From contig CAZIVT010000001.1 in assembly GCA_964543075.1 (NCBI GenBank), forward strand, positions 7,703 through 71,702: a stretch of DNA of 64,000 nt, read 5' to 3'. Below the pieces are notes generated by a model. It made no database searches. It had not been told where the DNA came from and worked only from the letters and a program-made list of their open reading frames with translations. This DNA is from an uncultured Candidatus Saccharibacteria bacterium (GTDB lineage: Bacteria; Patescibacteriota; Minisyncoccia; Phycocordibacterales; PALSA-1337). This document shows, in pieces, positions 1-64,000 of this stretch. Within the stretch, counting starts at the first letter, position 1. Each line of letters starts with the position of its first letter. The translations under genes and the position numbers were made by a program.

Positions 1-98
1 ATCCCACGTGTTGCCGGGTACCGCCCAATCGTTGTGGAGCCACAGACCGTCGTCGCTGCGGTCCAGGTTGAAGACGAACGGGCGGCCGTCGGAGTCGG
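1..98 (-). repeat. DGR variable repeat (VR), in-window part only. It continues beyond position 1.
   Basis: The reverse complement of 1..98 aligns base-for-base with TR 2073..2170. There are 11 differences, all at TR adenines. By my hand count 11 of 28 TR adenines are changed and 0 of about 70 non-adenine positions. TR AAC/AAA/AAT/GAC codons become CGC, TTC, GAC, AGC, CAC, GTA, GGC and GAT in the VR. Confidence 0.85.
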
Positions 99-1791
99 AA
101 ATAGGCTTCATGCCGATGTGGAAATACTCTCCCAGAGGCTGATTGCGGTATTTGAGACGGTAATTGGGACCAGTGTCCGGTGGGCAGAGTTCAAGGCCAA
201 GCTCTTCCGCTCGCTCGAATATTTGGGTGGTAGTCGCGCTTGTCTTGAGACCCAGATCACCAACAGTGAGGCGGATGAGTGTCATCTCCTCGGGGTTCTT
301 TGTTGGAATGAATTCAGCTTTATTCAAGAGCATGCTTCGAGCATAGCTGGAAAGATTGATACTCGCAGCTTCGATTTCGGAGATGAGCTGTTCTGCCGAT
401 TTGCCTCCAACCTCCACATTTTCTCTCCTGATTTTCTTTTCGGGGAACGAAGTATATACGTGTTCCAAAGTCGCCGGAAGTTTTTGGAAAACACCGGGTT
501 CAAGCTGCCCGACATATGCTTTGGTATTTTCGGTTATCTCGCTCGGAACATGGGCTATCTGTTCTTTCGCGCACTCGAAAATCGTAAGCATGTCCTCTTC
601 CGTGTTGCGGCCTGCACGAAGCTCTTCAATACGGGGATCTTTTTCGTACCCGAAACCCTCGATCGTGGAGTTTATTTCATAGAGGAATGTGAGGTCTTCT
701 TTGGTGAAAGGCTCGTCTTTTTCATGCTTGCTTTCGAGAGCGGTGAGGAGGCGCATATCCTCGCTTTTCTTGCGATAAGCATCGGCTTCCACGCCGAATT
801 CGCCGAGCTTCTCGTCCAAGACTTCCTGCATGAGCGGTTCTACGCCCTGATGCGGCAGAATGCCGCGCACTTCGCCGATTCGATCTTTGCCTTCCATGCG
901 TATAGCAAGGCGTGGTTGAGTCGGCTCACCACTTGAATCGTTCGTATAGTAGACATAAAAGTCGCCGGACTCGATCTGAGTTTCGGCCGTTGATTTTCCG
1001 GCAGTGCACCAGCCGGTTCCTTTGCCTTCGAGAGACTCAAATAGTTTTTGTGAAGCTTCGTTGTCTCCTTGTTCATATTTTACCCACTGTCCCTGAATCT
1101 CCTCGCGGTTCTCCATCGAGGCTGCCAGAGATTTTGAAATGAGTTCTGCATAGAGCGTCGGGAATTTCTTGTCGAATTCTCTACGAGCCTCGGAATCCTT
1201 GTTATCGTCCTTAACTCTTTCATAGAGATCGGCGATCTGGGCCAAGGGCTCACGGTAGATATCCGGAAAAGGTGCTACCGTGGAATCGGTGCGCTTCTTA
1301 AACTCGCCGCGTTCCTTGTCGAACTGGGAAAGTTTGATGATTTGATTCCAGGCATAGTACTTGAACCATGTCGGATATACCGCATCCGGCGAAGTGAGAT
1401 ATTCCATCCATGCGTCGAGAGAGTGTCGCTGATCTTCGATTGCCGTCTCCATCATCTGCTCGCGCACATCGGCCGGAATTTCTTCTATATGCTGACCACG
1501 CTCACGGGCGATGCGCTTCTGAAGCTCGAAGTACGAATCGGGAAAATTCTCCTTCTTGATGATGAGCTTGTCGTATATCTTGTCGCGGAACATTTCGAGA
1601 TTTCGCTCCCGCTTGTCTTCGTCGGGATTGAGGAAGATGTTTTCCAGTCGATCCATGTAAGCCTCGATGCGCTCGGTGGGATTATTCGGGATTTTTTCTC
1701 CTTCGAGACGCTCTTTCTTCTCTACGGCAGACTGCACTTCAGGGGAAGTCTGGAGCTCGGGATTTTTCATGTGAAGCGGAAACTTTTCCAT
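1..1791 (-). CDS. DGR target protein (variable protein). Partial: the 3' end with the rest of the VR lies beyond the window start. About 597 aa are visible. No signal peptide, highly charged.
   Basis: The minus-strand ATG at 1791 opens a frame that runs to position 1 without a stop. I verified by hand the segments MEKFPLHMKNPELQTSPEVQSAVEKKERLEGEKIPNN (1791..1681), KDSEARREFDKKFPTLYAEL (1200..1141), FYVYYTNDSSGEPTQPRLAI (960..901) and the C-terminal GEYFHIGMKPISDSDGRPFVFNLDRSDDGLWLHNDWAVPGNTWD (rc of 1..135). The C-terminal codons are the VR cognate of the TR at 2073..2170. The plus-strand ORFs 34..936 and 1342..2022 are its antisense shadows. Confidence 0.8.
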   Translation of the reverse strand, partial: MEKFPLHMKNPELQTSPEVQSAVEKKERLEGEKIPNNPTERIEAYMDRLENIFLNPDEDKRERNLEMFRDKIYDKLIIKKENFPDSYFELQKRIARERGQHIEEIPADVREQMMETAIEDQRHSLDAWMEYLTSPDAVYPTWFKYYAWNQIIKLSQFDKERGEFKKRTDSTVAPFPDIYREPLAQIADLYERVKDDNKDSEARREFDKKFPTLYAELISKSLAASMENREEIQGQWVKYEQGDNEASQKLFESLEGKGTGWCTAGKSTAETQIESGDFYVYYTNDSSGEPTQPRLAIRMEGKDRIGEVRGILPHQGVEPLMQEVLDEKLGEFGVEADAYRKKSEDMRLLTALESKHEKDEPFTKEDLTFLYEINSTIEGFGYEKDPRIEELRAGRNTEEDMLTIFECAKEQIAHVPSEITENTKAYVGQLEPGVFQKLPATLEHVYTSFPEKKIRRENVEVGGKSAEQLISEIEAASINLSSYARSMLLNKAEFIPTKNPEEMTLIRLTVGDLGLKTSATTTQIFERAEELGLELCPPDTGPNYRLKYRNQPLGEYFHIGMKPISDSDGRPFVFNLDRSDDGLWLHNDWAVPGNTWD

Positions 1792-2072
1792 GGGCAAATT
1801 GTAGCAAAAATCGCATATTTTGGCTATAATTTTGCCGAATCGGTTGCATTGAACGGCTCCGGCTTTTCAAGACCCTTTCGGCTCATGCGGATTGAGAGTT
1901 CGTCCGGCTCCGGCTTGACGGAGAGGATTCGCATGGAAGTCAAAATAAAGAAAATACTTGGTGCGGCGCGTTCGCTGATTCTCGATCACGCATACAATTC
2001 AGTCCGGTCTTTTGCCCACTGAACTTCAGGAAGCATCAGATGGACGGTGGCATGGATGACGCGTCGCACGAA

Positions 2073-2200
2073 CCGACTCCGACGGCAACCCGAACGTCTT
2101 CAACCTGAACCGCAACGACGACGGTCTGTGGCTCAACAACGATTGGGCGAAACCCGACAACACGTGGAATCCGGACAACAAGTTCGTATTCCGTCTCCGA
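2073..2200 (+). repeat. DGR template repeat (TR). The 3' boundary is uncertain: at least 2170, probably about 2200.
   Basis: Sequence ccgactccgacggcAACccgAACgtcttcAACctgAACcgcAACgacgacggtctgtggctcAACAACgattgggcgAAAcccgacAACacgtggAAtccggacAACAAgttc. It is AAC-rich in the same codon frame as the VR, and identical to the VR except at adenines. It lies upstream of the RT on the same strand. It is followed at 2225..2247 by a perfect 14-bp palindrome agtaacatgttact plus a ttactag direct repeat. Confidence 0.85.
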
Positions 2201-2243
2201 AACTGTTTTCTTTTTCCGCGATCCAGTAACATGTTACTAGTTA

Positions 2244-2648
2244 CTAGCGGTCGCGGTTTTTCTTGTCCGGATTTTCAAGGCCTTTCTTCCATCCGTAAAA
2301 CATCTTACCTGACTCCTCAAGCTTCCGCGCCACATCTTCACACTGTTTGTTGGTGACAAGCTTGCCCTCCCAAGCTACGGCGACCAGAAACTTGAGCGTG
2401 TCGAGGACAAAAATGCATTCGGCGATCTTTTCCGCTTTCTTTTCTTTTTCGGTAAAATACGCCACATAGGACAGCTCGAGCAAATCGAGAAATTTATTTT
2501 CTATCCGAGCTCCGATGGTATATCGAGCGCCTTTGGAAATATGCGGAACAATATTAACCCACAACAAATATCCCTCTTTGACTCGCTGGAGAATCGAGGC
2601 GTTATCGAGAGAGAGAGAGAGAGAGAGAGTAGAATGCGGCCGCGTCAT
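2244..2648 (-). CDS. avd: Avd-like accessory protein (four-helix-bundle / 23S rRNA IVS family), divergent to the RT. Start codon uncertain: ATG 2657 or 2648, or a downstream non-ATG.
   Basis: The translation ...ILQRVKEGYLLWVNIVPHISKGARYTIGARIENKFLDLLELSYVAYFTEKEKKAEKIAECIFVLDTLKFLVAVAWEGKLVTNKQCEDVARKLEESGKMFYGWKKGL fits the IVS / four-helix-bundle pattern (W..helix, xPK.E.Y.L..Q.RR, then ...GKML.GL) that the Bordetella phage Avd belongs to. It is about 130 aa and basic, and sits between the TR and the RT. The stop TAG is at 2244..2246. Confidence 0.6.
   Translation of the reverse strand: MTRPHSTLSLSLSLDNASILQRVKEGYLLWVNIVPHISKGARYTIGARIENKFLDLLELSYVAYFTEKEKKAEKIAECIFVLDTLKFLVAVAWEGKLVTNKQCEDVARKLEESGKMFYGWKKGLENPDKKNRDR
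2609..2632. repeat. (GA)11-12 dinucleotide microsatellite in the divergent avd/RT 5' overlap.
   Basis: gagagagagagagagagagagag at 2609..2631. It encodes ERERERE in the RT frame and SLSLSLSL in the avd frame. Confidence 0.9.
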
Positions 2649-3623
2649 ATCTACCATAATATCATCTCCGTTGATAACTTGCTCTCGGCGTGGCGCGAGT
2701 TTCTGAAAAATAAGCGCGGCCGCAAAGATGTTAAGGAATTTTCGCTACGTCTCATGGACAACATCCTTGCTCTTAATAGCGATCTTGTAGATAAAACATA
2801 CCGGCATGGCGGTTATACTGCGTTTCGGATCAACGACCCGAAGCCGCGCGACATTCACAAGGCGACAGTGCGCGATCGGCTCCTGCATCACGCTATGTAT
2901 CGAATCCTGTATCCATATTTTGATCCGAAATTCATTTTTGATTCATATTCCTGTCGTCGCGTCAAAGGCACGCATCGGGCACTGAACCGTTTTCGCGACC
3001 ATGCACGCTCGGTCTCCCGTAACAACACACGCACGATTTGGATTTTGAAATGCGACATACGAAAATTTTTCGCCAATATAGATCATGAAATTCTGGGCAA
3101 GATTTTGAAAAAATATATTAGAAGTGGCAATACGATCTTACTTCTAAGCAAGGTCGTCAGGAGTTTCCATATTGAGGGCAGGCCAGGCGTCGGTCTGCCG
3201 CTTGGCAATCTCACGAGCCAGCTTTTGGTGAACGTATACATGAACGAATTTGATCACTTTCTCAAGCGCGAATTGAAGGTCGAACATTGCGTCAGATATG
3301 CAGACGATTTTGTCATATTGCACGAGAATAGGAAGCATCTGGAAAATTTGCTTCCTCTGATTTCCGAATTTCTTGAGACCCGATTGAAACTGTCTCTACA
3401 TCCCGATAAGGTATTCATAAAGACGTGGTCGTCCGGCGTTGATTTTCTCGGATGGGTACATTTTCCACATCATCGTGTGCCGCGCACTTCGACCAAAAGA
3501 CGAATGTTTAGAAATCTCGAAGCAAATTCAAAAGAAGAATCTCTTTCATCATATCGTGGACTTTTGAAGCATGGCGATACATACAAATTGAGGAAGATGT
3601 TGGATAGATATAATCGACATTAA
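2634..3623 (+). CDS. DGR reverse transcriptase. The probable start is ATG 2634; the ORF is open from 2541.
   Basis: N-terminus ...ISVDNLLSAWREFLKNKRGRKDVKEFSLRLMDNILALNSDLVDKTYRHGGYTAFRINDPKPRDIHKATVRDRLLHHAMYRILYPYFDPKFIFDSYSCRRVKGTHRAL... Motif 4 is GVGLPLGNLTSQLLVNVYM, carrying the DGR-type [ILV]GxxxSQ in place of the group II intron QGxxxSP. Motif 5 is VRYADDFVIL. It is colinear with Bordetella phage bRT (GVGIPIGSLTSQLFANVY ... RYMDDIVVL). Confidence 0.9.
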   Translation: MRPRHIYHNIISVDNLLSAWREFLKNKRGRKDVKEFSLRLMDNILALNSDLVDKTYRHGGYTAFRINDPKPRDIHKATVRDRLLHHAMYRILYPYFDPKFIFDSYSCRRVKGTHRALNRFRDHARSVSRNNTRTIWILKCDIRKFFANIDHEILGKILKKYIRSGNTILLLSKVVRSFHIEGRPGVGLPLGNLTSQLLVNVYMNEFDHFLKRELKVEHCVRYADDFVILHENRKHLENLLPLISEFLETRLKLSLHPDKVFIKTWSSGVDFLGWVHFPHHRVPRTSTKRRMFRNLEANSKEESLSSYRGLLKHGDTYKLRKMLDRYNRH

Positions 3624-3665
3624 GAGGTCTAGACATCCTCGGTGATCAGCGTCATCCATTAGGGT

Positions 3666-3995
3666 GTGATAAAGGATGATGATATTGAAGCGATCATAGA
3701 TGCGAGCAAGCATTTCAAATACCACGAGCCGACAGGTTCTACTCCCTTTAACCGTATCTCCAAATTGCCCGAATCCAAGAAGGATTTGAAGATGGCAATC
3801 AAGGAGCGCATCCGACTGCTCGTTGCCTCATACATCTCGCTCGCTTCCTTTATTGATGACGACCTCGTCGATTTTCTCGAGAGTGATGAAGTGCAGGTGC
3901 GTAAAGGTAAGGTGATACGGATATATAACAGAGTATTCAAAGATTTTGAGAAACTAAGAAAGGAAATTCAAAATTTTAACCCATTCGAGCCATGA
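3666..3995 (+). CDS. Hypothetical protein (109 aa) between the DGR RT and the recombinase.
   Basis: An intact ORF on the same strand as the RT and integrase, with an acidic N-terminus and a basic C-terminus. No recognisable family. Confidence 0.4.
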   Translation: MIKDDDIEAIIDASKHFKYHEPTGSTPFNRISKLPESKKDLKMAIKERIRLLVASYISLASFIDDDLVDFLESDEVQVRKGKVIRIYNRVFKDFEKLRKEIQNFNPFEP

Positions 3996-4129
3996 AAAAA
4001 TTTATTTTGAGCACGGTTTGGGAGAAAAGTTACCAACTCTGAAGGGTCGAGGGACGCCCTAGACTTCCTAGAGGGGTTGCGTCATTCCTTGTGTTTGTAA
4101 GGAATTAACAGCAAATAACACAAAAAATC

Positions 4130-5452
4130 ATGCAACAAATACAAGCGCCTGGAGGAGTGACGGCCAAACCAGCAAGCCCCGTAAAGGTAAAATACTGCCT
4201 GTATGCCAGAAAAAGCACCGAATCCGAGGAACGCCAAGTCCTTTCAATCGACAGCCAGATAAGCGAGATGTTGAAACTGGCTGAAAGAGAAGGTCTTGAG
4301 ATAGTATCCATGAAACGAGAGAGTCATTCTGCCAAAGAGACAGGACAACGACCTATTTTTAACGAGATCGTCGATGAGATAAAGGCAAAAAAGTTCAATG
4401 GAATACTGACATGGGCACCGGATCGTATTAGTCGTAATGCAGGCGATCTCGGCAAAGTCATCGATCTCATGGATGCCAATATCCTTCAGGACATTCGCAC
4501 GTACGGTCAAAGATTCACGAATAGTCCGAATGACAAGTTTATGCTTATGATCCTCTGCTCACAAGCAAAACTGGAGAACGACAACCGAGGTATCAACGTA
4601 AAGCGAGGACTTCGAACACGAGTCGAGATGGGACTCTGGCCTGGAATGGCACCCTTGGGATATCTCAATCAGAAGCTCATGGACAAGAAATGCCAACTGG
4701 CGATCGATCCAGCGAGAGCGCCAGTCATAAAGAAAATATTCGAGAAGGTGGCATACGAGCAGTGGAGTGGAAGGAAGGTATACAACTGGCTTAGGTTCGA
4801 GCTCAACTTCCATACGAGGGGTAATAGACCGCTTACGTTAAGTGGCGTATACAAAATCCTGGACAACCCCATATATTACGGCCCCTTCGAATTCCCAAAG
4901 AAAAGCGGCAACTGGTATCAAGGCAAGCATACACCCATAGTGGATCAGGAATTGTTCGAGAAAGCACAAGCTCACCTGAAGCGTGACCAAATTGTAAGAG
5001 AAACCAAGGAATTCTCCTTCACCAAGCTCTTCACCTGCGGATATTGTGGATCGGGTATATCCGCCGAGGAGAAGTGGAAACAGCTCAAGGCAGGCGGATC
5101 AAACAGATACATATACTACTCCTGCTCCAGAGCAAAGGATAGAAATTGTAAGAACAAATACATACGTGAAGAAGATCTGATTACGGAGCTTCTCAAAATA
5201 TTGGACAAGGTAAATCTGAATGAGCTCGGTATGCGGCAGAGATTGGAGGATGAAATTGCGAGATTCAATATCTTCCAGAGATCAGTCCTTGGCACCAAAG
5301 ACAAAGTTGAGGCAAGAAGCGATACTGATATCAGAAACTATGCGAAGTATATTCTCAAGGAAGGAACAGCGAATGAGAAGCGGGAGTTACTGGCGAATCT
5401 CAGAAGCAGGATCATATATAAGGACAAGACACTCACACTCGTAGAAGAATGA
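4130..5452 (+). CDS. Large serine recombinase (integrase).
   Basis: The N-terminal resolvase-type catalytic domain (VKYCLYARKSTESEERQVLSIDSQ...) is followed by a recombinase domain and a Cys-rich zinc-ribbon region (FTCGYCGSGISAEE...YYSCSRAKDRNCKNKYIRE). At 440 aa it matches phage and ICE large serine integrases. It sits next to the tRNA-Ser 3' end. Confidence 0.85.
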   Translation: MQQIQAPGGVTAKPASPVKVKYCLYARKSTESEERQVLSIDSQISEMLKLAEREGLEIVSMKRESHSAKETGQRPIFNEIVDEIKAKKFNGILTWAPDRISRNAGDLGKVIDLMDANILQDIRTYGQRFTNSPNDKFMLMILCSQAKLENDNRGINVKRGLRTRVEMGLWPGMAPLGYLNQKLMDKKCQLAIDPARAPVIKKIFEKVAYEQWSGRKVYNWLRFELNFHTRGNRPLTLSGVYKILDNPIYYGPFEFPKKSGNWYQGKHTPIVDQELFEKAQAHLKRDQIVRETKEFSFTKLFTCGYCGSGISAEEKWKQLKAGGSNRYIYYSCSRAKDRNCKNKYIREEDLITELLKILDKVNLNELGMRQRLEDEIARFNIFQRSVLGTKDKVEARSDTDIRNYAKYILKEGTANEKRELLANLRSRIIYKDKTLTLVEE

Positions 5453-5457
5453 TCGAT

Positions 5458-5492
5458 AACAAAAAAACAGCGATAGTTCTGCTTTTTTGTTC
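5458..5492 (+). terminator. Rho-independent terminator after the recombinase gene.
   Basis: aacaaaaaaacag-cgatagtt-ctgcttttttgtt: a stem with T-rich tail 6 bp after the TGA stop. Confidence 0.6.
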
Positions 5493-5563
5493 AGCGTAAT
5501 GAGGCTTGAAGGTCGCACTTCACTCCAAATCAATAAGGACACACCGATACTAAATTGTCAAGG

Positions 5564-5650
5564 CGGAGAGGAAGGGATTCGAACCCTTGATGCCCTTTCG
5601 GACATACGGCCTTTCCAGGGCCGCCCATTCGACCGCTCTGGCACCTCTCC
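5564..5650 (-). tRNA. tRNA-Ser (anticodon GGA).
   Basis: The reverse complement GGAGAGGTGCCAGAGCGGTCGAATGGGCGGCCCTGGAAAGGCCGTATGTCCGAAAGGGCATCAAGGGTTCGAATCCCTTCCTCTCCG folds as follows. Acceptor GGAGAGG/CCTCTCC. A 3-bp D-stem. Anticodon stem CGGCC/GGCCG with loop CTGGAAA (anticodon GGA). A long class II variable arm. T-arm AAGGG-TTCGAAT-CCCTT. Discriminator G. CCA is not encoded. Confidence 0.9.
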
Positions 5651-5796
5651 AAGTCAATTCAAAATGAAAAATCTACCGCACAACCACTCATTTGTAGCAT
5701 ATTATACGAAACGACGCATCTGCACCACCTCGCTTAGGTAACTGATGGGCACTATTCCGAAATTTTCAATTCTCAATTTTGAATTTTCAATTTTGC

Positions 5797-6702
5797 CTAC
5801 CATCTCCCGCTCGCACCGCCGCCCCCTGACATGCCGCCTCCGAACCCGCCGAAGCCTCCGCCTCCGAAACCACCTCCCCTGCCACCACCCAGGAAGATCG
5901 GCCAGAAACCGCCATGACCTCCTCCAGAGCCAGGTGGGCGCCTGGATACGACATAGTCGAACAGGAGACCGAGCAGAGTCAGGAGGACGGTCGCGGATAT
6001 GCCGATCGCTAGAGAACTCGCGATCAGCCCGATGATGGCGCCTATAACGGCCCCTATGACACCGCCCAGCCACCACGACTTGGTCTTACCAAGCAGACGA
6101 GCCATGATATTGAAGACGACGATGATCAGGAAAAATATGCCTCCCGACCATTCGCCACTATTAGAGCTCTGGGAAGATGGAGCTGAATACTGCGCCGCTT
6201 CCGGAGAACCGGAGATGGTGGCACTGAGAGCGTCCACAGCCGAAGAGATACCTTGTCCATATTCGCCTGCCTGAAAAGCGGGCGTGAGCACCTGTCTGAT
6301 GATATTCCCCGACTGGATGTCCGTCACGGCTCCCTCGAGACCGTAGCCGACTTCGATGCGCATCTGGCGATCATCGACGGCCACCAGGAGCAAGAGACCT
6401 GTATCGCGATCAGCCGAGCCGATGCCCCATTCTCGGAAGAGCTTTTCGGCATACGTCTCGATGGTCTCATCATCACCGATCGTCCTCACGGTGACCACGG
6501 CGACCTGAGCTCCCGTGGACTGTTCGATGGCCACGAGCTTGCCGTCGATCATAGCCTTCTCTTCAGCATTCAGAATGCCGGCAAAATCATTGACATGCCC
6601 TGTAGGACGACCAGGGCTCGTGTAGGCAAAAGCTTCGGGACTAGAAAGGAAGAGAGAAAAAGGAAGAAGGAAGGAAAAAGCTATAGTGGTGATATACTTC
6701 AT
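5797..6702 (-). CDS. TPM-domain protein (YgcG-like), secreted or membrane-anchored with a Gly-rich C-terminal tail.
   Basis: It has a signal peptide, then a TPM phosphatase-like domain (HVNDFAGILNAEEKAMIDGKL...VAVVTV...LLLLVAVDDRQMRIEVGYGLEG...), a TM helix and a GGGFGGGG tail. It is paired with the adjacent LemA gene, as is typical. Confidence 0.85.
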   Translation of the reverse strand: MKYITTIAFSFLLPFSLFLSSPEAFAYTSPGRPTGHVNDFAGILNAEEKAMIDGKLVAIEQSTGAQVAVVTVRTIGDDETIETYAEKLFREWGIGSADRDTGLLLLVAVDDRQMRIEVGYGLEGAVTDIQSGNIIRQVLTPAFQAGEYGQGISSAVDALSATISGSPEAAQYSAPSSQSSNSGEWSGGIFFLIIVVFNIMARLLGKTKSWWLGGVIGAVIGAIIGLIASSLAIGISATVLLTLLGLLFDYVVSRRPPGSGGGHGGFWPIFLGGGRGGGFGGGGFGGFGGGMSGGGGASGRW

Positions 6703-6808
6703 ACAGGAAAATACGAAATCTTAGGCACGAAATCCGAAACAGGCACAAAACAACCGTGTGATTTTTTCGAATTTCGAAATTCGAAATTCGTGCTTCGGAT
6801 TTTATGCC

Positions 6809-7366
6809 TTATATCAACTCCACCTTGGGTGCATTCTTCGCTCCCGTCTGGGCCTCGAAATACTCGATCTGATCGAAGCCGAACATAGAAGCAAAGACAT
6901 TTCGCGGGAAGCGCTTGATGGACGTGTTGTAGGCACGCACAGAATCATTGAAGCGGGTACGTTCTACACTAATCCTGTTCTCGGCACCCTCGAGCTGAGT
7001 CATGAGATCGCGAACCGTATCAGTCGAGCGGAGCGTCGGATAGTTCTCTATGACCGCCAAGAGGCGTCCGAGAGCAGTCTCGACCTGTCCGGCAGCAACG
7101 GCCTTTTCTGAAACTCCTTGTGCTCCAGCATAGCGAGTACGAGCCTCGGCGATAGCAGAAAACACCTCCTGCTCTTGATTCATGGCTCCCTTGACTGACT
7201 CCACGAGGTTGGGGATCAGGTCAAAGCGACGCTGATACTGGGTCTCTACCTGCTGCCACTGAGCGGTCGCCGCCTCATTCATGGTCACAAGGCTGTTGTA
7301 CGATGACCAGCCATAGAGTGCTAGTATGGCAATGAGCAGTATGATGACGATGAGGATCTTTTTCAT
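6809..7366 (-). CDS. LemA family protein.
   Basis: An N-terminal TM helix is followed by LemA motifs (QWQQVETQYQRRFDLIPNLVESVKG...TRFNDSVRAYNTSIKRFPRNVFASMFGF). Confidence 0.9.
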   Translation of the reverse strand: MKKILIVIILLIAILALYGWSSYNSLVTMNEAATAQWQQVETQYQRRFDLIPNLVESVKGAMNQEQEVFSAIAEARTRYAGAQGVSEKAVAAGQVETALGRLLAVIENYPTLRSTDTVRDLMTQLEGAENRISVERTRFNDSVRAYNTSIKRFPRNVFASMFGFDQIEYFEAQTGAKNAPKVELI

Positions 7367-7465
7367 GATTTGTATATGTTCTTTAGTTCTCGATCCCGCA
7401 CAAGAGCGGAATCGATTCGCCCGCCTTCGCCTAGTAGGCTCCGACGGGCAAACAACTCATAATTC

Positions 7466-8131
7466 TTAATTTGCCTTGGGTGCCTGTGTCTCATCTTTAC
7501 CTTGAGGACCTACGACAAAAGCGAAGCTCTTGACCATTTCTATGAAGTCAGTATCAGCAGAATTGACGATGGCTTTGTTGTTATTCTGAGCTTGGATGAT
7601 GTTCGAACCTGTGAGACCCTTACTTGCCGGATCAAGTGTGATAGACGAGAACGTGAAGAAGTAGCAGAGGCTGTCCTTCTGGAGAGAATACATGCGGTTG
7701 AAATAGTTGCGTCCCTGGATGGTATTGGACATGGAGATCGTATTCATAGTCTCTGCGCCCACCTGCAGGCTCCCACGATCCTTGACCGTGGTCACTGGCG
7801 GGAATTGGCACTTGCCGGAAAAGACGTTGATATCCGCCTGAAGCTTGCCCAAAGTCGAAACCTGATCCTTGTCGATGGGCACGAGGAACGTCACACCCAA
7901 ATCAGCCTCTGCCTTCTCCCATCCAGTAGGATACTGGACAGAGAAACCGAGCTCGGCATTTTGGTATTCAGATAGCTGACTAGATATCTTGGTGGTCTCG
8001 CTGACCTTTACTGGCTCATCACCATCTTCAGAATCTCTGTTGGATCCTGGAAAATCGACGTTGTTCTTGACATACGTGACACCGAGGACGATGAGTACGA
8101 TCACGATAACTATGAGTATGAGTTTTTTCAT
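7466..8131 (-). CDS. Hypothetical membrane-anchored protein (221 aa).
   Basis: An N-terminal TM anchor is followed by an extracytoplasmic domain. No family recognised. Confidence 0.55.
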   Translation of the reverse strand: MKKLILIVIVIVLIVLGVTYVKNNVDFPGSNRDSEDGDEPVKVSETTKISSQLSEYQNAELGFSVQYPTGWEKAEADLGVTFLVPIDKDQVSTLGKLQADINVFSGKCQFPPVTTVKDRGSLQVGAETMNTISMSNTIQGRNYFNRMYSLQKDSLCYFFTFSSITLDPASKGLTGSNIIQAQNNNKAIVNSADTDFIEMVKSFAFVVGPQGKDETQAPKAN

Positions 8132-8214
8132 ATGAGTAAACTGCCTTTTGGCTTGTAGTTAGGGCATTATAACACGTCATATCTGTGTGTATATCTTGAC
8201 ATGTATACAATATT

Positions 8215-8246
8215 ATATCATAAAACCCGCCATTCGAAGCAGGTTT
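8215..8246 (-). terminator. Probable terminator downstream of groEL.
   Basis: On the minus strand: aaacctgcttcgaatggcgggttt hairpin followed by TTTTAT. Confidence 0.45.
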
Positions 8247-8274
8247 ATGATGGTCATACCCAATATCAGATCCT

Positions 8275-9906
8275 CTAATAACCCATATCAGATGCGGGGG
8301 CAGGCTTCTTGTCCTCTGGCTCGTTGGCTATGGCGACCTCTGTAGTGAGGAGGATGGCCGCCGCAGAACAGGAGTTCTGGACCCCTAGACGCGTGACTTT
8401 GACTGGGTCGACGATGCCTGCGGAGATCATATCCACGACTATCCCGTCATTGAGCGCATCGTAGCCGAGATTTCCCTTGCCCGAACGGACCTTGTCGACG
8501 ATGACAGAACCATCTTCCTTGCCGGCGTTGACCGCGATCTGTCGGAGCGGAGCCTCGAGCGCCTTGATCACGATAGAACCACCGATGCGCGCCTCAGTAG
8601 AGAGCTTGTCGGCCTCTGTGAGCCATCCAGCGAGCTTGTGAGCGACTTTGACCAGTGCTACACCTCCACCAGCGACGATGCCCTCTTCGATGGCGGCCTT
8701 GGTGGCATTGACCGCGTCTTCGATCTTGAGCTTCAGGTACCTCATCTCCGTCTCCGTCGCCGCACCGACACGGATGACAGCCACACCGCCTGAGAGCTTG
8801 GCGATACGCTCGTCGAGCTTCTCTCGATCATACGATGACTCGATCGTCTCGCGCTGAGATTTGAGCTGAGATATGCGTTCTTCTATATCTGCCTTCTTGC
8901 CTTTGCCGCCGATGATGATGGTCTTGTCCTTGGTCGATACGACCTTGCGCGCCTTGCCGAGCATAGATATATCCGCCTTTTCGAAGGATATGCCGACTTC
9001 GTCGGAGATGACAGTCGCCCCAGCAGTGACAGCTATATCCTGAAGCATGTCTTTTTTCTTGTCTCCATATCCGGGCGCTTTGATGGCCAGTACGTTGAAG
9101 GTGCCTCGGATCTTGTTGAGCACGAATGTCGTCAGTGCTTCCCCATCGACATCTTCGGCGATGATGACGAGGTCTTTCTTGCCGGCATGAGCCAGCTGTT
9201 CCAGGAGCGGGAGGACCTCCTTGATAGCAGAGATCTTCCTGTCAGTGATCAGGATGGCAGGATCCTTGAACTCGGCCTCCATCCGGTCTGGATTGGTCAT
9301 CATGTACGCAGAAATATAGCCTTTATCAAACTGGATACCCTCCACTATCTCTGATCCGAGCTCCATCGACTGAGACTCCTCGACAGTGACCACGCCGTCC
9401 GGACCGACCTGCTTGATGGTATCAGCGATGATCGTCCCCAACTCTTCTGACTCGGCAGATATCGTGGCGACCTGGCGGATCTCTGCGTCTTCCTTGATGG
9501 GTTTGGCGATCTTCTTGAGCTCATCGATCGCGCGCTCCGCGGCCGCCTCTATGCCCTGCTTGATGCCCATAGCACTCACCCCCATAGTGGTGTGCTTGAG
9601 GCCCTCGGTGACCAACGCGCGAGTCAGTATAGTGGCCGTAGTGGTTCCATCTCCGGCGCCATCATTGGTCTTGGTGGCGACCTCCTTGACTATCTCTGCA
9701 CCCATGTTTTCGAACGGATCTTTGAGGACGATCTCTTTGGCGATGGAGACGCCATCATTGGTGATCGTGGGAGCGCCATAGCCCTTGTCGAAGACGACAT
9801 TCCTGCCGCGCGGACCGATAGTGATCTCGACCGCATCGGCGACCGCATCTATGCCGCGCTTGAGGGCTTTGCGAGCGTCTTCGTTGTACAGGATCTTTTT
9901 GGACAT
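8275..9906 (-). CDS. groL: Chaperonin GroEL (Cpn60).
   Basis: MSKKILYNEDARKALKRGIDAVADAVEITIGPRGRNVVFDKGYGAPTITNDGVSIAKEI... is full-length GroEL. Confidence 0.97.
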   Translation of the reverse strand: MSKKILYNEDARKALKRGIDAVADAVEITIGPRGRNVVFDKGYGAPTITNDGVSIAKEIVLKDPFENMGAEIVKEVATKTNDGAGDGTTTATILTRALVTEGLKHTTMGVSAMGIKQGIEAAAERAIDELKKIAKPIKEDAEIRQVATISAESEELGTIIADTIKQVGPDGVVTVEESQSMELGSEIVEGIQFDKGYISAYMMTNPDRMEAEFKDPAILITDRKISAIKEVLPLLEQLAHAGKKDLVIIAEDVDGEALTTFVLNKIRGTFNVLAIKAPGYGDKKKDMLQDIAVTAGATVISDEVGISFEKADISMLGKARKVVSTKDKTIIIGGKGKKADIEERISQLKSQRETIESSYDREKLDERIAKLSGGVAVIRVGAATETEMRYLKLKIEDAVNATKAAIEEGIVAGGGVALVKVAHKLAGWLTEADKLSTEARIGGSIVIKALEAPLRQIAVNAGKEDGSVIVDKVRSGKGNLGYDALNDGIVVDMISAGIVDPVKVTRLGVQNSCSAAAILLTTEVAIANEPEDKKPAPASDMGY

Positions 9907-9915
9907 AATGGTTGA

Positions 9916-10024
9916 AGAAGATCTAAACCCTAAACTCTAAGCTTTAAAAATCAAAGTCTATTTTTGGCATTTGGATTTTGATATTTGGGCTTCTTTAGGA
10001 TTTAGAACTTAGGATTTAGGATTT
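9916..10024. repeat. Structured 118-bp groES-groEL spacer with imperfect inverted repeats.
   Basis: atctaaaccctaaactctaagc (9921..9942) faces ctttaggatttagaacttaggatttaggattt (9992..10024). The spacer is unusually long and A/T-rich for a groES-groEL junction. Confidence 0.6.
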
Positions 10025-10345
10025 TTACTTTATAATCGCTAGTATCTCGCTCTCTCTCACGATGTAGTACTCTTCTCCGTCGACTCCTATCTTGTCTCCC
10101 CACTGAAATACGACGGTATCGCCAACCTCGACAGATAGTTCGATGAGCGCGCCGTCTTCGATCCTACCAGGACCGACGGCGACGACCGTGCCGCGCTTGC
10201 CGTCTTTGTTCTTGTCGGCACCCGATGGCAGGATGATGCCTGATGATGTCTTCTCCTCTCCACCGACAAGATGCTCCTGTATGAGGACCCTGTCAGCAAG
10301 GGGCTTGATCTTGTTTGATACATCCCTGTTTGCTTTGTGCTTCAT
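10025..10345 (-). CDS. groS: Co-chaperonin GroES (Cpn10).
   Basis: ...IKPLADRVLIQEHLVGGEEKTSSGIILPSGADKNKDGKRGTVVAVGPGR... Confidence 0.95.
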   Translation of the reverse strand: MKHKANRDVSNKIKPLADRVLIQEHLVGGEEKTSSGIILPSGADKNKDGKRGTVVAVGPGRIEDGALIELSVEVGDTVVFQWGDKIGVDGEEYYIVRESEILAIIK

Positions 10346-10381
10346 ATGAAATTGAGCAATTTATAGAATATCACTGATAAA

Positions 10382-10410
10382 TAGACCCTCCAGAGATCAA
10401 TCTGGGTCTA
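10382..10410. promoter_or_regulatory. Inverted-repeat candidate operator upstream of groES. It is not canonical CIRCE.
   Basis: tagaccctccaga-gatcaa-tctgggtcta, 37-65 bp upstream of the groES start. Confidence 0.35.
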
Positions 10411-10555
10411 GAAATGCCTTCGTCATCTGAAGGCTGTACGTTCGGATTATAGTAGAAACGGAGCCGGACGCAAGTATTGACTTTGGTTTTTGTGCATGTC
10501 ATATCTGGACGACAACTTGCATGAAATCCTATCTGTGGTATCATGCCCAGCAATG

Positions 10556-10774
10556 AAGTCTCTCCTTCCTTATGTCCAGGTCATCCTGTCCGTGCTTCTT
10601 GTAGCTGCGATATTGCTCCAGCGTACCGGCGCGCAGGTAGGCGGCGCTTTTGGCGGAGGGGACAACTTCAGCTCAGCTTTCCATACCCGCCGAGGCGCCG
10701 AAAAGGGACTCTTCATCATCACTATCGTGATTGCCCTCCTCTTTGCAGTCTCTGCGCTCGTCAACCTCATCTAA
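10556..10774 (+). CDS. secG: Preprotein translocase subunit SecG.
   Basis: MKSLLPYVQVILSVLLVAAILLQRTGAQVGGAFGGGDNFSSAFHTRRGAEKGLFIITIVIALLFAVSALVNLI. The SecG signature is ...LLQ..G.G.GGAFGGG....RRG.E... The ORF is open from 10490; the internal Met at 10556 is preferred. Confidence 0.85.
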   Translation, partial: KSLLPYVQVILSVLLVAAILLQRTGAQVGGAFGGGDNFSSAFHTRRGAEKGLFIITIVIALLFAVSALVNLI

Positions 10775-10854
10775 CCTAGGACATTTGCGATCAGGATGCG
10801 TCTGACCAAAGAACTACGTGTGGTCGTGACGCTCTCTGAATCCATCACTCTACC

Positions 10855-12606
10855 GTGACCGAACCATCGACATATACACCTCGTCCCGGCCGTAAAGCAA
10901 CCATACTCGGCTATATCGGGAGATTCTCAGCTACAGAACGAGCTCTATTCAGCTTGCTCGTGATCGCCGCGCTCATTTCCGCGCTCATCATGGGAAAATG
11001 GGTCAATGACTATTTCTCAGTAGATGTACCCGCCTACGGAGGATCGCTGACTGAGGGCATCATCGGCCTACCCCGTACGGTCAACCCTATCCTCGCCGTG
11101 ACCGACGCTGATCGCGACATATCAGCGCTCGTATATTCCGGCCTAGCGAAGTACGAGCATGGAGCGCTCGTCACCGACCTAGCCCAATCATATGACATAT
11201 CCGAAGATGGCCTCGTATATACGTTCACGTTGAAACCAAAGCTACAGTTCCACGACGGCGAACCACTAACTACGGAGGACATCGCCTTTACCATCCAGAA
11301 GATCCAGGACCCTGTCCTCAAGAGTCCCCGTCGCGCCGACTGGGCAGACGTGACGGTCGAGGTCGTATCTCCCACAGAAGTGAAGTTCATCTTGAAACAG
11401 CCCTATCGGCCTTTCCTATCCAATACGACGATCGGCATCCTGCCGAAGCATGTCTGGGGTTCAGTCAGCGATGAACAGTTCATCTTCAGCCAGTACAACA
11501 TAGAGCCGATCGGATCAGGCCCATATCGTTTCGACAAGGTCTCATACAACGCAGGTGGCATCCCCACGACATACAAACTCTCATCGTGGAGCGGATACCA
11601 TGGACGCGTACCGTATATAAGCCAGGTCATATTCAAATTCTTCGCGGACGAAGAAACGGCGCTCGATGCTCTGGACCAGGGATCGATCGACAGCTTGCCG
11701 TCAGTGCCTCCTGCCGCCGCCACGAACCTCGCGCGTACGACCGCACAATCATACACCGTCATCTCTTCGCCCTTGCCGCGAGTATTCGGGGTATTCTTCA
11801 ATCAGAGCCAGTCTCCCATACTGGCCGATCGAGCCGTGAGAGTCGCGCTCGATGCGGCGCTCGACCGTCAAGCGATCGTCGATGCCGTCCTCGACGGATA
11901 CGGCCTACCTCTCGATAGAGCTGTGCCTTTTCTAGCCATAGCGAGCTCGACAGATTCCACTGGTCCATCGATCGACCCTGCGACGACTTCGCCGTTCATC
12001 GCGAACGCAGAAGCGATCCTAGACAGGAATGGCTGGAAGAAGAATGACGGCGTCTATGAGAAGAAGACATCGTCAGGAGTCTCCACCATCTCATTCGATA
12101 TATATACAGCCGATTCTCCTGACCTCAAGCGCGCAGTAGAGATGATACGCGACACATGGAACGAGCTCGGCGCGCAGGTCAACATCAAGGTCTACGAAAC
12201 GGGAGATCTCTACCAGAACATCATCCGGACACGAGAATACGACGCTCTCTTCTTCGGCCAATCGATCGGCAAAGACCGTGACTTCTATGCCTTCTGGCAC
12301 TCATCACAGCGCAACGCTCCTGGCCTCAATGTGGCCCTCTATACCAATACCAAGACCGACAAATTGCTCGAGGACATCCGCATGATCGGCGACGAGGATC
12401 TGCGTGCCGAGAAATACGCCGAGTTCGACGAACTCCTCACGTATGATGTCCCCGCCACGTTCGTATATCTGCCGGATTTCATCTACGCGATCCCTCGAAC
12501 GCTCGGCGGTATCCAGCTCGATACCATGACCTCGCCGGCAGATCGCTGGAACGGAGTCCGTGACTGGTATATAGAAACTGAACGCGTATGGAAGATATTC
12601 GACTAG
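10855..12606 (+). CDS. ABC transporter substrate-binding protein, family 5 (oligopeptide/dipeptide-type).
   Basis: A TM/signal anchor is followed by SBP_bac_5-like sequence (...DADRDISALVYSGLAKYEHGALVTDLAQSYDISEDGLVYTFTLKPKLQFHDGEPLTTEDIAFTIQKIQDP...). Confidence 0.8.
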   Translation: MTEPSTYTPRPGRKATILGYIGRFSATERALFSLLVIAALISALIMGKWVNDYFSVDVPAYGGSLTEGIIGLPRTVNPILAVTDADRDISALVYSGLAKYEHGALVTDLAQSYDISEDGLVYTFTLKPKLQFHDGEPLTTEDIAFTIQKIQDPVLKSPRRADWADVTVEVVSPTEVKFILKQPYRPFLSNTTIGILPKHVWGSVSDEQFIFSQYNIEPIGSGPYRFDKVSYNAGGIPTTYKLSSWSGYHGRVPYISQVIFKFFADEETALDALDQGSIDSLPSVPPAAATNLARTTAQSYTVISSPLPRVFGVFFNQSQSPILADRAVRVALDAALDRQAIVDAVLDGYGLPLDRAVPFLAIASSTDSTGPSIDPATTSPFIANAEAILDRNGWKKNDGVYEKKTSSGVSTISFDIYTADSPDLKRAVEMIRDTWNELGAQVNIKVYETGDLYQNIIRTREYDALFFGQSIGKDRDFYAFWHSSQRNAPGLNVALYTNTKTDKLLEDIRMIGDEDLRAEKYAEFDELLTYDVPATFVYLPDFIYAIPRTLGGIQLDTMTSPADRWNGVRDWYIETERVWKIFD

Positions 12607-12664
12607 TAGCCTATCCCGTATCATTATCAAAGTAACGAAGTTCTACACGATCGCATCAATCAGC

Positions 12665-14686
12665 ATGAATAACCAACCATCAAACAACCCTTCTCGTCCG
12701 CCCGAACGCAAACCCCGCTTCCAGTACAGGCCGCGTGGATCGCGCCCCTCGCAGACCCGTGTCATCAGATCCGGATCCCCTTCGGGCGCGCCTCACCATG
12801 AGCGCACCCATCACAATGCCGGGACTGGAGGGCATCGTATCATCATGGGCAAGGGAGCCCATAAGCAGCCCGTCAAGCATCACGTCGCCGGAGCGCGCAT
12901 GACTATCATCCGTCCTGACGCCGCCAAGCCGATGCGCCGTATGCCAGCCAAGCCCTCTATGAAGCGCGAGGGGGATATCATCCCGCCATTGGCGCCAGAG
13001 ACGATCCGCATCGTGCCTCTCGGAGGAGTCGAGGAGATCGGCAAGAACATGACCGCCATCCAGTACGGTGATGACATCGTCGTCGTCGATATCGGATTCC
13101 AGTTCAAGGACGACGATACCCCCGGCATCGATTTCATACTTCCCAACACCAAATACCTCGAGGAGCGTCGCGACAAGATCCGAGCCGTCATCATCACGCA
13201 CGGTCACCTCGACCATATCGGCGGCATACCGTATATCATGCCCCGCATCGGCAACCCGCCTCTCTATACGCGCCTCCTGACCTCTGTACTCATCCAGAAG
13301 CGCCAAGAGGAGTTCCCTCATGTCCCCAAGCTCGACCTCAAGGTAGTCGAGAAGAACGAGACCATCACTGTCGGCAAGTTGCGCATCAAATTCTTTGCCG
13401 TCACCCACACCATACCTGACGCTATGGGCGTCATCATCGAGACCCCGTACGGATCCATCGTACACACAGGAGACCTCAAGCTCGACCATGACGACGGCGT
13501 ACCCACCGAGACCGAAGTCGCGGAATACGACCGCGCATTTCCGTCAGTAGACGGACAAGCACACAAGGTCCTGATGCTCATGGCCGACTCGACCAACGTC
13601 GAGAATCCGGGATTCTCCCTGCCTGAGCGCACCGTCCACAAGAATCTCGAAGAGATCATCAAGAACACGAACGGACGCCTGATCATCGCCACCTTCGCGT
13701 CACTCCTGGAACGCTTGCTCAAGATCGTCGAGTTCTCAGAGAAATACGGCAAGAAGGTCGTCGTGGAAGGCAGGTCGCTCAAGCAGAATATCGAGATCTG
13801 CAAGGCGCTCGGCTTGGTCAAGGCCAAGAAAGAGACCTTCATATCCGTCGACGAGATCGACAACCTCCCGCCGGAGCGTATCGTCATCCTCTCGACAGGA
13901 GCGCAAGCCAACGACTTCTCCGCTCTCGTGCGCATGTCGCAGAAGACTCATGCCAAGATCAAGCTCACACCTCGTGACACCATCGTCCTCTCGTCATCCG
14001 TCGTCCCGGGCAACGAACGCGCCGTGCAGAGGCTCAAGGACAACCTGTCACGTCAGGGAGCGCGCATCCTCCACTACCGTATCGCCGACGTGCACTCGTC
14101 AGGACACGCCAACCGAGACGAGACGGCGTGGATACATCGCGCCATACGACCCAAATTCTTCATGCCGCTCCACGGATATCACTACATGTTGCGCACGCAC
14201 TGCGATATCGCCAAGGATGCCAACGGCCTCTCCGAATCCGACGTCGTCATCCCGGACAACGGCTCCGTCATAGAGATCAGGGAGCGCGGCACCAAGCTCG
14301 TCAAGCTCAAGGAGAAGGCCGCTTCTGGCCTCGTCCTCGTCGACGGATTCTCGGTCGGAGACGTCCAGGATGTCGTCATCCGCGATCGTCAGGCGCTCGC
14401 ACAAGACGGCATCTTCATCATCTTCGGCATACTCAACGGGCAGACCGGCAAGCTCAAGAAGTCCCCTGATATCATCTCGCGCGGGTTCGTCTATCTCCGC
14501 GAATCGCAGGAACTGCTCCATGAAGTGCGCCTGCTCATCAAGGATACCGTCGAGCGTTCGACCCGCGGCATGAAGCCGATCAGCGTCGACCTAGTCAAAG
14601 ACAACGTCACTGACGCGGTATCCAAATTCCTCATGCAAAAGACAGCCAAAAGGCCGATGGTGATACCGGTTCTACTTACGATATAG
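12665..14686 (+). CDS. rnj: Ribonuclease J (beta-CASP metallo-beta-lactamase) with a basic low-complexity N-terminal extension of about 110 aa.
   Basis: IRIVPLGGVEEIGKNMTAIQYGDDIVVVDIGFQF...AVIITHGHLDHIGGIPYIMP...HTGDLKLDHDD... The real start may be an internal Met. Confidence 0.9.
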   Translation: MNNQPSNNPSRPPERKPRFQYRPRGSRPSQTRVIRSGSPSGAPHHERTHHNAGTGGHRIIMGKGAHKQPVKHHVAGARMTIIRPDAAKPMRRMPAKPSMKREGDIIPPLAPETIRIVPLGGVEEIGKNMTAIQYGDDIVVVDIGFQFKDDDTPGIDFILPNTKYLEERRDKIRAVIITHGHLDHIGGIPYIMPRIGNPPLYTRLLTSVLIQKRQEEFPHVPKLDLKVVEKNETITVGKLRIKFFAVTHTIPDAMGVIIETPYGSIVHTGDLKLDHDDGVPTETEVAEYDRAFPSVDGQAHKVLMLMADSTNVENPGFSLPERTVHKNLEEIIKNTNGRLIIATFASLLERLLKIVEFSEKYGKKVVVEGRSLKQNIEICKALGLVKAKKETFISVDEIDNLPPERIVILSTGAQANDFSALVRMSQKTHAKIKLTPRDTIVLSSSVVPGNERAVQRLKDNLSRQGARILHYRIADVHSSGHANRDETAWIHRAIRPKFFMPLHGYHYMLRTHCDIAKDANGLSESDVVIPDNGSVIEIRERGTKLVKLKEKAASGLVLVDGFSVGDVQDVVIRDRQALAQDGIFIIFGILNGQTGKLKKSPDIISRGFVYLRESQELLHEVRLLIKDTVERSTRGMKPISVDLVKDNVTDAVSKFLMQKTAKRPMVIPVLLTI

Positions 14687-14695
14687 GTCAGAGAT

Positions 14696-14750
14696 CAGTA
14701 AACAGCAAACAGAATGGTCGCAATGCGATTCTTCTGATTACTGTTTACTG
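14696..14750. terminator. Bidirectional hairpin between convergent genes, of the cagtaaacag / ctgtttactg repeat family.
   Basis: cagtaaacagcaaacagaa-(16 nt loop)-cttctgattactgtttactg. The right arm shares an exact 17-mer, ctgattactgtttactg, with the hairpin at 53357..53378. Confidence 0.6.
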
Positions 14751-14757
14751 CTATCTA

Positions 14758-16158
14758 TCACAACCCCTGCAACGGATCTATCATGTTGCGCTGTATGTCG
14801 TCGGCCTTGGCGATGACGCTATTGCCGTATGTAGTATTGCCTGTCCGCAATCCGCATGATGCGCCCGAATAGTAACGGCAAGCCGCATTGCGCTCTGCTG
14901 TATAAGTCTGAGCGGATGCCCCGAGATCGGATAGATACATGGCTGATGCCATGAAGGCATGAGCCGGATTCCATGGGTTGGGCATACCAGGTATGCCGAG
15001 CAGTTGCGCGAGCTTGTCCTTGACGATCATCCAGGTAGACGGGATGAACTGGGCCGGACCCATGGCTCCCCCGTAGCCGATAGAGAGCGGGCACGAGACC
15101 AGAGTAGCGAAGGGATCCACGCCGAGAGCCTTGGTGATCGTGAGGAACGGCTGTACATCGCGCTCAGGCTTCATGACATCAGCTATCGGAAGCTTGCTGT
15201 TGACATTGATGCCTGCGCCGGTCACCGCATCTGAGAGATAACATGACCCGACGTGTTTGCCGAAAGTCGCGTCGCCTTTGTCGAGGCTGGACTCCTGGGC
15301 GAATATGCCGAGCAGGAAGGCGGCTCGTACGCCGGTCTTGGCTTCTGCTTCGCGGGCATACTGGAGAGCCACACCGAACGGTATAGGCTCTGCTCCGACC
15401 AAGGGGAAGAGTTGAGCGCGGATCTGGGCCGCACGCGCGCGCTTTTGTGCCAAAAGCGTGGTATACGACTGTTCATTGCCCTGACTGACCTTGAGGAGAC
15501 GCTGCTTCTCTGCCTCATCTGCTTTGATGTTCTTCTCCTCTTGCTCGATGACGTGCCGGGCATTCTGCTCGGCGGCTCGACGCTTGTCGAGAGCGTCTTT
15601 CTCGGACTCGGTCTCCACCTGATCGGAACGTATCTGGTCAAACGTCGCTTGGAGGCCATATCTGACCGATTCGAATGAATCTATGTCCTGCAACGCACCG
15701 GTCAAGCTAGCTTGCGAAAGCAGTATCTCAGGCAATGTCTGGGAACCGATCTCGTTGGTCTTGCGCATGATGACCGCGAGCGAATCCTTGCCTTTGCCGA
15801 TACGCTCCTCGAGGGCTTCGATGTGGGTCTCTTTTGTCTGGATGTCCTTGCCTAGATTCTCGATGAGGAGGTTCTTGGCACGGATATTGAGTTGTGCGAC
15901 CTTGATCTTGGCTGTGAGCACGGTGATATCTCGAGACAAAGAAGCGCTCTCTGCCTGCGCTTCGGAGAGCTCTTTCTCTGCTGCTTTCTGCTCAGCCTCA
16001 ACCTGGGCAAGCTCCTTCTCGAGGCGAGCCTTCTGCTCGGGCGTCAGATTCTGGGCAGATGCGACAGGAGCGGAGGTCATGGAGAATATAGCCAAAAAGA
16101 GCGTCAGGCTCGATATGACGACATATATGGCAAAAACAGAGAGTGCGCGCTTTTTCAT
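14758..16158 (-). CDS. Secreted coiled-coil protein with a C-terminal lysozyme-like / transglycosylase-like peptidoglycan hydrolase domain.
   Basis: A signal peptide is followed by a long coiled coil (EQKARLEKELAQVEAEQKAAEKEL...) and a C-terminal domain (...AAFLLGIFAQESSLDKGDATFGK...GYGGAMGPAQFIPSTW...). Confidence 0.6.
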   Translation of the reverse strand: MKKRALSVFAIYVVISSLTLFLAIFSMTSAPVASAQNLTPEQKARLEKELAQVEAEQKAAEKELSEAQAESASLSRDITVLTAKIKVAQLNIRAKNLLIENLGKDIQTKETHIEALEERIGKGKDSLAVIMRKTNEIGSQTLPEILLSQASLTGALQDIDSFESVRYGLQATFDQIRSDQVETESEKDALDKRRAAEQNARHVIEQEEKNIKADEAEKQRLLKVSQGNEQSYTTLLAQKRARAAQIRAQLFPLVGAEPIPFGVALQYAREAEAKTGVRAAFLLGIFAQESSLDKGDATFGKHVGSCYLSDAVTGAGINVNSKLPIADVMKPERDVQPFLTITKALGVDPFATLVSCPLSIGYGGAMGPAQFIPSTWMIVKDKLAQLLGIPGMPNPWNPAHAFMASAMYLSDLGASAQTYTAERNAACRYYSGASCGLRTGNTTYGNSVIAKADDIQRNMIDPLQGL

Positions 16159-16250
16159 GTGTGTCCCTATTATATCAGATATCTACTGCAGGTCATCGGA
16201 TGATATAGACGGCACGGGACTGGCGACCTTTCAATACTGCTTCTGCTCAT

Positions 16251-16276
16251 AAACGAAAAACGCCCGATATCGGGCG
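16251..16276 (-). terminator. Rho-independent terminator after rplY.
   Basis: Minus strand: cgcccgatatcgggcg perfect palindrome followed by tttttcgttt. Confidence 0.7.
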
Positions 16277-16308
16277 GTCCTAGGGCACACCAGGATCTCT
16301 AATCTGGG

Positions 16309-16977
16309 CTATTTGCCCTCCGGCGCGGCGACATCGCCGTCGGATGAGTCTCCCTCCTTGTCTTCCTTGCCCTTCTTCTCTACTTCGATCGCAGACATAT
16401 CGATAGCGGTCGGAGCCTCCTCGGTCTCTTCCTTGGCTTCAGCTATAGCGGCGACGACCTCATCGGCGTCCATCCTGAGCTCGACTCCTGATGGGAGAGC
16501 GAGATCACCGGCCTTGATGACATCATCGAGCTGTACGAGCCTGGATATGTCTACCTTGATATCGTGAGGCAGATCGCGCGGAGCGGCCTCGATCTCTATC
16601 TCACGATGAACCTTGACCAGGATGCCTCCGAGGTCCTTGACCGCAGGAGCAACTCCATCGAAGACGAGAGGTACGGACACCTCGACTTTCTTGCCCTTTT
16701 CGATCACATAGAAATCGGCATGGCGAGGAGCGCCAGTGAGGGGATGAATGTCGATGTCATGGATGAGGGTCTCATGCTCTGTACCTGTAGCGTCCTTGAG
16801 GATGATAACGGAGGACTCACCGGCCTGCTTCCAGACCTTGCCGAACTCCTTGGCATCGACGGAAATAGGCGTAGTGGCCTCCTTGGGACCATAAAATACG
16901 GCAGGAATCTTGCCAGAAACACGCACCTTGTCGGGCGTGAGTTTGAGGTCGCGCTTCTCTATCGCTAGTGACAACAT
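16309..16977 (-). CDS. rplY: 50S ribosomal protein L25 / general stress protein Ctc.
   Basis: MLSLAIEKRDLKLTPDKVRVSGKIPAVFYGPKEATTPISVDAKEF... with an acidic C-terminal tail. Confidence 0.9.
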   Translation of the reverse strand: MLSLAIEKRDLKLTPDKVRVSGKIPAVFYGPKEATTPISVDAKEFGKVWKQAGESSVIILKDATGTEHETLIHDIDIHPLTGAPRHADFYVIEKGKKVEVSVPLVFDGVAPAVKDLGGILVKVHREIEIEAAPRDLPHDIKVDISRLVQLDDVIKAGDLALPSGVELRMDADEVVAAIAEAKEETEEAPTAIDMSAIEVEKKGKEDKEGDSSDGDVAAPEGK

Positions 16978-17025
16978 GGAGGCTATCTTACACTATTTCA
17001 GGGAAAATGCAAGCTTGACTTCTTT

Positions 17026-17817
17026 CTACGGCTCGTATTCTCCGCTGGTTGAATAGCTCTGAGAACCGTAGTGAGTAGTAATTGTGTAGAGCCAGTGGAG
17101 TTCCACAACAGGACCATAGTCGACTGAATGATATCCCCCTGATCCTGCTACACAAGATGATACACAAGTCTGGGATATGCTCGGCTGATAATCACCCCCT
17201 TCTTCACCCCAATCTATCGTATATCCTGTCATACCTGTCGTATCAGAAGGAAATACCCACGTAAATTCGATCGTCGCAGATGGCTGACCGATCCCGATGC
17301 CTTGTTCCGGAATAAGTGCGACATTGGTCACTGGGCCGGGACTACCCCCTCCAGCACCTGCCAATGAGGAGGTGGGATTATTTCCATAGCAGTACTTACT
17401 AGTCGGAGCATATGCGCTGTAATCAGCTGCGAGGCAACCGATATTCTTGGAGAAAGCGCTCGTTTCCGTTTGGAGAAGGATCTCGTATTGGCTACCATTG
17501 CTCAAATATGAAGACGCCGCTCCTCCAGAGACAGCGAAACCAGCAGACAATGAACTCAGATACGGGCTGAGTGGTCCGGAGACAAGAGTCTCGACTGTAG
17601 TCCCGCCCGTGGGATAGGCTTTGTGGTCGGAGTAATAGAGCTCAAGCGCGTTCCTGACCTGAGCAACGGTCTGAATGCGAGAGGCATCTCTGCCGCTCGC
17701 CCGAGCCGAATTGAGGCTCACCAACACCACGCTCGACAACATCCCAATGATGGAGATGACCACCAAGAGCTCGATGAGGGTGAAGCCTGCATTGTTTTTT
17801 CTAGATGAGATATTCAT
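17026..17817 (-). CDS. Type IV pilin-like protein (prepilin N-terminal methylation motif).
   Basis: NAGFTLIELLVVISIIGMLSSVVL is a class III signal peptide. Confidence 0.85.
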   Translation of the reverse strand: MNISSRKNNAGFTLIELLVVISIIGMLSSVVLVSLNSARASGRDASRIQTVAQVRNALELYYSDHKAYPTGGTTVETLVSGPLSPYLSSLSAGFAVSGGAASSYLSNGSQYEILLQTETSAFSKNIGCLAADYSAYAPTSKYCYGNNPTSSLAGAGGGSPGPVTNVALIPEQGIGIGQPSATIEFTWVFPSDTTGMTGYTIDWGEEGGDYQPSISQTCVSSCVAGSGGYHSVDYGPVVELHWLYTITTHYGSQSYSTSGEYEP

Positions 17818-17946
17818 AGATGCGCGTGTATTTTATCTATAGGAAATAAGTCAAGACGATGATCGTAGCCGCTACGTTGGCTATGACCGTGCACACAAAG
17901 ACGATATAGATAGAGAGCGGGAGCTTGGGGTGGCATGCTTTGATCT

Positions 17947-18231
17947 TCATAGGAAGAATTTGATTACGATGAACGTGATAATAATGTTGATAGCTATGAT
18001 CACAAAAAGTAAGACTTGCCCGACAGCTGGAGACTTGACGATGCCTTTATTCATGAGCCACCTGACCATCCTCGGCTGATTGTCAGACTGACCAGGTACA
18101 ACACTAAAGCCCGCACTCTTGCGCAGAGCGGTATATTTCAGGCTATCTTCATCAAATTCGACACCGGAAGACATCAACCCAATTGTACCAGACATGGAGG
18201 TCTTCTTGTGACGTGTTTGTGGAAAACTCAC
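17947..18231 (-). CDS. Small hypothetical membrane protein.
   Basis: C-terminal TM helix (VLLFVIIAINIIITFIVIKFFL). The stop overlaps the fba start region. Confidence 0.4.
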   Translation of the reverse strand: MSFPQTRHKKTSMSGTIGLMSSGVEFDEDSLKYTALRKSAGFSVVPGQSDNQPRMVRWLMNKGIVKSPAVGQVLLFVIIAINIIITFIVIKFFL

Positions 18232-19094
18232 TATGCTCCCGAGACTATCCTGAGCTTGTCCTCGACCACTTTCTGCATGGCTGACTTCGCTGACCGGAGG
18301 TATTTGTAGGGTGCCACCTCATCCGGGTCGTCGGAGAATGCTTTGAGCAGGCCTGATCTGTAGGCGATCCGAAGCTCGGTGTTGACGTGGACGATGGCTA
18401 CACCTGCTCGGATAGCTGACTGGATATCATCCGCGCTATTTCCAGATGCTCCGTGGAGGACCAGAGGGATACCGGTCGCATCCGATATCTCCTTGACTCG
18501 TGCAGTATTGAGAGCCGGATCACCACCCTTGACCACGCCGTGTATATTGCCCACTGCCGGCGCGAGGAGGTCGACTCCAGACTGCTGGACGAACGCCACC
18601 GCATCCTCAGGATTGGTCATCTGCTCATCCGTGGCGGCGGCGCCCTCAGGTATGGCATCTAGGATCTTGGATGATGTGCCGATGAATCCGAGCTCACTCT
18701 CGACGATGACATCTCTGCCTGATGAGCGAGCGTACTCGACGCATCTCTTGGCCTGAGATGCGTTGTCCTCGAAGGAAAGCTGTGCTCCATCGAAGATGAC
18801 CGCATCAAAGCCGACATCGATGGCCTCCTTGACTCGCTCGAACGAATACGTGTGATCGGCATTGAGGAAAATATCCTGACCTCGTTCCTCACGAATGCTC
18901 CGGACGATCGCGGCGATCTGACGGACGCCCGTATAGTCACGCTCACCTTCGGACACGCCGATGATGACCGGTAGTCCCAGATCTCGCGCGGCATCCGCCA
19001 CGGCCCAGACCCCGTCGAGCGTAGATACGTTGAAATGGCCGATGGCCACGCCTTTCGCTCGTGCTTCAGATATATGTTCGCGTAATGTTTTCAT
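18231..19094 (-). CDS. fba: Class II fructose/tagatose-bisphosphate aldolase.
   Basis: MKTLREHISEARAKGVAIGHFNVSTLDGVWAVADAARDLGLPVIIGVSEGE...LVLHGASGNS... The preferred start is the Met at 19094; the ORF is open to 19100. Confidence 0.9.
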   Translation of the reverse strand: MKTLREHISEARAKGVAIGHFNVSTLDGVWAVADAARDLGLPVIIGVSEGERDYTGVRQIAAIVRSIREERGQDIFLNADHTYSFERVKEAIDVGFDAVIFDGAQLSFEDNASQAKRCVEYARSSGRDVIVESELGFIGTSSKILDAIPEGAAATDEQMTNPEDAVAFVQQSGVDLLAPAVGNIHGVVKGGDPALNTARVKEISDATGIPLVLHGASGNSADDIQSAIRAGVAIVHVNTELRIAYRSGLLKAFSDDPDEVAPYKYLRSAKSAMQKVVEDKLRIVSGA

Positions 19095-19159
19095 ACACAC
19101 ATGATATATTGAAAATTGAGGATTGAAAATTGAGGATTGGGGATTAACAGTGTTTATCT

Positions 19160-20182
19160 GTGATTTTCAATGGTATAATCATGCATATGTTCAGCAAAAA
19201 GATCGACCTTTTGACCATCGGCGACATCACCACCGACGCATTCATCCGTCTCAAAGAAGCCGATGTTCACTGCAAAGTCGACCACGGTGCCTGTGAGATC
19301 TGCATGCCCTTTGGAGACAAGATCCCGTTCGAATACGCCAGAGTCGTATCGGGCGTCGGCAATGCCGCCAATGCGGCCGTCGCAGGCGCTCGTCTCGGCC
19401 TCACATCTGCCCTTGTCGCCAATATCGGCTCAGACCAGAACGGCCGTGATTGCCGATCTGTCATACGTTCCAGTCGCGTCATCGACTCATATATACGGAG
19501 TCACGATGACAAGGCGACCAACTATCACTTCGTCCTCTGGTACGGCGACGAGCGGACCATACTGGTCAATCACGTCGAATACACCTATGAGCTCCCCAAG
19601 CTCCCTCAGGCATCCTGGGTATATCTGACATCGCTGGCGTCGCACACCTTCCCATACCATATGGCCATCGCCGACTATATCGAAGCGCACCCTGATATGC
19701 GCGTAGCGTTCCAGCCCGGCACCTTCCAGATGAAGCTCGGATTCGAGGAGATGCGGCGCATATACGAGCGCACCGATCTCTTCATCGTCAATGTCGAGGA
19801 GGCGCAACGCATGCTCTCGACTGATACGCGCGACATCAAGGAGCTCGTGGAGAAATTGCATTCTCATGGCCCCAAGATCGTGCTCATCACCGATGGGCCC
19901 AAGGGCGCCTACATGTCAGATGGAGATCACACATATTTCATGCCGATCTATCCTGACCCCAAGCCGCCTGTCGAACGTACTGGTTGTGGCGACGCGTTCG
20001 CGTCGACCTTCGTCTCGGCGCTGGCGCTCGGCAAGACGCCCCTAGAGGCCCTTTCCTGGGCTCCGGTCAATCCGATGTCAGTAGCACAGTTCGTAGGCGC
20101 ACAAGAAGGCCTGCTCGATCGTGCCCAGCTCGAATGGTGGCTATCGCGCGCACCAGGAGACTATCGGGCCCGGGAGATTTGA
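19160..20182 (+). CDS. PfkB-family carbohydrate/nucleoside kinase.
   Basis: Ribokinase-like fold with a C-terminal GCGDAFASTF motif. Confidence 0.8.
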   Translation: MIFNGIIMHMFSKKIDLLTIGDITTDAFIRLKEADVHCKVDHGACEICMPFGDKIPFEYARVVSGVGNAANAAVAGARLGLTSALVANIGSDQNGRDCRSVIRSSRVIDSYIRSHDDKATNYHFVLWYGDERTILVNHVEYTYELPKLPQASWVYLTSLASHTFPYHMAIADYIEAHPDMRVAFQPGTFQMKLGFEEMRRIYERTDLFIVNVEEAQRMLSTDTRDIKELVEKLHSHGPKIVLITDGPKGAYMSDGDHTYFMPIYPDPKPPVERTGCGDAFASTFVSALALGKTPLEALSWAPVNPMSVAQFVGAQEGLLDRAQLEWWLSRAPGDYRAREI

Positions 20183-20271
20183 GGAGATGGCAACTTTCTT
20201 GCCACTTTTGATTCCACATACCTCGATGATCTGTATCGGAGTATTTGATTTTTGAACAAAATGAGCACGAC

Positions 20272-21513
20272 TCATAGACGCTCCGCCTTGAATGCCTCCC
20301 ATGTACCATCTATGATCGCCTGTCGCGCATCCCGAGCCATCCGGATCAAGAAGTGCAGATTGTGTATGGACGCTAGGGTCGCCGCGAACATCTCTTTGGC
20401 TTTGAAGAGGTGGTGGATATAGGCACGCGAATAGCTCGCGCACGCATAGCAGTCACAGCCCGCTTCTATCGGTGTGATATCTTCTCTGTAGGCGGCATTG
20501 GTGATGTTGATGCGGCCTGTTCGGGAATAGAGCGTCCCATTGCGCGCCATGCGCGTCGGCGCCACACAGTCGAACGTATCTATGCCGTTCTCTATGCCGA
20601 GGATGAGATCCTCCGGCTCACCGATGCCGAGAAGATGCCGCGGCTTGCCCTCAGGGAGCTCGTCGACGACCCATCCGACGGCCGTAGCGATGTCGTCCTT
20701 GTCGAACGACCCGCCGATACCGAAGCCATCGAAATCCATCTTCCCGATCGTGCGCGCGCTCTCCGTACGGAGATCCTCATGCCGCCCACCTTGGACGATA
20801 CCGAAGAGCGCCTGTTCGGCTTTCAACCCCGCCCCTGACGGAGTTGATTTTGCACTTTCCACCTTCAACGCACGATGCCTATCGAGGCATCGTGCCGCCC
20901 ATCTGTGCGTGCGCTCCATCGCTTCTCTCTGATACTCGTATGACGCGTGCGGCGACGTACACTCATCGAAGGCGAATATGATATCTGCGCCGATGGCGCG
21001 CTGGATCTCGATAGATCGCTCCGGTGTGAAGAAATGCGAACTACCATCTATCACGGACTTGAATGACACGCCGTCTTCGGTGATCTTGGCCATGGCCGCT
21101 ACAGCTTCAGTTGGACCATTCTCTGAGGCAGCCTCTTTCCCCTCTTTGTTTGTCATAGCTTTGGCGCCTCTCTCCGCTATCTTCGATCCTCCTTTGCCAA
21201 AGGCGGCCCCGAGCGAGAAGGCCTGGAATCCGCCCGAATCAGTGAAGGTCGGGCCTGGCCAATCCATGAACTTCCCCAATCCTCCGGCCTTCTCGAGGAT
21301 ATCGGTGCCAGGTTGGAGATACAGGTGGTAGGTATTGGCGAGGACAGCGTCAGCGCCGAGCAATCTCACCTGTTCGGGTGAGAGAGATTTGACCGTGGCC
21401 TTGGTGCCCACAGGTATGAACGCAGGCGTATGGACATCTCCATGCGGCGTATGGATGACACCTGCTCGTCCACGACCGTTGGGCAAGCGGGATTGGATAT
21501 CGAAAAAAGACAT
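20272..21513 (-). CDS. tgt: Queuine tRNA-ribosyltransferase (tRNA-guanine transglycosylase).
   Basis: ...HTPHGDVHTPAFIPVGTKATVK...ANTYHLYLQPG...DSGGFQAFSL... plus the zinc-binding CDCYAC...H motif. Confidence 0.92.
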   Translation of the reverse strand: MSFFDIQSRLPNGRGRAGVIHTPHGDVHTPAFIPVGTKATVKSLSPEQVRLLGADAVLANTYHLYLQPGTDILEKAGGLGKFMDWPGPTFTDSGGFQAFSLGAAFGKGGSKIAERGAKAMTNKEGKEAASENGPTEAVAAMAKITEDGVSFKSVIDGSSHFFTPERSIEIQRAIGADIIFAFDECTSPHASYEYQREAMERTHRWAARCLDRHRALKVESAKSTPSGAGLKAEQALFGIVQGGRHEDLRTESARTIGKMDFDGFGIGGSFDKDDIATAVGWVVDELPEGKPRHLLGIGEPEDLILGIENGIDTFDCVAPTRMARNGTLYSRTGRINITNAAYREDITPIEAGCDCYACASYSRAYIHHLFKAKEMFAATLASIHNLHFLIRMARDARQAIIDGTWEAFKAERL

Positions 21514-21540
21514 AGTGTGAGCATAGGATAGCAGATGGAA

Positions 21541-21590
21541 GACCCGCAGGGTAGACCTGCGTACGCAGGTCTACCCTGCGGGTCTTCCAG
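21541..21590. repeat. 50-bp perfect palindrome (copy 1) in the divergent tgt/LOG intergenic region.
   Basis: ggaagacccgcagggtagacctgcg-ta-cgcaggtctaccctgcgggtcttcc. The same core recurs at 49427..49478. Confidence 0.9.
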
Positions 21591-21607
21591 ATGATATACT
21601 GGCATCC

Positions 21608-22303
21608 ATGAACAATCCCCATCATTCATTCGCCTTGACCCGCAAGGACATCCATGCCGAGGGGGTCAAGCGCCATCTCGACAAGATACATGACGAGTTC
21701 GCATCCGGATTCGAATTTCTCCGCAAATATCCGAAGTCTGTGACTATATATGGATCTGCCCGTACCAAGCCAGGCAGTCGCGAGTGGGACTTGGCCGAGA
21801 GCATCGGTCGCGAGATCGTCAAGAAGCTCGGTTATGCGGTCGTCACCGGCGGAGGCCCCGGGAGCATGGAGGCGGCCCACAAAGGCGCCAAAGAAGCGGG
21901 CGGGCAAGCTGTCGCCCTCGGCATAGAGCTCCCTCATGAGGGCAACACCAACCCGCACGCCACCGATCGCCTCCAGTTCACCTATTTCTTCTCGCGCAAG
22001 ACCATGCTGTCCTTCGCCGCGGAGGCGTACATCTTCATGCCCGGCGGATTCGGCACGTTCGACGAGCTCTTCGGCACCATGACGCTCATCCAGACCCGCA
22101 AGATACCCTCGGTGCCTGTCATCCTCGTCGGCTCCTGGTTCTGGAACGACCTCGCGGACTTCATCTCCAAGAACATGCTCTCCCAGCAAGAAGCGATCTC
22201 CGACTACGACATGGATATCTTCAAGATCTGCGACGACGTCGACCAGATCGTCGAGATCGTGCGCACCGCGCCGGTCTCCGAGTGGTGGAGGAATATCAAT
22301 TAG
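21608..22303 (+). CDS. LOG family protein (cytokinin riboside 5'-monophosphate phosphoribohydrolase-like / YvdD).
   Basis: ...VTIYGSARTKPGSREWDLAESIGREIVKKLGYAVVTGGGPGSMEAAHKGAKEAGG... Confidence 0.88.
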   Translation: MNNPHHSFALTRKDIHAEGVKRHLDKIHDEFASGFEFLRKYPKSVTIYGSARTKPGSREWDLAESIGREIVKKLGYAVVTGGGPGSMEAAHKGAKEAGGQAVALGIELPHEGNTNPHATDRLQFTYFFSRKTMLSFAAEAYIFMPGGFGTFDELFGTMTLIQTRKIPSVPVILVGSWFWNDLADFISKNMLSQQEAISDYDMDIFKICDDVDQIVEIVRTAPVSEWWRNIN

Positions 22304-22454
22304 ATTCAAGAAACAAGATCCAAGATTCATGACACAACTGCCCTTGTGTTTTCCTGATTCGTGAATCATGAATCTTGAATCAGTGCCGTTGTCTGCACAG
22401 AAAAATCCCGCATCAAACGATACGGGATTTTTCTTGAGATCTCTATCCTCGGGC

Positions 22455-22706
22455 TTATGCCTTGGGACGAGCCTCGGAGACGACGATCTTGCGACCATCG
22501 AGCTCGGTGCCGTTGAGCTTCTCGACAGCCGAGGCAGCATCCTCATCGGATCCCATCTCGACGAAACCGAAGCCCTTGGAGCGGCCGGACATCTTGTCCA
22601 TGATAACCGCAGCCGATTCGACGGCGCCCGCCTGCTCGAAGTGAGACTTCAGAGTGGCGTCTGTGGTAGCCCACGCGAGGCTGCCCACGAAAAGTCTTTT
22701 TGCCAT
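22455..22706 (-). CDS. RNA-binding protein with an RRM domain.
   Basis: MAKRLFVGSLAWATTDATLKSHFEQAG...KGFGFVEM... matches RNP-2 and RNP-1. Confidence 0.88.
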   Translation of the reverse strand: MAKRLFVGSLAWATTDATLKSHFEQAGAVESAAVIMDKMSGRSKGFGFVEMGSDEDAASAVEKLNGTELDGRKIVVSEARPKA

Positions 22707-22824
22707 AATGGCTTGTTACCCGCACACGGATCACTTGCGTAACACGCTAGCGGAACTCTCGTACTATATGCTAACGCGTACGCGACGAGAAACGTACACA
22801 TCCCATAGTATAGCATAGTCAATG

Positions 22825-22859
22825 CCAAAAATCAACCCCGCCGGTGGCGAGGTTGATTT
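22825..22859 (-). terminator. Rho-independent terminator after the 1610-aa surface-protein gene.
   Basis: Minus strand: aaatcaacc-tcgccaccggcgg-ggttgattt followed by TTTTGG. Confidence 0.6.
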
Positions 22860-22901
22860 GGGGTGGCTTATTCAGTTGTGAGGCTCAACAGAGGGCTGGG
22901 A

Positions 22902-25900
22902 CTAGTACTCGTAAGCACCGAGGTCCGGGCTGCCTGTGCGCAGTTTGCCGGTGATGTCGTACTGCGGGCCATCGAGGTCAGTGGTGCTGATGGTACTACC
23001 GCCGCTGGTGGCCGACTTGAGGGCGAAGGCGTCGTCGCTGGTGAAGGGCTTGCCATCGGCTCCGTACATGGCTTCGATGGTCGAGGGGCTGCCATTGTTG
23101 ACGTTCGAGGTACTGCTCAAGCCATTCTTGGTGGTCGGACTACCTGCCGGCGATACAACTGATATACCTGTGGTTTTGACAAAAGTGTTGTTGTAGACCT
23201 TGAACTCCTGCGACCAACCGCTGTTCTTTGTACCGAAGGCTATAGGCCTGGCTGTATTGTACGCTACGTTGTTGTAGAAGCGAACATACTTGAGTGCTGC
23301 AGCACTACCACCATATGCATCCTGGAGCAAGAATCCATCACCTTGAACCGACAGACCAGAGCTATTGAACATTATGCTGTTGGATACCGTGAGCCCATAA
23401 CCTCCTTTACCTGTCCATGAATTGACGATATCGCGATGAGGAGGATTCGATTCGCCAGATTTTACATTGTCACGGAAGACGTTGTGGTCAAGTATAATGT
23501 CGCCGCCGGTTTGCTTTGGATCTATCGCAAACTGATCTTCATATGTAGACCTGTAGAAATCAGAATACTCGACTCTGATAGTCCCTCCTGAAGGGGGATT
23601 GAACCCGAGGTGAGCATATCCTCCACCAAAGGTTCCATTGAAGAATGCGTTGCGCAGAGTGACATTTGATCCACTTAGCATGACTGCGACTGATCCAGCG
23701 CTCGTAGAGATGGCTCCACCAGTCCTAAAGGTAATACCCTGCCATCCTTTACCGTCGATAACTATGTTATTACCCGTAACCTTCGATGCGGCGCCAAAAG
23801 ATACCCGATCCGATGAAGCAACAGGCTCATTGGGAGCGAGTTCGAGCGAGCGGCGGATGACGATCGGAGCATTGGCGCTACCGGAGCTGGTGACATTGAG
23901 GGCATTGTAGCTTCCCGGCTGGAGCATGTAGGTCGCACCGGAGACCAGGGTGCTCGGAAGGTCGGCGTAGGCGTTGGCCCAGCTGCTGCCGTTCTTGGAT
24001 CCCGCGCCAGTCGGTGTGACATAGTAGACATTGCTTCCCGTCTGGATCTCAGAGAACAAAGCGGACACGGACACGTTACCATTCATAGTGACCGTACAAG
24101 ACGCGGCACCCGAGCATGCGCCTCCCCAACCAGAGAAGGTGTAGCCTGAGGCAGGAGATGCGGTGAGAGTGACGGAGGTGCCGGCGGCGTAGGTCGAAAG
24201 ATTCGGAGACCTAGTGACTGTACCGGAACCGGACGTGGTGACAGAGAGCGTGTAGGTGATGCTTGGATCAACATAGTCTCTCAGGTAGTCCTCGGCGGCC
24301 CAGCCATCTGCGCCGGATGCGAAGTTGACGTTCCACCAGTAGTATCCGTCGGCGAAGGTGCCGTTCTGCGTGCTCGAGACGATAGAACCGATCGCGCCGT
24401 CATTCTGGGTTCCCACCGTCGATGCGGATGCTGACGGGGCACTGCGGATGTTGAGGAAGGTTCCGGTACCGGAGACCTGGACCTGTGCGCCTGTCTGGAA
24501 CTTGGTCGAAGCTGAGGCAGTGTATGCCTCGAGACCATCCTCGCCTACCCAGCCGTCCGCGCCGGACGAGAAGTCGATATTCCACCAGGTGTAGGTGACG
24601 CCATCGACGCTCAAGACTGCAGAGACCGGACCGGCGATGACCGTACCGACAGAAGTGTCAGATTGCGTACCGAGGAGCGTGCCACCAGCTACCTGACGAA
24701 CGTTGACCGTGGAGTAGATCGGTCTCACAGTCTGTCCGATCGTGAAGGCACCTGTGACGACTACGGGCGTGAAGGCGGCTGATACGGACGTGTTGCTGTT
24801 GATAGTGAGAGTACACGTCGATGAGCTACCCGAGCATGCGCCTCCCCAACCAGAGAAGGTGTAGCCTGAGGCAGGAGATGCGGTGAGAGTGACGGAGGTG
24901 CCGGCGGCGTAGGTCGAAAGATTCGGAGACCTAGTGACTGTACCGGAACCGGACGTGGTGACGGTGAGGCTATATGACGAGACCGGAGCGGCATTGAAGA
25001 CTGCGTTGATCGTGGTGTTCGCATTTAGCGTGAAGGAACAGGTGGCGGCAGTCGAACAACCAGAGACACCTGACCAGCCGGCGAAGACGGATCCTGCAGC
25101 CGGAGTCGCGGTCAGAGTGACGGTCATGCCAGGATCACCTGATGACGTGCAGGAGTTGCCGCAGTTGATCGATCCACCCGAGGTGACCGTGCCAGCACCA
25201 GTGCCGTTCTTGGTCACTGTGACGGTGTAGGACGGGTTGGATTGCGTGGTAGCCGAGACCGCAGACGAGAGGTTGGAGACATTGCCGGCGGCATCGAAAG
25301 CAGCGACGGAATACGAGTAGGTAGTATTGGCGGAAAGCCCGGTGTTGACGTATGACCTGCCGTTGACAGTGGTCAAGAAAGCGCCATTCCTATAGACCTG
25401 ATACCCTGTCACGCCGACGTTGTCGGAAGAGGCGTTCCAAGAGAGGTTGATCTGTGAAGACGAGATGACGCTGGCAGTGAGACCTGACGGAATGGACGGA
25501 TCAGTCCCGTCGATCACCGGAGGCGTGTATTTGACGAATTTGATAGAAGAGATCGATGTGCCATTCTCACGAGCATTGACGTAGAGCGTGTGGACTCCCG
25601 CGGAGAGCGTCCATGTCTTGGGGACGATACCGGCGCAAGAATATTCATAACATGTCGTATTATTTCCTCTCCAGGTGACGTCCTTGGCTGTATTGCTGAC
25701 CGGATACTGGATATCCCAGACCTTGCCGTCGGTCGACGGATTGGAATCGATATCGACGTAGAACGAGTTGCGACCACCATCAGGGGCGGAGACTGTTCCC
25801 ACGAGCTTGTAGGTATCACCGGAGACGAGGTTGAAGGAGAACGGCGTGCCTACGGAGACATTGACCGAGGTCCCATCGGTGACCTGGGGCAGTGTGGTAG

Positions 25901-27734
25901 CGAAGATCGCGCCGACGCTCAACGATGAACCGACGGTGACGGTGCAGGTCGAGCTAGAGCCGTTGCATGCGCCGGACCATCCGACAAATGAGGAGCTGGA
26001 TGACGGGGTTGCCGTCAGAGTCACGGTCGTGCCGGCGGGTATAGAGCTCGAGGAGCAGACCGATCCGCAGTTGATGTATGACGATCCTGACGAGACGACC
26101 GATCCGGTGCCCGTGCCGGACTTGGTCACGGTCAACGAATAGACGACAGGAACCGGGATCTTGACGCTCACGCCGGTAGAGGCGGGAGAGACGTTGCCTG
26201 CGGTGTCATAGGCGGTCACATTGTACGAATGGGTCGCGCCAGGGACGATACCGGAGGTGTTCTGGAAGGTGGTGACGGCCGGAGTGATGTTGGCGATCTG
26301 TATGCCGTCGCGGAAGACCTGATACCCTATCACGCCGACGTTGTCAGAAGAGGCGTTCCAGGAGAGGTTGACCTGCGATGAAGAGACGACGGTGGCCGAG
26401 AGTCCGGTCGGGACTGACGGAGCCGACGTGTCACCTGCAGGAACATCTGTGCTGGTTTTGAAGGTTCCCGTAGATGATTTGGAGAGCTTACCTGACGCAT
26501 CACGAGACTGGACATAGAACTGATAGTCAGAGTTCCACCTGAGACCGGCGAGAATTTGGACATGGGAAGTAGTCATGCTCGATCCGGTGTCTTTGAGAGC
26601 GGAGTGGAGATTGAAGGAGCCGATACCGAAGAATACCTCGCTGTCTGACGGTATATCCGTCGTCCAATTGATGGTCACTCGATCGAGCTGTATATCCGTG
26701 ACGGAGACATTGGATATGGTGGGGCCAGACTGGGCTGGGACAGAAGAAACCGATATGGTCACTGACGACGCAGTTGATGTTCCCCCAGGACCGGAACATA
26801 CGATACTGTATGTCGTGTTAGATGTCGGTGAGACGGTCTCGCTCCCGGCCGTAGCCTTAGTGCCGGAGAATCCTGATCCTGAAGCAGAGCAGGATACCGC
26901 GTCAGTCGACGTCCAGATCAATGTAGCCGACTGTCCCGCGACGATCGATGTCGTATTCGCTGAGAGAGAAGCGGTCGGGGCTACGACCACTCGGGCGGTC
27001 GTGAACGTGGCGTTCGATGAACGAGCGACGTTGCCGGCAGCGTCCTTGGAAGTGACACGGTAGTTGTAGACAGTGTTTTGCTCGAGACCGGTGATCGTCT
27101 GGCTATGCGACGTACCCATAGCTGATCCTGTGTCGGTCAATCCTGAGTTGCTTCCATATGAAGAAGTGAGACCATACTCGACATAGGTGTCGGCGGCCTC
27201 ATTGGTGTTCCATGAGATGGTGGCACGGTCGGTAGCGATGCCGCTGACCGAGACTCCCGAGATAGAGGGAGCAGTAGTGTCCCCTGACGATCCGGTATCG
27301 CTCGAACCATTCGGTCCGGTCTTGAACGAATACGTGGGAGACTTGGTGAGCTTGCCTGATGCGTCACGTGACTGCACATAGAACTGATATGACGTATTCC
27401 TCCTCAGACCCGCGACGATCTGTCCGTGGGAGGTGACCATGCTCGATCCAGTATCCTTGAGGGTCGAGTGTGAGTTGATGGAATTGGTCCCGAAGAAGAC
27501 TTCGGTATCCGAAGGCACGTCAGTATTCCATCTCACAGTGACTCGATCTGTCTGGATGTCAGAGACAGAGACGCCAGAGATGACTGGTCCGGATACTTGA
27601 GCGGTCTGGCTCGATCCATCGATCGGAACGACTGCGAGCGGCGACGTCGACGAGTTGAAGACGATGTAGCCGAGCGAAAGCGCCGTCACGCAGAGCGCGA
27701 CGATCAGGAGGAACGATGCTGGAAAACGGTTCAT
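22902..27734 (-). CDS. Giant secreted/surface protein (1610 aa) with FN3-like repeats, InlB-B-type bacterial repeats, an SH3b-like domain and a C-terminal right-handed beta-helix.
   Basis: A signal peptide is followed by repeated FN3-like modules (...VTVRWNTDVPSDTEVFFG...YQFYVQSRDASGK...). Next come the repeats YSLTVTKSGTGTGSVVS...CGSVCSS...VTLTATP...FVGWSGAC and SH3-like segments. A beta-helix region follows (NNIVIDGKGWQGITFRTGGA...). An exact internal duplication of about 135 bp lies at 24113..24245 and 24833..24965. Confidence 0.85.
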   Translation of the reverse strand: MNRFPASFLLIVALCVTALSLGYIVFNSSTSPLAVVPIDGSSQTAQVSGPVISGVSVSDIQTDRVTVRWNTDVPSDTEVFFGTNSINSHSTLKDTGSSMVTSHGQIVAGLRRNTSYQFYVQSRDASGKLTKSPTYSFKTGPNGSSDTGSSGDTTAPSISGVSVSGIATDRATISWNTNEAADTYVEYGLTSSYGSNSGLTDTGSAMGTSHSQTITGLEQNTVYNYRVTSKDAAGNVARSSNATFTTARVVVAPTASLSANTTSIVAGQSATLIWTSTDAVSCSASGSGFSGTKATAGSETVSPTSNTTYSIVCSGPGGTSTASSVTISVSSVPAQSGPTISNVSVTDIQLDRVTINWTTDIPSDSEVFFGIGSFNLHSALKDTGSSMTTSHVQILAGLRWNSDYQFYVQSRDASGKLSKSSTGTFKTSTDVPAGDTSAPSVPTGLSATVVSSSQVNLSWNASSDNVGVIGYQVFRDGIQIANITPAVTTFQNTSGIVPGATHSYNVTAYDTAGNVSPASTGVSVKIPVPVVYSLTVTKSGTGTGSVVSSGSSYINCGSVCSSSSIPAGTTVTLTATPSSSSSFVGWSGACNGSSSTCTVTVGSSLSVGAIFATTLPQVTDGTSVNVSVGTPFSFNLVSGDTYKLVGTVSAPDGGRNSFYVDIDSNPSTDGKVWDIQYPVSNTAKDVTWRGNNTTCYEYSCAGIVPKTWTLSAGVHTLYVNARENGTSISSIKFVKYTPPVIDGTDPSIPSGLTASVISSSQINLSWNASSDNVGVTGYQVYRNGAFLTTVNGRSYVNTGLSANTTYSYSVAAFDAAGNVSNLSSAVSATTQSNPSYTVTVTKNGTGAGTVTSGGSINCGNSCTSSGDPGMTVTLTATPAAGSVFAGWSGVSGCSTAATCSFTLNANTTINAVFNAAPVSSYSLTVTTSGSGTVTRSPNLSTYAAGTSVTLTASPASGYTFSGWGGACSGSSSTCTLTINSNTSVSAAFTPVVVTGAFTIGQTVRPIYSTVNVRQVAGGTLLGTQSDTSVGTVIAGPVSAVLSVDGVTYTWWNIDFSSGADGWVGEDGLEAYTASASTKFQTGAQVQVSGTGTFLNIRSAPSASASTVGTQNDGAIGSIVSSTQNGTFADGYYWWNVNFASGADGWAAEDYLRDYVDPSITYTLSVTTSGSGTVTRSPNLSTYAAGTSVTLTASPASGYTFSGWGGACSGAASCTVTMNGNVSVSALFSEIQTGSNVYYVTPTGAGSKNGSSWANAYADLPSTLVSGATYMLQPGSYNALNVTSSGSANAPIVIRRSLELAPNEPVASSDRVSFGAASKVTGNNIVIDGKGWQGITFRTGGAISTSAGSVAVMLSGSNVTLRNAFFNGTFGGGYAHLGFNPPSGGTIRVEYSDFYRSTYEDQFAIDPKQTGGDIILDHNVFRDNVKSGESNPPHRDIVNSWTGKGGYGLTVSNSIMFNSSGLSVQGDGFLLQDAYGGSAAALKYVRFYNNVAYNTARPIAFGTKNSGWSQEFKVYNNTFVKTTGISVVSPAGSPTTKNGLSSTSNVNNGSPSTIEAMYGADGKPFTSDDAFALKSATSGGSTISTTDLDGPQYDITGKLRTGSPDLGAYEY

Positions 27735-28121
27735 GATATATGTGGTTTTTAATACGGAACTTTTTATAAACGCACTATCGTAGAGATGTGACGCATCTCA
27801 TAGGTACCATTATAGATGACCCTCATATCTCTGTCTTGTGGAAAAGTGCCAATTTGTCACAACTTCTATACTGTCCGGATATGGGCAGTATCTGAGTGAG
27901 ACGATTTGGATCTATACATTCTTTCTCTATGTTCCATCCTCACCATATATATAGTATGCGCAGACAGAACACTCATTCCGCGTTTCTGCCGTACATACAT
28001 GTCTAGTCAATTACATCCACAAATACGATCTGCCCGTACACAAAACTGTATATTTTACGAACTCAATTATACGGCTTAAAACCGTTTGATTTACTATATA
28101 TTTATCAAGGTTTAGTATAGT

Positions 28122-31100
28122 TTAGTTATCTGTCTGCTCATCACTACCTGAGTCATCAGATACAGTTGAACTGTCCTGATCTCCTTCTGTGCTTCCCTGC
28201 TGTGATCCATCGCCTTGGTCATCTGACGTCTCGGTCGATGTGTCGACGCTCTCATCAGTGGTCGTCTCGCCATCCTCTGTCGAGGTCACCGTATCGTCTG
28301 CCTCATCAGAGGGGACTTGATCGACATCATCCTCTACTTCACTGTCTAAATCATCGGTACTTGGTGTAGTGGTCGCGGCCAAATCATCGTCTGGATCGGT
28401 GTTCGGAGTAGTGGTCGCTGTGGAGCCATCATCTGCCACTGGCGGCGTAGTGGTCGCCTGAGCATCTCCTGTCTGATCTCCTTGAGGGTCATCTGGACCA
28501 TTCGTTGACTGATCTGGCTCAGGCGTTGTCTGATCGTCATCTTGCATCGTCTGATCATCGACATGCTGATCAGATCCTATAGACTGCTCGGCACATGATC
28601 CGAGCCGCTTGACCCAGTCTCCATCGGAGATCTGCACGCAGTAGATGTCGCCCGTGGTCGCATCAGTCATCTCGAGGCCATTGGAGACCGCGGCCGTCTG
28701 TACCTCGATGCGCTCGGCGTAGATGATGCGCGCGGTGAAGACGTCGACCGCCCATTCTCCGGCATCTCTGAACAAACCGATAACCGCCTCAGCGATACGT
28801 CCTATGAATGACTGGTCGAGCGAGAGCGCTGCGGCTGTCGTAGAAGCGATGGTAGTAGTCGACGTCGAGGCGAGCTGTCCTTCGAATACATTGAGCGCGA
28901 GCTCCTCGATCTGGAGCTGCTGTTCCTGGACTGCTTTGACGAGGAGGGCTGTCATATCCTCATAGCGGACGCCTCTCGGGGTCGTGCCGTCGAGCTCAGT
29001 GAAGATGAGACGAGGGTCTATCTCCCCTACCTCCTCGGCGAGGAAGCCGACGCGAGCGTCGTCACTGCCGTTGTACAGGAAGGATACGGGGCGGAGCTGT
29101 TTGAGCTCATCGAGACCGACCGAGAGATCGGAGACGCTGTTCTTGAAGCGGGCCGACGACACGGTACAGGTCTGCGCGCCCGTGTTGACGACGACCTCCT
29201 TGGAAGATGAGAGGCAGAGCGCGTCTCCGGATGAGACGGCTGCGGTTAGGCCATCGAAACCGACGGTTCCTGCCACAGAGAGCTTCCTCCAAGGAGACGT
29301 GGTGCTGATACCGACATATCCTCCAGTACCAGCCCCCTTCACAATGAACACATCGCCTGCCGATGATGATGGGGACGAGATCAGGAAATAATTGCTATTC
29401 GCTGATGATGGAAGTTTCAAGTGCAACACATCGGTAGAATCATTCACAGGATATATATCGAAGCGTGCGCCGATATTTGAACCAGCGTCAGTAGTACCCC
29501 CTTGACCATTGAATGATATAGTTCCTCCATTTACCTGGAACCAATCTGCGCCATTCGCAGCTTCCATCAAGAAGGATGGGTTGGCACCATTTCCACCAAT
29601 ATTGAATACCGAGTCAGTGAAGCTATACAGCCTCTGTCCGAGAGAGCTATACAGATTCATCACATTTGATCCAGTACCCTGAATGTTGACCATGTTGGAC
29701 GCCGTCGTGGTACCTATGCTGACGGTACCATTATCCAATAGCGTGAATTTCGGTACATTGGATGAGTCCGCAACTTGGAAGGTAGTGCCTGTGCCGGTTC
29801 CAGCACCAGTGACTGACAGCCTAGCGAATGGTGAAGTCGTGCCGATGCCGACGTTACCAGACTTGGAAGTTATCGAGTTAGTGCCATTCTCGACTACATT
29901 GAGTGAACCAGCTGTGGAATTGTAATTGATGTATGTATCGCCTTTGGTGAGAGTTGACCCGTTATAGCTCCCTTCAAAGTAGAGCTTCTTGTTGCTTGCA
30001 ATCATGCTGTCATCGCCCGAATACAAACTCAGTGAGTTCTGTGTCAAGAGGCTTGCCGTCACATCCGGTGGAGGCGCATATATGCCAACCATATTCCATG
30101 TTCCCTCGTACTCGTCGAATTCATCTAGGACGAAGAAGTCAATGTATTTTCCAATGAGATTTTGCGTCGTACCGGAATCAGAACCTTTACCGATGTCAGA
30201 TTGTGATTCTACAGTAGTCCTGTCTCCGACGATCGTCGCAGCACCGGAGTTGATATCTCCACTATTCAATACAGTCCACCATTGACCAAAGAGAGTCTTT
30301 CCTCCTGATCCTGTGGCATTGACTTGGACAGGAGAACCTGTAAACGTCGCATTCCCCGTGTAGAACGCATCTACATCGAAGAATGATTGATCTGTATTCT
30401 TGACATAGAGCTGTCCCAAAATATCAAGTTTCGGAATACTGTCTGCCGCTTTGCCGATGGCGATGTTACCTGTCGTAGGATTGATATTGATGGATGATGT
30501 GGCAGTAAGAGTTGTGCCACTTGAAGCATAATACGGGAACTGACCAGCCGTACCACTCCCAACCGTCCCTGACCCGCTCCCTCCTCCGACGCACGTGCCG
30601 TTGATGGCGAAGCAACCAGAGGAGATATTGATGCCGTTTGCGAATGTGCTCGTCGCTGTCGACGTGGCTGTGAAGTAGCCGGCGACCACTTGCCCTGCTA
30701 CGGAAAGCTTGGCATATGGCGACGTAGTGCCGATACCGACGTTGCCGGACGAGTTGACAATAAATCTATCACCATCTGCATTTGGTGTTGAGGAAACAGC
30801 AAAGTCATCTACTACTTCTATCTGAAAATCTGGATCCGTATCTCCAACACCGAGCTCGCCGCTCACCGCCTCAAGTCTCATCCTCTCGTTCGTACCTATA
30901 GTCTGCAAATCTCCACCGGCATTCCATGACCAGTGGTTCGAACCAGAATTCACTGTAAAGAACTGGACTTCTCCTGAATTGATTCCTACTCCACTACGAG
31001 CACTCGCCCCGCCGTTATACCAATACATGTTCGGTTCTTGGAAAATATTGGTCCCGAAATCGATGTAGTCAGTAACTGACACTGTACCCTTATTAGTTAT

Positions 31101-34100
31101 ATTGAACAACGTAGTCGTCGCAGATGCGGTAGTTGATGATATTCTGAACAAATTAGTGTAGGCCTCTCCGTCATTGCCATAGAAATGGAATTTTGATGTC
31201 GGATTGATCCCTGTTATACACCCAGCACACAAAGCAGTATTGCCGATCAGTCTTGCATAATAATTTGGACTAGTTCCATCGATTTGTAGACCACCCGAAA
31301 GAGTCGAGGTTGATAACGGTTGACTATTCGTTATCCAACCTGCCCTGAACGGAAGACGCGAAGAAGTAGTTTGGACCAATCCCTCAATCGCATACGGATT
31401 GTACGAAAACGCATGGTTCGACTCATCTCCAAGCCATACTGACAACGGTTGGCCATAGTTCATGTAATTGCGATACAACAGCTGTCCTGAAGAATCGAGG
31501 ATTGTGAGGCCAAAATCAGAAGATACGCGCGAGTTATCCGCTGTCGAATTCATAAATCTGACGATAGGGCCGGTTGTATTTGTAAAATGAGAACCTTTAA
31601 GGTTGAGATCCGTAACCGCAGCATTGACTTTGATGGCACCGTCAGACGGCACATTTTGCGTCCACAGGTTTTCGACGTCGATGTTATATATCGTCGTCTC
31701 TATCGGTGTATATTGCGATTCATCATGACCAATCTGGATAACTGAACTCGTCCCTGTCGTGCCTGAATATGCGGTGCCTGTATTTTCGATATGACCTCCG
31801 AGTTTTACCGTATTCGTCCCCTGACCACCGATAAGGTACACAATGCGATTGGACGCTCCTGTCATGTAAAATTCTGCAACCGTTGTATTGTTGTTGCGAT
31901 TCTCACTTGCGAGCTCAATACAGATATCGTTTGAGTTACACCTGCCATCAAGAAACCATGAATCAGCCTTATATCCACCAGCAAATCCACGGCGGTTATT
32001 ATAGAAGGCTACGTTGCGACCTTCTACATATGTGATAGACGACAATGACGTCGTGCCTGTCTTCATCGCCGCATCTCCCCAATATTGGAACATCACATTA
32101 TCGATCGAGATGTTTCCTGTCGGGTTTGGAGTAGTCTCAATCCACCAACCAGTCGTATTATCATTTGTGACGGGAGATCCTGTCGATGGTCCAACGATAG
32201 CGATATCTTTGAATGAAGCGAGGCCTTTCAGAAATACGCCTGTACCTGTGTATTTCCACTGAGAATTCCTATTTCCAAGAACCAGTCCTCCGCGCACACC
32301 AAGTGTTGCGTTGTCACAGAATGTTGTAAATTCATGTGACCCGCTATCTCTATACGTTCCAGACGGAAAGTAGAGAATCCCGCATGAATCAGCAAAATCA
32401 GAGAATGCGCTGGCAATTGCGGCGGTATCATCAGAAACACCATCTCCAACTGCGCCATAATCTTTGACATTGAATACTTCAAGTGAAGTACTTGCGAGAT
32501 CAGCGAACGTCGGCAGGCCGAGCGAGCTGGTAGCCGTGAGCGCATACCCTCCTGAGGCATTGCCGAGGAGGATCTGGCCATATGACGGAGCTGAGGTGAG
32601 GCCAGTTCCTCCGTAGAGGACGCCGATCGATGAGGTCGCAGAGACGACACCTCCGTTGGCTTGGAGCGGGCCGTTGAGGGAGCCGATAGTGAGGGTGGAA
32701 TTGAAGGCGGCCGATCCACCGAACGTGTTGGAGCCATTGAAAGCCTGGGTACCAGTGAATGTGTTGCTGGCATACGTCTTGGGGATGGTGGATGAGGCGC
32801 TGATGTAGCTGTTCACCAGGGCGTTGGAGTAGTAGAGGTTGGAGGAGCCCTGAGTGAGGCCATCAGTAGTAGTGGCATACCAAGAAGTTTGTGTGAGGTA
32901 TGTTGCGGCAGCCGATGCAGAGGTTAGATACAAAGAGAGGTCAGTGAACGTTGGCATCCCCAGCGAGCTGGTAGCTACCCACTGTGTGCCTGATCCGGTG
33001 GATTGGAGGATGGAACCGAGAGAGCCGGCTGAAGTTGAGCCATCATAGAGCTGGCCTGAGACCCGGAGGTTGGTAGCGAGGAGGTTGGGTAGCGTGGAAG
33101 TCGCTGAAGTCGATGTCGCGGTGAAGTAATCGGCTCTGACGTCTTGGTTGAATACTCCCCTGCCGTCGACAGAGAGCTTGGCATACGGAGACGTGGTGCC
33201 GATGCCGACGTTGCCGCCCATGAAGTTGGCGACGACGGGATTGGCCTGCGTCGTCGAGGCGACGAAGGCGGAGATCGTGCCGCGGGAGAAGATGCCGGAG
33301 ATGCCCGCAGTGAGACCACCCTGGGCATAGATGTCGCCGCCAATGAGAACATTGTTCCTGACACTGACGGTGCCCGCCTCTACGGATCCGGCATATGTAG
33401 ACGGCGTCTTGAATCCATCGATGCGCGCGATCTTGAGGCCAGACGACCCTGCCGTCAGATAGGCATATGTGCCCGATACGAAGCTCCTCGTCGAGACAGT
33501 CGTCAATGTCCCGACCAGCGATGGTGCCGATGGTCGAGAGACGTCGACGACTACGAACTGCTGATTGCCGGGCTCTGCGTTGTTCATATACGCATAGTCT
33601 CCAAAGACGCGTATGCTCGATGATATGTAGTCTGCCCCACTCGTATATGAGCCGACTAGCGATGGAGACACGGGATTTGATACATCGATGATCAACATCC
33701 CTGATCCGAATCCATCCGCCAGATATGCATACCTGTCAGACACATACACTGCCGTAGCTGTACCAGCGCTGTTGTACGTCCCTACCAACACCGGTGACAC
33801 CGGATTGGAGATATCGACGATTTGCAGACCTCCGGTATCATCAGCGACATAAGCATACGGTCCGACGACATACACGGCATTAGCGAATCCGCTGGTGTCA
33901 TACGAGCCCGTCGTCCGTGGCGCGCGCGGATCGGAGATATCGATGACTGATATGCCTGATCCTCCTGTAGCCACATAGAGGAACTTGCCCGACGGATAGA
34001 TGCCGTAGGCGTTGATCGAGGTCACTGTCCCTACGACAGCGGGAGATGCAGGATTGGAGACATCGATGATCCTGATCCTGAAGTTGGCGGAATCCCAGAC

Positions 34101-37100
34101 GTATAGATAGTCGGCGGATCCGGTGATAGTGGTGGCTGTGCCGGAGATATCATACGTCTTGACCAGAGTCGGAGCTCGCGGATCTGACACATCGAGGATC
34201 TGTATGCCTGACGTGCCATCTGCCACATATCCATACGTGCCGGATACGAAGACGTCTACGGAGCTTCCTGATGTATCGTACGATCCGACCAACGTGGGCG
34301 ATCCTACAGCACTATGGACGATGCTTCCCCCGGCTATAGCGAGCTTTGTCGTAGTCGTAGCAGTTGTGGTACCGATCAGGACTGCTCCTCCACTCGTCGC
34401 GAGATACGCGCTCGCGGATGATGTGAGCGCGGTCGTGGAGGCATAGGGGAATGTCGACGCTGTCGTCGAGGTCGCGGTGAAGTAAGATGCTCGCGTCTCT
34501 CCCGTGGAGAGGATCGTCAATTTGGCTGAGTCTGAAGGGCCGATCATGGTAGAGTTCGCGATCGCATTGGTGATACCTGATCCGAATACAGAAGCGCCTC
34601 CGGCGGAAACTACGTTGTTGTAGCCGAACGCGGACGATGCGTTGCCAGAAGCGGTATTCAATCTTCCGAATGCGGATGTCTCTACGTTTGAAGCAGTGTT
34701 GTTGGTTCCGAAAGCGGATGAGGAATTGGCTGACGCGGTGTTGCTATAACCGAAGGCGGAAGATACCGAGAGACCACTCGCCACATTGAGCGCTCCGACA
34801 GTGATCGCGGCTGATACTCCGGAAGCTCTGTTGTCGTAGCCCAACGCGACGGCAGAGTTGCCTGACGCAACATTGGCGGATGACGATCTCCCGCTTTGAA
34901 TATCGATGGAGTCAGAACCGCGCGCGTTGCCAGTGACATCTCCGGCGACTACGGAACCATTGGAGCGAGCTATGTCGAGGGCTCCGGCGATGGATACATC
35001 ATAGGCAAAGGTCGATGTCGCTGAAGTGGATGTGGACGTGATGTAATTGACGGTCGGAGATGTAGATGCCGCCAAAGCTGACGTGCCCCCAGGCGAGTAC
35101 ACCCAGCCTTGTCCAAATGAGCTACCCCCTGTCCCACCCTGAGATACATCGAGCGTCCCTGAGATGGATGAGAAAGCGATCCCCAGCGAGCTGGTAGCTA
35201 CCCACTGTGTGCCTGATCCGGTGGATTGGAGGATGGAACCGAGAGAGCCGGCTGAAGTTGAGCCATCATAGAGCTGGCCTGAGACCCGGAGGTTGGTAGC
35301 GAGGAGGTTGGGTAGCGTGGAAGTCGCTGAAGTCGATGTCGCGGTGAAGTAATCGGCTCTGACGTCTTGGTTGAATACTCCCCTGCCGTCGACAGAGAGC
35401 TTGGCATACGGAGACGTGGTGCCGATGCCGACGTTGCCTGCGATGAGGGTGCCACTATAGTCCGACAACGTACCATTTCCTACAGCGAGCACTCCTGCGC
35501 CATATCTGGAGAGTCCAACATCAGGTGAACCATCATAGTAGTGGCTGCCACTCCTCCACGCCTGGAGATACCCACTGCCCATATACATAATGTTTCCATT
35601 CGATGCTGATATGTCTATCCCGGATTGCCCCAATCTAACCCCATTACCTGTAAAGACACCGAATTGATTCAAATTACCTGAACCGACAACAACACTGCCT
35701 GCCGTGGTTATGTTCCCCGCAACATACGCATTCCCCGTCGTCGTCGCATTACCCGAGATGGTGAGACCTCCGGTGGTGCTCCCGTCACCGATGGTGGTCG
35801 AGGCATATGAGGTCAGGCCTCCAGTGAATGAGAGCGCAGTGGAGGTGGCGTTGGAGGGGAATGGGTATGCGAACGAGGCATAGCTCCCAAGATCAGCGAA
35901 CGTCGGCAGGCCGAGGGACGAGGTGGCCGTGAGCGCGTATCCTCCCGAGGCATTACCGAGGAGAAGCTGTCCATATGTGGGAGCGGAGGTGATACCGGTT
36001 CCCCCGTAGAGGACACCGACGGAAGAGGTAGCGGAGACGACGCCGTTGTTAGCCTGCAACGGGCCATTCAGGGAGCCGACAGTGAGGGTGGAATTGAAAG
36101 CGGCCGATCCACCGAACGTGTTGGAGCCATTGAAAGCCTGGGTACCAGTGAATGTGTTGCTGGCATACGTCTTGGGGATGGTGGATGAGGCGCTGATGTA
36201 GCTGTTCACCAGGGCGTTGGAGTAGTAGAGGTTGGAGGAGCCTTGGGAGAGATCGTCAGTGGTCTTGGTGGTGAACCAGTAGTCGGTCGAGGTAGTAGCC
36301 CAGCGAGAGACCGTGGAATCCCAATACACGGCAGAGGTCGTCGAGAAGGAGTTGGCGAGGTAGTAGCTGCCCTCCTGGCCATCCAGGGTGCCTGTCCAAT
36401 CACCGGCCGTCGAGAGCGAGATGATATTGTTGGAGATAGAAAGCGGAGACGTAGCTGAGGTGATGCGATTCTGGTAGGAAGAGTTCCATTCCGTCGTCGA
36501 AGCGACAAGCGGTATGACATACCCTGTCGTGGTCGAGAGGACGCCGGTCGAGGAATTGTATGAGAGACCGACGACGTCCTCGGAGATGGCTGCGCGGGCA
36601 CGAGCGTCAGTGTAGTAGAGATTGGATCCTTCGGCGATATTGGTGGTGAGCAGGCCCAAGGATGAGGTAGCGAGCTGCTGCCATCCGCCGCCAGCATATG
36701 ATCCGAGCAAAATACCGGCCGCTGACGGACTGGAGATACCCGTACCTCCCCCACCAGCAGAAAGCGTGCCGGATATCGTAGCAGGAGCGAAGGTGAAGGT
36801 GGAGCCTGAGTTGGTGATGCCGTTCGAGATGGTGAGACCATTCCATGAAGCAGCCGAGGAAGTAGCGAAGGTGAGCGCGCCGGTCTGAGCGGAGCCGTAT
36901 GTCTGTTGGAGCGATGTTACAAACGCTGATGACGTGGCGATCTGATAGAGCGTGCCACTATTGGCGCCGATGAGGCCAGAGAGAGATCCGAGGACAGGGG
37001 CATTGGCGAAAGAGTTCGAGCCGCTCCAGGTGTTGTTGTCGGAGAGGATGGTAGATGAAGCAGTCGATATGGTGATCGAATCGCCCGCATTGAAGGCCGT

Positions 37101-39020
37101 GCCATTCACCGTGCCGAGAGAGCCGGAGAGATATCCTGTGCTGAGCGTAGTGGTTGCGATGATAGTCCCATCAGCATCGGTAGCGAGGAGCGCGTCTGAG
37201 ACTCCTGTGATGGCGAGGCTCGTCGTCGTCGCATTGCCCGAGATGGTGAGGCCGCCGGTGAGTGTCACGTTGCCGCCAAATCTCGAATTGCCTGACACTT
37301 CGAATATATCGCCTGTGGTTGAGGTCGCGTTGGTGCCGATGAGGACGACATTGGATGTATCTGAGGGATACACGGCCAGACTATCGCTCGTGGTCGCCCA
37401 TGCCGCCGCGCCGCCACCTCCACTGCTCGTGAGATCAGAGTACCACCCCGGTATGCCCCCACTGAGCTTGAGCACCAGGCCATTGGACCCTCGCGGAAGC
37501 CTCGTGAGCACGCCCGCTGAATTGGCGTAGAGGATATCTCCCTCGGCATATGTAGAGAACCCTGTTCCGCCATACACAGAAGATATCGTCGATGACGCTG
37601 AGACATCTCCTCCTATCGCCTGCAATGGGCCACTCAGAGATCCCACAGTCAGTCCACTAGCAGTGAGTCCTCCGGTGAAGGTCTGCGCTCCGGTGAAGGT
37701 GTTCGTGGCATACGTCTTGGGGATGGTGGATGAGGCGCTGATGTAGCTGTTCACATCAGCATCTCCATACGCGCCAGCTCCTGTGATGCAGACCCCATCG
37801 ATAGCAAGACATCCGCCATCCAGGTCGATGCCATTGGCGAATGTCGACGTTCCTGTTCCAGAGACGGTCAGCTGTCCGCCGATAGATACATCAGAGGAGA
37901 AGGCGCCCGTGGTCCCCGAAAAAGATGACGACACTATCGTCGAATTGGAGATCGTCGAACCAGATATCGACGAGAGATCTACCAGACCGCTGCCCGCATC
38001 CTCATCGCCATTCTCCATCGAGTCATAGATAGCATCTACCTGCAGACGAGAGCGCGCCTGCTCGGCGATGAATCGATACTCCAGATCGTCCAGCTTCTGC
38101 GCCAGCAGGTCGTCCTGTCGTTCGACGATGACCGTCTGAGGTTGGATGATGCGTTCGACGATCGTCTTGGCCGGGATCGTAGGGATCACCGAGATGGTCG
38201 GGGGCGCGACCGTCTCCCCGACTGTCGTCACTGGCGCGGACGGAGCGATGGCGTATGTCGAGACCTCTGATACGACGCATGACGAGCGGCTCCCGAAGAG
38301 CGCAGATGACAGAGCGCACTTCATCCCATCCCATGCCTCGCCGATACCCGCGACGAGCGGCGTGCCCGTCTTCGACATCTGAGCGACCGGACTCATGACC
38401 ATGCCGACAGAACGATCGATCACACGCGAGATCGTCTGCGTATCGAGAGCCGCGTATCCTATCGATCCGACCATCACCAAGCCGATGATGACCATCATCG
38501 CGCGCGTCATGATCCTCTGACGCATCAGATCCCACGAAGATCCGAGCGCGACGCGAGTCCTATCCTTGATCGCCTTGGTTGCTTCAGCGACGCCATCCAG
38601 CCGTATCGTCTCACGTGCCGAACCGACCTTGCTCTTGGACAAGGACGGCAGAAGCTCTCTATCATCCTTCGCATATATGTATGATGAACCGCTCGTATCC
38701 GTAGAGGCTTGTATATCATCCGTCGCCCTCGATACAGGCTCCGATCGCGCCACACTGCCCTGCTCGATACTGACTGAGTCCGTGATATTCTCTCCTGATT
38801 CGACTCGCTGTCGACGTCCTGTATAGAAAGTATCAGTAGACTTTTGGTGATTGATCAACGATGCCGAATCGATGAACCACGTGCGTCCCAGCATGCGAGC
38901 TGCGACCTTTCCTTCGCGACACAATTGTCCGATATAGTCCTTGGAATACTTGGTCATCTCGGAAGCTCGTCTGACCGAGATGAACTCTCTCTCATTGATT
39001 GTGACGACGTCTTTCATCAC
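28122..39020 (-). CDS. Giant multidomain surface protein (3632 aa). N-terminal excisionase-type HTH, one TM helix, tail-fibre-like repeats, LVIVD-like repeats, a pectate-lyase-like region, a C-terminal S74 intramolecular-chaperone autoprotease domain and an acidic tail.
   Basis: N-terminus MMKDVVTINEREFISVRRASEMTKYSKDYIGQLCREGKVAARMLGRTWFID is an excisionase-family HTH. The TM helix is MTRAMMVIIGLVMVGSIGYAAL. Repeats of the type SYISASSTIPKTYA.NTFTG.Q.F.G follow. The LVIVD-like run reads GYVADGTSGIQILDVSDPRAPTLV... The pectate-lyase-like region starts VFNVKDYGAVGDGVSDDTAAIASAF. The S74 domain near the C-terminus is SARFKNSVSDLSVGLDELKQLRPVSFLYNGSDDARVGFLAEEVGEIDPRLIF...VRYEDMTALLVKAVQEQQLQIEEL. 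An Asp/Thr-rich acidic tail ends the protein. Confidence 0.85.
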   Translation of the reverse strand: MMKDVVTINEREFISVRRASEMTKYSKDYIGQLCREGKVAARMLGRTWFIDSASLINHQKSTDTFYTGRRQRVESGENITDSVSIEQGSVARSEPVSRATDDIQASTDTSGSSYIYAKDDRELLPSLSKSKVGSARETIRLDGVAEATKAIKDRTRVALGSSWDLMRQRIMTRAMMVIIGLVMVGSIGYAALDTQTISRVIDRSVGMVMSPVAQMSKTGTPLVAGIGEAWDGMKCALSSALFGSRSSCVVSEVSTYAIAPSAPVTTVGETVAPPTISVIPTIPAKTIVERIIQPQTVIVERQDDLLAQKLDDLEYRFIAEQARSRLQVDAIYDSMENGDEDAGSGLVDLSSISGSTISNSTIVSSSFSGTTGAFSSDVSIGGQLTVSGTGTSTFANGIDLDGGCLAIDGVCITGAGAYGDADVNSYISASSTIPKTYATNTFTGAQTFTGGLTASGLTVGSLSGPLQAIGGDVSASSTISSVYGGTGFSTYAEGDILYANSAGVLTRLPRGSNGLVLKLSGGIPGWYSDLTSSGGGGAAAWATTSDSLAVYPSDTSNVVLIGTNATSTTGDIFEVSGNSRFGGNVTLTGGLTISGNATTTSLAITGVSDALLATDADGTIIATTTLSTGYLSGSLGTVNGTAFNAGDSITISTASSTILSDNNTWSGSNSFANAPVLGSLSGLIGANSGTLYQIATSSAFVTSLQQTYGSAQTGALTFATSSAASWNGLTISNGITNSGSTFTFAPATISGTLSAGGGGTGISSPSAAGILLGSYAGGGWQQLATSSLGLLTTNIAEGSNLYYTDARARAAISEDVVGLSYNSSTGVLSTTTGYVIPLVASTTEWNSSYQNRITSATSPLSISNNIISLSTAGDWTGTLDGQEGSYYLANSFSTTSAVYWDSTVSRWATTSTDYWFTTKTTDDLSQGSSNLYYSNALVNSYISASSTIPKTYASNTFTGTQAFNGSNTFGGSAAFNSTLTVGSLNGPLQANNGVVSATSSVGVLYGGTGITSAPTYGQLLLGNASGGYALTATSSLGLPTFADLGSYASFAYPFPSNATSTALSFTGGLTSYASTTIGDGSTTGGLTISGNATTTGNAYVAGNITTAGSVVVGSGNLNQFGVFTGNGVRLGQSGIDISASNGNIMYMGSGYLQAWRSGSHYYDGSPDVGLSRYGAGVLAVGNGTLSDYSGTLIAGNVGIGTTSPYAKLSVDGRGVFNQDVRADYFTATSTSATSTLPNLLATNLRVSGQLYDGSTSAGSLGSILQSTGSGTQWVATSSLGIAFSSISGTLDVSQGGTGGSSFGQGWVYSPGGTSALAASTSPTVNYITSTSTSATSTFAYDVSIAGALDIARSNGSVVAGDVTGNARGSDSIDIQSGRSSSANVASGNSAVALGYDNRASGVSAAITVGALNVASGLSVSSAFGYSNTASANSSSAFGTNNTASNVETSAFGRLNTASGNASSAFGYNNVVSAGGASVFGSGITNAIANSTMIGPSDSAKLTILSTGETRASYFTATSTTASTFPYASTTALTSSASAYLATSGGAVLIGTTTATTTTKLAIAGGSIVHSAVGSPTLVGSYDTSGSSVDVFVSGTYGYVADGTSGIQILDVSDPRAPTLVKTYDISGTATTITGSADYLYVWDSANFRIRIIDVSNPASPAVVGTVTSINAYGIYPSGKFLYVATGGSGISVIDISDPRAPRTTGSYDTSGFANAVYVVGPYAYVADDTGGLQIVDISNPVSPVLVGTYNSAGTATAVYVSDRYAYLADGFGSGMLIIDVSNPVSPSLVGSYTSGADYISSSIRVFGDYAYMNNAEPGNQQFVVVDVSRPSAPSLVGTLTTVSTRSFVSGTYAYLTAGSSGLKIARIDGFKTPSTYAGSVEAGTVSVRNNVLIGGDIYAQGGLTAGISGIFSRGTISAFVASTTQANPVVANFMGGNVGIGTTSPYAKLSVDGRGVFNQDVRADYFTATSTSATSTLPNLLATNLRVSGQLYDGSTSAGSLGSILQSTGSGTQWVATSSLGMPTFTDLSLYLTSASAAATYLTQTSWYATTTDGLTQGSSNLYYSNALVNSYISASSTIPKTYASNTFTGTQAFNGSNTFGGSAAFNSTLTIGSLNGPLQANGGVVSATSSIGVLYGGTGLTSAPSYGQILLGNASGGYALTATSSLGLPTFADLASTSLEVFNVKDYGAVGDGVSDDTAAIASAFSDFADSCGILYFPSGTYRDSGSHEFTTFCDNATLGVRGGLVLGNRNSQWKYTGTGVFLKGLASFKDIAIVGPSTGSPVTNDNTTGWWIETTPNPTGNISIDNVMFQYWGDAAMKTGTTSLSSITYVEGRNVAFYNNRRGFAGGYKADSWFLDGRCNSNDICIELASENRNNNTTVAEFYMTGASNRIVYLIGGQGTNTVKLGGHIENTGTAYSGTTGTSSVIQIGHDESQYTPIETTIYNIDVENLWTQNVPSDGAIKVNAAVTDLNLKGSHFTNTTGPIVRFMNSTADNSRVSSDFGLTILDSSGQLLYRNYMNYGQPLSVWLGDESNHAFSYNPYAIEGLVQTTSSRLPFRAGWITNSQPLSTSTLSGGLQIDGTSPNYYARLIGNTALCAGCITGINPTSKFHFYGNDGEAYTNLFRISSTTASATTTLFNITNKGTVSVTDYIDFGTNIFQEPNMYWYNGGASARSGVGINSGEVQFFTVNSGSNHWSWNAGGDLQTIGTNERMRLEAVSGELGVGDTDPDFQIEVVDDFAVSSTPNADGDRFIVNSSGNVGIGTTSPYAKLSVAGQVVAGYFTATSTATSTFANGINISSGCFAINGTCVGGGSGSGTVGSGTAGQFPYYASSGTTLTATSSININPTTGNIAIGKAADSIPKLDILGQLYVKNTDQSFFDVDAFYTGNATFTGSPVQVNATGSGGKTLFGQWWTVLNSGDINSGAATIVGDRTTVESQSDIGKGSDSGTTQNLIGKYIDFFVLDEFDEYEGTWNMVGIYAPPPDVTASLLTQNSLSLYSGDDSMIASNKKLYFEGSYNGSTLTKGDTYINYNSTAGSLNVVENGTNSITSKSGNVGIGTTSPFARLSVTGAGTGTGTTFQVADSSNVPKFTLLDNGTVSIGTTTASNMVNIQGTGSNVMNLYSSLGQRLYSFTDSVFNIGGNGANPSFLMEAANGADWFQVNGGTISFNGQGGTTDAGSNIGARFDIYPVNDSTDVLHLKLPSSANSNYFLISSPSSSAGDVFIVKGAGTGGYVGISTTSPWRKLSVAGTVGFDGLTAAVSSGDALCLSSSKEVVVNTGAQTCTVSSARFKNSVSDLSVGLDELKQLRPVSFLYNGSDDARVGFLAEEVGEIDPRLIFTELDGTTPRGVRYEDMTALLVKAVQEQQLQIEELALNVFEGQLASTSTTTIASTTAAALSLDQSFIGRIAEAVIGLFRDAGEWAVDVFTARIIYAERIEVQTAAVSNGLEMTDATTGDIYCVQISDGDWVKRLGSCAEQSIGSDQHVDDQTMQDDDQTTPEPDQSTNGPDDPQGDQTGDAQATTTPPVADDGSTATTTPNTDPDDDLAATTTPSTDDLDSEVEDDVDQVPSDEADDTVTSTEDGETTTDESVDTSTETSDDQGDGSQQGSTEGDQDSSTVSDDSGSDEQTDN

Positions 39021-39328
39021 TCATAAGTATACGGTTCTTATCTACAAAAAGTCTCTGTGGATAAGCTATTTCCACGATCTACAAAATTAAAACGCTCATA
39101 TCGCATTTTAAACGGTCGTCTGTGACTACCACCTACCAAACGACGTCAGTGAAGCTCACCTCTAGATCTGAAAAAATGCATCAACAAAAAATTGCGTTCT
39201 CATAGCCTACCTTACTAAACCAAAATAAAGCATCATATATTTATCCACATATAGTATATAGTTTATCAAGCTTTAGTAATGCTATACTATATGCACAATA
39301 GATTTACGCAATCATAAACCACACCACC

Positions 39329-39586
39329 ATGTCCCAAGAATCCAAGATAGTTACCATCAAAGAAGCATCGAGAATGTTAGGGGTTACCCCTCTTACCCTG
39401 CGTAACTGGGACAATAGCGGCAAGCTCAAGGCGCTCCGACATCCGATCAATAATTACCGTGTCTACAAGCGCGCTGATATCGAGCGTCTGATCGAGGAGA
39501 TCGGCAAGAATGAGTCTCCTACGAGGAAGCGCTACTCCAAAAAGGCCGTCAGGAAGCTCCAGGTGCGTCATATGGACCAATCTTAG
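39329..39586 (+). CDS. Excisionase/MerR-like helix-turn-helix DNA-binding protein (85 aa), divergent from the giant gene.
   Basis: IVTIKEASRMLGVTPLTLRNWDNSGKLKALRHPINNYRVYKRADIERLI is an HTH_17/excisionase-family pattern. Confidence 0.75.
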   Translation: MSQESKIVTIKEASRMLGVTPLTLRNWDNSGKLKALRHPINNYRVYKRADIERLIEEIGKNESPTRKRYSKKAVRKLQVRHMDQS

Positions 39587-39643
39587 CGACCAGAATGTTT
39601 GTATCCTTTATTTAATTCATATAATCGACGTTTGCGTATTCTA

Positions 39644-39680
39644 GATGACACCCTGATCAGCTACCTGGGGTGTCATTTTA
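39644..39680 (+). terminator. Rho-independent terminator after the HTH gene.
   Basis: gatgacaccc-tgatcagctacct-ggggtgtcat followed by tttt. Confidence 0.65.
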
Positions 39681-39838
39681 CTTACAATGATCAGAGATGT
39701 GTGGCGACACGCCTGCACAATACCGGTGTCAAAAAGATGCCTGAACTGGATTGAAAATTGGCCTCATTTTCGTTATTATGTACATACGTAACTCCTGCCT
39801 GAAATTTCTTCTCAAGAACCTACCTAGCATCTACCGCC

Positions 39839-41416
39839 ATGTCATCATATATACCGACCATCGGCCTCGAGATCCACGCGGAGCTCAGGACATCTTCCAA
39901 GATGTTCTGCTCATGCGTCAATGATCCTGATGAGGCTCGTCCCAATACCAATGTCTGCCCCATCTGCATGGGTCATCCTGGTACGCTTCCTGTACTCAAC
40001 AGAGAAGCGATCCGCCACGTGCTCCGGATCGGTACGGCCGTCGGCGGGACGCTCGCAGATTTCACCGAGTGGGATCGCAAGAACTATTTCTATCCAGACA
40101 TCCCCAAGGGATACCAGATCAGCCAGTACGCCTACCCGCTCGTCTCGGGAGGATCGCTCGCCGGCGTCGAGCTCGAACGCATCCATCTAGAAGAAGACAC
40201 TGCTAGCTCGACGCATGATGCGCATGAGAAGAGCCTCGTCGACTTCAACCGTTCCGGCGTTCCGCTCATGGAGCTGGTGACCAAGCCGGTCATCCGCGAT
40301 GCCGCGACCGCCGTCAGATTCGCGCGCGAGCTCCAGCTCCTCCTGCGCTATCTCTCCGCCGGAGAAGCCAACCTCGAGAAGGGCGAGATGCGCATCGAGG
40401 CCAACATCTCCGTCGCCTCCCCTGCCGACACTGAGGCGGGACGATTCGGGACCAAGACCGAGGTCAAGAATCTCAACTCATTCAGCGCGGTCGAGCGGGC
40501 GGTCGCCTACGAGATCGAGCGACAGTCATCTTTGCTCGCCGACGGCGAGAGCGTCACACAGGAAACGCGCGGCTGGGATGATCGCGCGCAGGAGACCTAT
40601 TCACAGCGATCCAAGGAAAGCTCGCATGACTATCGCTACTTCCCCGATCCGGACATACCCAAGCTCAAGATCTCCGAGATCCCCGAATTCTCCGCCGATT
40701 CTTTGAGGAAGGACCTGCCAGAGCTTCCGTGGATCAGACGCGACCGTTTCAAGAAAGACTTCGGCATGACCGACAAGGAGGTCGCCGTATTCATCGAGTC
40801 CCCCGACCTGGCTGATTACTACGAGGAAGTCGTCGGGTATCTGGCTACAGGCGATGCTAAGTCTGCGAAATTGGCGACCAATTATGTGCTCACGGATTAT
40901 CTCAAGCTGGTCAGAGACGCGCAAACGGCTGCTTCAAGAGCAATCCAAGACACCACGAAGACAGGAGACGCTTCGGGATCAACTCAAGATACCGCGCAAA
41001 CAGCAGAGGCTCCGGAGCCACAACTAACGAACGATGACTCATCATTCGTATCGAACGTCCCGTCATCTCTGTATTGGAATCTCTCGCCATCCGTCTTCGC
41101 CGAGCTCATATCCATGATCAACGCCGGCGAGCTCTCGTCTCGCGGCGCCAAGGACCTGCTCAAGATCCTCTTCACCGAACAGGCCGTCTCCGCCAAGAAG
41201 ACTGCCGAGGAACGCGGCTTGCTCCAGAAGAGCTCAGCCGAAGACCTCGTACCTGCCATCGAACAGGTCATCGCCTCCAACGAGAAGGCTATCGCCGAGT
41301 ACAAGGCCGGCAAAGCGGCTTCCCTACAGTACCTGATCGGCCAAGCCATGCGGGCCACCAAGGGCGCCGGCAATCCGGATATGATCAGGAAGTTGCTGGT
41401 GGAGAAGATCGGGTAG
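39839..41416 (+). CDS. gatB: Asp/Glu-tRNA(Asn/Gln) amidotransferase subunit B.
   Basis: MSSYIPTIGLEIHAELRTSSKMFCSC...NVCPICMGHPGTLPVLN... The C-terminal YqeY-like region carries an insertion (TKTGDASGSTQDTAQTAEAPEPQ...). Confidence 0.93.
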   Translation: MSSYIPTIGLEIHAELRTSSKMFCSCVNDPDEARPNTNVCPICMGHPGTLPVLNREAIRHVLRIGTAVGGTLADFTEWDRKNYFYPDIPKGYQISQYAYPLVSGGSLAGVELERIHLEEDTASSTHDAHEKSLVDFNRSGVPLMELVTKPVIRDAATAVRFARELQLLLRYLSAGEANLEKGEMRIEANISVASPADTEAGRFGTKTEVKNLNSFSAVERAVAYEIERQSSLLADGESVTQETRGWDDRAQETYSQRSKESSHDYRYFPDPDIPKLKISEIPEFSADSLRKDLPELPWIRRDRFKKDFGMTDKEVAVFIESPDLADYYEEVVGYLATGDAKSAKLATNYVLTDYLKLVRDAQTAASRAIQDTTKTGDASGSTQDTAQTAEAPEPQLTNDDSSFVSNVPSSLYWNLSPSVFAELISMINAGELSSRGAKDLLKILFTEQAVSAKKTAEERGLLQKSSAEDLVPAIEQVIASNEKAIAEYKAGKAASLQYLIGQAMRATKGAGNPDMIRKLLVEKIG

Positions 41417-41441
41417 GTTCGACTCTGTAAAATACGTATGC

Positions 41442-41476
41442 AAAAAAGCCAGATAGAACATCATTCTATCTGGCTT
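41442..41476. terminator. Hairpin terminator between convergent gatB and the membrane-protein gene. The T-tract is on the minus strand.
   Basis: aaaaaa-gccagatagaa-catca-ttctatctggc. Confidence 0.6.
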
Positions 41477-41506
41477 GAAGCAAACAAGCTGCTTTGTCAG
41501 CTCGCA

Positions 41507-42376
41507 TTAAGCGATCCGATCTGCAGTGAACCGAGGCTCATCCCACACTTCCACAAAGTACTGCTCTTTCCCAAGCGTGACTACGAGGAACGGATCGGGT
41601 TTGCGAGTCAGTTCATCGACCTCAAATGTCGCTTGTGGACAGAAATGGCCGATCTCCACTATCGTGCTCGCAACTGATCTCGGGATGTCCTTGGTATATC
41701 CTTGGAGAGGAGTCTTCTTCCACTCGAGATTTCTCGGTCCGCAGAAGAGCAGATCGAACCACGCGATTGGTCCAAATCCGAAACAGAGCACATATTCCCC
41801 GATTCTGCTCCTAGTAGGATGATCTTCTTCCGACTTGGATAAAGCACCACCAATCAAGACAAATACAACTGGAACAATCGCAAACAGCGAGATAACCACT
41901 GGCTCGACATAATAGCCAAGCATAATGGTCAGAGTCGACCATCCCATACATCCACAAAAAAGTATCGTGCACAACAGTGCAACGAATGTGAATGCTATCG
42001 TGACGCTTTCCTTTTCAAAGGAAAGCATCGGGTGCTCCATGAGCTGGAGCGGCTTGCGCAACATCGCCTTTTTGTATTTCTCGACGCTTTCGGCCTTGAA
42101 CGGCTTCACACCGGCCTGACGTAATGCAGTAGCAAGCGGCTGGGGCGTCTCGATCCGAGCCTTGGTGGCACGGAGCTCGGCAATCTTCACAAGACGCGCC
42201 TCTTCTTGCGCTTTGAGCGATGGTAGGACATAACCGATGCTCTCCAGTCTTTTGAGAAGCATCTCGTCCTCTCCCCCGCGTTCCAATTCCGCGATCTCGG
42301 CATCAGTCGGAGCTTTTTCTCCGCTGTAAAGGATCGCGTCGTCGCGTTCCAGCAGACCGACATGGCTTTTCTTCAT
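41507..42376 (-). CDS. Hypothetical multi-pass membrane protein (289 aa).
   Basis: A charged N-terminal region followed by several TM helices. No family recognised. Confidence 0.5.
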   Translation of the reverse strand: MKKSHVGLLERDDAILYSGEKAPTDAEIAELERGGEDEMLLKRLESIGYVLPSLKAQEEARLVKIAELRATKARIETPQPLATALRQAGVKPFKAESVEKYKKAMLRKPLQLMEHPMLSFEKESVTIAFTFVALLCTILFCGCMGWSTLTIMLGYYVEPVVISLFAIVPVVFVLIGGALSKSEEDHPTRSRIGEYVLCFGFGPIAWFDLLFCGPRNLEWKKTPLQGYTKDIPRSVASTIVEIGHFCPQATFEVDELTRKPDPFLVVTLGKEQYFVEVWDEPRFTADRIA

Positions 42377-42589
42377 AGTTCTTTCCTTTCATTTCTTGTG
42401 TGAGTTGTTTGTCAAAGGAATACAAGGCACCCGCCTATATTCCATTCTACATTTACTAAGTTAATTATAAATTATTTGCAATAAAAAGTCAACCTGGATA
42501 GTTCTGGGGGTAAAATTGAGTCCTTTATCTACTTTCAGCAAAAATCTAAAACCCACCGTATTCTAATATACCTGAATCCATGCGGTCTT

Positions 42590-43561
42590 TCACTGCAATC
42601 TCTTCACAATCTCCTCCCCCACCTTCTTCACCACCTCATCATCCAAGATGCTCACCTCAAGGATATCTTCGTTGTGCTTCGAAATGATCTCGCGAGCCTT
42701 TGACACAGTATCAGCATCCGCCATGTCCGTCTTGCTCAAGATCACCGTCTCCTTTTTGTCCGCTAGACCGTTGCCGTATTTGGCTAGCTCATTCCTGACA
42801 TCGAGATAGGTCTTCTCTATAGAATCGAGCGAGTTCTCCAGCGAGACCAGATGAAAAAGCACCTTGGTCCGCTTCACGTGTTTCAAAAACTTATGCCCCA
42901 GACCCTTGCCCTCGGAAGCTCCCTCGATGATACCCGGGATGTCAGCCAAGATGTATCCGTGCAGTGCGCCCAAGTGCGGATCGAGCGTGGTGAAGGCGTA
43001 ACTGCCCACCTTGGAATTGGCGCGGGTCAACGCGTTCAAGAGGCTCGATTTGCCGGCATTGGGAAGGCCGATGAATCCGGCGTCGGCGATCAGATCGAGT
43101 TCGACGACGAAGTCCGCGTCTTCTCCCGGCTGTCCCGGCGTCGATTGCAGAGGTTTGACATTGGTCGAGGCCTTGAAATGCTCGTTGCCGAGGCCGCCCC
43201 GGCCGCCATGCAGGATCTTGGCCGTCTGCCCCTCTTCGACGAGCTCGACTTCACGACCCGTCTTCATATTCCTGATCAGGGATCCTACAGGAAGATCTAT
43301 ATGAAAATCATCACCAGCGCCGCCTTGACGACTCCAATTGGCCCCATCTTCTCCATCGCCAGCCATGAACTCTTTGGTCGTCTTGTGGCGTGCGAGAATG
43401 TTGGTATCACGGACCGCGCGGACGTATACGTCGCCGCCGGGGCCGCCATTGCCTCCTCCCGCGCCGGAGAATTCCTTGCTCTTCTCATGCTTCCAGCGCA
43501 CGACGCCATCGCCGCCACGACCAGCACGAGCATGGAACGCTATCTCATCGATGAATGCCAT
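42590..43561 (-). CDS. obg: GTPase Obg/CgtA.
   Basis: MAFIDEIAFHARAGRGGDGVVRWKHEKSKEFSGAGGGNGGPGGDVY... plus the G domain (GLPNAGKSSLLNALT...DIPGIIEGA...). The ORF is open to 43624, but the upstream extension is encoded by the gattgaa tandem repeat, so the start is set at Met 43561. Confidence 0.9.
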   Translation of the reverse strand: MAFIDEIAFHARAGRGGDGVVRWKHEKSKEFSGAGGGNGGPGGDVYVRAVRDTNILARHKTTKEFMAGDGEDGANWSRQGGAGDDFHIDLPVGSLIRNMKTGREVELVEEGQTAKILHGGRGGLGNEHFKASTNVKPLQSTPGQPGEDADFVVELDLIADAGFIGLPNAGKSSLLNALTRANSKVGSYAFTTLDPHLGALHGYILADIPGIIEGASEGKGLGHKFLKHVKRTKVLFHLVSLENSLDSIEKTYLDVRNELAKYGNGLADKKETVILSKTDMADADTVSKAREIISKHNEDILEVSILDDEVVKKVGEEIVKRLQ

Positions 43562-43620
43562 GGGATTGAAAATTGAAGATTGAAGATTGAAGATTCGAGA
43601 CCGGAGATCGGGACCGCTCG

Positions 43621-44694
43621 TCACTGATTGGCGACGATATCGACATCCCTACGATGAGACGACGCCTTGTAGATATCCAAAAGCGAGAAGAGGAACGCCA
43701 AGATGATAGGGCCGAGCACAAAGCCGATAGGCCCAAAGAATGCTAGACCGCCCAACACTGAGATGAGGACCATGAACGAATGGACCCGAATGCCGCGATT
43801 CATGAATACCGGTGCCAGGAAATTGTCTATGAGACCGACCGCCAACATGCCCCAGATGAGGAGTCCTATAGCCGGACCAGTCGCGCCGACCAAGAAGAGG
43901 TAGGCGATCGCCGGCACGACTACGAGCGATGTGCCGATGCCTGGTATGAGCGCGGCGATGGCCGCCACGAATCCCCACAGAGCAGGGCTCGGCACGCCGA
44001 ATATCCAGAAGCCGATGCCTACGAGAGTTCCCTGGATGATCCCGATCAAGATCGATCCTGCGAAGATGGCGTAGATAGTGCGCTGCATCTTGCGCATGAT
44101 CTTCTCATCGTCAGCATCGCCAAGCGGAGAGAGGGTGATGATCTGGCGCTTGAGCTCCCGACCATCCCGCAAGAAATAGAACAAGGCGAGCAACATGATG
44201 AATCCGCTGAAGAAGAGCTTGGTGATGCCGGTGAATATGGCGTCGAGATTGGAGAATGCCCACTCCAAGCCGCGCTTGAGGATGGCGGTGATATTGAACG
44301 AGTCGAACGAATAGTCAGGATACAGGCTGAACAATTTGAGGGTCAATACGTCAGACCACGCGTTGAGCGTGCCGATAAAGTGAGAACGGTTACCTTCATC
44401 GACCAGATATGCGTACATGGTCTGAATTTCGGCATAAATCTTGCCGACGATGAGAAGCGCCGGGATCAGGATGATGAGCACTACCAGGAAGAGCGTGAGT
44501 AAAGCCGCCATGCTGGAGCGCTCTTTGTTCTTGAACAGAGACGAGAGCACCTTGCGATGCAGAGGCCCAGCGACGACTGAGAGCGCCGCCGCGAGCACGA
44601 TGGGAGTCAGGAATGGCAAGAAAATGAGCACCGCCAAGACGATGACGGCGAGCAGAAGTCCGTAGAAGAAATAACTGGGAGATCCTGTGATCAT
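43621..44694 (-). CDS. AI-2E family transporter (PerM-like permease).
   Basis: Eight TM segments in the characteristic AI-2E arrangement (...GFVAAIAALIPGIGTSLVVVPAIAYLFLVG...). Confidence 0.8.
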   Translation of the reverse strand: MITGSPSYFFYGLLLAVIVLAVLIFLPFLTPIVLAAALSVVAGPLHRKVLSSLFKNKERSSMAALLTLFLVVLIILIPALLIVGKIYAEIQTMYAYLVDEGNRSHFIGTLNAWSDVLTLKLFSLYPDYSFDSFNITAILKRGLEWAFSNLDAIFTGITKLFFSGFIMLLALFYFLRDGRELKRQIITLSPLGDADDEKIMRKMQRTIYAIFAGSILIGIIQGTLVGIGFWIFGVPSPALWGFVAAIAALIPGIGTSLVVVPAIAYLFLVGATGPAIGLLIWGMLAVGLIDNFLAPVFMNRGIRVHSFMVLISVLGGLAFFGPIGFVLGPIILAFLFSLLDIYKASSHRRDVDIVANQ

Positions 44695-44752
44695 GGCATC
44701 ACTGTACCATGGATGTATGAATAAGGGAAATAGGATATCGTGCCATGGTGCC

Positions 44753-45271
44753 TTACTTGCCTGAAATCTCGATCAGCTCCTGTTCGACGATCTTCGCGAC
44801 ATATTCAGACGATGAAGGCTGGTCAAAGAGGAATCTGCCTTTGAACGACGCGCCACGCAAAAGCATGGGCAACCAGTGGATATCATCCGACCACATCTGA
44901 TCATATGGTATGTCCGCTTCTGCGAACCACTGCGGCCGCATCTCCTCGGTCTCGACCGGATCTCCGGAAAAATCGTCGACCTTGAATACATGTACTTCGA
45001 GGATCTTGGGGTCATTTTGGAATTCAAAATCGAGCGTGCCGACCTGATGCATCACCGTCGCTTCGATGCCTGCCTCTTCGCGCATCTCTCTCCGAGCGGC
45101 CTCACCTATAGTCTCCCCTTCTTCGACCTTGCCCCCGAAGCCGTTCCAATGTCCCGCTCCGAACCCGCGCTTCTTCATCCCGAGGAGGACGTTCCCGTCA
45201 CGACGGACGATGCAGAGCGTGAGGAGTTTGCGAGGTCTGTTTTGCATGATCATATAGCGATTATCGGTCAT
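44753..45271 (-). CDS. NUDIX hydrolase (MutT/MTH1-like 8-oxo-dGTPase family).
   Basis: Nudix box GKVEEGETIGEAARREMREEAGIEA. Confidence 0.85.
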   Translation of the reverse strand: MTDNRYMIMQNRPRKLLTLCIVRRDGNVLLGMKKRGFGAGHWNGFGGKVEEGETIGEAARREMREEAGIEATVMHQVGTLDFEFQNDPKILEVHVFKVDDFSGDPVETEEMRPQWFAEADIPYDQMWSDDIHWLPMLLRGASFKGRFLFDQPSSSEYVAKIVEQELIEISGK

Positions 45272-45416
45272 ACCTTCATCTCTTTCAAGAGTTTGTCATA
45301 GCATGCGACGCACAAATGGAATTTCTTCACCATGCCCTTCTTCGGCGGACTCAACAATATCCCACCGAATTTTTTCAGCTCTTTCTTACAACTATCGCAT
45401 TTTGGTTTTATAGACA
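45268..45416 (-). CDS. Small zinc-ribbon protein (49 aa), not in the supplied ORF track.
   Basis: Minus-strand MSIKPKCDSCKKELKKFGGILLSPPKKGMVKKFHLCVACYDKLLKEMKV with two CxxC pairs. It starts 7 nt after the secA stop. Its stop overlaps the NUDIX start in an ATGA arrangement. Confidence 0.45.
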
Positions 45417-45422
45417 TAATAC

Positions 45423-48209
45423 CTATTTCCCATGACACTTCTTGTACTTTTTACCCGAACCGCAGGGACACACATCATTCCTACCGATCTCCGGTTCTTT
45501 TTTCGTAGATTGGTTCGATTTGTCGGATCCATCGCCCGCTCCGATGACCGAGGCATTCTCATGGACCTCTTTGAATTCAGCTTGCTGGACTTCCCCTGTG
45601 GCTTGCGCTTTGCCGCTTTCCACCGGGACAACATGCGGCAGAACCTTGACCACCCGATCCGCCAATGCCGCCTGCATCTCTCGGAAGAGACGGAGTCCCT
45701 CCTTCTTGTATTCGACCAGAGGATCGCGTTGTCCATACGCGCGTAGATTGACGCTGGAGCGGGTATAATCCATGACCTCGAGATGCTCGACCCAGAACAT
45801 ATCGATCGCTTGGAGGAGCACCACGCGCACGGCGTTGAGGAACATATCACGGCCATGCTCCGAGAGCTTTTTATCTAGTATAGTTCCGAGTTCCGAGTTC
45901 CCCGCCTTCGCTCCGCTTTGCGGAGCCTCGGCAGGCGAGCCAGTTCCGAACATGCCATCTGCCACCGACGACTCGAGACTTTTTGACTCATCTAACCCAA
46001 TAATACCTCTTAACCCTCTTTCCACATCATCCGTCGTCCCGAGCAATATATTCCTGCGACGCTCATAGACGCTCCGGCGCTGGGTGTTGATGACATCATC
46101 AAATTCTAGGACGTGCTTGCGAGAATCGAAATTGTATCCCTCGATCCGTTCCTGAGCGCTCTCCAATGAGCGCGAGATGAGCTTGTGCTGGATCGGCTCG
46201 TCCTCGGCAACGCCGAGCTTGCCCATCATAGACTTGAGCATATCCGAAGCGAAGACGCGCATCAGCGTATCCTCGAGCGACACGAAGAATCTCGTCTCTC
46301 CCGGATCGCCTTGGCGACCCGAACGCCCGCGGAGCTGATTGTCGATGCGTCGAGCTTCATGACGCTCCGTACCGATGACATAGAGACCACCGAGGTCCTT
46401 GACCTCCTGATACGACTCCTGGGTGCTCGGATTGCCGCCGAGCTTGATGTCGACGCCGCGACCGGCCATGTTGGTGGCGATGGTGACCGCGCCTTTCTTG
46501 CCTGCTTGTGCGATGATCTCGCCTTCTTTCTCATGGTTCTTGGCATTGAGCACCTGGTGCGATATACCCTCGGATGTGAGGAACTGTGAGAGGAGCTCGT
46601 TCTTCTCGATAGAGACAGTGCCGATCAAGACCGGCTGTCCTTTGTCATTGAGCTCCTTGACTGTACGCGCCAACGCACGGAACTTGCCGACCTCCGTCCT
46701 GAAGATATGGTCGTTGTGGTCGGTACGGACGGGCTGTCTATTGGTCGGTACTACGGCAACCTCGAGACCATAGACCTTGAAGAATTCTTCTGACGAAGTG
46801 ACGGCCGTCCCTGTCATCCCAGAAAGACGGGGGTACATGCGGAAGAAGTTCTGATAGGTGATAGATGCGTAGGTGCGGGATTCCTGCTGTATAGAGACGC
46901 CTTCTTTGGCCTCGATAGCCTGATGCAATCCATCAGACCAGCGACGTCCCGGCTGGAGACGTCCCGTGAAAGTGTCGACGATGATGATCTGGTTGTCTTT
47001 GACGACGTATTCCTTGTCGCGAGCATAGAGCGCCTTGGCCTTGACTGCGGTCTCGAGGTGATGGACATGCTTGATGCCCTTGTCGGTGTAGATATTGTCG
47101 ATGCCCAGCATGCGCTCAGCTTTAGCGATCCCGTCTGAGGTGAGAGAGATAGCGTGGCGCTTTTCATCGACTGTATAGTCGGTATCCTGCACGAACGACG
47201 CCACCATCGAAGCGAACTGACGATACGTGGACTCGGCATCGCGCGTGGGAGCGGAGATGATGAGCGGGGTGCGCGCCTCGTCGATGAGTATAGAATCGAT
47301 CTCGTCAACCACGGCATAGTGCGGCTCGCGCTGACGCAATCGATCGGATCGATATTCTAGATTGTCGCGCAGATAGTCGAAGCCGAACTCGTTGTTGGTC
47401 CCGTAGGTGATATCGGCGGCATAGGCCTCATGGCGCGTGACGGGCCGTAGGAATTCGTGGACGACCTTGAAGCCACCGGTCGCGTCGCGCTCCTTGTCGA
47501 GAGGATCTCCGGAAACTTCCGCTATCTTCCCCGCGACCTGCGGAACTCGCTCCGCCACGCTCCGCTCAGACAGTCCTCGGTCTTGGGAAGACACGGAAGT
47601 TTCCGGGATCTTATGCGCCGGATCGTACAAGAATGACTGATCGCTGTTGATCACACCGACTGAAAGCCCGAGGAACGCGTATATCTGTCCCATCCAGACC
47701 GCGTCACGACGTGAGAGATAGTCGTTGACCGTGACGACATGGACGCCCCTGCCGGTGAGGGCATTGAGATAGGTGGGGAGCGTAGCGACGAGCGTCTTGC
47801 CCTCGCCGGTGCGCATCTCGGCGATAGCTCCGCTGTGGAGCACCATGCCGCCGATGAGCTGAACATCGAAATGCCTCTGTCCGAGCGTGCGCCGAGACGC
47901 CTCGCGGACGACCGCGAATGCCTCGGGAAGGATCTCGTCCAGGACCTTCTTCTCAGTTTCAGCGTCATAGGCGATCGACCCGACCTTTGCCAGATCTCCC
48001 GTACTCGCCGCCTTTTCCTGTCTCTTGTCTCTTGCTTCTTGAAGTTCCTTTCTGAATTCGTCCGTTTTGGCCCTCAACTGCTCATCAGAGAGCGCCTTCA
48101 TACCCTCTTCTAGGGCGTTAATACGCGCGACCAAGGGCTGGAACGGCTTGACGCTCTTGGTATGAGAACGGCTGAATAGATTGCTCAAAAAGGCCATAGA
48201 GACAGGCAC
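45423..48209 (-). CDS. secA: Preprotein translocase ATPase SecA.
   Basis: A full-length SecA with DEAD-like motor domains and the C-terminal zinc-binding motif CPCGSGKKYKKCHG. Confidence 0.97.
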   Translation of the reverse strand: MPVSMAFLSNLFSRSHTKSVKPFQPLVARINALEEGMKALSDEQLRAKTDEFRKELQEARDKRQEKAASTGDLAKVGSIAYDAETEKKVLDEILPEAFAVVREASRRTLGQRHFDVQLIGGMVLHSGAIAEMRTGEGKTLVATLPTYLNALTGRGVHVVTVNDYLSRRDAVWMGQIYAFLGLSVGVINSDQSFLYDPAHKIPETSVSSQDRGLSERSVAERVPQVAGKIAEVSGDPLDKERDATGGFKVVHEFLRPVTRHEAYAADITYGTNNEFGFDYLRDNLEYRSDRLRQREPHYAVVDEIDSILIDEARTPLIISAPTRDAESTYRQFASMVASFVQDTDYTVDEKRHAISLTSDGIAKAERMLGIDNIYTDKGIKHVHHLETAVKAKALYARDKEYVVKDNQIIIVDTFTGRLQPGRRWSDGLHQAIEAKEGVSIQQESRTYASITYQNFFRMYPRLSGMTGTAVTSSEEFFKVYGLEVAVVPTNRQPVRTDHNDHIFRTEVGKFRALARTVKELNDKGQPVLIGTVSIEKNELLSQFLTSEGISHQVLNAKNHEKEGEIIAQAGKKGAVTIATNMAGRGVDIKLGGNPSTQESYQEVKDLGGLYVIGTERHEARRIDNQLRGRSGRQGDPGETRFFVSLEDTLMRVFASDMLKSMMGKLGVAEDEPIQHKLISRSLESAQERIEGYNFDSRKHVLEFDDVINTQRRSVYERRRNILLGTTDDVERGLRGIIGLDESKSLESSVADGMFGTGSPAEAPQSGAKAGNSELGTILDKKLSEHGRDMFLNAVRVVLLQAIDMFWVEHLEVMDYTRSSVNLRAYGQRDPLVEYKKEGLRLFREMQAALADRVVKVLPHVVPVESGKAQATGEVQQAEFKEVHENASVIGAGDGSDKSNQSTKKEPEIGRNDVCPCGSGKKYKKCHGK

Positions 48210-48236
48210 TGTAGCATATTTCAGGGGAATAAAAAA

Positions 48237-49289
48237 CTAGTTCACCCACTCCACCTCCCCCTCGATATCAATGCCCGTCTTGTCTTTGACCTCCTTCATC
48301 AGCCGATGCGCCAGTGATACTACCTCCTCCGAAGTAGCTCCCGGTTTGGTGACGAGCACCAGGGCCTGCTTCTCATAGACGCATGCATTGCCTGCGCACA
48401 ACCCTCTAGCATCGCACACTTTGTCCAGGATCCAGCCGAGCGAGACCTTGACCCGACCATCCGGCTCGGGGAATCCGGGAAGCTCCGGATACGCCCGCTT
48501 CAGCACATCGAAATGATCGGCGGCTATGATCGGATTCTTGAAGAACGACCCCGCCGTCCCCCAGAGCTTCCAGTCGGGGAGCTTGTTCCAGCGGATATCG
48601 ATGACGGCATCGCGCACCTGTGCGAGCGTAGGATGCTCGATGCCTTTATGGGAGAAATATGCCGCCACATCCTTGTACGAGATATCTAAGACTCCCTGTC
48701 TCCGTAGATCGAAATCGACGCGCGTCACGATATACCTCCCTTTCTCCCTCTTGAAGACACTGTCCCGATACGAGAACATGCACGCTTCGCGCGACATATC
48801 GACGAACGCGTCCGTGTGTGTGTCGTAGGCACGCACGCTCCGTATGCTCTGCGCGACCTCGGCACCATAAGCCCCGATATTCTGCACTGGTGCCGCTCCG
48901 ACGGTGCCGGGGATCGCCGAGAGGTTCTCTATCCCATACAGACCGCGCTGGACTGCATATTCGACGAGCGTATCCCACTGCACGCCCGCCCCACAGCTCA
49001 CGAGCATCGGACCGACCCCTTCATCGGGCGAACCCTCTCGTTCCGTATCAGCCCCTCCCTCTTCGATCCCACCTATCTCCATTTTGATCACCAATCCATC
49101 GAAGCCTTTGTCGCTCATGAGGATGTTGGACCCGCCACCCAGCACGAAGATAGCGGAACCGCGCTCGCGCGCAGAAGCTACGGCCCATCGGAGCTCATCT
49201 TCGCTCGTCACAGAACAAAAAAATCGGGCCGGCCCTCCGATCTTGAACGTCGTATATTGCGCGAGCGGTATATTCTCTTGTATCTCCAT
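48237..49289 (-). CDS. murB: UDP-N-acetylenolpyruvoylglucosamine reductase.
   Basis: MEIQENIPLAQYTTFKIGGPARFF...FVLGGGSNIL... The FAD-binding domain carries an insertion (EEGGADTEREGSPDEG). Confidence 0.9.
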   Translation of the reverse strand: MEIQENIPLAQYTTFKIGGPARFFCSVTSEDELRWAVASARERGSAIFVLGGGSNILMSDKGFDGLVIKMEIGGIEEGGADTEREGSPDEGVGPMLVSCGAGVQWDTLVEYAVQRGLYGIENLSAIPGTVGAAPVQNIGAYGAEVAQSIRSVRAYDTHTDAFVDMSREACMFSYRDSVFKREKGRYIVTRVDFDLRRQGVLDISYKDVAAYFSHKGIEHPTLAQVRDAVIDIRWNKLPDWKLWGTAGSFFKNPIIAADHFDVLKRAYPELPGFPEPDGRVKVSLGWILDKVCDARGLCAGNACVYEKQALVLVTKPGATSEEVVSLAHRLMKEVKDKTGIDIEGEVEWVN

Positions 49290-49426
49290 GGTAGGTTGCG
49301 CCGAATGATGGCGACGGGTGTGAGCTCCAAAATAAAATGTTTAAAGTTTGTGAGTACAGCCGTCGCCGTCACTTGGTACAATCTCTCTCTAGTATACTGG
49401 GTACCTATATTACGAGGCAAGCCGCC

Positions 49427-49478
49427 ACCCGCACCCGCAGGGTAGACCTGCGTATATACGCAGGTCTACCCTGCGGGT
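49427..49478. repeat. 52-bp palindrome (copy 2) in the divergent murB / histidine-kinase intergenic region.
   Basis: ccacccgcagggtagacctgcgtat-atacgcaggtctaccctgcgggtgg has the same core as 21541..21590. Confidence 0.9.
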
Positions 49479-49710
49479 GGCGGTACACTGCGATTCACCA
49501 CGCAAAAACCCGCCAAGGGCGGGACTTTGCGAAACATTTATTTGAAGTGCCCACAATGGGTACTCACGATGTGTAGTATAGCATATATACACAAGATATG
49601 CAACCCCTATGGGGGTAGTTATCCACATATATGCCCACATGGTCTATTGTTCGCAGATACAGACACACTCTGTGAGAGCCTGCGGTATGTTACAATATGC
49701 AGATACGATC

Positions 49711-50532
49711 ATGGAGTACACTATCATCTTCCGTTCTATACCTCCTTCTACGCTCTATACGATATCCGCTTCCCTATTTGCTATATCTGTAGCGAGCATC
49801 TTGTTCCTGATCATACGCATCGTCTGGGACAAGCTCGCCAAGAACGAGATCCTCAAATACGAGTTCATCACCATCGTCGCGCACAAGTTTCGCACGCCGC
49901 TCACCCATATCAAGTGGGCTTCGAGCGAGCTCCTGACCTCCGAACAGGACCCCTACCGTCAGCAGACGATACGCGAGCTCCAGGAGTCCAATGACAAGCT
50001 CATCAAATTGACCAATACCCTCATCGAGATAACCGATACCGACAGCGGCACATCTACTTCTTATGAATTCTCTCCCGTCTCGCTATCAGAATTGATGCAG
50101 GCAGCGGGATCTTCCTTCAAGGACGAATTCCATGCCAAGAACGTATTCTTCACCACACAGCCTCCAGTCGGAGATGCCCACATCATGATCGACCGCAATC
50201 GCATGGATTTCGTCCTACAGACCCTGCTCGAGAACGCGCTCCACTATACCTCTCCCGGCAAGAATGTCGCGCTATCCGCTCGGATCGTAGGCAAGAAAGT
50301 TCAGATAGCGGTCACCGACCAGGGCATCGGCATCAAGAAAGAGGACCTGCCGCTCATCTTCAGCAAGTTCTTCAGGACAGAAGACGCGCAAAGAGCCGAT
50401 ACCGAAGGGTTCGGCGTCGGACTCTATCTGGCATCGACGATCATACGTCGTCACAAAGGATCCATCACCGTCGATTCTCCCGGAGTCGGACAAGGTACGA
50501 CCTTCACGGTCACTCTCAAGAGAGCGTCCTAG
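49711..50532 (+). CDS. Sensor histidine kinase (HisKA + HATPase_c).
   Basis: Two TM helices are followed by the H-box FITIVAHKFRTPLTHIKWASSEL and the ATPase motifs (...GIGIKKEDLPLIFSKFFRTE...GFGVGLYLAS...). A TACAAT -10-like element lies at 49691..49696. No adjacent response regulator is present in the window. Confidence 0.85.
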   Translation: MEYTIIFRSIPPSTLYTISASLFAISVASILFLIIRIVWDKLAKNEILKYEFITIVAHKFRTPLTHIKWASSELLTSEQDPYRQQTIRELQESNDKLIKLTNTLIEITDTDSGTSTSYEFSPVSLSELMQAAGSSFKDEFHAKNVFFTTQPPVGDAHIMIDRNRMDFVLQTLLENALHYTSPGKNVALSARIVGKKVQIAVTDQGIGIKKEDLPLIFSKFFRTEDAQRADTEGFGVGLYLASTIIRRHKGSITVDSPGVGQGTTFTVTLKRAS

Positions 50533-50544
50533 CGCTCTCAACAC

Positions 50545-50570
50545 ACTGCCGCGATCATCTCGCGGCAGTG
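50545..50570. terminator. Perfect hairpin after the histidine-kinase gene.
   Basis: cactgccgcga-tcatc-tcgcggcagtg. Confidence 0.5.
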
Positions 50571-50685
50571 TCGTGCATGTCATATAGATATAGATCCATC
50601 ACCGATCTACGATCATGAGGATAGCCTTGTCGAACAGTCTCTTGGTCGCCAGAATGACAAGCTTGAACATACGGGCATGAGAGAT

Positions 50686-51537
50686 CTAGGCAGACTTTTT
50701 CTTCTTGCCGACCTGACGGCGAGAGACGATAAAGACGTTGGAGTATTTCTTGGGGGTACGAGTCTTCTGTCCTTTGCCGGCCGGCTTGCCCCAGCGAGTC
50801 TTGAGCCTGCGTAGACCGCGGCCTTGGCGCTGTTCACCTCCACCGTATGGGTGATCGACAGGGTTCTGCGCGGTTCCACGGACGGTCGGGCGGATACCCA
50901 TCCAGCGAGAACGTCCAGCTTTGCCGATATTGACGAGGCGATTCTCCTCGTTGGAGACTGCGCCGATCGAAGCCCACGCATTCTCATGGATCTTGCGTAC
51001 CTCGGTAGATGGCATCTTGATGTGGGTATAGCCCGCGTCGTTTGCGATGACCTGAGCGAATGATCCTGCGGAACGGACCAGCTTGGATCCAGAGCCCGGC
51101 TTGATCTCGATATTGTATACGAACGTTCCTACCGGGATGTTTTTGAGCGGGAGACGATTGCCGGTCTGTATCGGAGCCTTCTCGGACACGATAAAGGAGT
51201 TGCCTACTTTCATGCTCTTGGGCAGGAGGATGTAGCGCTTGGTGCCGTCCTTGTAGGAAACGAGGCCGATATAACCCGTACGGAATGGGTCATACTCTAC
51301 GGTCTTGACCGTGGCGATGATGTCTTTCTTGTCGTACATGAAGTCGATCATGCGATAGAGCTTCTTGTGACCAGCACCTTTGTGACGGACCGTGATACGG
51401 CCAAATGAGTTGCGACCGACATCGCGCTTGAATCCGACAGTCAGCGCTTTGTGCGGCTCGGACGCGGTCACGTACTGCTTGAAAGGCAGGACTGACATGT
51501 GGCGACGCGATTTTGATGTTGGGCGAAATGTTTTCAT
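50686..51537 (-). CDS. rplB: 50S ribosomal protein L2.
   Basis: ...GRNSFGRITVRHKGAGHKKLYR...GGGEQRQGRGLRR... Confidence 0.96.
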   Translation of the reverse strand: MKTFRPTSKSRRHMSVLPFKQYVTASEPHKALTVGFKRDVGRNSFGRITVRHKGAGHKKLYRMIDFMYDKKDIIATVKTVEYDPFRTGYIGLVSYKDGTKRYILLPKSMKVGNSFIVSEKAPIQTGNRLPLKNIPVGTFVYNIEIKPGSGSKLVRSAGSFAQVIANDAGYTHIKMPSTEVRKIHENAWASIGAVSNEENRLVNIGKAGRSRWMGIRPTVRGTAQNPVDHPYGGGEQRQGRGLRRLKTRWGKPAGKGQKTRTPKKYSNVFIVSRRQVGKKKKSA

Positions 51538-51568
51538 GAAAGCGATGCGAATCTACGAATAATGCGAA

Positions 51569-52009
51569 TCATACAAAATCTATCTTGTCCCCCTTCTTCA
51601 GTGTGACCATGGCTTTGCGGATTCCAGACACAGTGCCCTTGCGTCCACGGATGAATACATCTCTGGAAGGCGTATTGATGATGGAGACCTTGATCGGATC
51701 GACCTTGTAGATGGATCTGATAGCCACGGCGACCGCGTGCTTATTGGCGCCTTCTGATATCTCGAACGTATACGTGCCACTCTGGCTCAAGATGCCGGAT
51801 TTCTCTGTGATACGCGGGCGGATGATGGCACCAGCTCCCCTAGGGGCACCCTGAACAGGAGCGGAGACCGTGGTCACTTGACGAGAAGCGCTCTTCTTGG
51901 CCGGAACAGCGGCATCTGCTTTGGCCGCTTTCTTGAGAGGCGCAGAACCGGCCTTGGATGTCTCATCCTTTTTGGTAGCGGCCTTCTTTTTTGATCCAAA
52001 CAATGCCAT
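51569..52009 (-). CDS. rplW: 50S ribosomal protein L23 with a Lys/Ala-rich N-terminal extension.
   Basis: ...IIRPRITEKSGILSQSGTYTFEISEGANKHAVAVAIRSIYKVDPIKVSIIN... Confidence 0.9.
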   Translation of the reverse strand: MALFGSKKKAATKKDETSKAGSAPLKKAAKADAAVPAKKSASRQVTTVSAPVQGAPRGAGAIIRPRITEKSGILSQSGTYTFEISEGANKHAVAVAIRSIYKVDPIKVSIINTPSRDVFIRGRKGTVSGIRKAMVTLKKGDKIDFV

Positions 52010-52024
52010 GGGAGTGGTTGAGTG

Positions 52025-52678
52025 TTATTTGTCCAATCTTTTAATCGATACCTCTGGGTTGGTCACGATCAGGAATGTGTGGTTGAGGACAGAGACCGGA
52101 TTGATGTTGCGGAACTCCTCGACGGACATATTGCCGAAATTACGGAAGCTCTTGGCGACCACGTCTGCCTTCTGATCGAGAGCGATGATGGCGGCATTGG
52201 ACCTCTTGGTGGCGAGCTTCTCATACCCCTTGACCTTGGCCAATGAGTCGACGATCTTCTTGGCGTCCGCGGACTTGGGAGACGCGATCGACAGCGTATC
52301 GACGAAGAGTATCTCACCGTCTTTGAATTTGCGGGACAAAATCATGGAGAGCGCCTTGGTACGGACCTTCTTGTTGATCTTACGGGAGAAGTTCTTGTCA
52401 TTGCGAGGCCCGTGAGCGACGCCGCCGCCGACCCAGATGGGAGACCTGCGGGATCCATGACGAGCGCGTCCGGTGCCCTTTTGTCTCCAGGGCTTCTTGC
52501 CGGTACCGGAGACCTCTCCGCGCGTCTTGGTGTGCGCGACAGGGGTGCGTGAATTGGAATTCATGAGACGGACGACCTCATGTACGAGATCGGCATTCCA
52601 AGGGACGCCGAAGACGTCCTTTGAAAGCGAGATCTTTCCTGTAGCTTTGCCTGATTGGTTGTAGATAGGGGCTTCCAT
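52025..52678 (-). CDS. rplD: 50S ribosomal protein L4.
   Basis: MEAPIYNQSGKATGKISL...KTRGEVSGTGKKPWRQKGTGRARHGSRRSPIWVGGGVAHGP... The ORF is open to 52768; the internal Met at 52678 is preferred. Confidence 0.9.
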   Translation of the reverse strand: MEAPIYNQSGKATGKISLSKDVFGVPWNADLVHEVVRLMNSNSRTPVAHTKTRGEVSGTGKKPWRQKGTGRARHGSRRSPIWVGGGVAHGPRNDKNFSRKINKKVRTKALSMILSRKFKDGEILFVDTLSIASPKSADAKKIVDSLAKVKGYEKLATKRSNAAIIALDQKADVVAKSFRNFGNMSVEEFRNINPVSVLNHTFLIVTNPEVSIKRLDK

Positions 52679-52688
52679 ATGAGTATGA

Positions 52689-53300
52689 TTATCCGACGAT
52701 CTCCACGAGCGTCCCTCTGCGTCCTGGTATCGCACCAGAAACATACATGACGCCTGCTTCGAGGTCAATATGAGCTATCTTGAGTCCCTTGACGGTGACG
52801 CGGTCCGATCCCATGCGACCCGCCATGCGAGTGCCGACAGGGACGCGCGTACGGAGGCCTCCGCCGATCGAACCCGGCTCACGCTCTGAGTGTTTTTGAC
52901 CGTGAGAGCGCGGTCCTCCTCCGAATCCATGACGCTTGACCACGCCCTGGAAGCCTTTGCCTTTGGAGATGGCGCTCACTGTGACAGGCTCTCCCGCGGT
53001 GAACTGCGAGAGATCGATCTTGTCGCCCACTTTGAGGGTCGAGGCAGACTGATCTGTGCGGAATTCTTTGACCGAAGAGAACGCGCCGAGATCCTTGAAA
53101 TGGCCCTTTTGCGCCTTGGTCAGCTTGGATGGATTGATCGATCCGGTCCCGATCTGGACCGCCTCATAGCCATCCGTACCCATGTTGCGTACCTGAGTGA
53201 CTGTGTTGGACTGCACTGAAACAGCGGTCACCGGGATGGCGGTGCCGGCTTCAGTGAAGATCTGTGTCATATTCAGCTTTCTTCCGAGGATGAATTTCAT
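52689..53300 (-). CDS. rplC: 50S ribosomal protein L3.
   Basis: MKFILGRKLNMTQIFTEAGTAIPVT...GKGFQGVVKRHGFGGGPRSHG... Confidence 0.95.
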   Translation of the reverse strand: MKFILGRKLNMTQIFTEAGTAIPVTAVSVQSNTVTQVRNMGTDGYEAVQIGTGSINPSKLTKAQKGHFKDLGAFSSVKEFRTDQSASTLKVGDKIDLSQFTAGEPVTVSAISKGKGFQGVVKRHGFGGGPRSHGQKHSEREPGSIGGGLRTRVPVGTRMAGRMGSDRVTVKGLKIAHIDLEAGVMYVSGAIPGRRGTLVEIVG

Positions 53301-53301
53301 G

Positions 53302-53382
53302 ATTCAGTAATCAGTAAATCAGTAAATGGTAACCGGAAACAAGTAATCAATCTGTTTTACTGATTACTGTTTACTGATTACC
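53302..53382. repeat. Long imperfect hairpin filling the whole rpsJ-rplC spacer (cagtaa(a)t heptamer family).
   Basis: Left arm gattcagtaatcagtaaatcagtaaatgg, right arm gttttactgattactgtttactgattacc. It abuts the rplC ATG within 2 nt, and no SD-like sequence is visible. Confidence 0.7.
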
Positions 53383-53389
53383 TTTCAAG

Positions 53390-53770
53390 TCACATCATCT
53401 TCACATCGATATTCACCCCTGACGGCAAGCTGAGGTTGGTGAGCGCCTCGATGACTTTCGGGTTGGGGTTGATAATGTCGATCAGACGCTTGTGCACGCG
53501 CATCTCGAACTGCTCACGGCTGTTCTTGTCGATGAATGAAGAGCGATTGACCGTGTACTTCTTGATCTCTGTGGGTAGCGGGACAGGACCGTGCATCTCA
53601 GCGTCATATCGTGCAGCGGTATCCATGATCTGCTTGAGCGATGCGTCGAGAATCTTGTGCTCATACGCGCGCACACGGATACGGAGATGGGGTGCTTCGC
53701 CGACCACTTTGGTCTTCTTGGCGCGAGGCTTCGATGCGGTCTCCTTTTTGGCTGTGGTTTTGGTTGCCAT
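53390..53770 (-). CDS. rpsJ: 30S ribosomal protein S10 with a basic N-terminal extension.
   Basis: ...LRIRVRAYEHKILDASLKQIMDTAARYDAEMHGPVPLPTEIKKYTVNRSSFIDKNSREQFEMRVHKRLIDI... Confidence 0.93.
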   Translation of the reverse strand: MATKTTAKKETASKPRAKKTKVVGEAPHLRIRVRAYEHKILDASLKQIMDTAARYDAEMHGPVPLPTEIKKYTVNRSSFIDKNSREQFEMRVHKRLIDIINPNPKVIEALTNLSLPSGVNIDVKMM

Positions 53771-53870
53771 GGGTAATGAATTAAAAGATTGAAAGAAGGA
53801 AAGATTGAAAAATTCCGGCAGTCTTGGTCAAATTTTCCAATCTTTCAATTCCTAATCTTTCAATTTCGAT

Positions 53871-55058
53871 TTATGCGATGACTTTGGTGATAACACCTGC
53901 ACCGACGGTCTTGCCTCCTTCACGGACAGCGAAGCGCTGCTTGTCTTCGAGAGCGACCGGAGCGACGAGCTTGACCTTGAAGGTGACTGTGTCTCCTGGC
54001 ATGACCATCTCGACGCCCTCCTTGAGGGTCACTTCGCCAGTCACGTCAGTCGTACGGATGTAGAACTGAGGCTTGTAACCAGTGAGGAACGGGGTGTGAC
54101 GACCTCCCTCCTCCTTCTTGAGAACGTATACTTCAGCCTCGAACTCGGTATGAGGTTTGACGGAGCCCGCCTTGGCCAGAACCTGACCGCGAGATACGTC
54201 ATCCTTGGCGGTACCGCGGAGGAGCAAGCCGGCGTTGTCGCCTGCGATGCCTTCCTTGAGGGATTTATTGAACATCTCGATACCAGTGATGGTCGTCTTG
54301 GAAGTCTCCTTGAATCCGACGATCTCTACTTCTTCGCCGACGGTGATCTTTCCGCGCTCGATACGGCCAGTGACGACGGTGCCACGGCCTTCGATCGAGA
54401 AGATGTCCTCGATCGGCATGAGGAACGGCTTGTCAGTCTCACGGACCGGCTCAGGGATATAGGTGTCGAGCGCGTTCATGAGCTCGTCGATCTTGGCGAC
54501 CCACTCCGGCTTGTCATCGATAGCGCCCGTAGCTGAGCCGCGGATGACCGGGGTGTTTGCGCCGTCGTACTTGTTCTTGGTGAGAAGCTCACGCACTTCC
54601 TCCTCGACGAGGTCGATGAGGTCCTTCTCCGGAACGAGATCGCACTTGTTGAGGAATACGATGATCTTGGGAACACCGACCTGATAGGCCAGGAGGACGT
54701 GTTCGCGCGTCTGAGGCATGACGCCGTCAGTAGCAGATACGACGAGGATGGCTCCGTCCATCTGGGCGGCGCCGGTGATCATGTTCTTGATGTAGTCAGC
54801 GTGGCCAGGAGCGTCGATGTGCGCATAGTGGCGCTTGTCAGACTCGTACTCGACGTGCGAGAGCGAGATAGTGACGGTCTTGGTGGCATCGCGGACGGTA
54901 CCTCCCTTGGTAATCTCAGCATAGGCCTTCTCTTTGGCCATGCCCTTCCTGGACTGGACCGCGACGAGCGCGGCGGTCAAGGTCGACTTGCCGTGGTCGA
55001 TGTGGCCGATGGTGCCCACGTTGACGTGCGGCTTGGTACGGTTGAATTCTGCTGCCAT
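53871..55058 (-). CDS. tuf: Elongation factor Tu.
   Basis: [31 protein letters not shown]...[26 protein letters not shown]... Confidence 0.97.
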
Positions 55059-55271
55059 GATATTTGCTTAGTGCCCCGACCTTTTGAACCACTCGACGAG
55101 ATGCGTGATTGATCCCGACGATCAGTTCAAATGGGAGGGGATAAATTTGTTAGTAGACTTGTAAAAACGCCAAAAGGCGCATAGGCCACATCCTAGCATA
55201 GGGGGTTCTGGGATGTCAAGAAACCCCGTTACCATAGCAACGGGGGTTGGAATTTTGACATAATTTAGGAA

Positions 55272-56657
55272 CTAGTTCTCCCTGATCCGGAAGAATTTTT
55301 TGTCTCCCTCCACTTGGAATTCCAGATGCAGGATGCTCAAGGTAGTATTCGTGGTCAGCACATCGCTCCAGTCAATTAGATTGGTCGACGCCTGTATCGT
55401 ATACGAGGTCTGCGGTCTGCACAGAGCACCATACAGGACATTCCCTCCTTGTACGGCAGAGACATGGAATTTCGGCCGGAACACATCGACTACTTCGATA
55501 TATGTTCCCGTAGATGACAGGATCGCCTTCCCTACGCTCGCTCCACCGACGTATGTTGCCGTGATAGAGCTCATGGCAGTGGACATCTCGTCAGTAGTCC
55601 AGATGAAGCTCCCTTCTTCGGAATCCGATAAGACCTCGCATAGAAGCGTCAATTCCTTGGTTTGCCCCATCGGCACGGTCAAGTCGATCGGGAAACCGAC
55701 TTGTGTGTGATAATTAGTGCCTTGGGACGGCGTGAATCCGAGCGTGTTCGTCGTCAATGGCTGACTTCCATCCATAAGGATGAATTTGAGGGACAAAAAG
55801 CTCGTCGAGTAGCTCGTGAAGATCGCGTCGACTTGTGACACGTGGACATCGTTAGTCGCCGATGTAGCATCGAGCTTGATCGAAGCGCAGACCTCGCTGT
55901 CTCCTCTGGCGATCGAAAACGCGAGGTAGTTCGGGATGAGCGACATCCGCATCCCCTCCGTGAATACGTCGACAGGACTGAATGTTTGGACGATCCCGTA
56001 CTTTTCGTTGACGAGCATCATCGAGTGAGGGCCGCCGACAAGCCCGTATGAAGCAGGCGGGTACGCGGACGGCAAGGACGACGGATACGGGATGATGAGC
56101 GCCTGTGTGCCGCTCTCTGTAGCAATGCTCATATTGGTGACGAGTAGACCATAGTCCGCATAGTGGAACATCGGATTCTCGAGGATCACCAGACACGAAT
56201 CATTGGTCTGGAGCCCTTCCCACGAGACGGTGTTGGTCCTGATCTCCCCAGGAAGCCAGGTCCCTCCGCCATCCCACTGGCTCGCGAACGTGGCCGGACC
56301 AGAGATCGTGAAGAATCCGCTTTCATCGGTCACGTTGACGCTCGTGTTGGTGCCGACGAGACGGATCTTGTACTGATAATTGGTCGGGTATTTCGACGGC
56401 GTGCTCAAGACAAAGCTGTTCGTGCCCGCCGAGAGCGTTCGTGAATACAGGGGCGCGTCGCCGATGACGAGGTCATCGTTGGTGTCGTACCAGTCCAGAT
56501 AGACGGTGACATTCAAGTTGTCCGAATTTGTCCATGTGATGGAGTGTTTTCCGTTCGATGGGAGTTTTTTGCCCCCTGATGGATATGTGAGATCCAGGTC
56601 GGCTCGAGCCGATACCGCCATGCAGGCCACAATGGCCGCAAGATACATGATTTTCAT
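55272..56657 (-). CDS. Secreted hypothetical protein (461 aa).
   Basis: Signal peptide MKIMYLAAIVACMAVSARA. No recognised domain. It lies immediately upstream of tuf, where rpsL-rpsG-fusA would normally be. Confidence 0.6.
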   Translation of the reverse strand: MKIMYLAAIVACMAVSARADLDLTYPSGGKKLPSNGKHSITWTNSDNLNVTVYLDWYDTNDDLVIGDAPLYSRTLSAGTNSFVLSTPSKYPTNYQYKIRLVGTNTSVNVTDESGFFTISGPATFASQWDGGGTWLPGEIRTNTVSWEGLQTNDSCLVILENPMFHYADYGLLVTNMSIATESGTQALIIPYPSSLPSAYPPASYGLVGGPHSMMLVNEKYGIVQTFSPVDVFTEGMRMSLIPNYLAFSIARGDSEVCASIKLDATSATNDVHVSQVDAIFTSYSTSFLSLKFILMDGSQPLTTNTLGFTPSQGTNYHTQVGFPIDLTVPMGQTKELTLLCEVLSDSEEGSFIWTTDEMSTAMSSITATYVGGASVGKAILSSTGTYIEVVDVFRPKFHVSAVQGGNVLYGALCRPQTSYTIQASTNLIDWSDVLTTNTTLSILHLEFQVEGDKKFFRIREN

Positions 56658-56771
56658 TTGTCATTCTCTTTCTGTATGGAGTTTTCTGTTGTTGTGTGAA
56701 CTATCCGCGTGGAACAATATCACATGTGTATGATATTTAACAAACGCCTACGGACCTGCTATCATCTTGGC

Positions 56772-57620
56772 ATGATAAAAAAGATATCTGTTTTGGTGAC
56801 TTTAGTCATCATTCTGGGAGTAGTGAGTTATCTATTTAAGAATAGTTCCAGTCTTTCTTCTGTGACTCAAAAGTGTGGCCCTCAGCCAACCAGTATCGAA
56901 AAAATAGGAGGACTAAACACAAAAAACTGGAAAACTGTTACCAATGATAATTTTGGTTACACACTAAAAACTCCTTCTGGGTGGCTTGTAAGCTACATCC
57001 AGAACGGAACAAAAAATATCCACTTGAGCCGGCAAGGTGGTTCGATAGTCATAACTGAGATTGAAAACGGTTTTGACGCACGAGATTGTGGGCTAGTAAT
57101 TGAGCTCAATGATAGGCGTTATAACATTGAATATGACTTCGATAGAAACTTCGACGGGGGCGAACTTTGGATAGAGGAGATGGATAAGATCGTGAGCACG
57201 ATTGAACCTTCTTCGCCGACAATGAGTAGCCCAGGACTAAATTATGACACTATCTATAAAGTGGATGGCTATTATTCTACATACGACCAACTCATGTACC
57301 CGCTTGATTACGATCCTGAATATGATCCATATCCAGCAACAACTACCTGCTCCGTATTCACTGTCCTTCATGGAAATAACGAGGTTATATCCTACTTCAA
57401 GGATCAAATAGCTAGAGGTAACACCGTAAATAGGTTGGACGAGATTGGAAATCTAGTACTGAATCTTGATCTTGGAGACATTACCTCCTTAAAGCATGAG
57501 GAGCTGTTACTCGAATCCAATAAACAAGAGCAAGTATCCCTTGATATAAAAGTCAAACGACCATTGGGAAAAGGTGCGAACTATTGCCAAAGCATGATAA
57601 CTATAGTCTCCGTTCAATAA
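56772..57620 (+). CDS. Membrane-anchored hypothetical protein, paralog A. The ORF is open from 56709.
   Basis: MIKKISVLVTLVIILGVVSYLF is a TM anchor. It shares ...QKCG.QP.S.EKI..LNT..W... and VSTIEPSS blocks with the downstream pseudogene. Confidence 0.6.
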   Translation: MIKKISVLVTLVIILGVVSYLFKNSSSLSSVTQKCGPQPTSIEKIGGLNTKNWKTVTNDNFGYTLKTPSGWLVSYIQNGTKNIHLSRQGGSIVITEIENGFDARDCGLVIELNDRRYNIEYDFDRNFDGGELWIEEMDKIVSTIEPSSPTMSSPGLNYDTIYKVDGYYSTYDQLMYPLDYDPEYDPYPATTTCSVFTVLHGNNEVISYFKDQIARGNTVNRLDEIGNLVLNLDLGDITSLKHEELLLESNKQEQVSLDIKVKRPLGKGANYCQSMITIVSVQ

Positions 57621-57665
57621 GAAACAGGTTCCTCTTTCGAAGAACCTGTGTTGTTTTGTCCGACG

Positions 57666-58859
57666 TCAATCATCTTCCGTATTGGTTGATTGATAGAAGA
57701 GGGGTTTGAATTGGGGAGGATTTTCGCTTGTGTCCCATATTGTGCTCAGTTTGTAATCCTTCAGGAGACGGTTTTCCATCTTCACCAAATTTAGGTAGGG
57801 TGAATCATTCCAACCCCCAGGAGCTGTACCCCCGTTATTGGCAAAATAAAAGGTCACGTGTATGTGTGTGCCTAAGGAATTACCAGTGTCTCCCATTATT
57901 CCGATCTGTTGGCCTTGACTGACTCTCTGACCATACTGGACAAGTGGTTGATTCTTCATGTGAAGATACACCGTTTGAAAACCTGTCTCTGTCTTCCCGT
58001 CATAATCATGGTCGATTCTAACGTGCCAACCATTTGTAGTGTCATAGTTTGCACCGTATACAAATCCACCCGCCATTGCATATATAGGCGGATCAACCGC
58101 AATATATATGTTCGTATCTCCATCAAGAGCTTTCCAATATGAGCTGAAGTCAATCGAGTAATAAGTTCGACCTGTGTGAGCGGGGTCCGGTTTATTGTCG
58201 AATGCATGACCACCCGCCTCAACCGTCAACTTCCATGCCCTGTTCCCTGGCAACGGCATCTTGAAGCGAGGCAACTTCTCGTAGGACACCTCGATGTATG
58301 GCCTCATGCTGACTATCGAGTACTCGGACGAGCGGAAGTAATTCCACTTGTTATCGACATTATCAGCTCTCAACAATAACCCATAATTTGGTTCGGCGGC
58401 AGTGAGCCACGCATAGAACTCCTGCGCGATGTCGAATGAGTAGAGGCCGTTTGCCTTATCTGGCGCGGAAATCGGACCCCGATCATTGATCGTGATGCCC
58501 CACTGATCGGATGCAGAGCTCTCCGACCATGGGGTGCGGACGAACCACTTGTGCATCGATGTCGGATTCACCGTATCGAATGCGTACATATTCAACGTCG
58601 CCTTCGTGATGATGATCCGCGTAGAGCTCGGGTAGTAGAAGTGCACGGGCATCTTGATGAGCGTATAGTTCCAGCTTCCCAGGCCGCCCACGCGGAGCGT
58701 GCTGTCATTGATGGCATCACGGTTATCGAGCGAGCCGAACCACTTGTCTTCAGTAAGACCCTCGCCGGGGATGAAGTATTTTTCCTCGAACCCTTTGATG
58801 TCTTGGATTGTGAAAAGAGCCAGACAGGCAACCAACTTGCATAGGATATTCGTTTTCAT
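57666..58859 (-). CDS. Secreted M23-family metallopeptidase (LytM-like).
   Basis: A signal peptide and the C-terminal M23 signature (...WHVRIDHDYDGKTETGFQTVYLHMKNQPLVQYGQRVSQGQQIGIMGDTGNSLGTHIHVTF). Confidence 0.8.
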   Translation of the reverse strand: MKTNILCKLVACLALFTIQDIKGFEEKYFIPGEGLTEDKWFGSLDNRDAINDSTLRVGGLGSWNYTLIKMPVHFYYPSSTRIIITKATLNMYAFDTVNPTSMHKWFVRTPWSESSASDQWGITINDRGPISAPDKANGLYSFDIAQEFYAWLTAAEPNYGLLLRADNVDNKWNYFRSSEYSIVSMRPYIEVSYEKLPRFKMPLPGNRAWKLTVEAGGHAFDNKPDPAHTGRTYYSIDFSSYWKALDGDTNIYIAVDPPIYAMAGGFVYGANYDTTNGWHVRIDHDYDGKTETGFQTVYLHMKNQPLVQYGQRVSQGQQIGIMGDTGNSLGTHIHVTFYFANNGGTAPGGWNDSPYLNLVKMENRLLKDYKLSTIWDTSENPPQFKPLFYQSTNTEDD

Positions 58860-58894
58860 TCAGTAATCTTTCATGTTTTGTTTGTTGACTAACC

Positions 58895-59968
58895 TTGCAC
58901 AAAGATAACAGATGGAGCGTTTATTTTCAAACTAGTACTAGAGTAAATGATTATTCCCAGGAAAATTGGTATCATTGCACTGCATTTATGCGTAGAAAGG
59001 ACGTCATCATGTATGGAACAATGCTCATATACATATGCCTTGCGGTATATGTATTCACTTTTAGCGATGCCTCCTCATTGTCTTTGCAAAAATGCGGGAG
59101 GCAACCGAGCAGTACAGAGAAGATAGTCGATCTCAACACAAGAGGATGGCATGTTTTGGATCGAGGGGGATACGGCTACAAACTGATGGTTCCGGAAAAT
59201 TAGTATATCGACCATCAACAGAACGGAACAAAGAGCACGCGTCTGAGTAGACACCAGAGTTCGATCATTATCACCGAGATCGTCGATGGATCGTCAGATT
59301 ACGGGTGCGGGCTCATGGTCATGCTCGGCGACAGGAAATACAACATCTCATACTCATTCGACGCTGATTTTAGCAGCAATGAGTCCTGGATAGACCTCAT
59401 GGATAAAGTCGTGAGCACGATCGAACCTTCTTCCAAGAAAGAGGGTGAGGATGTATCATATCGAGTCAACTCAGAGGAAGAAGGTTGTCGAGCGGGGTAT
59501 ATGCCATACACCATCGCTTTGGTAGATGGAACTTATATTTACGGATGTCAACTTACCTCCTCGATCGTCCAAGGTCCCCGCCTCATCGGCACCGGCAATG
59601 AAGTATACACTGTTACGGGATATTATCAGGAATACGAGAAGGGATATTATCGTTTTGATGATGAAAATCTATACGCGACCACATGTCACGGCTTCGTGGC
59701 GACGGGCGGTAATCAGGACTTCATCGATGCATATAAATCAGAAATAAAAACGGTGGAGGAAATCGGTGGTAACGTTGTCATCGATATCGATCGAATGCAT
59801 GTCCCTAGCTATCCAGGTCCAAACAATGTACTTGAAATCGAACCATTATCATCAAAGATAAAAGAATCGACCATCGAAAATCAAATCAGTTTGAACTTCA
59901 AAGTGTGGCCATTCCCAGAACGTGATGCGAATCCATGTGACTCTCACGGAATCTACATAGTCGAATGA
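58895..59968 (+). pseudogene. Paralog B of 56772..57620, interrupted by a single in-frame TAG at 59204..59206.
   Basis: ORFs 58895..59203 and 59315..59968 are in the same frame and colinear with paralog A. The stop aligns with Trp of A (PSGWLVSYIQNGTK against PEN*YIDHQQNGTK), which implies TGG->TAG. Confidence 0.65.
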
Positions 59969-59971
59969 TGC

Positions 59972-62206
59972 TCACCTCCCCTTTCTCAACTCTTCGATGA
60001 TCCCTCTCACTTCTTCGGCACTGTCTGGATTGCGCTCGGCGATCGCTTGGTAGATAGCTATAGCTTTCTGAGTCTGACCGATGGCGGCATATGCCTGAGC
60101 GATCCTCGGCACATCGAATGCGGCCGGATCATCCTGGAAGAGGGCTCTGGCGTCGGATTCCTTGCTGACGAAGATGAGACCTATGGCATACGCCTCCTTG
60201 GCGCTGGTGTATGACGGCTCGGACTCATATGCCTGTTTCAGTAAAGCGACCGCTTGATCACCCTTGTCTACATTGAAGTACGCGCTGGACAAGAGGAATA
60301 TGATCGACTGCTTCCTCGGTGAGAGCTCGAGCGCTTTCTCGAGGAGAATCGTCGCCTGCTCCGTCTGCCCGACTCCGTACATAAAGGACCCTGCAAGCAC
60401 AAAGATGCGCGCATCCTCTGGAGTAGCCGCTATCTGAGCATCTATAGCCCCGATCGTCGCTACGAAGATGTCCTGCTTCACCTCAAGCGACACGGCCGGA
60501 CTAGCGATGACCGATCCCGCGCAGGAGAGCATCTGTTCGCGGATCTCTTGGTTCGCGAGATATGAATCGACGCTGAGCGCGCGCTCGAAGTATGCGGGAT
60601 CGGCATGAGCAGGATCTCCACACGAATAGAGCGCATCGATCAAGCGGGTATTTGCCTGGATGGGACGAATATTGATGAAGTAGATGGCTGAAACCAGAGC
60701 AATGAGGGCAACCGGCATGATGAGATATGCCATCGTCTCATCGCTGAACGTCCGAGATGCTGGTACAGCTCGACCATCTACATCCCGAGCATTCCCGCCC
60801 CTATCGCCGAAACCGATCGATCCGACGAATCCGAGCAGAGCGAAGAACGAGATGTAGCTAGCGAGGTTGTCGAAGACGAATATATTGTGCACAGCATACC
60901 CAGCGATCAGGCCTGTGAGCGCGCTCTTCTCGGCGATCGAGAGTGATGATCGCCTCCACAACACCGTCAGGAAGAGGACATAGAGCGCCAGATACGCCGC
61001 GAGACCGACGAATCCCGAAGCGACCAGCCAATCCAGATAGACGCTGTGCGCCCGATCGAACCACTGTTCCTGGTTGTACATTCGCGGATCATAGTTGCCA
61101 TTGAATATATAATTGAAATTTTCCTGACCCCAACCAAACAACGGCCTCTCCATCGCTCCCTTGATCGCCATGGGCCACACATACGCACGCGCCTGTGACG
61201 ACGTCTCTCGCCAGGAAATGCTGGCGATACGCTGGAAGACAGGACTACTCTGGACGAACGACGAGGTCCGATTGGTCCAGAAGACGATGCCGAGGACGAT
61301 CATCAGGCCGATAATGCCAGCGCATATGAGCCGCCATCGTCTGACATTCTGCACATCGACGGCGATCTCCGCGGCGACTTTGGGCCCTTGCTTCGCCTTC
61401 GCGCCCTCCGGAGATCGGGCCGCTCTCGGTCGCGCGAATATCGCATAGAGCGCGAGTGCTAGGAGAACCCCGCCGATGACTCCGAGGATGGTGCCACGGG
61501 TCTGCGTCTGAAAGACGAGGAAGCCGAATACTGCAGTCAGAGCGAGGTATACCCAGGCGATCCCGCCGGAACCCGTCTTGGCCAACCTGCGTTCACGAGC
61601 CACCAGGAACATATATGCCGCGATACCCGCGTGCATCAGCATGTAGACGGCGAAATACGCCGCGTTGCCGAGCGACGCATCGAGGCGCGTGCTTCCCTGA
61701 TGGATGTCTGTCCAACCAAAGAGCTGGGCAAACCCATAGATCGCGGTGATCGACGCGACCCCGAGAGAAACGCCGAACCAACGATGCCAGAGGCGACGGC
61801 CGTCATCGCCCGAGCCGAACATATGCACAGACGCCATGAAGAATGCCCAGAGGTGGACGATAACAATCCAGCCCTCCATGCGCTCAAAGTTGGACCAGAT
61901 ACTGCGGAGGGGATTGACTCCGATGAGGTCAGCTACTAGGGCCACACCGGCGAAGACAGTCACACCGATAGCGAGCGGCGACCAACGCGGACGATATCTC
62001 GCGTCCCAGAACGCCAGGATGGCCCATCCCGCGAACGCTATCTCCACCAGGATACGGAAATAGAAGGCCTTGCCGGTGATGAAGGGAAAAAATAGCGTAT
62101 CCGGAAAGTTGAGCGGCCACACCGGCGTCGGGAACAGAGCGAAGAGCGGGATGAGGAAGAGGGCGGAGAGAGATATCGAGCGGATGGTTTTTTGTAGGGG
62201 GGTCAT
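59972..62206 (-). CDS. O-antigen ligase / polymerase-like (Wzy_C) polytopic membrane protein with C-terminal TPR repeats.
   Basis: About 10-12 TM helices with a large periplasmic loop. C-terminal TPR-like repeats (...AYAAIGQTQKAIAIYQAIAERNPDSAEE...). Confidence 0.75.
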   Translation of the reverse strand: MTPLQKTIRSISLSALFLIPLFALFPTPVWPLNFPDTLFFPFITGKAFYFRILVEIAFAGWAILAFWDARYRPRWSPLAIGVTVFAGVALVADLIGVNPLRSIWSNFERMEGWIVIVHLWAFFMASVHMFGSGDDGRRLWHRWFGVSLGVASITAIYGFAQLFGWTDIHQGSTRLDASLGNAAYFAVYMLMHAGIAAYMFLVARERRLAKTGSGGIAWVYLALTAVFGFLVFQTQTRGTILGVIGGVLLALALYAIFARPRAARSPEGAKAKQGPKVAAEIAVDVQNVRRWRLICAGIIGLMIVLGIVFWTNRTSSFVQSSPVFQRIASISWRETSSQARAYVWPMAIKGAMERPLFGWGQENFNYIFNGNYDPRMYNQEQWFDRAHSVYLDWLVASGFVGLAAYLALYVLFLTVLWRRSSLSIAEKSALTGLIAGYAVHNIFVFDNLASYISFFALLGFVGSIGFGDRGGNARDVDGRAVPASRTFSDETMAYLIMPVALIALVSAIYFINIRPIQANTRLIDALYSCGDPAHADPAYFERALSVDSYLANQEIREQMLSCAGSVIASPAVSLEVKQDIFVATIGAIDAQIAATPEDARIFVLAGSFMYGVGQTEQATILLEKALELSPRKQSIIFLLSSAYFNVDKGDQAVALLKQAYESEPSYTSAKEAYAIGLIFVSKESDARALFQDDPAAFDVPRIAQAYAAIGQTQKAIAIYQAIAERNPDSAEEVRGIIEELRKGR

Positions 62207-62320
62207 AGGTGTACCAGTATATCATACTGATACCGAGGTGTGACCTCGAGGTCACACCTCGGCCGTGAACCTACTTGACACTTTTTGACACTTTGCTAAA
62301 ATCAGTCATGACAAACTCTT

Positions 62321-62569
62321 ATGGTAGATGAGATCAAACCCCACGGCGTATATACCACAGAGGAGACTCGTGGCCTTTTGCGCGTGAGCGAAAGCACCAT
62401 CAAACGCCTCCTCAAAAAGGGTCTTCTGCGTGCCAACAAAGTCGGCGGACAATACCGTATCCTCGGCAAAGAGATCCTGCGTGTGCTCTCTCCCGAGCTC
62501 GAGAAGGACGCGGTCGAGTCCTATCTCAAGATCAAGAAGAAGGTCGTGAACAAGATCAATAAGTGGTAA
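62321..62569 (+). CDS. Excisionase-family HTH DNA-binding protein (82 aa).
   Basis: YTTEETRGLLRVSESTIKRLLKKGLLRANKVGGQYRILGKEIL. The stop overlaps the permease ORF. Confidence 0.7.
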   Translation: MVDEIKPHGVYTTEETRGLLRVSESTIKRLLKKGLLRANKVGGQYRILGKEILRVLSPELEKDAVESYLKIKKKVVNKINKW

Positions 62570-62580
62570 AATCAACGCTC

Positions 62581-63405
62581 ATGAGCTCCCCTATCACCGT
62601 CATACGACCCAAGAAGCTATTCAGATTCTCCGATCTCAAGGAGCTCTGGAATTATCGCGAACTCCTCTACTTCTTCAGCTGGAGAGACATCAAGGTCCGC
62701 TACAAACAGACGTTCATCGGCATGGGGTGGGCTATATTCCAGCCGCTCATCACCATGGTGGTCTTCACCGTATTCTTCGGTAGACTGGCGGGGATACCCT
62801 CCGACGGCGTGCCGTATCCGATATTCGTCTATACCGGCCTCCTCTTCTGGCAATTCTTCTCCGGTGCGCTCTCCGAGACCGCGAGCGTGCTCATCGCCAA
62901 CCAATCGATCATCACCAAAGTCTATTTCCCCCGCTTGATACTCCCTATCTCCTCGGTCACCACCAAGCTCGTCGACTTCGCCATCGCCGCGATCATCCTC
63001 GGCGGGCTGATGATCTATTACGGGTATATTCCAGGCCTTGCAAGCATCCTAGTCATACCGATCCTCCTCGTCATCAGCTTCATGGCATCAGTGGGCGGAG
63101 GGCTTGTCCTCGCTTCGCTCAACGTCAAGTACCGCGATGTCCGTTATGCGCTCCCCTTCTTCATCCAGATGCTCCTCTTCGTCACACCAGTCATCTATCC
63201 CGCGTCGATCGCCGGTTCTTATTCCAAAATACTAGCGCTCAATCCTATGATGGGCGTCATCCAGAACGCTCGTGCGGCATTGCTCGGAACCGCGCCGATC
63301 AATTGGCTGCTCATAGGAATCTCATTCATCGCCTGTCTAATCCTGTTAGTTGTCGGCATTTACATGTTCAAGAAGGTCGAGAGGTATTTCGCTGACCTAA
63401 TCTAA
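62581..63405 (+). CDS. ABC-2 type polysaccharide/teichoic-acid export permease (Wzm/TagG-like).
   Basis: ...LWNYRELLYFFSWRDIKVRYKQTFIGMGWAIFQPLITMVVFTVFFG... with 6 TM segments. Confidence 0.85.
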   Translation: MSSPITVIRPKKLFRFSDLKELWNYRELLYFFSWRDIKVRYKQTFIGMGWAIFQPLITMVVFTVFFGRLAGIPSDGVPYPIFVYTGLLFWQFFSGALSETASVLIANQSIITKVYFPRLILPISSVTTKLVDFAIAAIILGGLMIYYGYIPGLASILVIPILLVISFMASVGGGLVLASLNVKYRDVRYALPFFIQMLLFVTPVIYPASIAGSYSKILALNPMMGVIQNARAALLGTAPINWLLIGISFIACLILLVVGIYMFKKVERYFADLI

Positions 63406-63537
63406 AATTTAAAAGTTACAATGCAAAAATCAAAATTACAATTTAAAAGGCAAAACGTGACTCACGGATTTTATGCTCTGGAATTCTTGATTTTGAATTG
63501 CAATTTTGCATTTTGATTTTTGAATTTTACATTATTT
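63406..63537. repeat. Structured A/T-rich inverted-repeat spacer between the ABC permease and ATPase genes.
   Basis: caaaattacaattt ... aaattgcaattttgcattttgatttttgaatttt are inverted and direct repeats of a caattt/aaattg unit. Confidence 0.6.
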
Positions 63538-64000
63538 ATGAAACCCATCATCGAGATAAAGGGAATATCTAAGAAATACAATATCCTCCACCACCGGGGA
63601 CGCTATATCGCCTTGCGCGACATCCTGACCAACATACTCGCGCATCCGATAGATTTCTTCGCGCACAAGATAAAGCAGATCATAGGCAAAGATACCCGCG
63701 AAGAGTTCTGGGCGCTCAAGGGCATCGATGTATCCATCGAAAAAGGCGAGGCTATCGGCCTCATTGGCCCCAATGGCGCCGGCAAGTCGACACTACTCAA
63801 GGTGCTGACCGGCATCACGCCCCCGACCGAGGGCGAGATCATCTTGCGCGGACGAGTCGCTTCGCTCCTCGAGGTAGGAACGGGATTCCACCCGGAGCTC
63901 TCGGGTCGAGACAATATCTTCCTCAATGGAGCCATCCTCGGCATGACCAAGAAGGAGATCCTCGCCAAATTCGACGAGATCGTCGCCTTCGCCGGCATCG
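63538..64000 (+). CDS. ABC transporter ATP-binding protein (Wzt/TagH-like), partial at the window end.
   Basis: Hand-translated MKPIIEIKGISKKYNIL...GIDVSIEKGEAIGLIGPNGAGKSTLLKVLTGI...LSGRDNIFLNGAILGM... contains the Walker A motif. It is absent from the ORF track because it has no stop in the window. Confidence 0.8.
   Translation, partial: MKPIIEIKGISKKYNILHHRGRYIALRDILTNILAHPIDFFAHKIKQIIGKDTREEFWALKGIDVSIEKGEAIGLIGPNGAGKSTLLKVLTGITPPTEGEIILRGRVASLLEVGTGFHPELSGRDNIFLNGAILGMTKKEILAKFDEIVAFAGI

Follow-up and report, generated by a model that had tools for sequence, protein, structure and literature searches.

A simple sequence repeat lies where the avd and reverse transcriptase (RT) genes of a diversity-generating retroelement (DGR) meet, in a 64-kb stretch of Candidatus Saccharibacteria DNA (hereafter the window). 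The question raised by this locus is whether the repeat acts as a phase-variable switch and, if so, whether it would control avd alone, as an initial annotation of the window proposed, or the DGR as a whole.

The element is a complete and apparently active DGR of the type found in the candidate phyla radiation (CPR), comprising a target gene with its variable repeat (VR), a template repeat (TR), a reversed avd gene, and an RT gene. The target gene (1..1791, minus strand) encodes 604 aa in full, with its last seven codons and the end of the VR located to the left of the window; no match to it was found in Pfam. The full gene was seen in L001, a locus of the same strain, where the VR ends 12 codons before the stop codon and is hence at the 3' end of the target. 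In the window, the VR (1..98, minus strand) is truncated by the window edge and forms an inverted repeat with positions 2073..2170 (89% identical). These positions belong to the TR (2073..2202, plus strand), which has the same sense as the RT and is the sole other copy of the VR sequence in the window. All 11 TR/VR mismatches fall at plus-strand TR adenines, with further ones in the full VR of L001. Likewise, 103 of 111 related loci have at least 80% of their TR/VR mismatches at adenines of the RT-sense strand. Across 6775 nt compared between the window and L001, the two sequences differ only at eight TR-adenine positions of the VR, which would be consistent with ongoing mutagenic retrohoming.

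The two protein components are equally recognizable. The long RT ORF (2541..3623, plus strand), which encodes 360 aa from a conserved ATG at 2541 and reads through the repeat, matched RVT_1 with 83.8 bits. Motif 4 of the form [ILV]GxxxSQ is diagnostic for DGR RTs, and the translation contains both this motif, as LGNLTSQ, and a YxDD motif, as YADD. The minus-strand ORF between TR and RT had been called Avd-like, and this assignment was upheld by both profile and fold comparisons. The ORF spans 2244..2657 (137 aa) when its second in-frame ATG at 2657 is used and 2244..2648 (134 aa) from the family-conserved ATG 2648. It scored 44.4 bits against Pfam PF22296 (bAvd), above the cutoff of 40, and 54 bits against the NCBIfam equivalog DivGenRetAVD, below the cutoff of 80; position 2 of this NCBIfam model aligns to Avd residue 21, immediately past the SLSLSL stretch. 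The initial annotation had made its call dependent on a credible Avd fold, and one was recovered: AlphaFold predicts a bundle of four helices (22-39, 42-68, 71-97, and 103-128; pLDDT 83), which Foldseek aligned with 4DWL, the Avd of a Bordetella phage (TM 0.85-0.88, rmsd 1.5 A), and also matched to the bRT-Avd particle 8UB7. A profile search of Avd against PDB sequences gave no match, in contrast to the fold search. Residues 1-18 are disordered in the AlphaFold model, and the repeat lies within this N-terminal tail (pLDDT <50).

The order of these genes, with avd on the opposite strand between TR and RT, had been considered non-canonical. [quoted passage not shown] The TR of the window lies upstream of a reverse-strand avd, followed by the RT, and the same layout was found in 103 of 111 related loci. 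Aside from this order and orientation, the element has in common with CPR B3 DGRs (PMC5758913), including Patescibacteria 'DGR clade 2' (PMC8144416), a Patescibacteria/CPR host, a cellular rather than viral context, and adenine-specific TR/VR differences. No relatives were found in a scan of viral contigs. The DGR of Bordetella phage BPP-1 has avd, TR, and brt in a colinear arrangement, with the spacer that follows the TR carried together with brt on one RNA. The element shares with the BPP-1 DGR (4DWL, 8UB7) the Avd four-helix bundle, an LGNLTSQ/YADD RT, and adenine-specific mutagenesis from the TR to a C-terminal VR. In contrast to BPP-1, avd is inverted here and overlaps head-to-head with the RT, the repeat lies inside the overlap, and a terminator-like hairpin follows the TR.

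This hairpin bears on how the element may be transcribed. A GC-rich stem-loop (2216..2256) followed by TTTTTCTT (2257..2264) forms a terminator-like signal (2216..2264, plus strand) in the sense of the TR and RT; the avd stop codon (2244..2246) lies inside it. We assessed its conservation by folding each sequence separately, anchored on the T-run. In 125 of 135 related loci, the sequence leading into the T-run was paired at its 3' end, and the post-TR hairpins comprise 82 distinct sequences with compensatory stem changes. RNAalifold missed the hairpin when applied to the post-TR region because loop lengths differ. Given the conserved terminator-like hairpin and T-run directly after the TR, the initial view that any co-transcript of TR and RT has to cross avd in antisense is doubtful. 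Other signals were weak. A promoter-like site (TTAACA-16-TATTTT; 2707..2734, minus strand) lies upstream of the avd start within the RT coding sequence, but a promoter scan gave no more sites than the shuffled expectation and none was convincing. The Shine-Dalgarno-like sequences before ATG 2541 and ATG 2648 were weak as judged by eye, and an Rfam scan of the whole window detected one tRNA and nothing else.

The repeat is a perfect (GA)11G tract on the plus strand (2607..2629, 23 nt, 100% pure) whose translation is (LS)n in the Avd frame and (ER)n in that of the long RT ORF. The GA tract reported at the avd/RT junction is thus real, though it lies 2 nt further left than the 2609..2631 first given. 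It is the only dinucleotide microsatellite in the window, where a 12-nt GA run has a chance expectation of 0.04 and was seen at the avd/RT junction only.

Our comparison set consisted of approximately 150 related DGR cassettes from many CPR lineages (150 analysable loci), with metagenome contigs scanned for relatives in a protein-guided manner. Matching of exact flanking sequences in metagenome contigs yielded no strain variants. A simple repeat was present at the exact avd/RT junction in 149 of the 150 analysable loci: 109 are (CT)n tracts of 9-43 nt (median 21), 32 are poly-C of 6-18 nt, six are composites, and two are poly-G. Within 852 kb of related loci, 152 of 179 such repeats were at this junction, and approximately 15 short ones were elsewhere. 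The occurrence of three repeat types at one site argues for selection on mutability rather than on sequence.

Tract length is also hypervariable among close relatives, which bears out the expectation of the initial annotation for a comparison of (GA)n lengths. Four contigs from different samples, with identical Avd core and flanks, carry tracts of 25, 25, 15, and 21 nt, and three further relatives (L103, L106, and L107) have tracts of 17, 19, and 15 nt that represent all three phases. Poly-C tracts differ within strain sets (14/12/11, 9/8/9/9, and 10/9), as do those of a poly-G pair (G13 and G9). Overall, length varies in five of 18 strain clusters, some of which may be one assembly deposited twice. 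Conversely, the strain of the window has a single length of 23 nt in three assemblies (window, L001, and L162), and a tract of 24 nt was recovered four times in independent assemblies of another strain cluster. Given this reproducibility across independent assemblies of one strain, the lengths do not reflect assembly noise. Such reproducibility also speaks against the tract being functionless, i.e., a neutral slippage-prone remnant or an assembly artefact. Although a statistically random phase (see below) would suit that explanation, it sits poorly with a tract that persists across very divergent lineages, is always pure, occurs in three sequence types, and is almost absent elsewhere in the same loci. 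We strongly disfavour it and give it a minimal probability.

What a change in length would do depends on where the two genes start. The avd ATG 2648 is antisense to the His5 codon of the RT, for which 105 lineages use CAT and one uses CAC, compared to 523 CAT and 348 CAC at control His codons of the same RTs. This bias points to ATG 2648 as the conserved avd start. Of the two starts originally offered, 2648 is therefore retained for the family, whereas 2657 is present in only a minority of relatives. The frame from the avd ATG to the tract is open in all 131 loci, and neither a canonical start nor an in-frame stop occurs between tract and Avd core in any locus. The A-S-I codons in this interval vary at third positions. 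The coding signature thus reaches the tract, in line with the proposal that it lies inside the translated N-terminal tail of Avd and in conflict with the alternative that avd starts downstream. Starts at TTG Leu31/32 (with AGAGGG upstream) or ATT Ile22 were considered and rejected, given that the A-S-I-L codons vary in a coding style and no locus contains a stop; gene callers pick such downstream starts in out-of-frame loci only.

These observations also weigh on the possibility that the tract is a non-translated regulatory sequence in a shared divergent region, acting through promoter spacing, homopurine/homopyrimidine DNA structure, or an RNA element. Every version of the tract pairs a homopurine strand with a homopyrimidine strand, and avd and RT are indeed divergent. 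However, a tract within the coding signature of avd, with both conserved ATGs beyond it and no start between it and the Avd core, would be hard to reconcile with a non-translated role, and tracts that range from 6 to 43 nt could not serve as a promoter spacer of fixed length. We consider this explanation very unlikely. A system of this kind exists in Haemophilus influenzae, where the divergent promoters of hifA and hifB overlap and contain a (TA)n tract that acts via the spacing of -10 and -35 elements. The likeness is that one repeat controls two divergent genes together; the difference is that the evidence here points to the translation frame in an antisense coding overlap.

The codon usage of this overlap suggests that the RT also starts beyond the repeat. 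The Avd His39 codon, antisense to RT ATG 2541, is CAT in 120 cases and CAC in one, and the antisense frame across the overlap is open in 121 of 121 lineages. The codons TTA, CTA, and TCA, which create antisense stops, are absent from the avd codons of the overlap (0/535): TTA/CTA account for 0/297 Leu codons there compared to 307/1459 in the rest of avd (p = 6e-28), and TCA for 0/238 compared to 140/587 Ser codons (p = 2e-23). These patterns show that the RT-strand frame from ATG 2541 through the tract is under selection, and they would place each start codon across the repeat from the body of its gene. The 5' ends of the two genes had correctly been described as overlapping (minus-strand ORF 2244..2657, plus-strand ORF 2541..3623). 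With both start codons beyond the repeat and antisense stops avoided, the genes would share a 108-nt overlap (2541..2648, both strands) in codon-aligned antisense register with the repeat inside, such that a 2-nt slip would shift the frames of both.

This contrasts with the initial proposal that slippage leaves the RT untouched. An internal ATG (2634..2636, plus strand), 4 nt past the repeat, is a possible repeat-independent RT start in this element. If the RT started there, with the long frame from 2541 unused here, the tract would switch avd only. ATG 2634 precedes the conserved N-terminal motif of the RT by 12 codons, has the purine-rich tract upstream, and is retained by the closest relatives (L163-L168); a nearby ATG occurs in 28 of 131 related loci, far above random Met frequency. 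Yet it is absent from the remaining 103, and the antisense ATG 2541 and its stop-free frame are conserved in all lineages, even those with a nearby ATG. Since most relatives lack ATG 2634 and the frame from ATG 2541 is under selection, slippage would shift the RT too. The claim of an unaffected RT is hence probably wrong for the family, though the ATG does exist here and may leave room for an avd-only effect in this element, a reading that we regard as unlikely. Correspondingly, for the proposed phase-variable switch of avd alone, the variation in length and frame stands, whereas in the family the RT is probably switched as well.

With start codons inferred from codon bias, the three tract phases are represented by 27, 38, and 40 of 105 non-redundant lineages, which agrees with the earlier suggestion that tract phase sets avd in or out of frame with its start. 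The 27 in-frame lineages (26%) do not differ from the one third expected without phase selection (p = 0.12), and the assemblies give no sign of the in-frame (ON) phase being favoured. The tract of the window is in the ON phase. In L036, the sole locus without a repeat, both ORFs are continuous and in frame. Among in-frame loci, an in-frame RT ATG start was found in 34 of 34; in the other two phases, the RT had no start codon in 25 of 97 loci and GTG or TTG alone in 41. In one out-of-frame phase, many loci keep a TTG approximately 29 nt before the tract in the RT frame, and so the switch may not be strictly two-state. The out-of-frame loci show no decay: avd and RT remain intact ORFs with the same median sizes as in in-frame loci (115 and 331 aa), and the VRs of these loci contain 12-27 adenine-site changes.

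Phases near one third each, together with fully intact out-of-frame loci whose VRs are diversified, would also be in keeping with control at the level of expression. RNA polymerase or ribosome slippage on the tract would then generate a small in-frame fraction from any genotype and keep Avd and RT scarce, making the repeat a dimmer instead of a binary switch that is inherited; judging from the sequence, a 2-nt shift on a dinucleotide repeat would restore the identical codon. Such a mechanism, however, leaves unexplained why three repeat types are kept long and pure and why the sole repeat-less locus is exactly in frame, and differences in length between near-identical strains are directly observed at the DNA level. 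Moreover, to our knowledge, efficient transcriptional slippage on dinucleotide repeats is not established. We assign this explanation a low probability. In addition to the differences between the window and L001, VR differences were found in other strain clusters holding an in-frame member and in none of six out-of-frame-only clusters, a pattern that is suggestive only. An apparent VR difference between L018 and the rest of its cluster proved artefactual, as a second identical TR-region copy had been taken as the VR.

On balance, we lean toward the interpretation that the tract is a heritable phase switch for the whole DGR, which we hold to be somewhat better than an even proposition. We infer that translation of Avd would start at ATG 2648 and that of the RT at ATG 2541, with the tract, in the middle of the overlap, supplying each protein with a linker: (LS)n, disordered, in Avd, and (ER)n in the RT. 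Replication slippage would alter the tract in 2-nt steps, or in 1-nt steps for poly-C and poly-G. With steps of either size, one length class in three would have both proteins in frame (ON), and the other two would truncate both (OFF). The repeat would accordingly act as a contingency switch, heritable and reversible, over the entire process of mutagenic retrohoming, such that a lineage diversifies its target protein for a time and then freezes the variant. The model supposes that switching within clones is frequent and reversible and that OFF loci would have no DGR activity.

As a pure, slip-capable repeat inside an ORF, the 23-nt tract has the hallmark of a contingency locus. The tract has in common with contingency loci of host-adapted bacteria, such as the poly-G tracts of Campylobacter jejuni (PMC4965091) and those of Neisseria and Haemophilus, a pure repeat in an ORF near the start codon. 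Frame-shifting length changes and differing lengths in near-identical strains are also shared. Known contingency loci control a single gene, in most cases one that encodes a surface or restriction-modification protein; here, in contrast, one tract lies in two opposite-strand genes, would gate a mutagenesis machine, occurs in a CPR host, and is conserved across a whole element family. Searches of the literature for DGRs in connection with phase variation, simple repeats, slippage, or homopolymers returned no relevant paper, and the descriptions of B3 elements consulted make no mention of a junction repeat, an antisense start overlap, or a post-TR hairpin. Within this scope, which leaves out Paul et al. 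(2017), the main paper on CPR DGRs, the junction repeat appears to be unreported.

The broader claim, which we rate as evenly balanced, is that a contingency switch, set in a 36-codon overlap, is built into practically every member of the CPR (Patescibacteria) DGR clade, where it would turn both proteins, and with them targeted hypermutation, on and off in a heritable and reversible way. No natural system known diversifies proteins more drastically than DGRs, and how they are regulated and how good variants are protected is largely open. If the claim is true, one local mutator controls another local mutator, which could explain how useful variants are fixed and why this clade has low apparent activity in metagenomes; a lower-than-average activity of the Patescibacteria DGR clade has been reported (Roux et al., 2021; PMC8144416). 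The genome design would be unusual, with a single repeat acting on two opposite-strand genes from within a stretch that encodes two proteins in antisense register. CPR elements scored as "RT truncated" or "inactive" in DGR surveys may be in the OFF phase, and repeat length could then provide a cheap metagenomic readout of DGR state. For the CPR radiation, this would be a simple population-level answer to the problem of protecting good variants: most cells would keep their variant while a changing minority diversifies.

The window carries a diversity-generating retroelement (DGR) at 1..3623 that is complete except for the final few codons of the target gene. The target ORF (1791..1, minus strand) runs off the window and had no match in a Pfam search. 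Its 3' end (1..98, minus strand) is an inverted copy of plus-strand 2073..2170 with 89% identity, and 11 of 11 mismatches in the window alignment fall on adenines of the plus-strand copy; this repeat comparison identifies 2073..2202, which is co-oriented with the reverse transcriptase (RT), as the template repeat (TR) and 1..98 as the variable repeat (VR). The RT (2541..3623, plus strand) matches RVT_1 with 83.8 bits and contains LGNLTSQ and YADD motifs in translation. The initial annotation of the minus-strand ORF at 2244..2657 as Avd-like was borne out: its Pfam bAvd score exceeds the cutoff, and its AlphaFold model is a confident four-helix bundle with Foldseek matches to Bordetella Avd (4DWL) and the bRT-Avd particle (8UB7). 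Residues 1-18 form a disordered tail and the NCBIfam DivGenRetAVD alignment begins at residue 21. The GA tract reported at the avd/RT junction also exists, as (GA)11G at 2607..2629, 2 nt to the left of its first placement; it is the sole dinucleotide repeat of the 64-kb window (12-mer expected by chance, 0.04).

The gene order had been described as not canonical, which holds only relative to the Bordetella phage, since TR-(avd)-RT is the published architecture B3 (Wu et al., 2018; PMC5758913) and was seen in relatives. A repeat begins 16-38 nt past the avd stop in 111 of 137 related loci, and 2148 of 2349 TR/VR mismatches in relatives (91%) lie at adenines of the RT-sense strand. With the Avd ORF as query, a protein search brought up about 950 close homologues, mainly from Patescibacteria; many have an N-terminal (SL)n of differing length preceded by unrelated residues, and others are annotated from downstream starts. 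No relatives were found in the viral contigs scanned.

Directly 3' of the TR, on the plus strand, folding predicts a GC-rich hairpin at 2216..2256, with TTTTTCTT immediately after it at 2257..2264; the structure spans the avd stop codon and overlaps the last avd codons. An equivalent hairpin ending at a T-run (T5CT2-4) occurs in 125 of 135 relatives, in 82 distinct sequences with compensatory stem changes, and is not mentioned by Wu et al. (2018). It looks like an intrinsic terminator of the TR transcript; a structural module within the RNA of the DGR is the alternative, and both readings weaken the earlier premise that a TR-RT co-transcript necessarily runs antisense through avd. The RT mRNA probably starts inside avd, antisense to it, and the avd mRNA inside RT, where a weak promoter-like candidate lies at 2734..2707 (minus strand). 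In L001, a locus of the same strain, a short GC-rich inverted repeat (GCGGC-GCA-GCCGC, about 6884..6896), about 75 nt past the VR end, may correspond to the hairpin located after the initiation-of-mutagenic-homing sequence (IMH, VR end) in other DGRs.

We compared the junction across 80 loci from species-level genomes and 80 from metagenomes, 150 of which in total were analysable. A perfect (CT)n in avd sense (9-43 nt, median 21) was present in 109 loci, immediately 5' of the conserved Avd codons D/G-x-A-S-I-L; 32 had a poly-C tract of 6-18 nt, six a composite of a C-run and (CT)n, two poly-G, and only one (L036) lacked a junction repeat. Comparable repeats were nearly missing away from the junction in the same loci (852 kb). 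One locus (L018) has a second C14 tract at about 7326 and a second, 100% identical copy of its TR region (7718..8047, 330 nt), and one metagenome sample has the same DGR junction on two separate contigs; these copies suggest duplicated or mobile cassettes.

Comparison of tract lengths across relatives, as initially proposed, revealed that they differ: four contigs from different samples have identical Avd cores and flanks with tracts of 25, 25, 15, and 21 nt. Tracts of 17, 19, and 15 nt in L103, L106, and L107 cover all three reading phases, and lengths also varied within poly-C sets (14/12/11, 9/8/9/9, and 10/9) and a poly-G pair (13 and 9). Independent same-strain assemblies agree (23 nt in the window, L001, and L162; 24 nt four times in another strain); tract lengths are therefore not assembly noise.

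From the tract up to the Avd core, no locus contains an in-frame stop, ATG, GTG, or TTG, and the A-S-I codons vary chiefly at third positions; avd translation must therefore originate beyond the tract, and we rejected the alternative of a downstream start. An ATG 16-21 nt 5' of the tract on the avd side (2648 in the window) is nearly universal, with an open frame into the tract in 131 of 131 loci; the tract reads as (LS)n in the Avd tail, as had been proposed for an avd start at 2648 or 2657, and RT reads it as (ER)n; where it is poly-C, the products are Pro-n and Gly-n. Read on the other strand, the avd ATG is a His codon of RT: 105 lineages use CAT and one uses CAC, compared to 523 CAT and 348 CAC for other conserved His codons of the same RTs. 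Likewise, 120 lineages encode Avd His39 with CAT and one with CAC, and its antisense is an ATG (2541) about 66 nt upstream of the tract in RT sense. Between this ATG and the tract, avd avoids the three codons that would read as stops on the opposite strand: Leu TTA/CTA (0/297 vs 307/1459 elsewhere in the gene; p = 6e-28) and Ser TCA (0/238 vs 140/587; p = 2e-23). No stop interrupts the RT-sense frame of this stretch in any of 121 lineages. Tract lengths that put avd and RT in phase with both ATGs, hereafter in frame, gave RT an in-frame ATG in 34 of 34 loci; in the two other phases, RT lacked any start codon in 25 of 97 loci and had only GTG or TTG in 41. From the conserved ATGs, the avoided codons, and the availability of RT starts, we conclude that the configuration under selection is two ORFs in a head-to-head antisense overlap of 108 nt (2541..2648, both strands), in codon-for-codon register, with the repeat inside. 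In L036 (Ca. Saccharibacteria-labelled MAG CAYQEU010000001), a natural locked-ON version with its junction lying about 100 nt 5' of the avd core, both ORFs are continuous in exactly this configuration. Many phase +1 relatives (e.g., L164, RT annotated at 2923..3981) retain a TTG in the RT frame about 29 nt before the tract; this might permit RT without Avd, and so a three-state switch, or may be a by-product of Avd Ile-Lys codons.

We lean towards the tract acting as a heritable switch, driven by slippage, for the entire DGR, a reading that keeps part of the phase switch first proposed for avd and extends it. The avd-only version is a main rival for this particular element owing to ATG 2634, which follows shortly after the tract in RT sense; an ATG so placed occurs in only 28 of 131 loci. 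Of the non-redundant lineages that have the conserved ATG (n = 105), 27 were in frame and 38 and 40 in the two shifted phases, an in-frame share (26%) no different from 1/3 (p = 0.12). Neither ORF is damaged in phase-shifted loci: median lengths are 115 aa for avd and 331 aa for RT, matching those of in-frame loci, and the VRs are diversified. These loci are not decaying pseudogenes. This pattern fits the expected appearance of a rapid, reversible contingency locus in consensus assemblies. It fits equally if phase is irrelevant, e.g., if polymerase or ribosome slippage yields the in-frame product; the other main rival is such a dimmer, with slippage on the tract at the level of expression.

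Both genes are in frame in the window. L001, which comes from another read set, shares all but eight of 6775 nt with the window; all eight lie within the VR (9..69) at TR-adenine sites, a sign of recent retrohoming and apparently ongoing diversification in the sampled population. Among strain clusters with an in-frame member, three further comparisons revealed VR differences next to sequence that is itself identical, and two other clusters revealed none; none of six out-of-frame-only clusters had VR differences. This weakly favours the heritable switch, the numbers being small and some pairs perhaps duplicate deposits. The Patescibacteria DGR clade shows below-average activity (Roux et al., 2021; PMC8144416).

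Just past RT lies a large serine recombinase (4130..5452, plus strand; domains Resolvase, Recombinase, and Zn-ribbon) adjoining a tRNA gene (5564..5650, minus strand), and in L001 DUF87/TraG-like genes lie on the far side of the target gene; the DGR may thus be carried on an integrative, possibly conjugative, element. Directly 3' of RT is a 109-aa ORF (3666..3995, plus strand) with no family match; L162 and L164 also have a 109-aa gene annotated close to the DGR, and in L164 its orientation differs. Elsewhere in the window, the 16-nt unit GGAGGTTGGGTAGCGA forms identical tandem arrays of 2.2 copies each at 33065..33098 and 35288..35321, 2.2 kb apart.

A full-text literature search on DGRs in connection with frameshifts, homopolymers, simple repeats, slippage, or phase variation yielded nothing relevant, and the DGR surveys consulted make no mention of the repeat, overlap, or hairpin, though Paul et al. 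(2017) might. None of the three elements, DGRs, the B3 layout, or phase variation through repeats, is new in itself. What appears to be new is their combination: one repeat, conserved throughout a clade and placed within a dual-coding antisense overlap, that would gate both DGR proteins.

Follow-up and report, generated by a model that had tools for sequence, protein, structure and literature searches.

The locus described here raises the question of whether a cytoplasmic DNA-binding-type domain and a giant phage-fibre-like ectodomain can belong to a single protein, and if so, what such a protein does. A large part of bacterial diversity belongs to the Patescibacteria (CPR), and most of them are thought to be attached to a host; to our knowledge, how they recognise, hold and sense their hosts is largely unknown. 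The window, that is, the whole stretch of 64,000 nucleotides that was analysed, carries an ORF on the minus strand (28122..39020) which the first-pass annotation had read as a fusion of an excisionase-type helix-turn-helix (HTH) domain, a transmembrane (TM) helix and a fibre-like ectodomain. We considered the following alternatives: the fusion could be an artefact of the assembly, the ORF could be a phage gene, or it could encode a cellular surface protein, in which case the role of the HTH domain has to be explained.

Integrity of the gene and recurrence of the fusion

The ORF is real and intact, and it encodes the HTH-TM-fibre fusion as had been proposed. The ATG at 39017 is likely the start codon, since the MKD N-terminus and the sequence just 5' of it are conserved among relatives (alignment A3). 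With this start the product has 3,631 aa, and an identical protein is present in a public protein collection (P0080). The features of the gene are as follows.

28122..39017 (-): complete giant ORF, ATG at 39017, stop at 28122-28124, 3,631 aa
38799..39017 (-): residues 1-73, cytoplasmic winged HTH of the excisionase/MerR type (AF2, Foldseek, sub-cut-off HTH_17, alignment A2)
38523..38798 (-): residues 74-165, linker predicted to be disordered (pLDDT <60), with a conserved D-x-R-x-L-L-P-x-L motif (alignment A1)
38427..38522 (-): residues 166-197, the only TM helix, predicted signal anchor with the N-terminus inside (hydropathy, flanking charges, AF2 helix 141-202)
38013..38135 (-): residues 295-335, extracellular helix at the fibre base, preceded by an ERIIQPQT motif (AF2, relatives' sequences, blastp)
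37098..37991 (-): residues 343-640, first tail-fibre-like module, Gly/Ser/Thr-rich (partly within independent contigs; 33% identity to the protein of locus L016, 11-639)
34518..34946 (-): residues 1358-1500, YadA-head-like short repeats, NTASG...SSAFG (sub-cut-off Pfam, relatives)
33363..34322 (-): residues ~1566-1885, LVIVD repeats in six stretches (Pfam LVIVD)
31311..32522 (-): residues 2166-2569, right-handed beta-helix of the pectate-lyase/tailspike type, starting with VFNVKDYGAVGDG (PF12708, homologues, AF2, Foldseek)
28698..29159 (-): residues 3287-3440, S74 intramolecular chaperone / self-cleaving domain (PF13884; Pfam core 29010-29159)
28125..28697 (-): residues 3441-3631, C-terminal extension, a TGDIYCVQISDG motif followed by an acidic low-complexity tail (54 D+E, 2 K+R)

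If a frameshift, the loss of a stop codon or a wrong join across repeats had produced the fusion, the HTH-TM and fibre genes would really be separate. Such an artefact was suggested by the first homologue search, where all 79 of 79 matches were stand-alone proteins of 210-377 aa, and it could also draw on the two loci (L001 and L010) where the HTH-TM part forms a gene by itself and the S74 giant carries a signal peptide, as well as on internal DNA repeats of 79-300 nt in the giant gene (self-BLAST of the giant protein gave no repeat rows, so that the module repeats rest on the DNA repeat result). An exhaustive search and the analysis of the loci overturned this reading. Logan contigs from the runs SRR13355620 and SRR13355621 are 100% identical to positions 37725-42733 and 37725-40016 of the window, respectively, hence the HTH, the TM helix and the first 431 codons, reaching into the fibre sequence, share one frame in two independent assemblies. 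Both contigs end within a 79-nt repeat that has three copies inside the giant gene, and the repeat layout, as reasoned from the repeat positions, permits a single full path through the assembly graph. The same fusion is also found at the orthologous locus and in at least 10 other species. The artefact is thus largely refuted already, and we regard it as hardly credible; the frame-merging error against which the first-pass annotation had warned does not agree with a junction reproduced in independent assemblies and a fusion present in many species. The other suggestion made there, that the HTH could be a fused small regulator gene, holds in part, in the evolutionary sense, as close relatives have the module in a separate gene of ~250-380 aa.

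The orthologous locus L011 (protein P0081) has the same synteny, the same fusion and 42% identity over residues 1-336. Besides it, at least 10 species representatives with the same HTH type carry the fusion, in ORFs that range from 691 aa to over 3,586 aa. Among them, the proteins of L013 (2,169 aa, complete), L016 (3,353 aa, complete, also with LVIVD) and L018 (at least 3,586 aa) are 24-33% identical to that of the window from residue 1 to ~410-640, and each has one hydrophobic segment after the HTH. Most other relatives have a small (~250 aa) HTH-TM gene after gatB; in many genomes it lies 52 nt after gatB, within a row of housekeeping genes. These small paralogues have almost no ectodomain, and at no fewer than 51 of the 56 'small-type' loci the giant ORF that follows the small gene opens with a paralogous HTH and a TM helix of its own. 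A search with this paralogous 'giant-type' HTH yielded contig-end fragments only. The giant of L001, which lacks the HTH, is the closest S74 giant, and since it has a signal peptide instead, the HTH is dispensable for such an ectodomain. In this lineage, giant surface proteins encoded at this slot of the chromosome have a cytoplasmic winged HTH as their standard 'head'; the gene studied here is intact, it carries the domains given above, and its architecture is conserved across species.

The surroundings of the gene bear on whether it could encode a structural tail fibre for a prophage or phage-derived particle rather than a cellular surface protein. The S74 domain, the beta-helix and the tail-fibre similarity are what one would expect of such a gene, and a reverse transcriptase and a serine recombinase are encoded elsewhere in the window. 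However, no phage structural or replication genes flank the giant ORF. Its neighbours are housekeeping genes (Wzy_C, MurB, SecA, NUDIX, AI-2E, Obg, GatB), with the synteny retained in L001, L006, L009 and L011. The protein has a membrane anchor at its N-terminus, 2.9 million viral contigs contain no member of the HTH-TM family, and the sole PHROG match, to a long tail fibre distal subunit, is weak (E 7.5e-4). We thus consider a phage origin of this kind very improbable. As for the reverse transcriptase (2541-3623), its best model is a group II intron RT, with a score below the cut-off; a DGR was considered for it and rejected, as no TR/VR-type repeats were found.

From the membrane anchor to the C-terminal tail

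The first reading of the sequence had proposed a single membrane crossing near residues 180-200, followed by an ectodomain resembling phage tail fibres, with LVIVD repeats, a pectate-lyase-like region and a C-terminal S74 domain; all of these elements were recovered. The hydropathy scan of the 3,631 residues yielded a single hydrophobic segment at ~166-197, and basic residues cluster on its N-terminal side. Beyond the membrane, the helix at the fibre base (295-335) is common to other fused members (P0081, P0091, P0123 and P0133; blastp over residues 1-~410).

The YadA-head-like repeats score below the Pfam cut-off (YadA_head, 13.9 bits vs 25) and are 51-60% identical to the giants of L001 and L010. 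The C-terminal beta-barrel anchor of trimeric autotransporter adhesins (YadA) has no match in the protein, whose C-terminus is formed by S74 and the acidic tail. The LVIVD repeats are above the cut-off (PF08309, E 4.5e-51, 170 bits, six stretches) and probably form a beta-propeller. For the beta-helix region, PF12708 (Pect-lyase_RHGA_epim) gives 46.2 bits against a cut-off of 27, with a match confined to positions 2-48 of the 213 in the profile. AF2 models the first ~180 residues of this region confidently, half of the model being of low confidence, and the modelled fold resembles both beta-helix enzymes and tailspikes: Foldseek matched it to 7chu, GH28 enzymes, AlgE epimerases, GH87 enzymes, PfbA and tailspikes (E from 1.7e-5 to 1e-3). 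PfbA, which is among the best fold matches, is a non-enzymatic adhesin. Because the profile match is partial and half of the model has low confidence, enzymatic activity of the beta-helix is only putative.

The similarity to phage proteins is most direct near the C-terminus, where residues ~3216-3350 are 28-40% identical to annotated C-termini of phage tail fibres and tailspikes (tblastn, best E 7e-11). Peptidase_S74 (PF13884) matches residues 3287-3336 with 30.3 bits when the full sequence is scanned and 35.3 bits when the scan is limited to the region (cut-off 22). The PDB sequence search with the S74 region gave weak matches alone (E 0.04-0.29). The domain starts with SSARFK; compared with the S74 catalytic motif SDxxxK (PMC10769870), S3287 and K3292 are present at the correct spacing, and the Asp is replaced by Ser. 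Cleavage is predicted at S3287, with K3292 five residues on; the replaced Asp weighs against the fibre reading proposed below. A motif and an acidic tail similar to those of the C-terminal extension are also found in L013 and P0091.

The HTH domain and the divergent promoter region

At the other end of the protein, AF2 folds residues 1-73 with pLDDT >94 in the order beta-beta-alpha-alpha-beta-beta-alpha. The best PDB match by Foldseek is Xis of the mycobacteriophage Pukovnik (4j2n, TM 0.73, rmsd 1.1 A), and further matches include BldC (0.69-0.71), RacA (0.64), the RdfS excisionase and MerR-type regulators; the E-values are weak (0.06-0.6), as the domain is small. The profile scores stay below the cut-offs, both for Pfam HTH_17 (PF12728; 14.5 bits with the whole protein, 21.1 bits, E 3.8e-4, with the N-terminus alone, cut-off 27) and for NCBIfam 'excise' (17.9 vs 28.8). 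Relatives pass the HTH_17 cut-off (P0091 with 40.6 bits, plus many precomputed matches). The model thus allows us to assign the domain with confidence to the Xis/MerR-like winged-helix fold, and the excisionase-family HTH of the first-pass annotation stands, though as a sub-cut-off Pfam match.

What the domain binds is a separate matter. Its recognition helix SKDYIGQLCREGK is nearly invariant in the alignment of 80 family members (A2), and the family comprises 686 cluster representatives at E<=1e-10, which implies a conserved binding partner. If the partner is DNA, which we consider probable but less certain than the domain content, the other features of the domain would fit: the best fold matches (Xis, BldC, RacA, RdfS, MerR-type regulators) are all DNA-binding, the domain is net basic (14 K+R vs 9 D+E), and the MerR-like Arg and aromatic residues of the wing, R45 and W47, are retained in the same alignment. 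Alternatively, the domain could bind no DNA and be a protein-binding or anchoring module, coupling the fibre base to some conserved component of the cytosol, for example one of the cytoskeleton or of the division or secretion machinery. There are precedents for this, as the HTH of RodZ binds MreB and the MerR-like CbpM binds the J-domain of CbpA. A recognition helix nearly invariant across hundreds of diverged proteins suits a protein partner as well as a DNA site, CbpM itself is among the fold matches of the HTH (rank 20), and the position of the small HTH-TM gene after gatB in a housekeeping row of many genomes is in line with such a role. On the other hand, no candidate partner was identified. 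Taken together with the DNA-binding character of the best matches, the net basic charge and the retained wing residues, this leaves the protein-binding role possible but doubtful.

Upstream of the giant gene, two further features were annotated.

39018..39328 (.): divergent promoter region (conserved in four genomes, alignment A3; motif search, association statistics)
39329..39586 (+): divergent small soluble MerR/BldC-like HTH gene, 85 aa (Pfam MerR_1, MerR, HTH_17)

The 85-aa gene is conserved at the same position in L001, L010 and L011; its NCBIfam BldC match is below the cut-off. The intergenic region contains the 9-mer TTATCCACA in two perfect copies (39056-39064 on the minus strand and 39241-39249 on the plus strand) and one copy with a single mismatch (39038-39046, plus strand), as well as a -10-like TATACT at 39026-39031, 8 nt before the ATG, a spacing that suggests a leaderless transcript. 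A perfect TTATCCACA is located within 130 nt upstream of 41 of the 69 giant HTH-led ORFs, compared with 9 of the 1,074 other ORFs, and if up to two mismatches are allowed, it is present at a fixed distance in 54 of 55 loci. Three DnaA-box-like sites within 212 nt suggested an oriC; this candidate was rejected, as no locus has three or more perfect boxes in 600 nt. Given this, together with the fixed distance from the start codons, TTATCCACA is a promoter element. One box was also seen upstream of a dnaN-like ORF in L034.

The motif is exactly the DnaA-box consensus, and hence its presence does not point to the HTH in particular as the protein that binds it; for the protein-binding alternative, DnaA explains the promoter motif equally well. 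A single asymmetric site fits DnaA better than a MerR-type dimer, and no covariation of the box variants with the recognition helix was seen.

The topology also permits a reading in which the protein would be a transcription factor that is tethered to the membrane and senses contact: once the fibre is bound or pulled, cleavage near or in the membrane would free the HTH, as modelled on Notch, on RsgI-type regulated intramembrane proteolysis and on MYRF. The role would suit a protein that has a DNA-binding-type domain in the cytoplasm, crosses the membrane once and exposes a huge ligand-binding ectodomain in which an autoproteolytic domain is included. The conserved promoter motif is specific to giant HTH-led genes, and contact with the host is at the heart of how epibiotic Patescibacteria live. 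However, the S74 site is ~3,090 residues away from the membrane, no juxtamembrane autoproteolytic domain was detected in the protein and no site-2 protease gene in the window, and the small paralogues are nearly devoid of an ectodomain. The comparison with MYRF, a eukaryotic membrane-bound transcription factor, points the same way. Both proteins combine a DNA-binding-type domain, a TM helix and S74 in one polypeptide, but in MYRF the order is DNA-binding domain, S74, TM, so that self-cleavage frees a DNA-binding trimer, whereas here the HTH (1-73) and the TM helix (166-197) are followed by ~3,090 residues before S74 (3287-); the DNA-binding folds differ as well (Ndt80-like vs MerR/Xis-like). 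As the predicted cleavage at S3287 would free the C-terminal 345 residues only, and not the HTH, a release of the MYRF type is inapplicable, and we regard contact-triggered release of the HTH as quite unlikely.

Relation to known systems and proposed function

Several membrane proteins of bacteria share the general layout. ToxR, CadC and TcpP have an N-terminal cytoplasmic winged HTH, one TM helix and an extracytoplasmic C-terminal domain, but their winged helix is of the OmpR/PhoB type and their sensor has 100-300 aa, in contrast to a MerR/excisionase-type HTH and a giant fibre. No Pfam match to Trans_reg_C (OmpR/PhoB-type) was found in the giant protein, which has the topology alone in common with ToxR and CadC. 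The same order of HTH, TM helix and outside domain is found in RodZ, whose domains HTH_25 and DUF4115 have no match in the giant protein. RacA, one of the fold matches, tethers DNA to the cell pole through a MerR-like winged HTH; unlike the giant, it is soluble and has no ectodomain.

The ectodomain has closer parallels. The MAT (mosaic adhesive trimeric) fibres of Bdellovibrio bacteriovorus (S74 subgroup, for example Bd3182) are likewise cellular long fibre adhesins built of phage-tail-fibre-like modules (PMC10769870), with a beta-helix tip region and a C-terminal S74 domain with a Ser...Lys motif, and they, too, belong to bacteria living on other cells. MAT proteins have a cleaved signal peptide, then a conserved beta-rich N-terminal domain of ~130 aa, and a length of ~1,000 aa (PMC10769870). 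Both the signal peptide and this N-terminal domain are absent from the giant, whose N-terminus consists of the HTH, the disordered linker and the TM helix. It has a cytoplasmic HTH and a TM anchor instead. Its length exceeds that of MAT proteins by a factor of 3.6, and it includes LVIVD and YadA-like modules as well as an acidic tail behind S74. By analogy, the giant protein would work like a MAT fibre without being a member of this group. Phage fibres and tailspikes with a C-terminal chaperone (K1F endosialidase, T5 pb1) share with it S74, the identity at the C-terminus and the tailspike-type beta-helix; it differs from them in the conserved housekeeping neighbourhood, the cell-membrane anchor, the lack of a virion-attachment domain and ~190 extra acidic residues after the chaperone.

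Thus, we propose, with a probability of roughly 60%, that the protein is a single-pass, membrane-anchored trimeric adhesin or depolymerase fibre of Patescibacteria (Paceibacteria-type), matured by S74, with the N-terminus inside and the C-terminus outside. Trimerisation and self-cleavage by S74 are established for K1F endosialidase, T5 pb1 and Bdellovibrio Bd3182 (PMC10769870). If the domain behaves here as it does there, the ~3,090 extracellular residues would fold as a homotrimeric, phage-tail-fibre-like shaft bearing the LVIVD propeller, the YadA-head-like repeats and the tailspike-type beta-helix, and the latter would bind, and possibly cut, a glycan on a host cell or another substrate. 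The S74 chaperone would drive folding of the trimer and then cut itself off at S3287, releasing a 345-residue fragment (the chaperone and the C-terminal extension), so that the mature fibre would be held by the N-terminal TM helix alone. With less certainty, binding of the HTH to DNA may link transcription of the fibre gene to how many fibres are inserted in the membrane, or to their state, or it may tether the fibre gene to the membrane.

A bolder version of the fibre reading, which we consider rather unlikely, is that the HTH of each trimeric fibre, along with the small paralogue encoded upstream, binds the TTATCCACA promoter, making the protein an adhesin plus transcription factor in one polypeptide. 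If this were true, the DNA would directly report occupancy, clustering or mechanical load of the fibres where they meet the host, and ultra-small episymbionts would gain a contact-sensing pathway without separate signalling proteins.

No description of the architecture of HTH, TM helix and giant fibre was found in Pfam-A 2025, NCBIfam 2026 or the searchable literature. For annotation, HTH-led giants should be treated neither as mis-merged genes nor as prophage tail fibres. The giant surface proteins at this conserved slot of Patescibacteria are phage-fibre-like and parallel the recently described MAT fibres of Bdellovibrio, and at their N-terminus they have a DNA-binding-type domain on the cytoplasmic side and a TM anchor, their promoters having a common, nearly invariant 9-mer. 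Binding of the HTH to DNA, cleavage by S74 and localisation of the fibre hence offer testable handles on the biogenesis and regulation of surface fibres in an uncultured lineage.

The giant gene and its surroundings

On the minus strand of the window, an open reading frame runs from 39020 to 28122 without interruption, with a GTG at 39020 and an ATG directly after it at 39017. As relatives share the MKD N-terminus and the DNA immediately upstream of it, we place the start at 39017, yielding a protein of 3,631 aa. An identical protein (P0080, from a public protein collection; NCBI source) comes from an 83.7-kb contig, and the Logan assemblies of two other runs (SRR13355620 and SRR13355621) contain contigs 100% identical to window positions 37725-42733 and 37725-40016. 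Thus, the helix-turn-helix domain (HTH), the transmembrane (TM) helix and the first 431 codons, reaching into fibre-like sequence, form a single frame in independent assemblies, and the single ORF proposed by the first-pass annotation is confirmed.

Both Logan contigs end at 37725, within a 79-nt in-frame repeat that encodes ...VNSYISASSTIPKTYA... and is present three times in the giant gene (two exact copies and one at 89% identity):

37676-37754, copy of the 79-nt repeat
36131-36209, copy of the 79-nt repeat
32738-32816, copy of the 79-nt repeat

Given a repeat of this length and an assembler with k=31, the break is expected; it is also a warning that public assemblies systematically break up the giants of the HTH-led family, whose proteins therefore look partial or "short". 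The gene has bigger internal repeats as well (273 nt at 98% identity; 300 nt at 88%), and, by our reasoning, the way these bigger repeats are nested leaves only one complete path through the assembly graph.

By its surroundings, the giant gene lies in a Patescibacteria-type bacterial chromosome. The row of genes starts with Wzy_C/TPR, ribosomal proteins and EF-Tu, MurB, SecA, NUDIX and an AI-2E transporter, continues with Obg, a hypothetical gene, GatB, a small MerR-like gene and the giant gene, and ends with a 1,610-aa fn3/Flg_new_2 surface protein, TGT, aldolase and a pilin-like gene. In the window annotation, no phage structural genes flank the giant ORF.

2541-3623, plus strand, reverse transcriptase (RVT_1; best NCBIfam model, group II intron RT, below its cut-off)
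4130-5452, plus strand, large serine recombinase
5562-5650, minus strand, tRNA-Ser(GGA)
17026-17817, minus strand, type IV pilin-like gene (N_methyl motif), in the same region as both giant surface-protein genes
22902-27734, minus strand, 1,610-aa surface protein downstream of the giant gene (signal peptide; fn3, Pur_ac_phosph_N, SH3_3 and Flg_new_2 repeats)
39329-39586, plus strand, small soluble MerR/BldC-like HTH gene (85 aa), divergent from the giant gene

The position of the 85-aa gene is conserved in the related loci L001, L010 and L011, and its product may be what actually regulates the locus. The reverse transcriptase and the recombinase adjoin the tRNA gene in a lower-GC stretch, a region that may be an integrated mobile element; DGR-type repeats were not found for this reverse transcriptase.

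Recurrence of the fusion in Patescibacteria

With residues 1-340 as the query, the first homologue search gave stand-alone proteins only, all 210-377 aa long and built of HTH, linker, TM helix and a short tail. In the syntenic locus L001, and likewise in L010, the HTH-TM gene is separate; next in order are three small WxL/WxLIP-like genes, then an fn3 gene, then an S74 giant that carries a signal peptide of its own. These separate genes looked like a refutation of the fusion in favour of a frame-merging artefact, the refuting case named by the first-pass annotation; however, the artefact reading is rejected in view of the long fused members and the HTH-led giants described below.

The three small proteins between the unfused HTH-TM gene and the giant gene (L001, 11179-13735; L010, 1533-4000) are secreted, and one of them reaches 26.6 bits against a WxLIP_PGBD cut-off of 27.3. 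Their genes recall the WxL surface-protein clusters of Firmicutes and are absent from the window.

Long family members were turned up by an exhaustive search of 1.84 billion cluster representatives. P0081 (871 aa, partial; from a Candidatus Pacebacteria MAG) aligns in one stretch to query residues 1-336 with 42% identity; at its locus, L011, the genes from Wzy_C to MerR are arranged as in the window, and the fused ORF leaves the contig end. P0091 (1,995 aa), P0123 and P0133 comprise two tandem HTHs, a TM helix, a post-TM "ERIIER/VIERVERVV" helix as in the window protein, and then fibre repeats.

When one genome per GTDB species was scanned, 245 relatives emerged, Patescibacteria without exception, from which 80 loci were retained (long HTH-led, n = 10; small form, that is, a stand-alone HTH-TM gene, n = 70). 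The long HTH-carrying ORFs are of 2,169 aa (L013), 3,353 aa (L016, also with LVIVD), 852 aa and 691 aa, and six more leave the contig (lower bounds of 3,586, 1,320, 690, 682, 644 and 497 aa). Nine of the ten long ORFs have a single hydrophobic segment, after the HTH, the tenth (L034) having a second one at residue 1. The long members share 24-33% identity with the window protein over residues 1 to ~410-640, and the C-terminus of L013 aligns to window residues 3284-3554. Thus, the same fusion is found in related genomes.

In 61 of the 70 small-form loci there is an ORF of at least 400 aa within 4 kb downstream, the gap being mostly 260-1,000 nt. These ORFs are mostly cut at contig ends (the longest exceeds 3,384 aa), and at least 51 of the 56 whose N-termini were read start with a paralogous HTH (consensus MDPLFEKNLITTKDAGELSGYTSDYLARLARSGKI-G-R-G-SWLID) and a TM helix at residues ~100-160. 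Since the downstream giants are HTH-led too, a MerR/Xis-type HTH with one TM helix and a giant ectodomain is the usual build at this slot: it is the norm for the slot's giant surface proteins in Kaiserbacteria, Taylorbacteria, Nomurabacteria and Paceibacterota, and the window protein is the version built with the other HTH paralogue, of the KDYIGQLCREGK type. No member of the N-terminal family was found in 2.9 million IMG/VR viral contigs. Many family members (P0001, P0082, P0091 and most matches of the exhaustive search) have the HTH twice in tandem ahead of the TM helix, against a single copy in the window protein.

The promoter region and its 9-mer

The 311-nt intergenic region (39018-39328) that separates the giant gene from the divergent MerR-like gene shows strong conservation across four genomes, although protein identity is only 42-62%. 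Among the invariant blocks are TGTGGATAA and CTTATCCACAGAG, in which the 9-mer TTATCCACA occurs in both orientations. A TATACT hexamer (39026-39031; TATACTTAT) stands 8 nt ahead of the ATG and is invariant across the four aligned genomes, and no obvious Shine-Dalgarno sequence was seen ahead of this ATG; together these suggest that the mRNA of the 11-kb gene is leaderless or has a very short leader.

The window contains three perfect copies of TTATCCACA, two of them in the 311-nt region, along with a one-mismatch copy there; the related loci (1.23 Mb) contain 120. The 9-mer is found within 130 nt upstream, on the same strand, of 41 of 69 HTH-led ORFs of at least 450 aa, compared with 6/77 small HTH-led ORFs and 9/1,074 other ORFs of at least 150 aa, several of these nine being HTH-led genes overlooked by the search pattern. 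In small-type loci (L022-L091), it is situated at -68/-69 or -77/-79 from the giant ORF start (~70-80 nt upstream), followed by the conserved leader AAGTTATTATTTAGTTAATTCGGnTATCCGAC; with up to two mismatches allowed, the motif occupies that fixed position in 54 of 55 loci, the commonest variants being TTATCCCCA and CTATCCACA. A one-mismatch box, TTTTCCACA (27837-27845), overlaps a promoter-like site ~100 nt upstream of the start of the 1,610-aa protein.

The 9-mer is exactly the classical DnaA-box consensus. The site before the giants is single, oriented and asymmetric; in L034, a dnaN-like ORF has one copy upstream of it, and an oriC-like cluster of boxes was present in no locus examined. 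As no covariation of the box variants with the HTH recognition helix was seen, DnaA is the more economical candidate binder. The HTH proteins are nevertheless candidates too, since their recognition helix equals the motif in invariance.

Protein architecture and the predicted fibre

HTH_17 matches the N-terminus with 21.1 bits, below the Pfam cut-off of 27, and beyond such weak HTH_17/excisionase matches the N-terminal module has no model in Pfam-A (2025), NCBIfam (2026) or PHROGs. In the AlphaFold2 model (80-sequence alignment), residues 1-73 form a winged HTH (beta-beta-alpha-alpha-beta-beta-alpha, pLDDT >94), as the excisionase-type reading anticipated: the top Foldseek match in the PDB is mycobacteriophage Pukovnik Xis (TM 0.73, rmsd 1.1 A over 46 columns), with BldC, RacA, the RdfS excisionase and MerR-type regulators among further top matches. 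A hydropathy scan of the whole protein gives ~166-197 as the sole hydrophobic segment, with the N-terminal flank richer in basic residues, and the protein has no N-terminal signal peptide; the predicted topology is N-in, C-out.

Three ectodomain modules score above Pfam cut-offs: LVIVD (E 4.5e-51, six stretches); PF12708, the former Pectate_lyase_3 family (46.2 bits against 27 with the region scanned alone, covering only the N-terminal 48 of 213 profile positions); and Peptidase_S74 at 3287-3336 (30.3 bits in the whole protein and 35.3 in the region alone, against 22). The beta-helix model, confident over its first ~180 residues, resembles a range of proteins with a right-handed beta-helix, namely Geobacillus virus E2 ORF18, GH28 polygalacturonases, the PfbA adhesin, AlgE epimerases, GH87 glucanases and several tailspikes (E from 1.7e-5 to ~1e-2). 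Binding is the likely task of the beta-helix, the LVIVD propeller and the YadA-like repeats of the fibre, which possibly cut glycans as well. The stem with S74 (~3216-3350) is 28-40% identical to annotated tail-fibre/tailspike genes of Synechococcus, Roseobacter and Staphylococcus phages (best E 7e-11). An SDxxxK motif has been described for S74 proteins (PMC10769870); the Pfam match begins at S3287, in ...TCTVS-SARFKN..., where Ser3287 and Lys3292 are spaced as in this motif, Ser replacing Asp. A conserved TGDIYCVQISDG motif lies C-terminal of the chaperone, followed by an acidic tail of 191 residues (54 D+E, 2 K+R); an LPXTG motif is absent from the protein. Thus, the gene is real, the domain set is as listed, and the architecture of the first-pass annotation (HTH, TM helix, repeats, beta-helix, S74) stands and, like the promoter motif, is conserved, whereas the function stays predicted.

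By analogy with the S74 biology of K1F endosialidase, T5 pb1 and Bd3182 (PMC10769870) and with that of MYRF, three chains would insert via their N-terminal signal-anchor helices and the ~3,090-residue ectodomains would be exported. The C-terminal chaperone would nucleate the trimer, the shaft would fold, and the chaperone would then cut itself at S3287, freeing a 345-residue fragment (chaperone and acidic tail) and leaving a membrane-anchored fibre with three cytoplasmic HTH domains at its foot, which probably bind DNA. Autoregulation, tethering of the gene to the membrane, and interaction with a non-DNA partner are candidate roles for the HTH.

The ectodomain would work like Bdellovibrio MAT fibres and phage tail fibres; however, the protein lacks the MAT signal peptide and conserved N-terminal domain, and hence is not a MAT member. 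MYRF also combines a DNA-binding-type domain, a TM helix and S74, but its domain order differs, which rules out its release mechanism here; ToxR and CadC share the topology but have a different HTH class. No description of the HTH-TM-giant architecture was found in the literature searched. The window protein is a predicted S74-matured, phage-fibre-like cellular adhesin, and anchoring of such a fibre by a cytoplasmic HTH and a TM helix is a previously undescribed arrangement, conserved across a major CPR lineage and accompanied by a gene-specific promoter motif.
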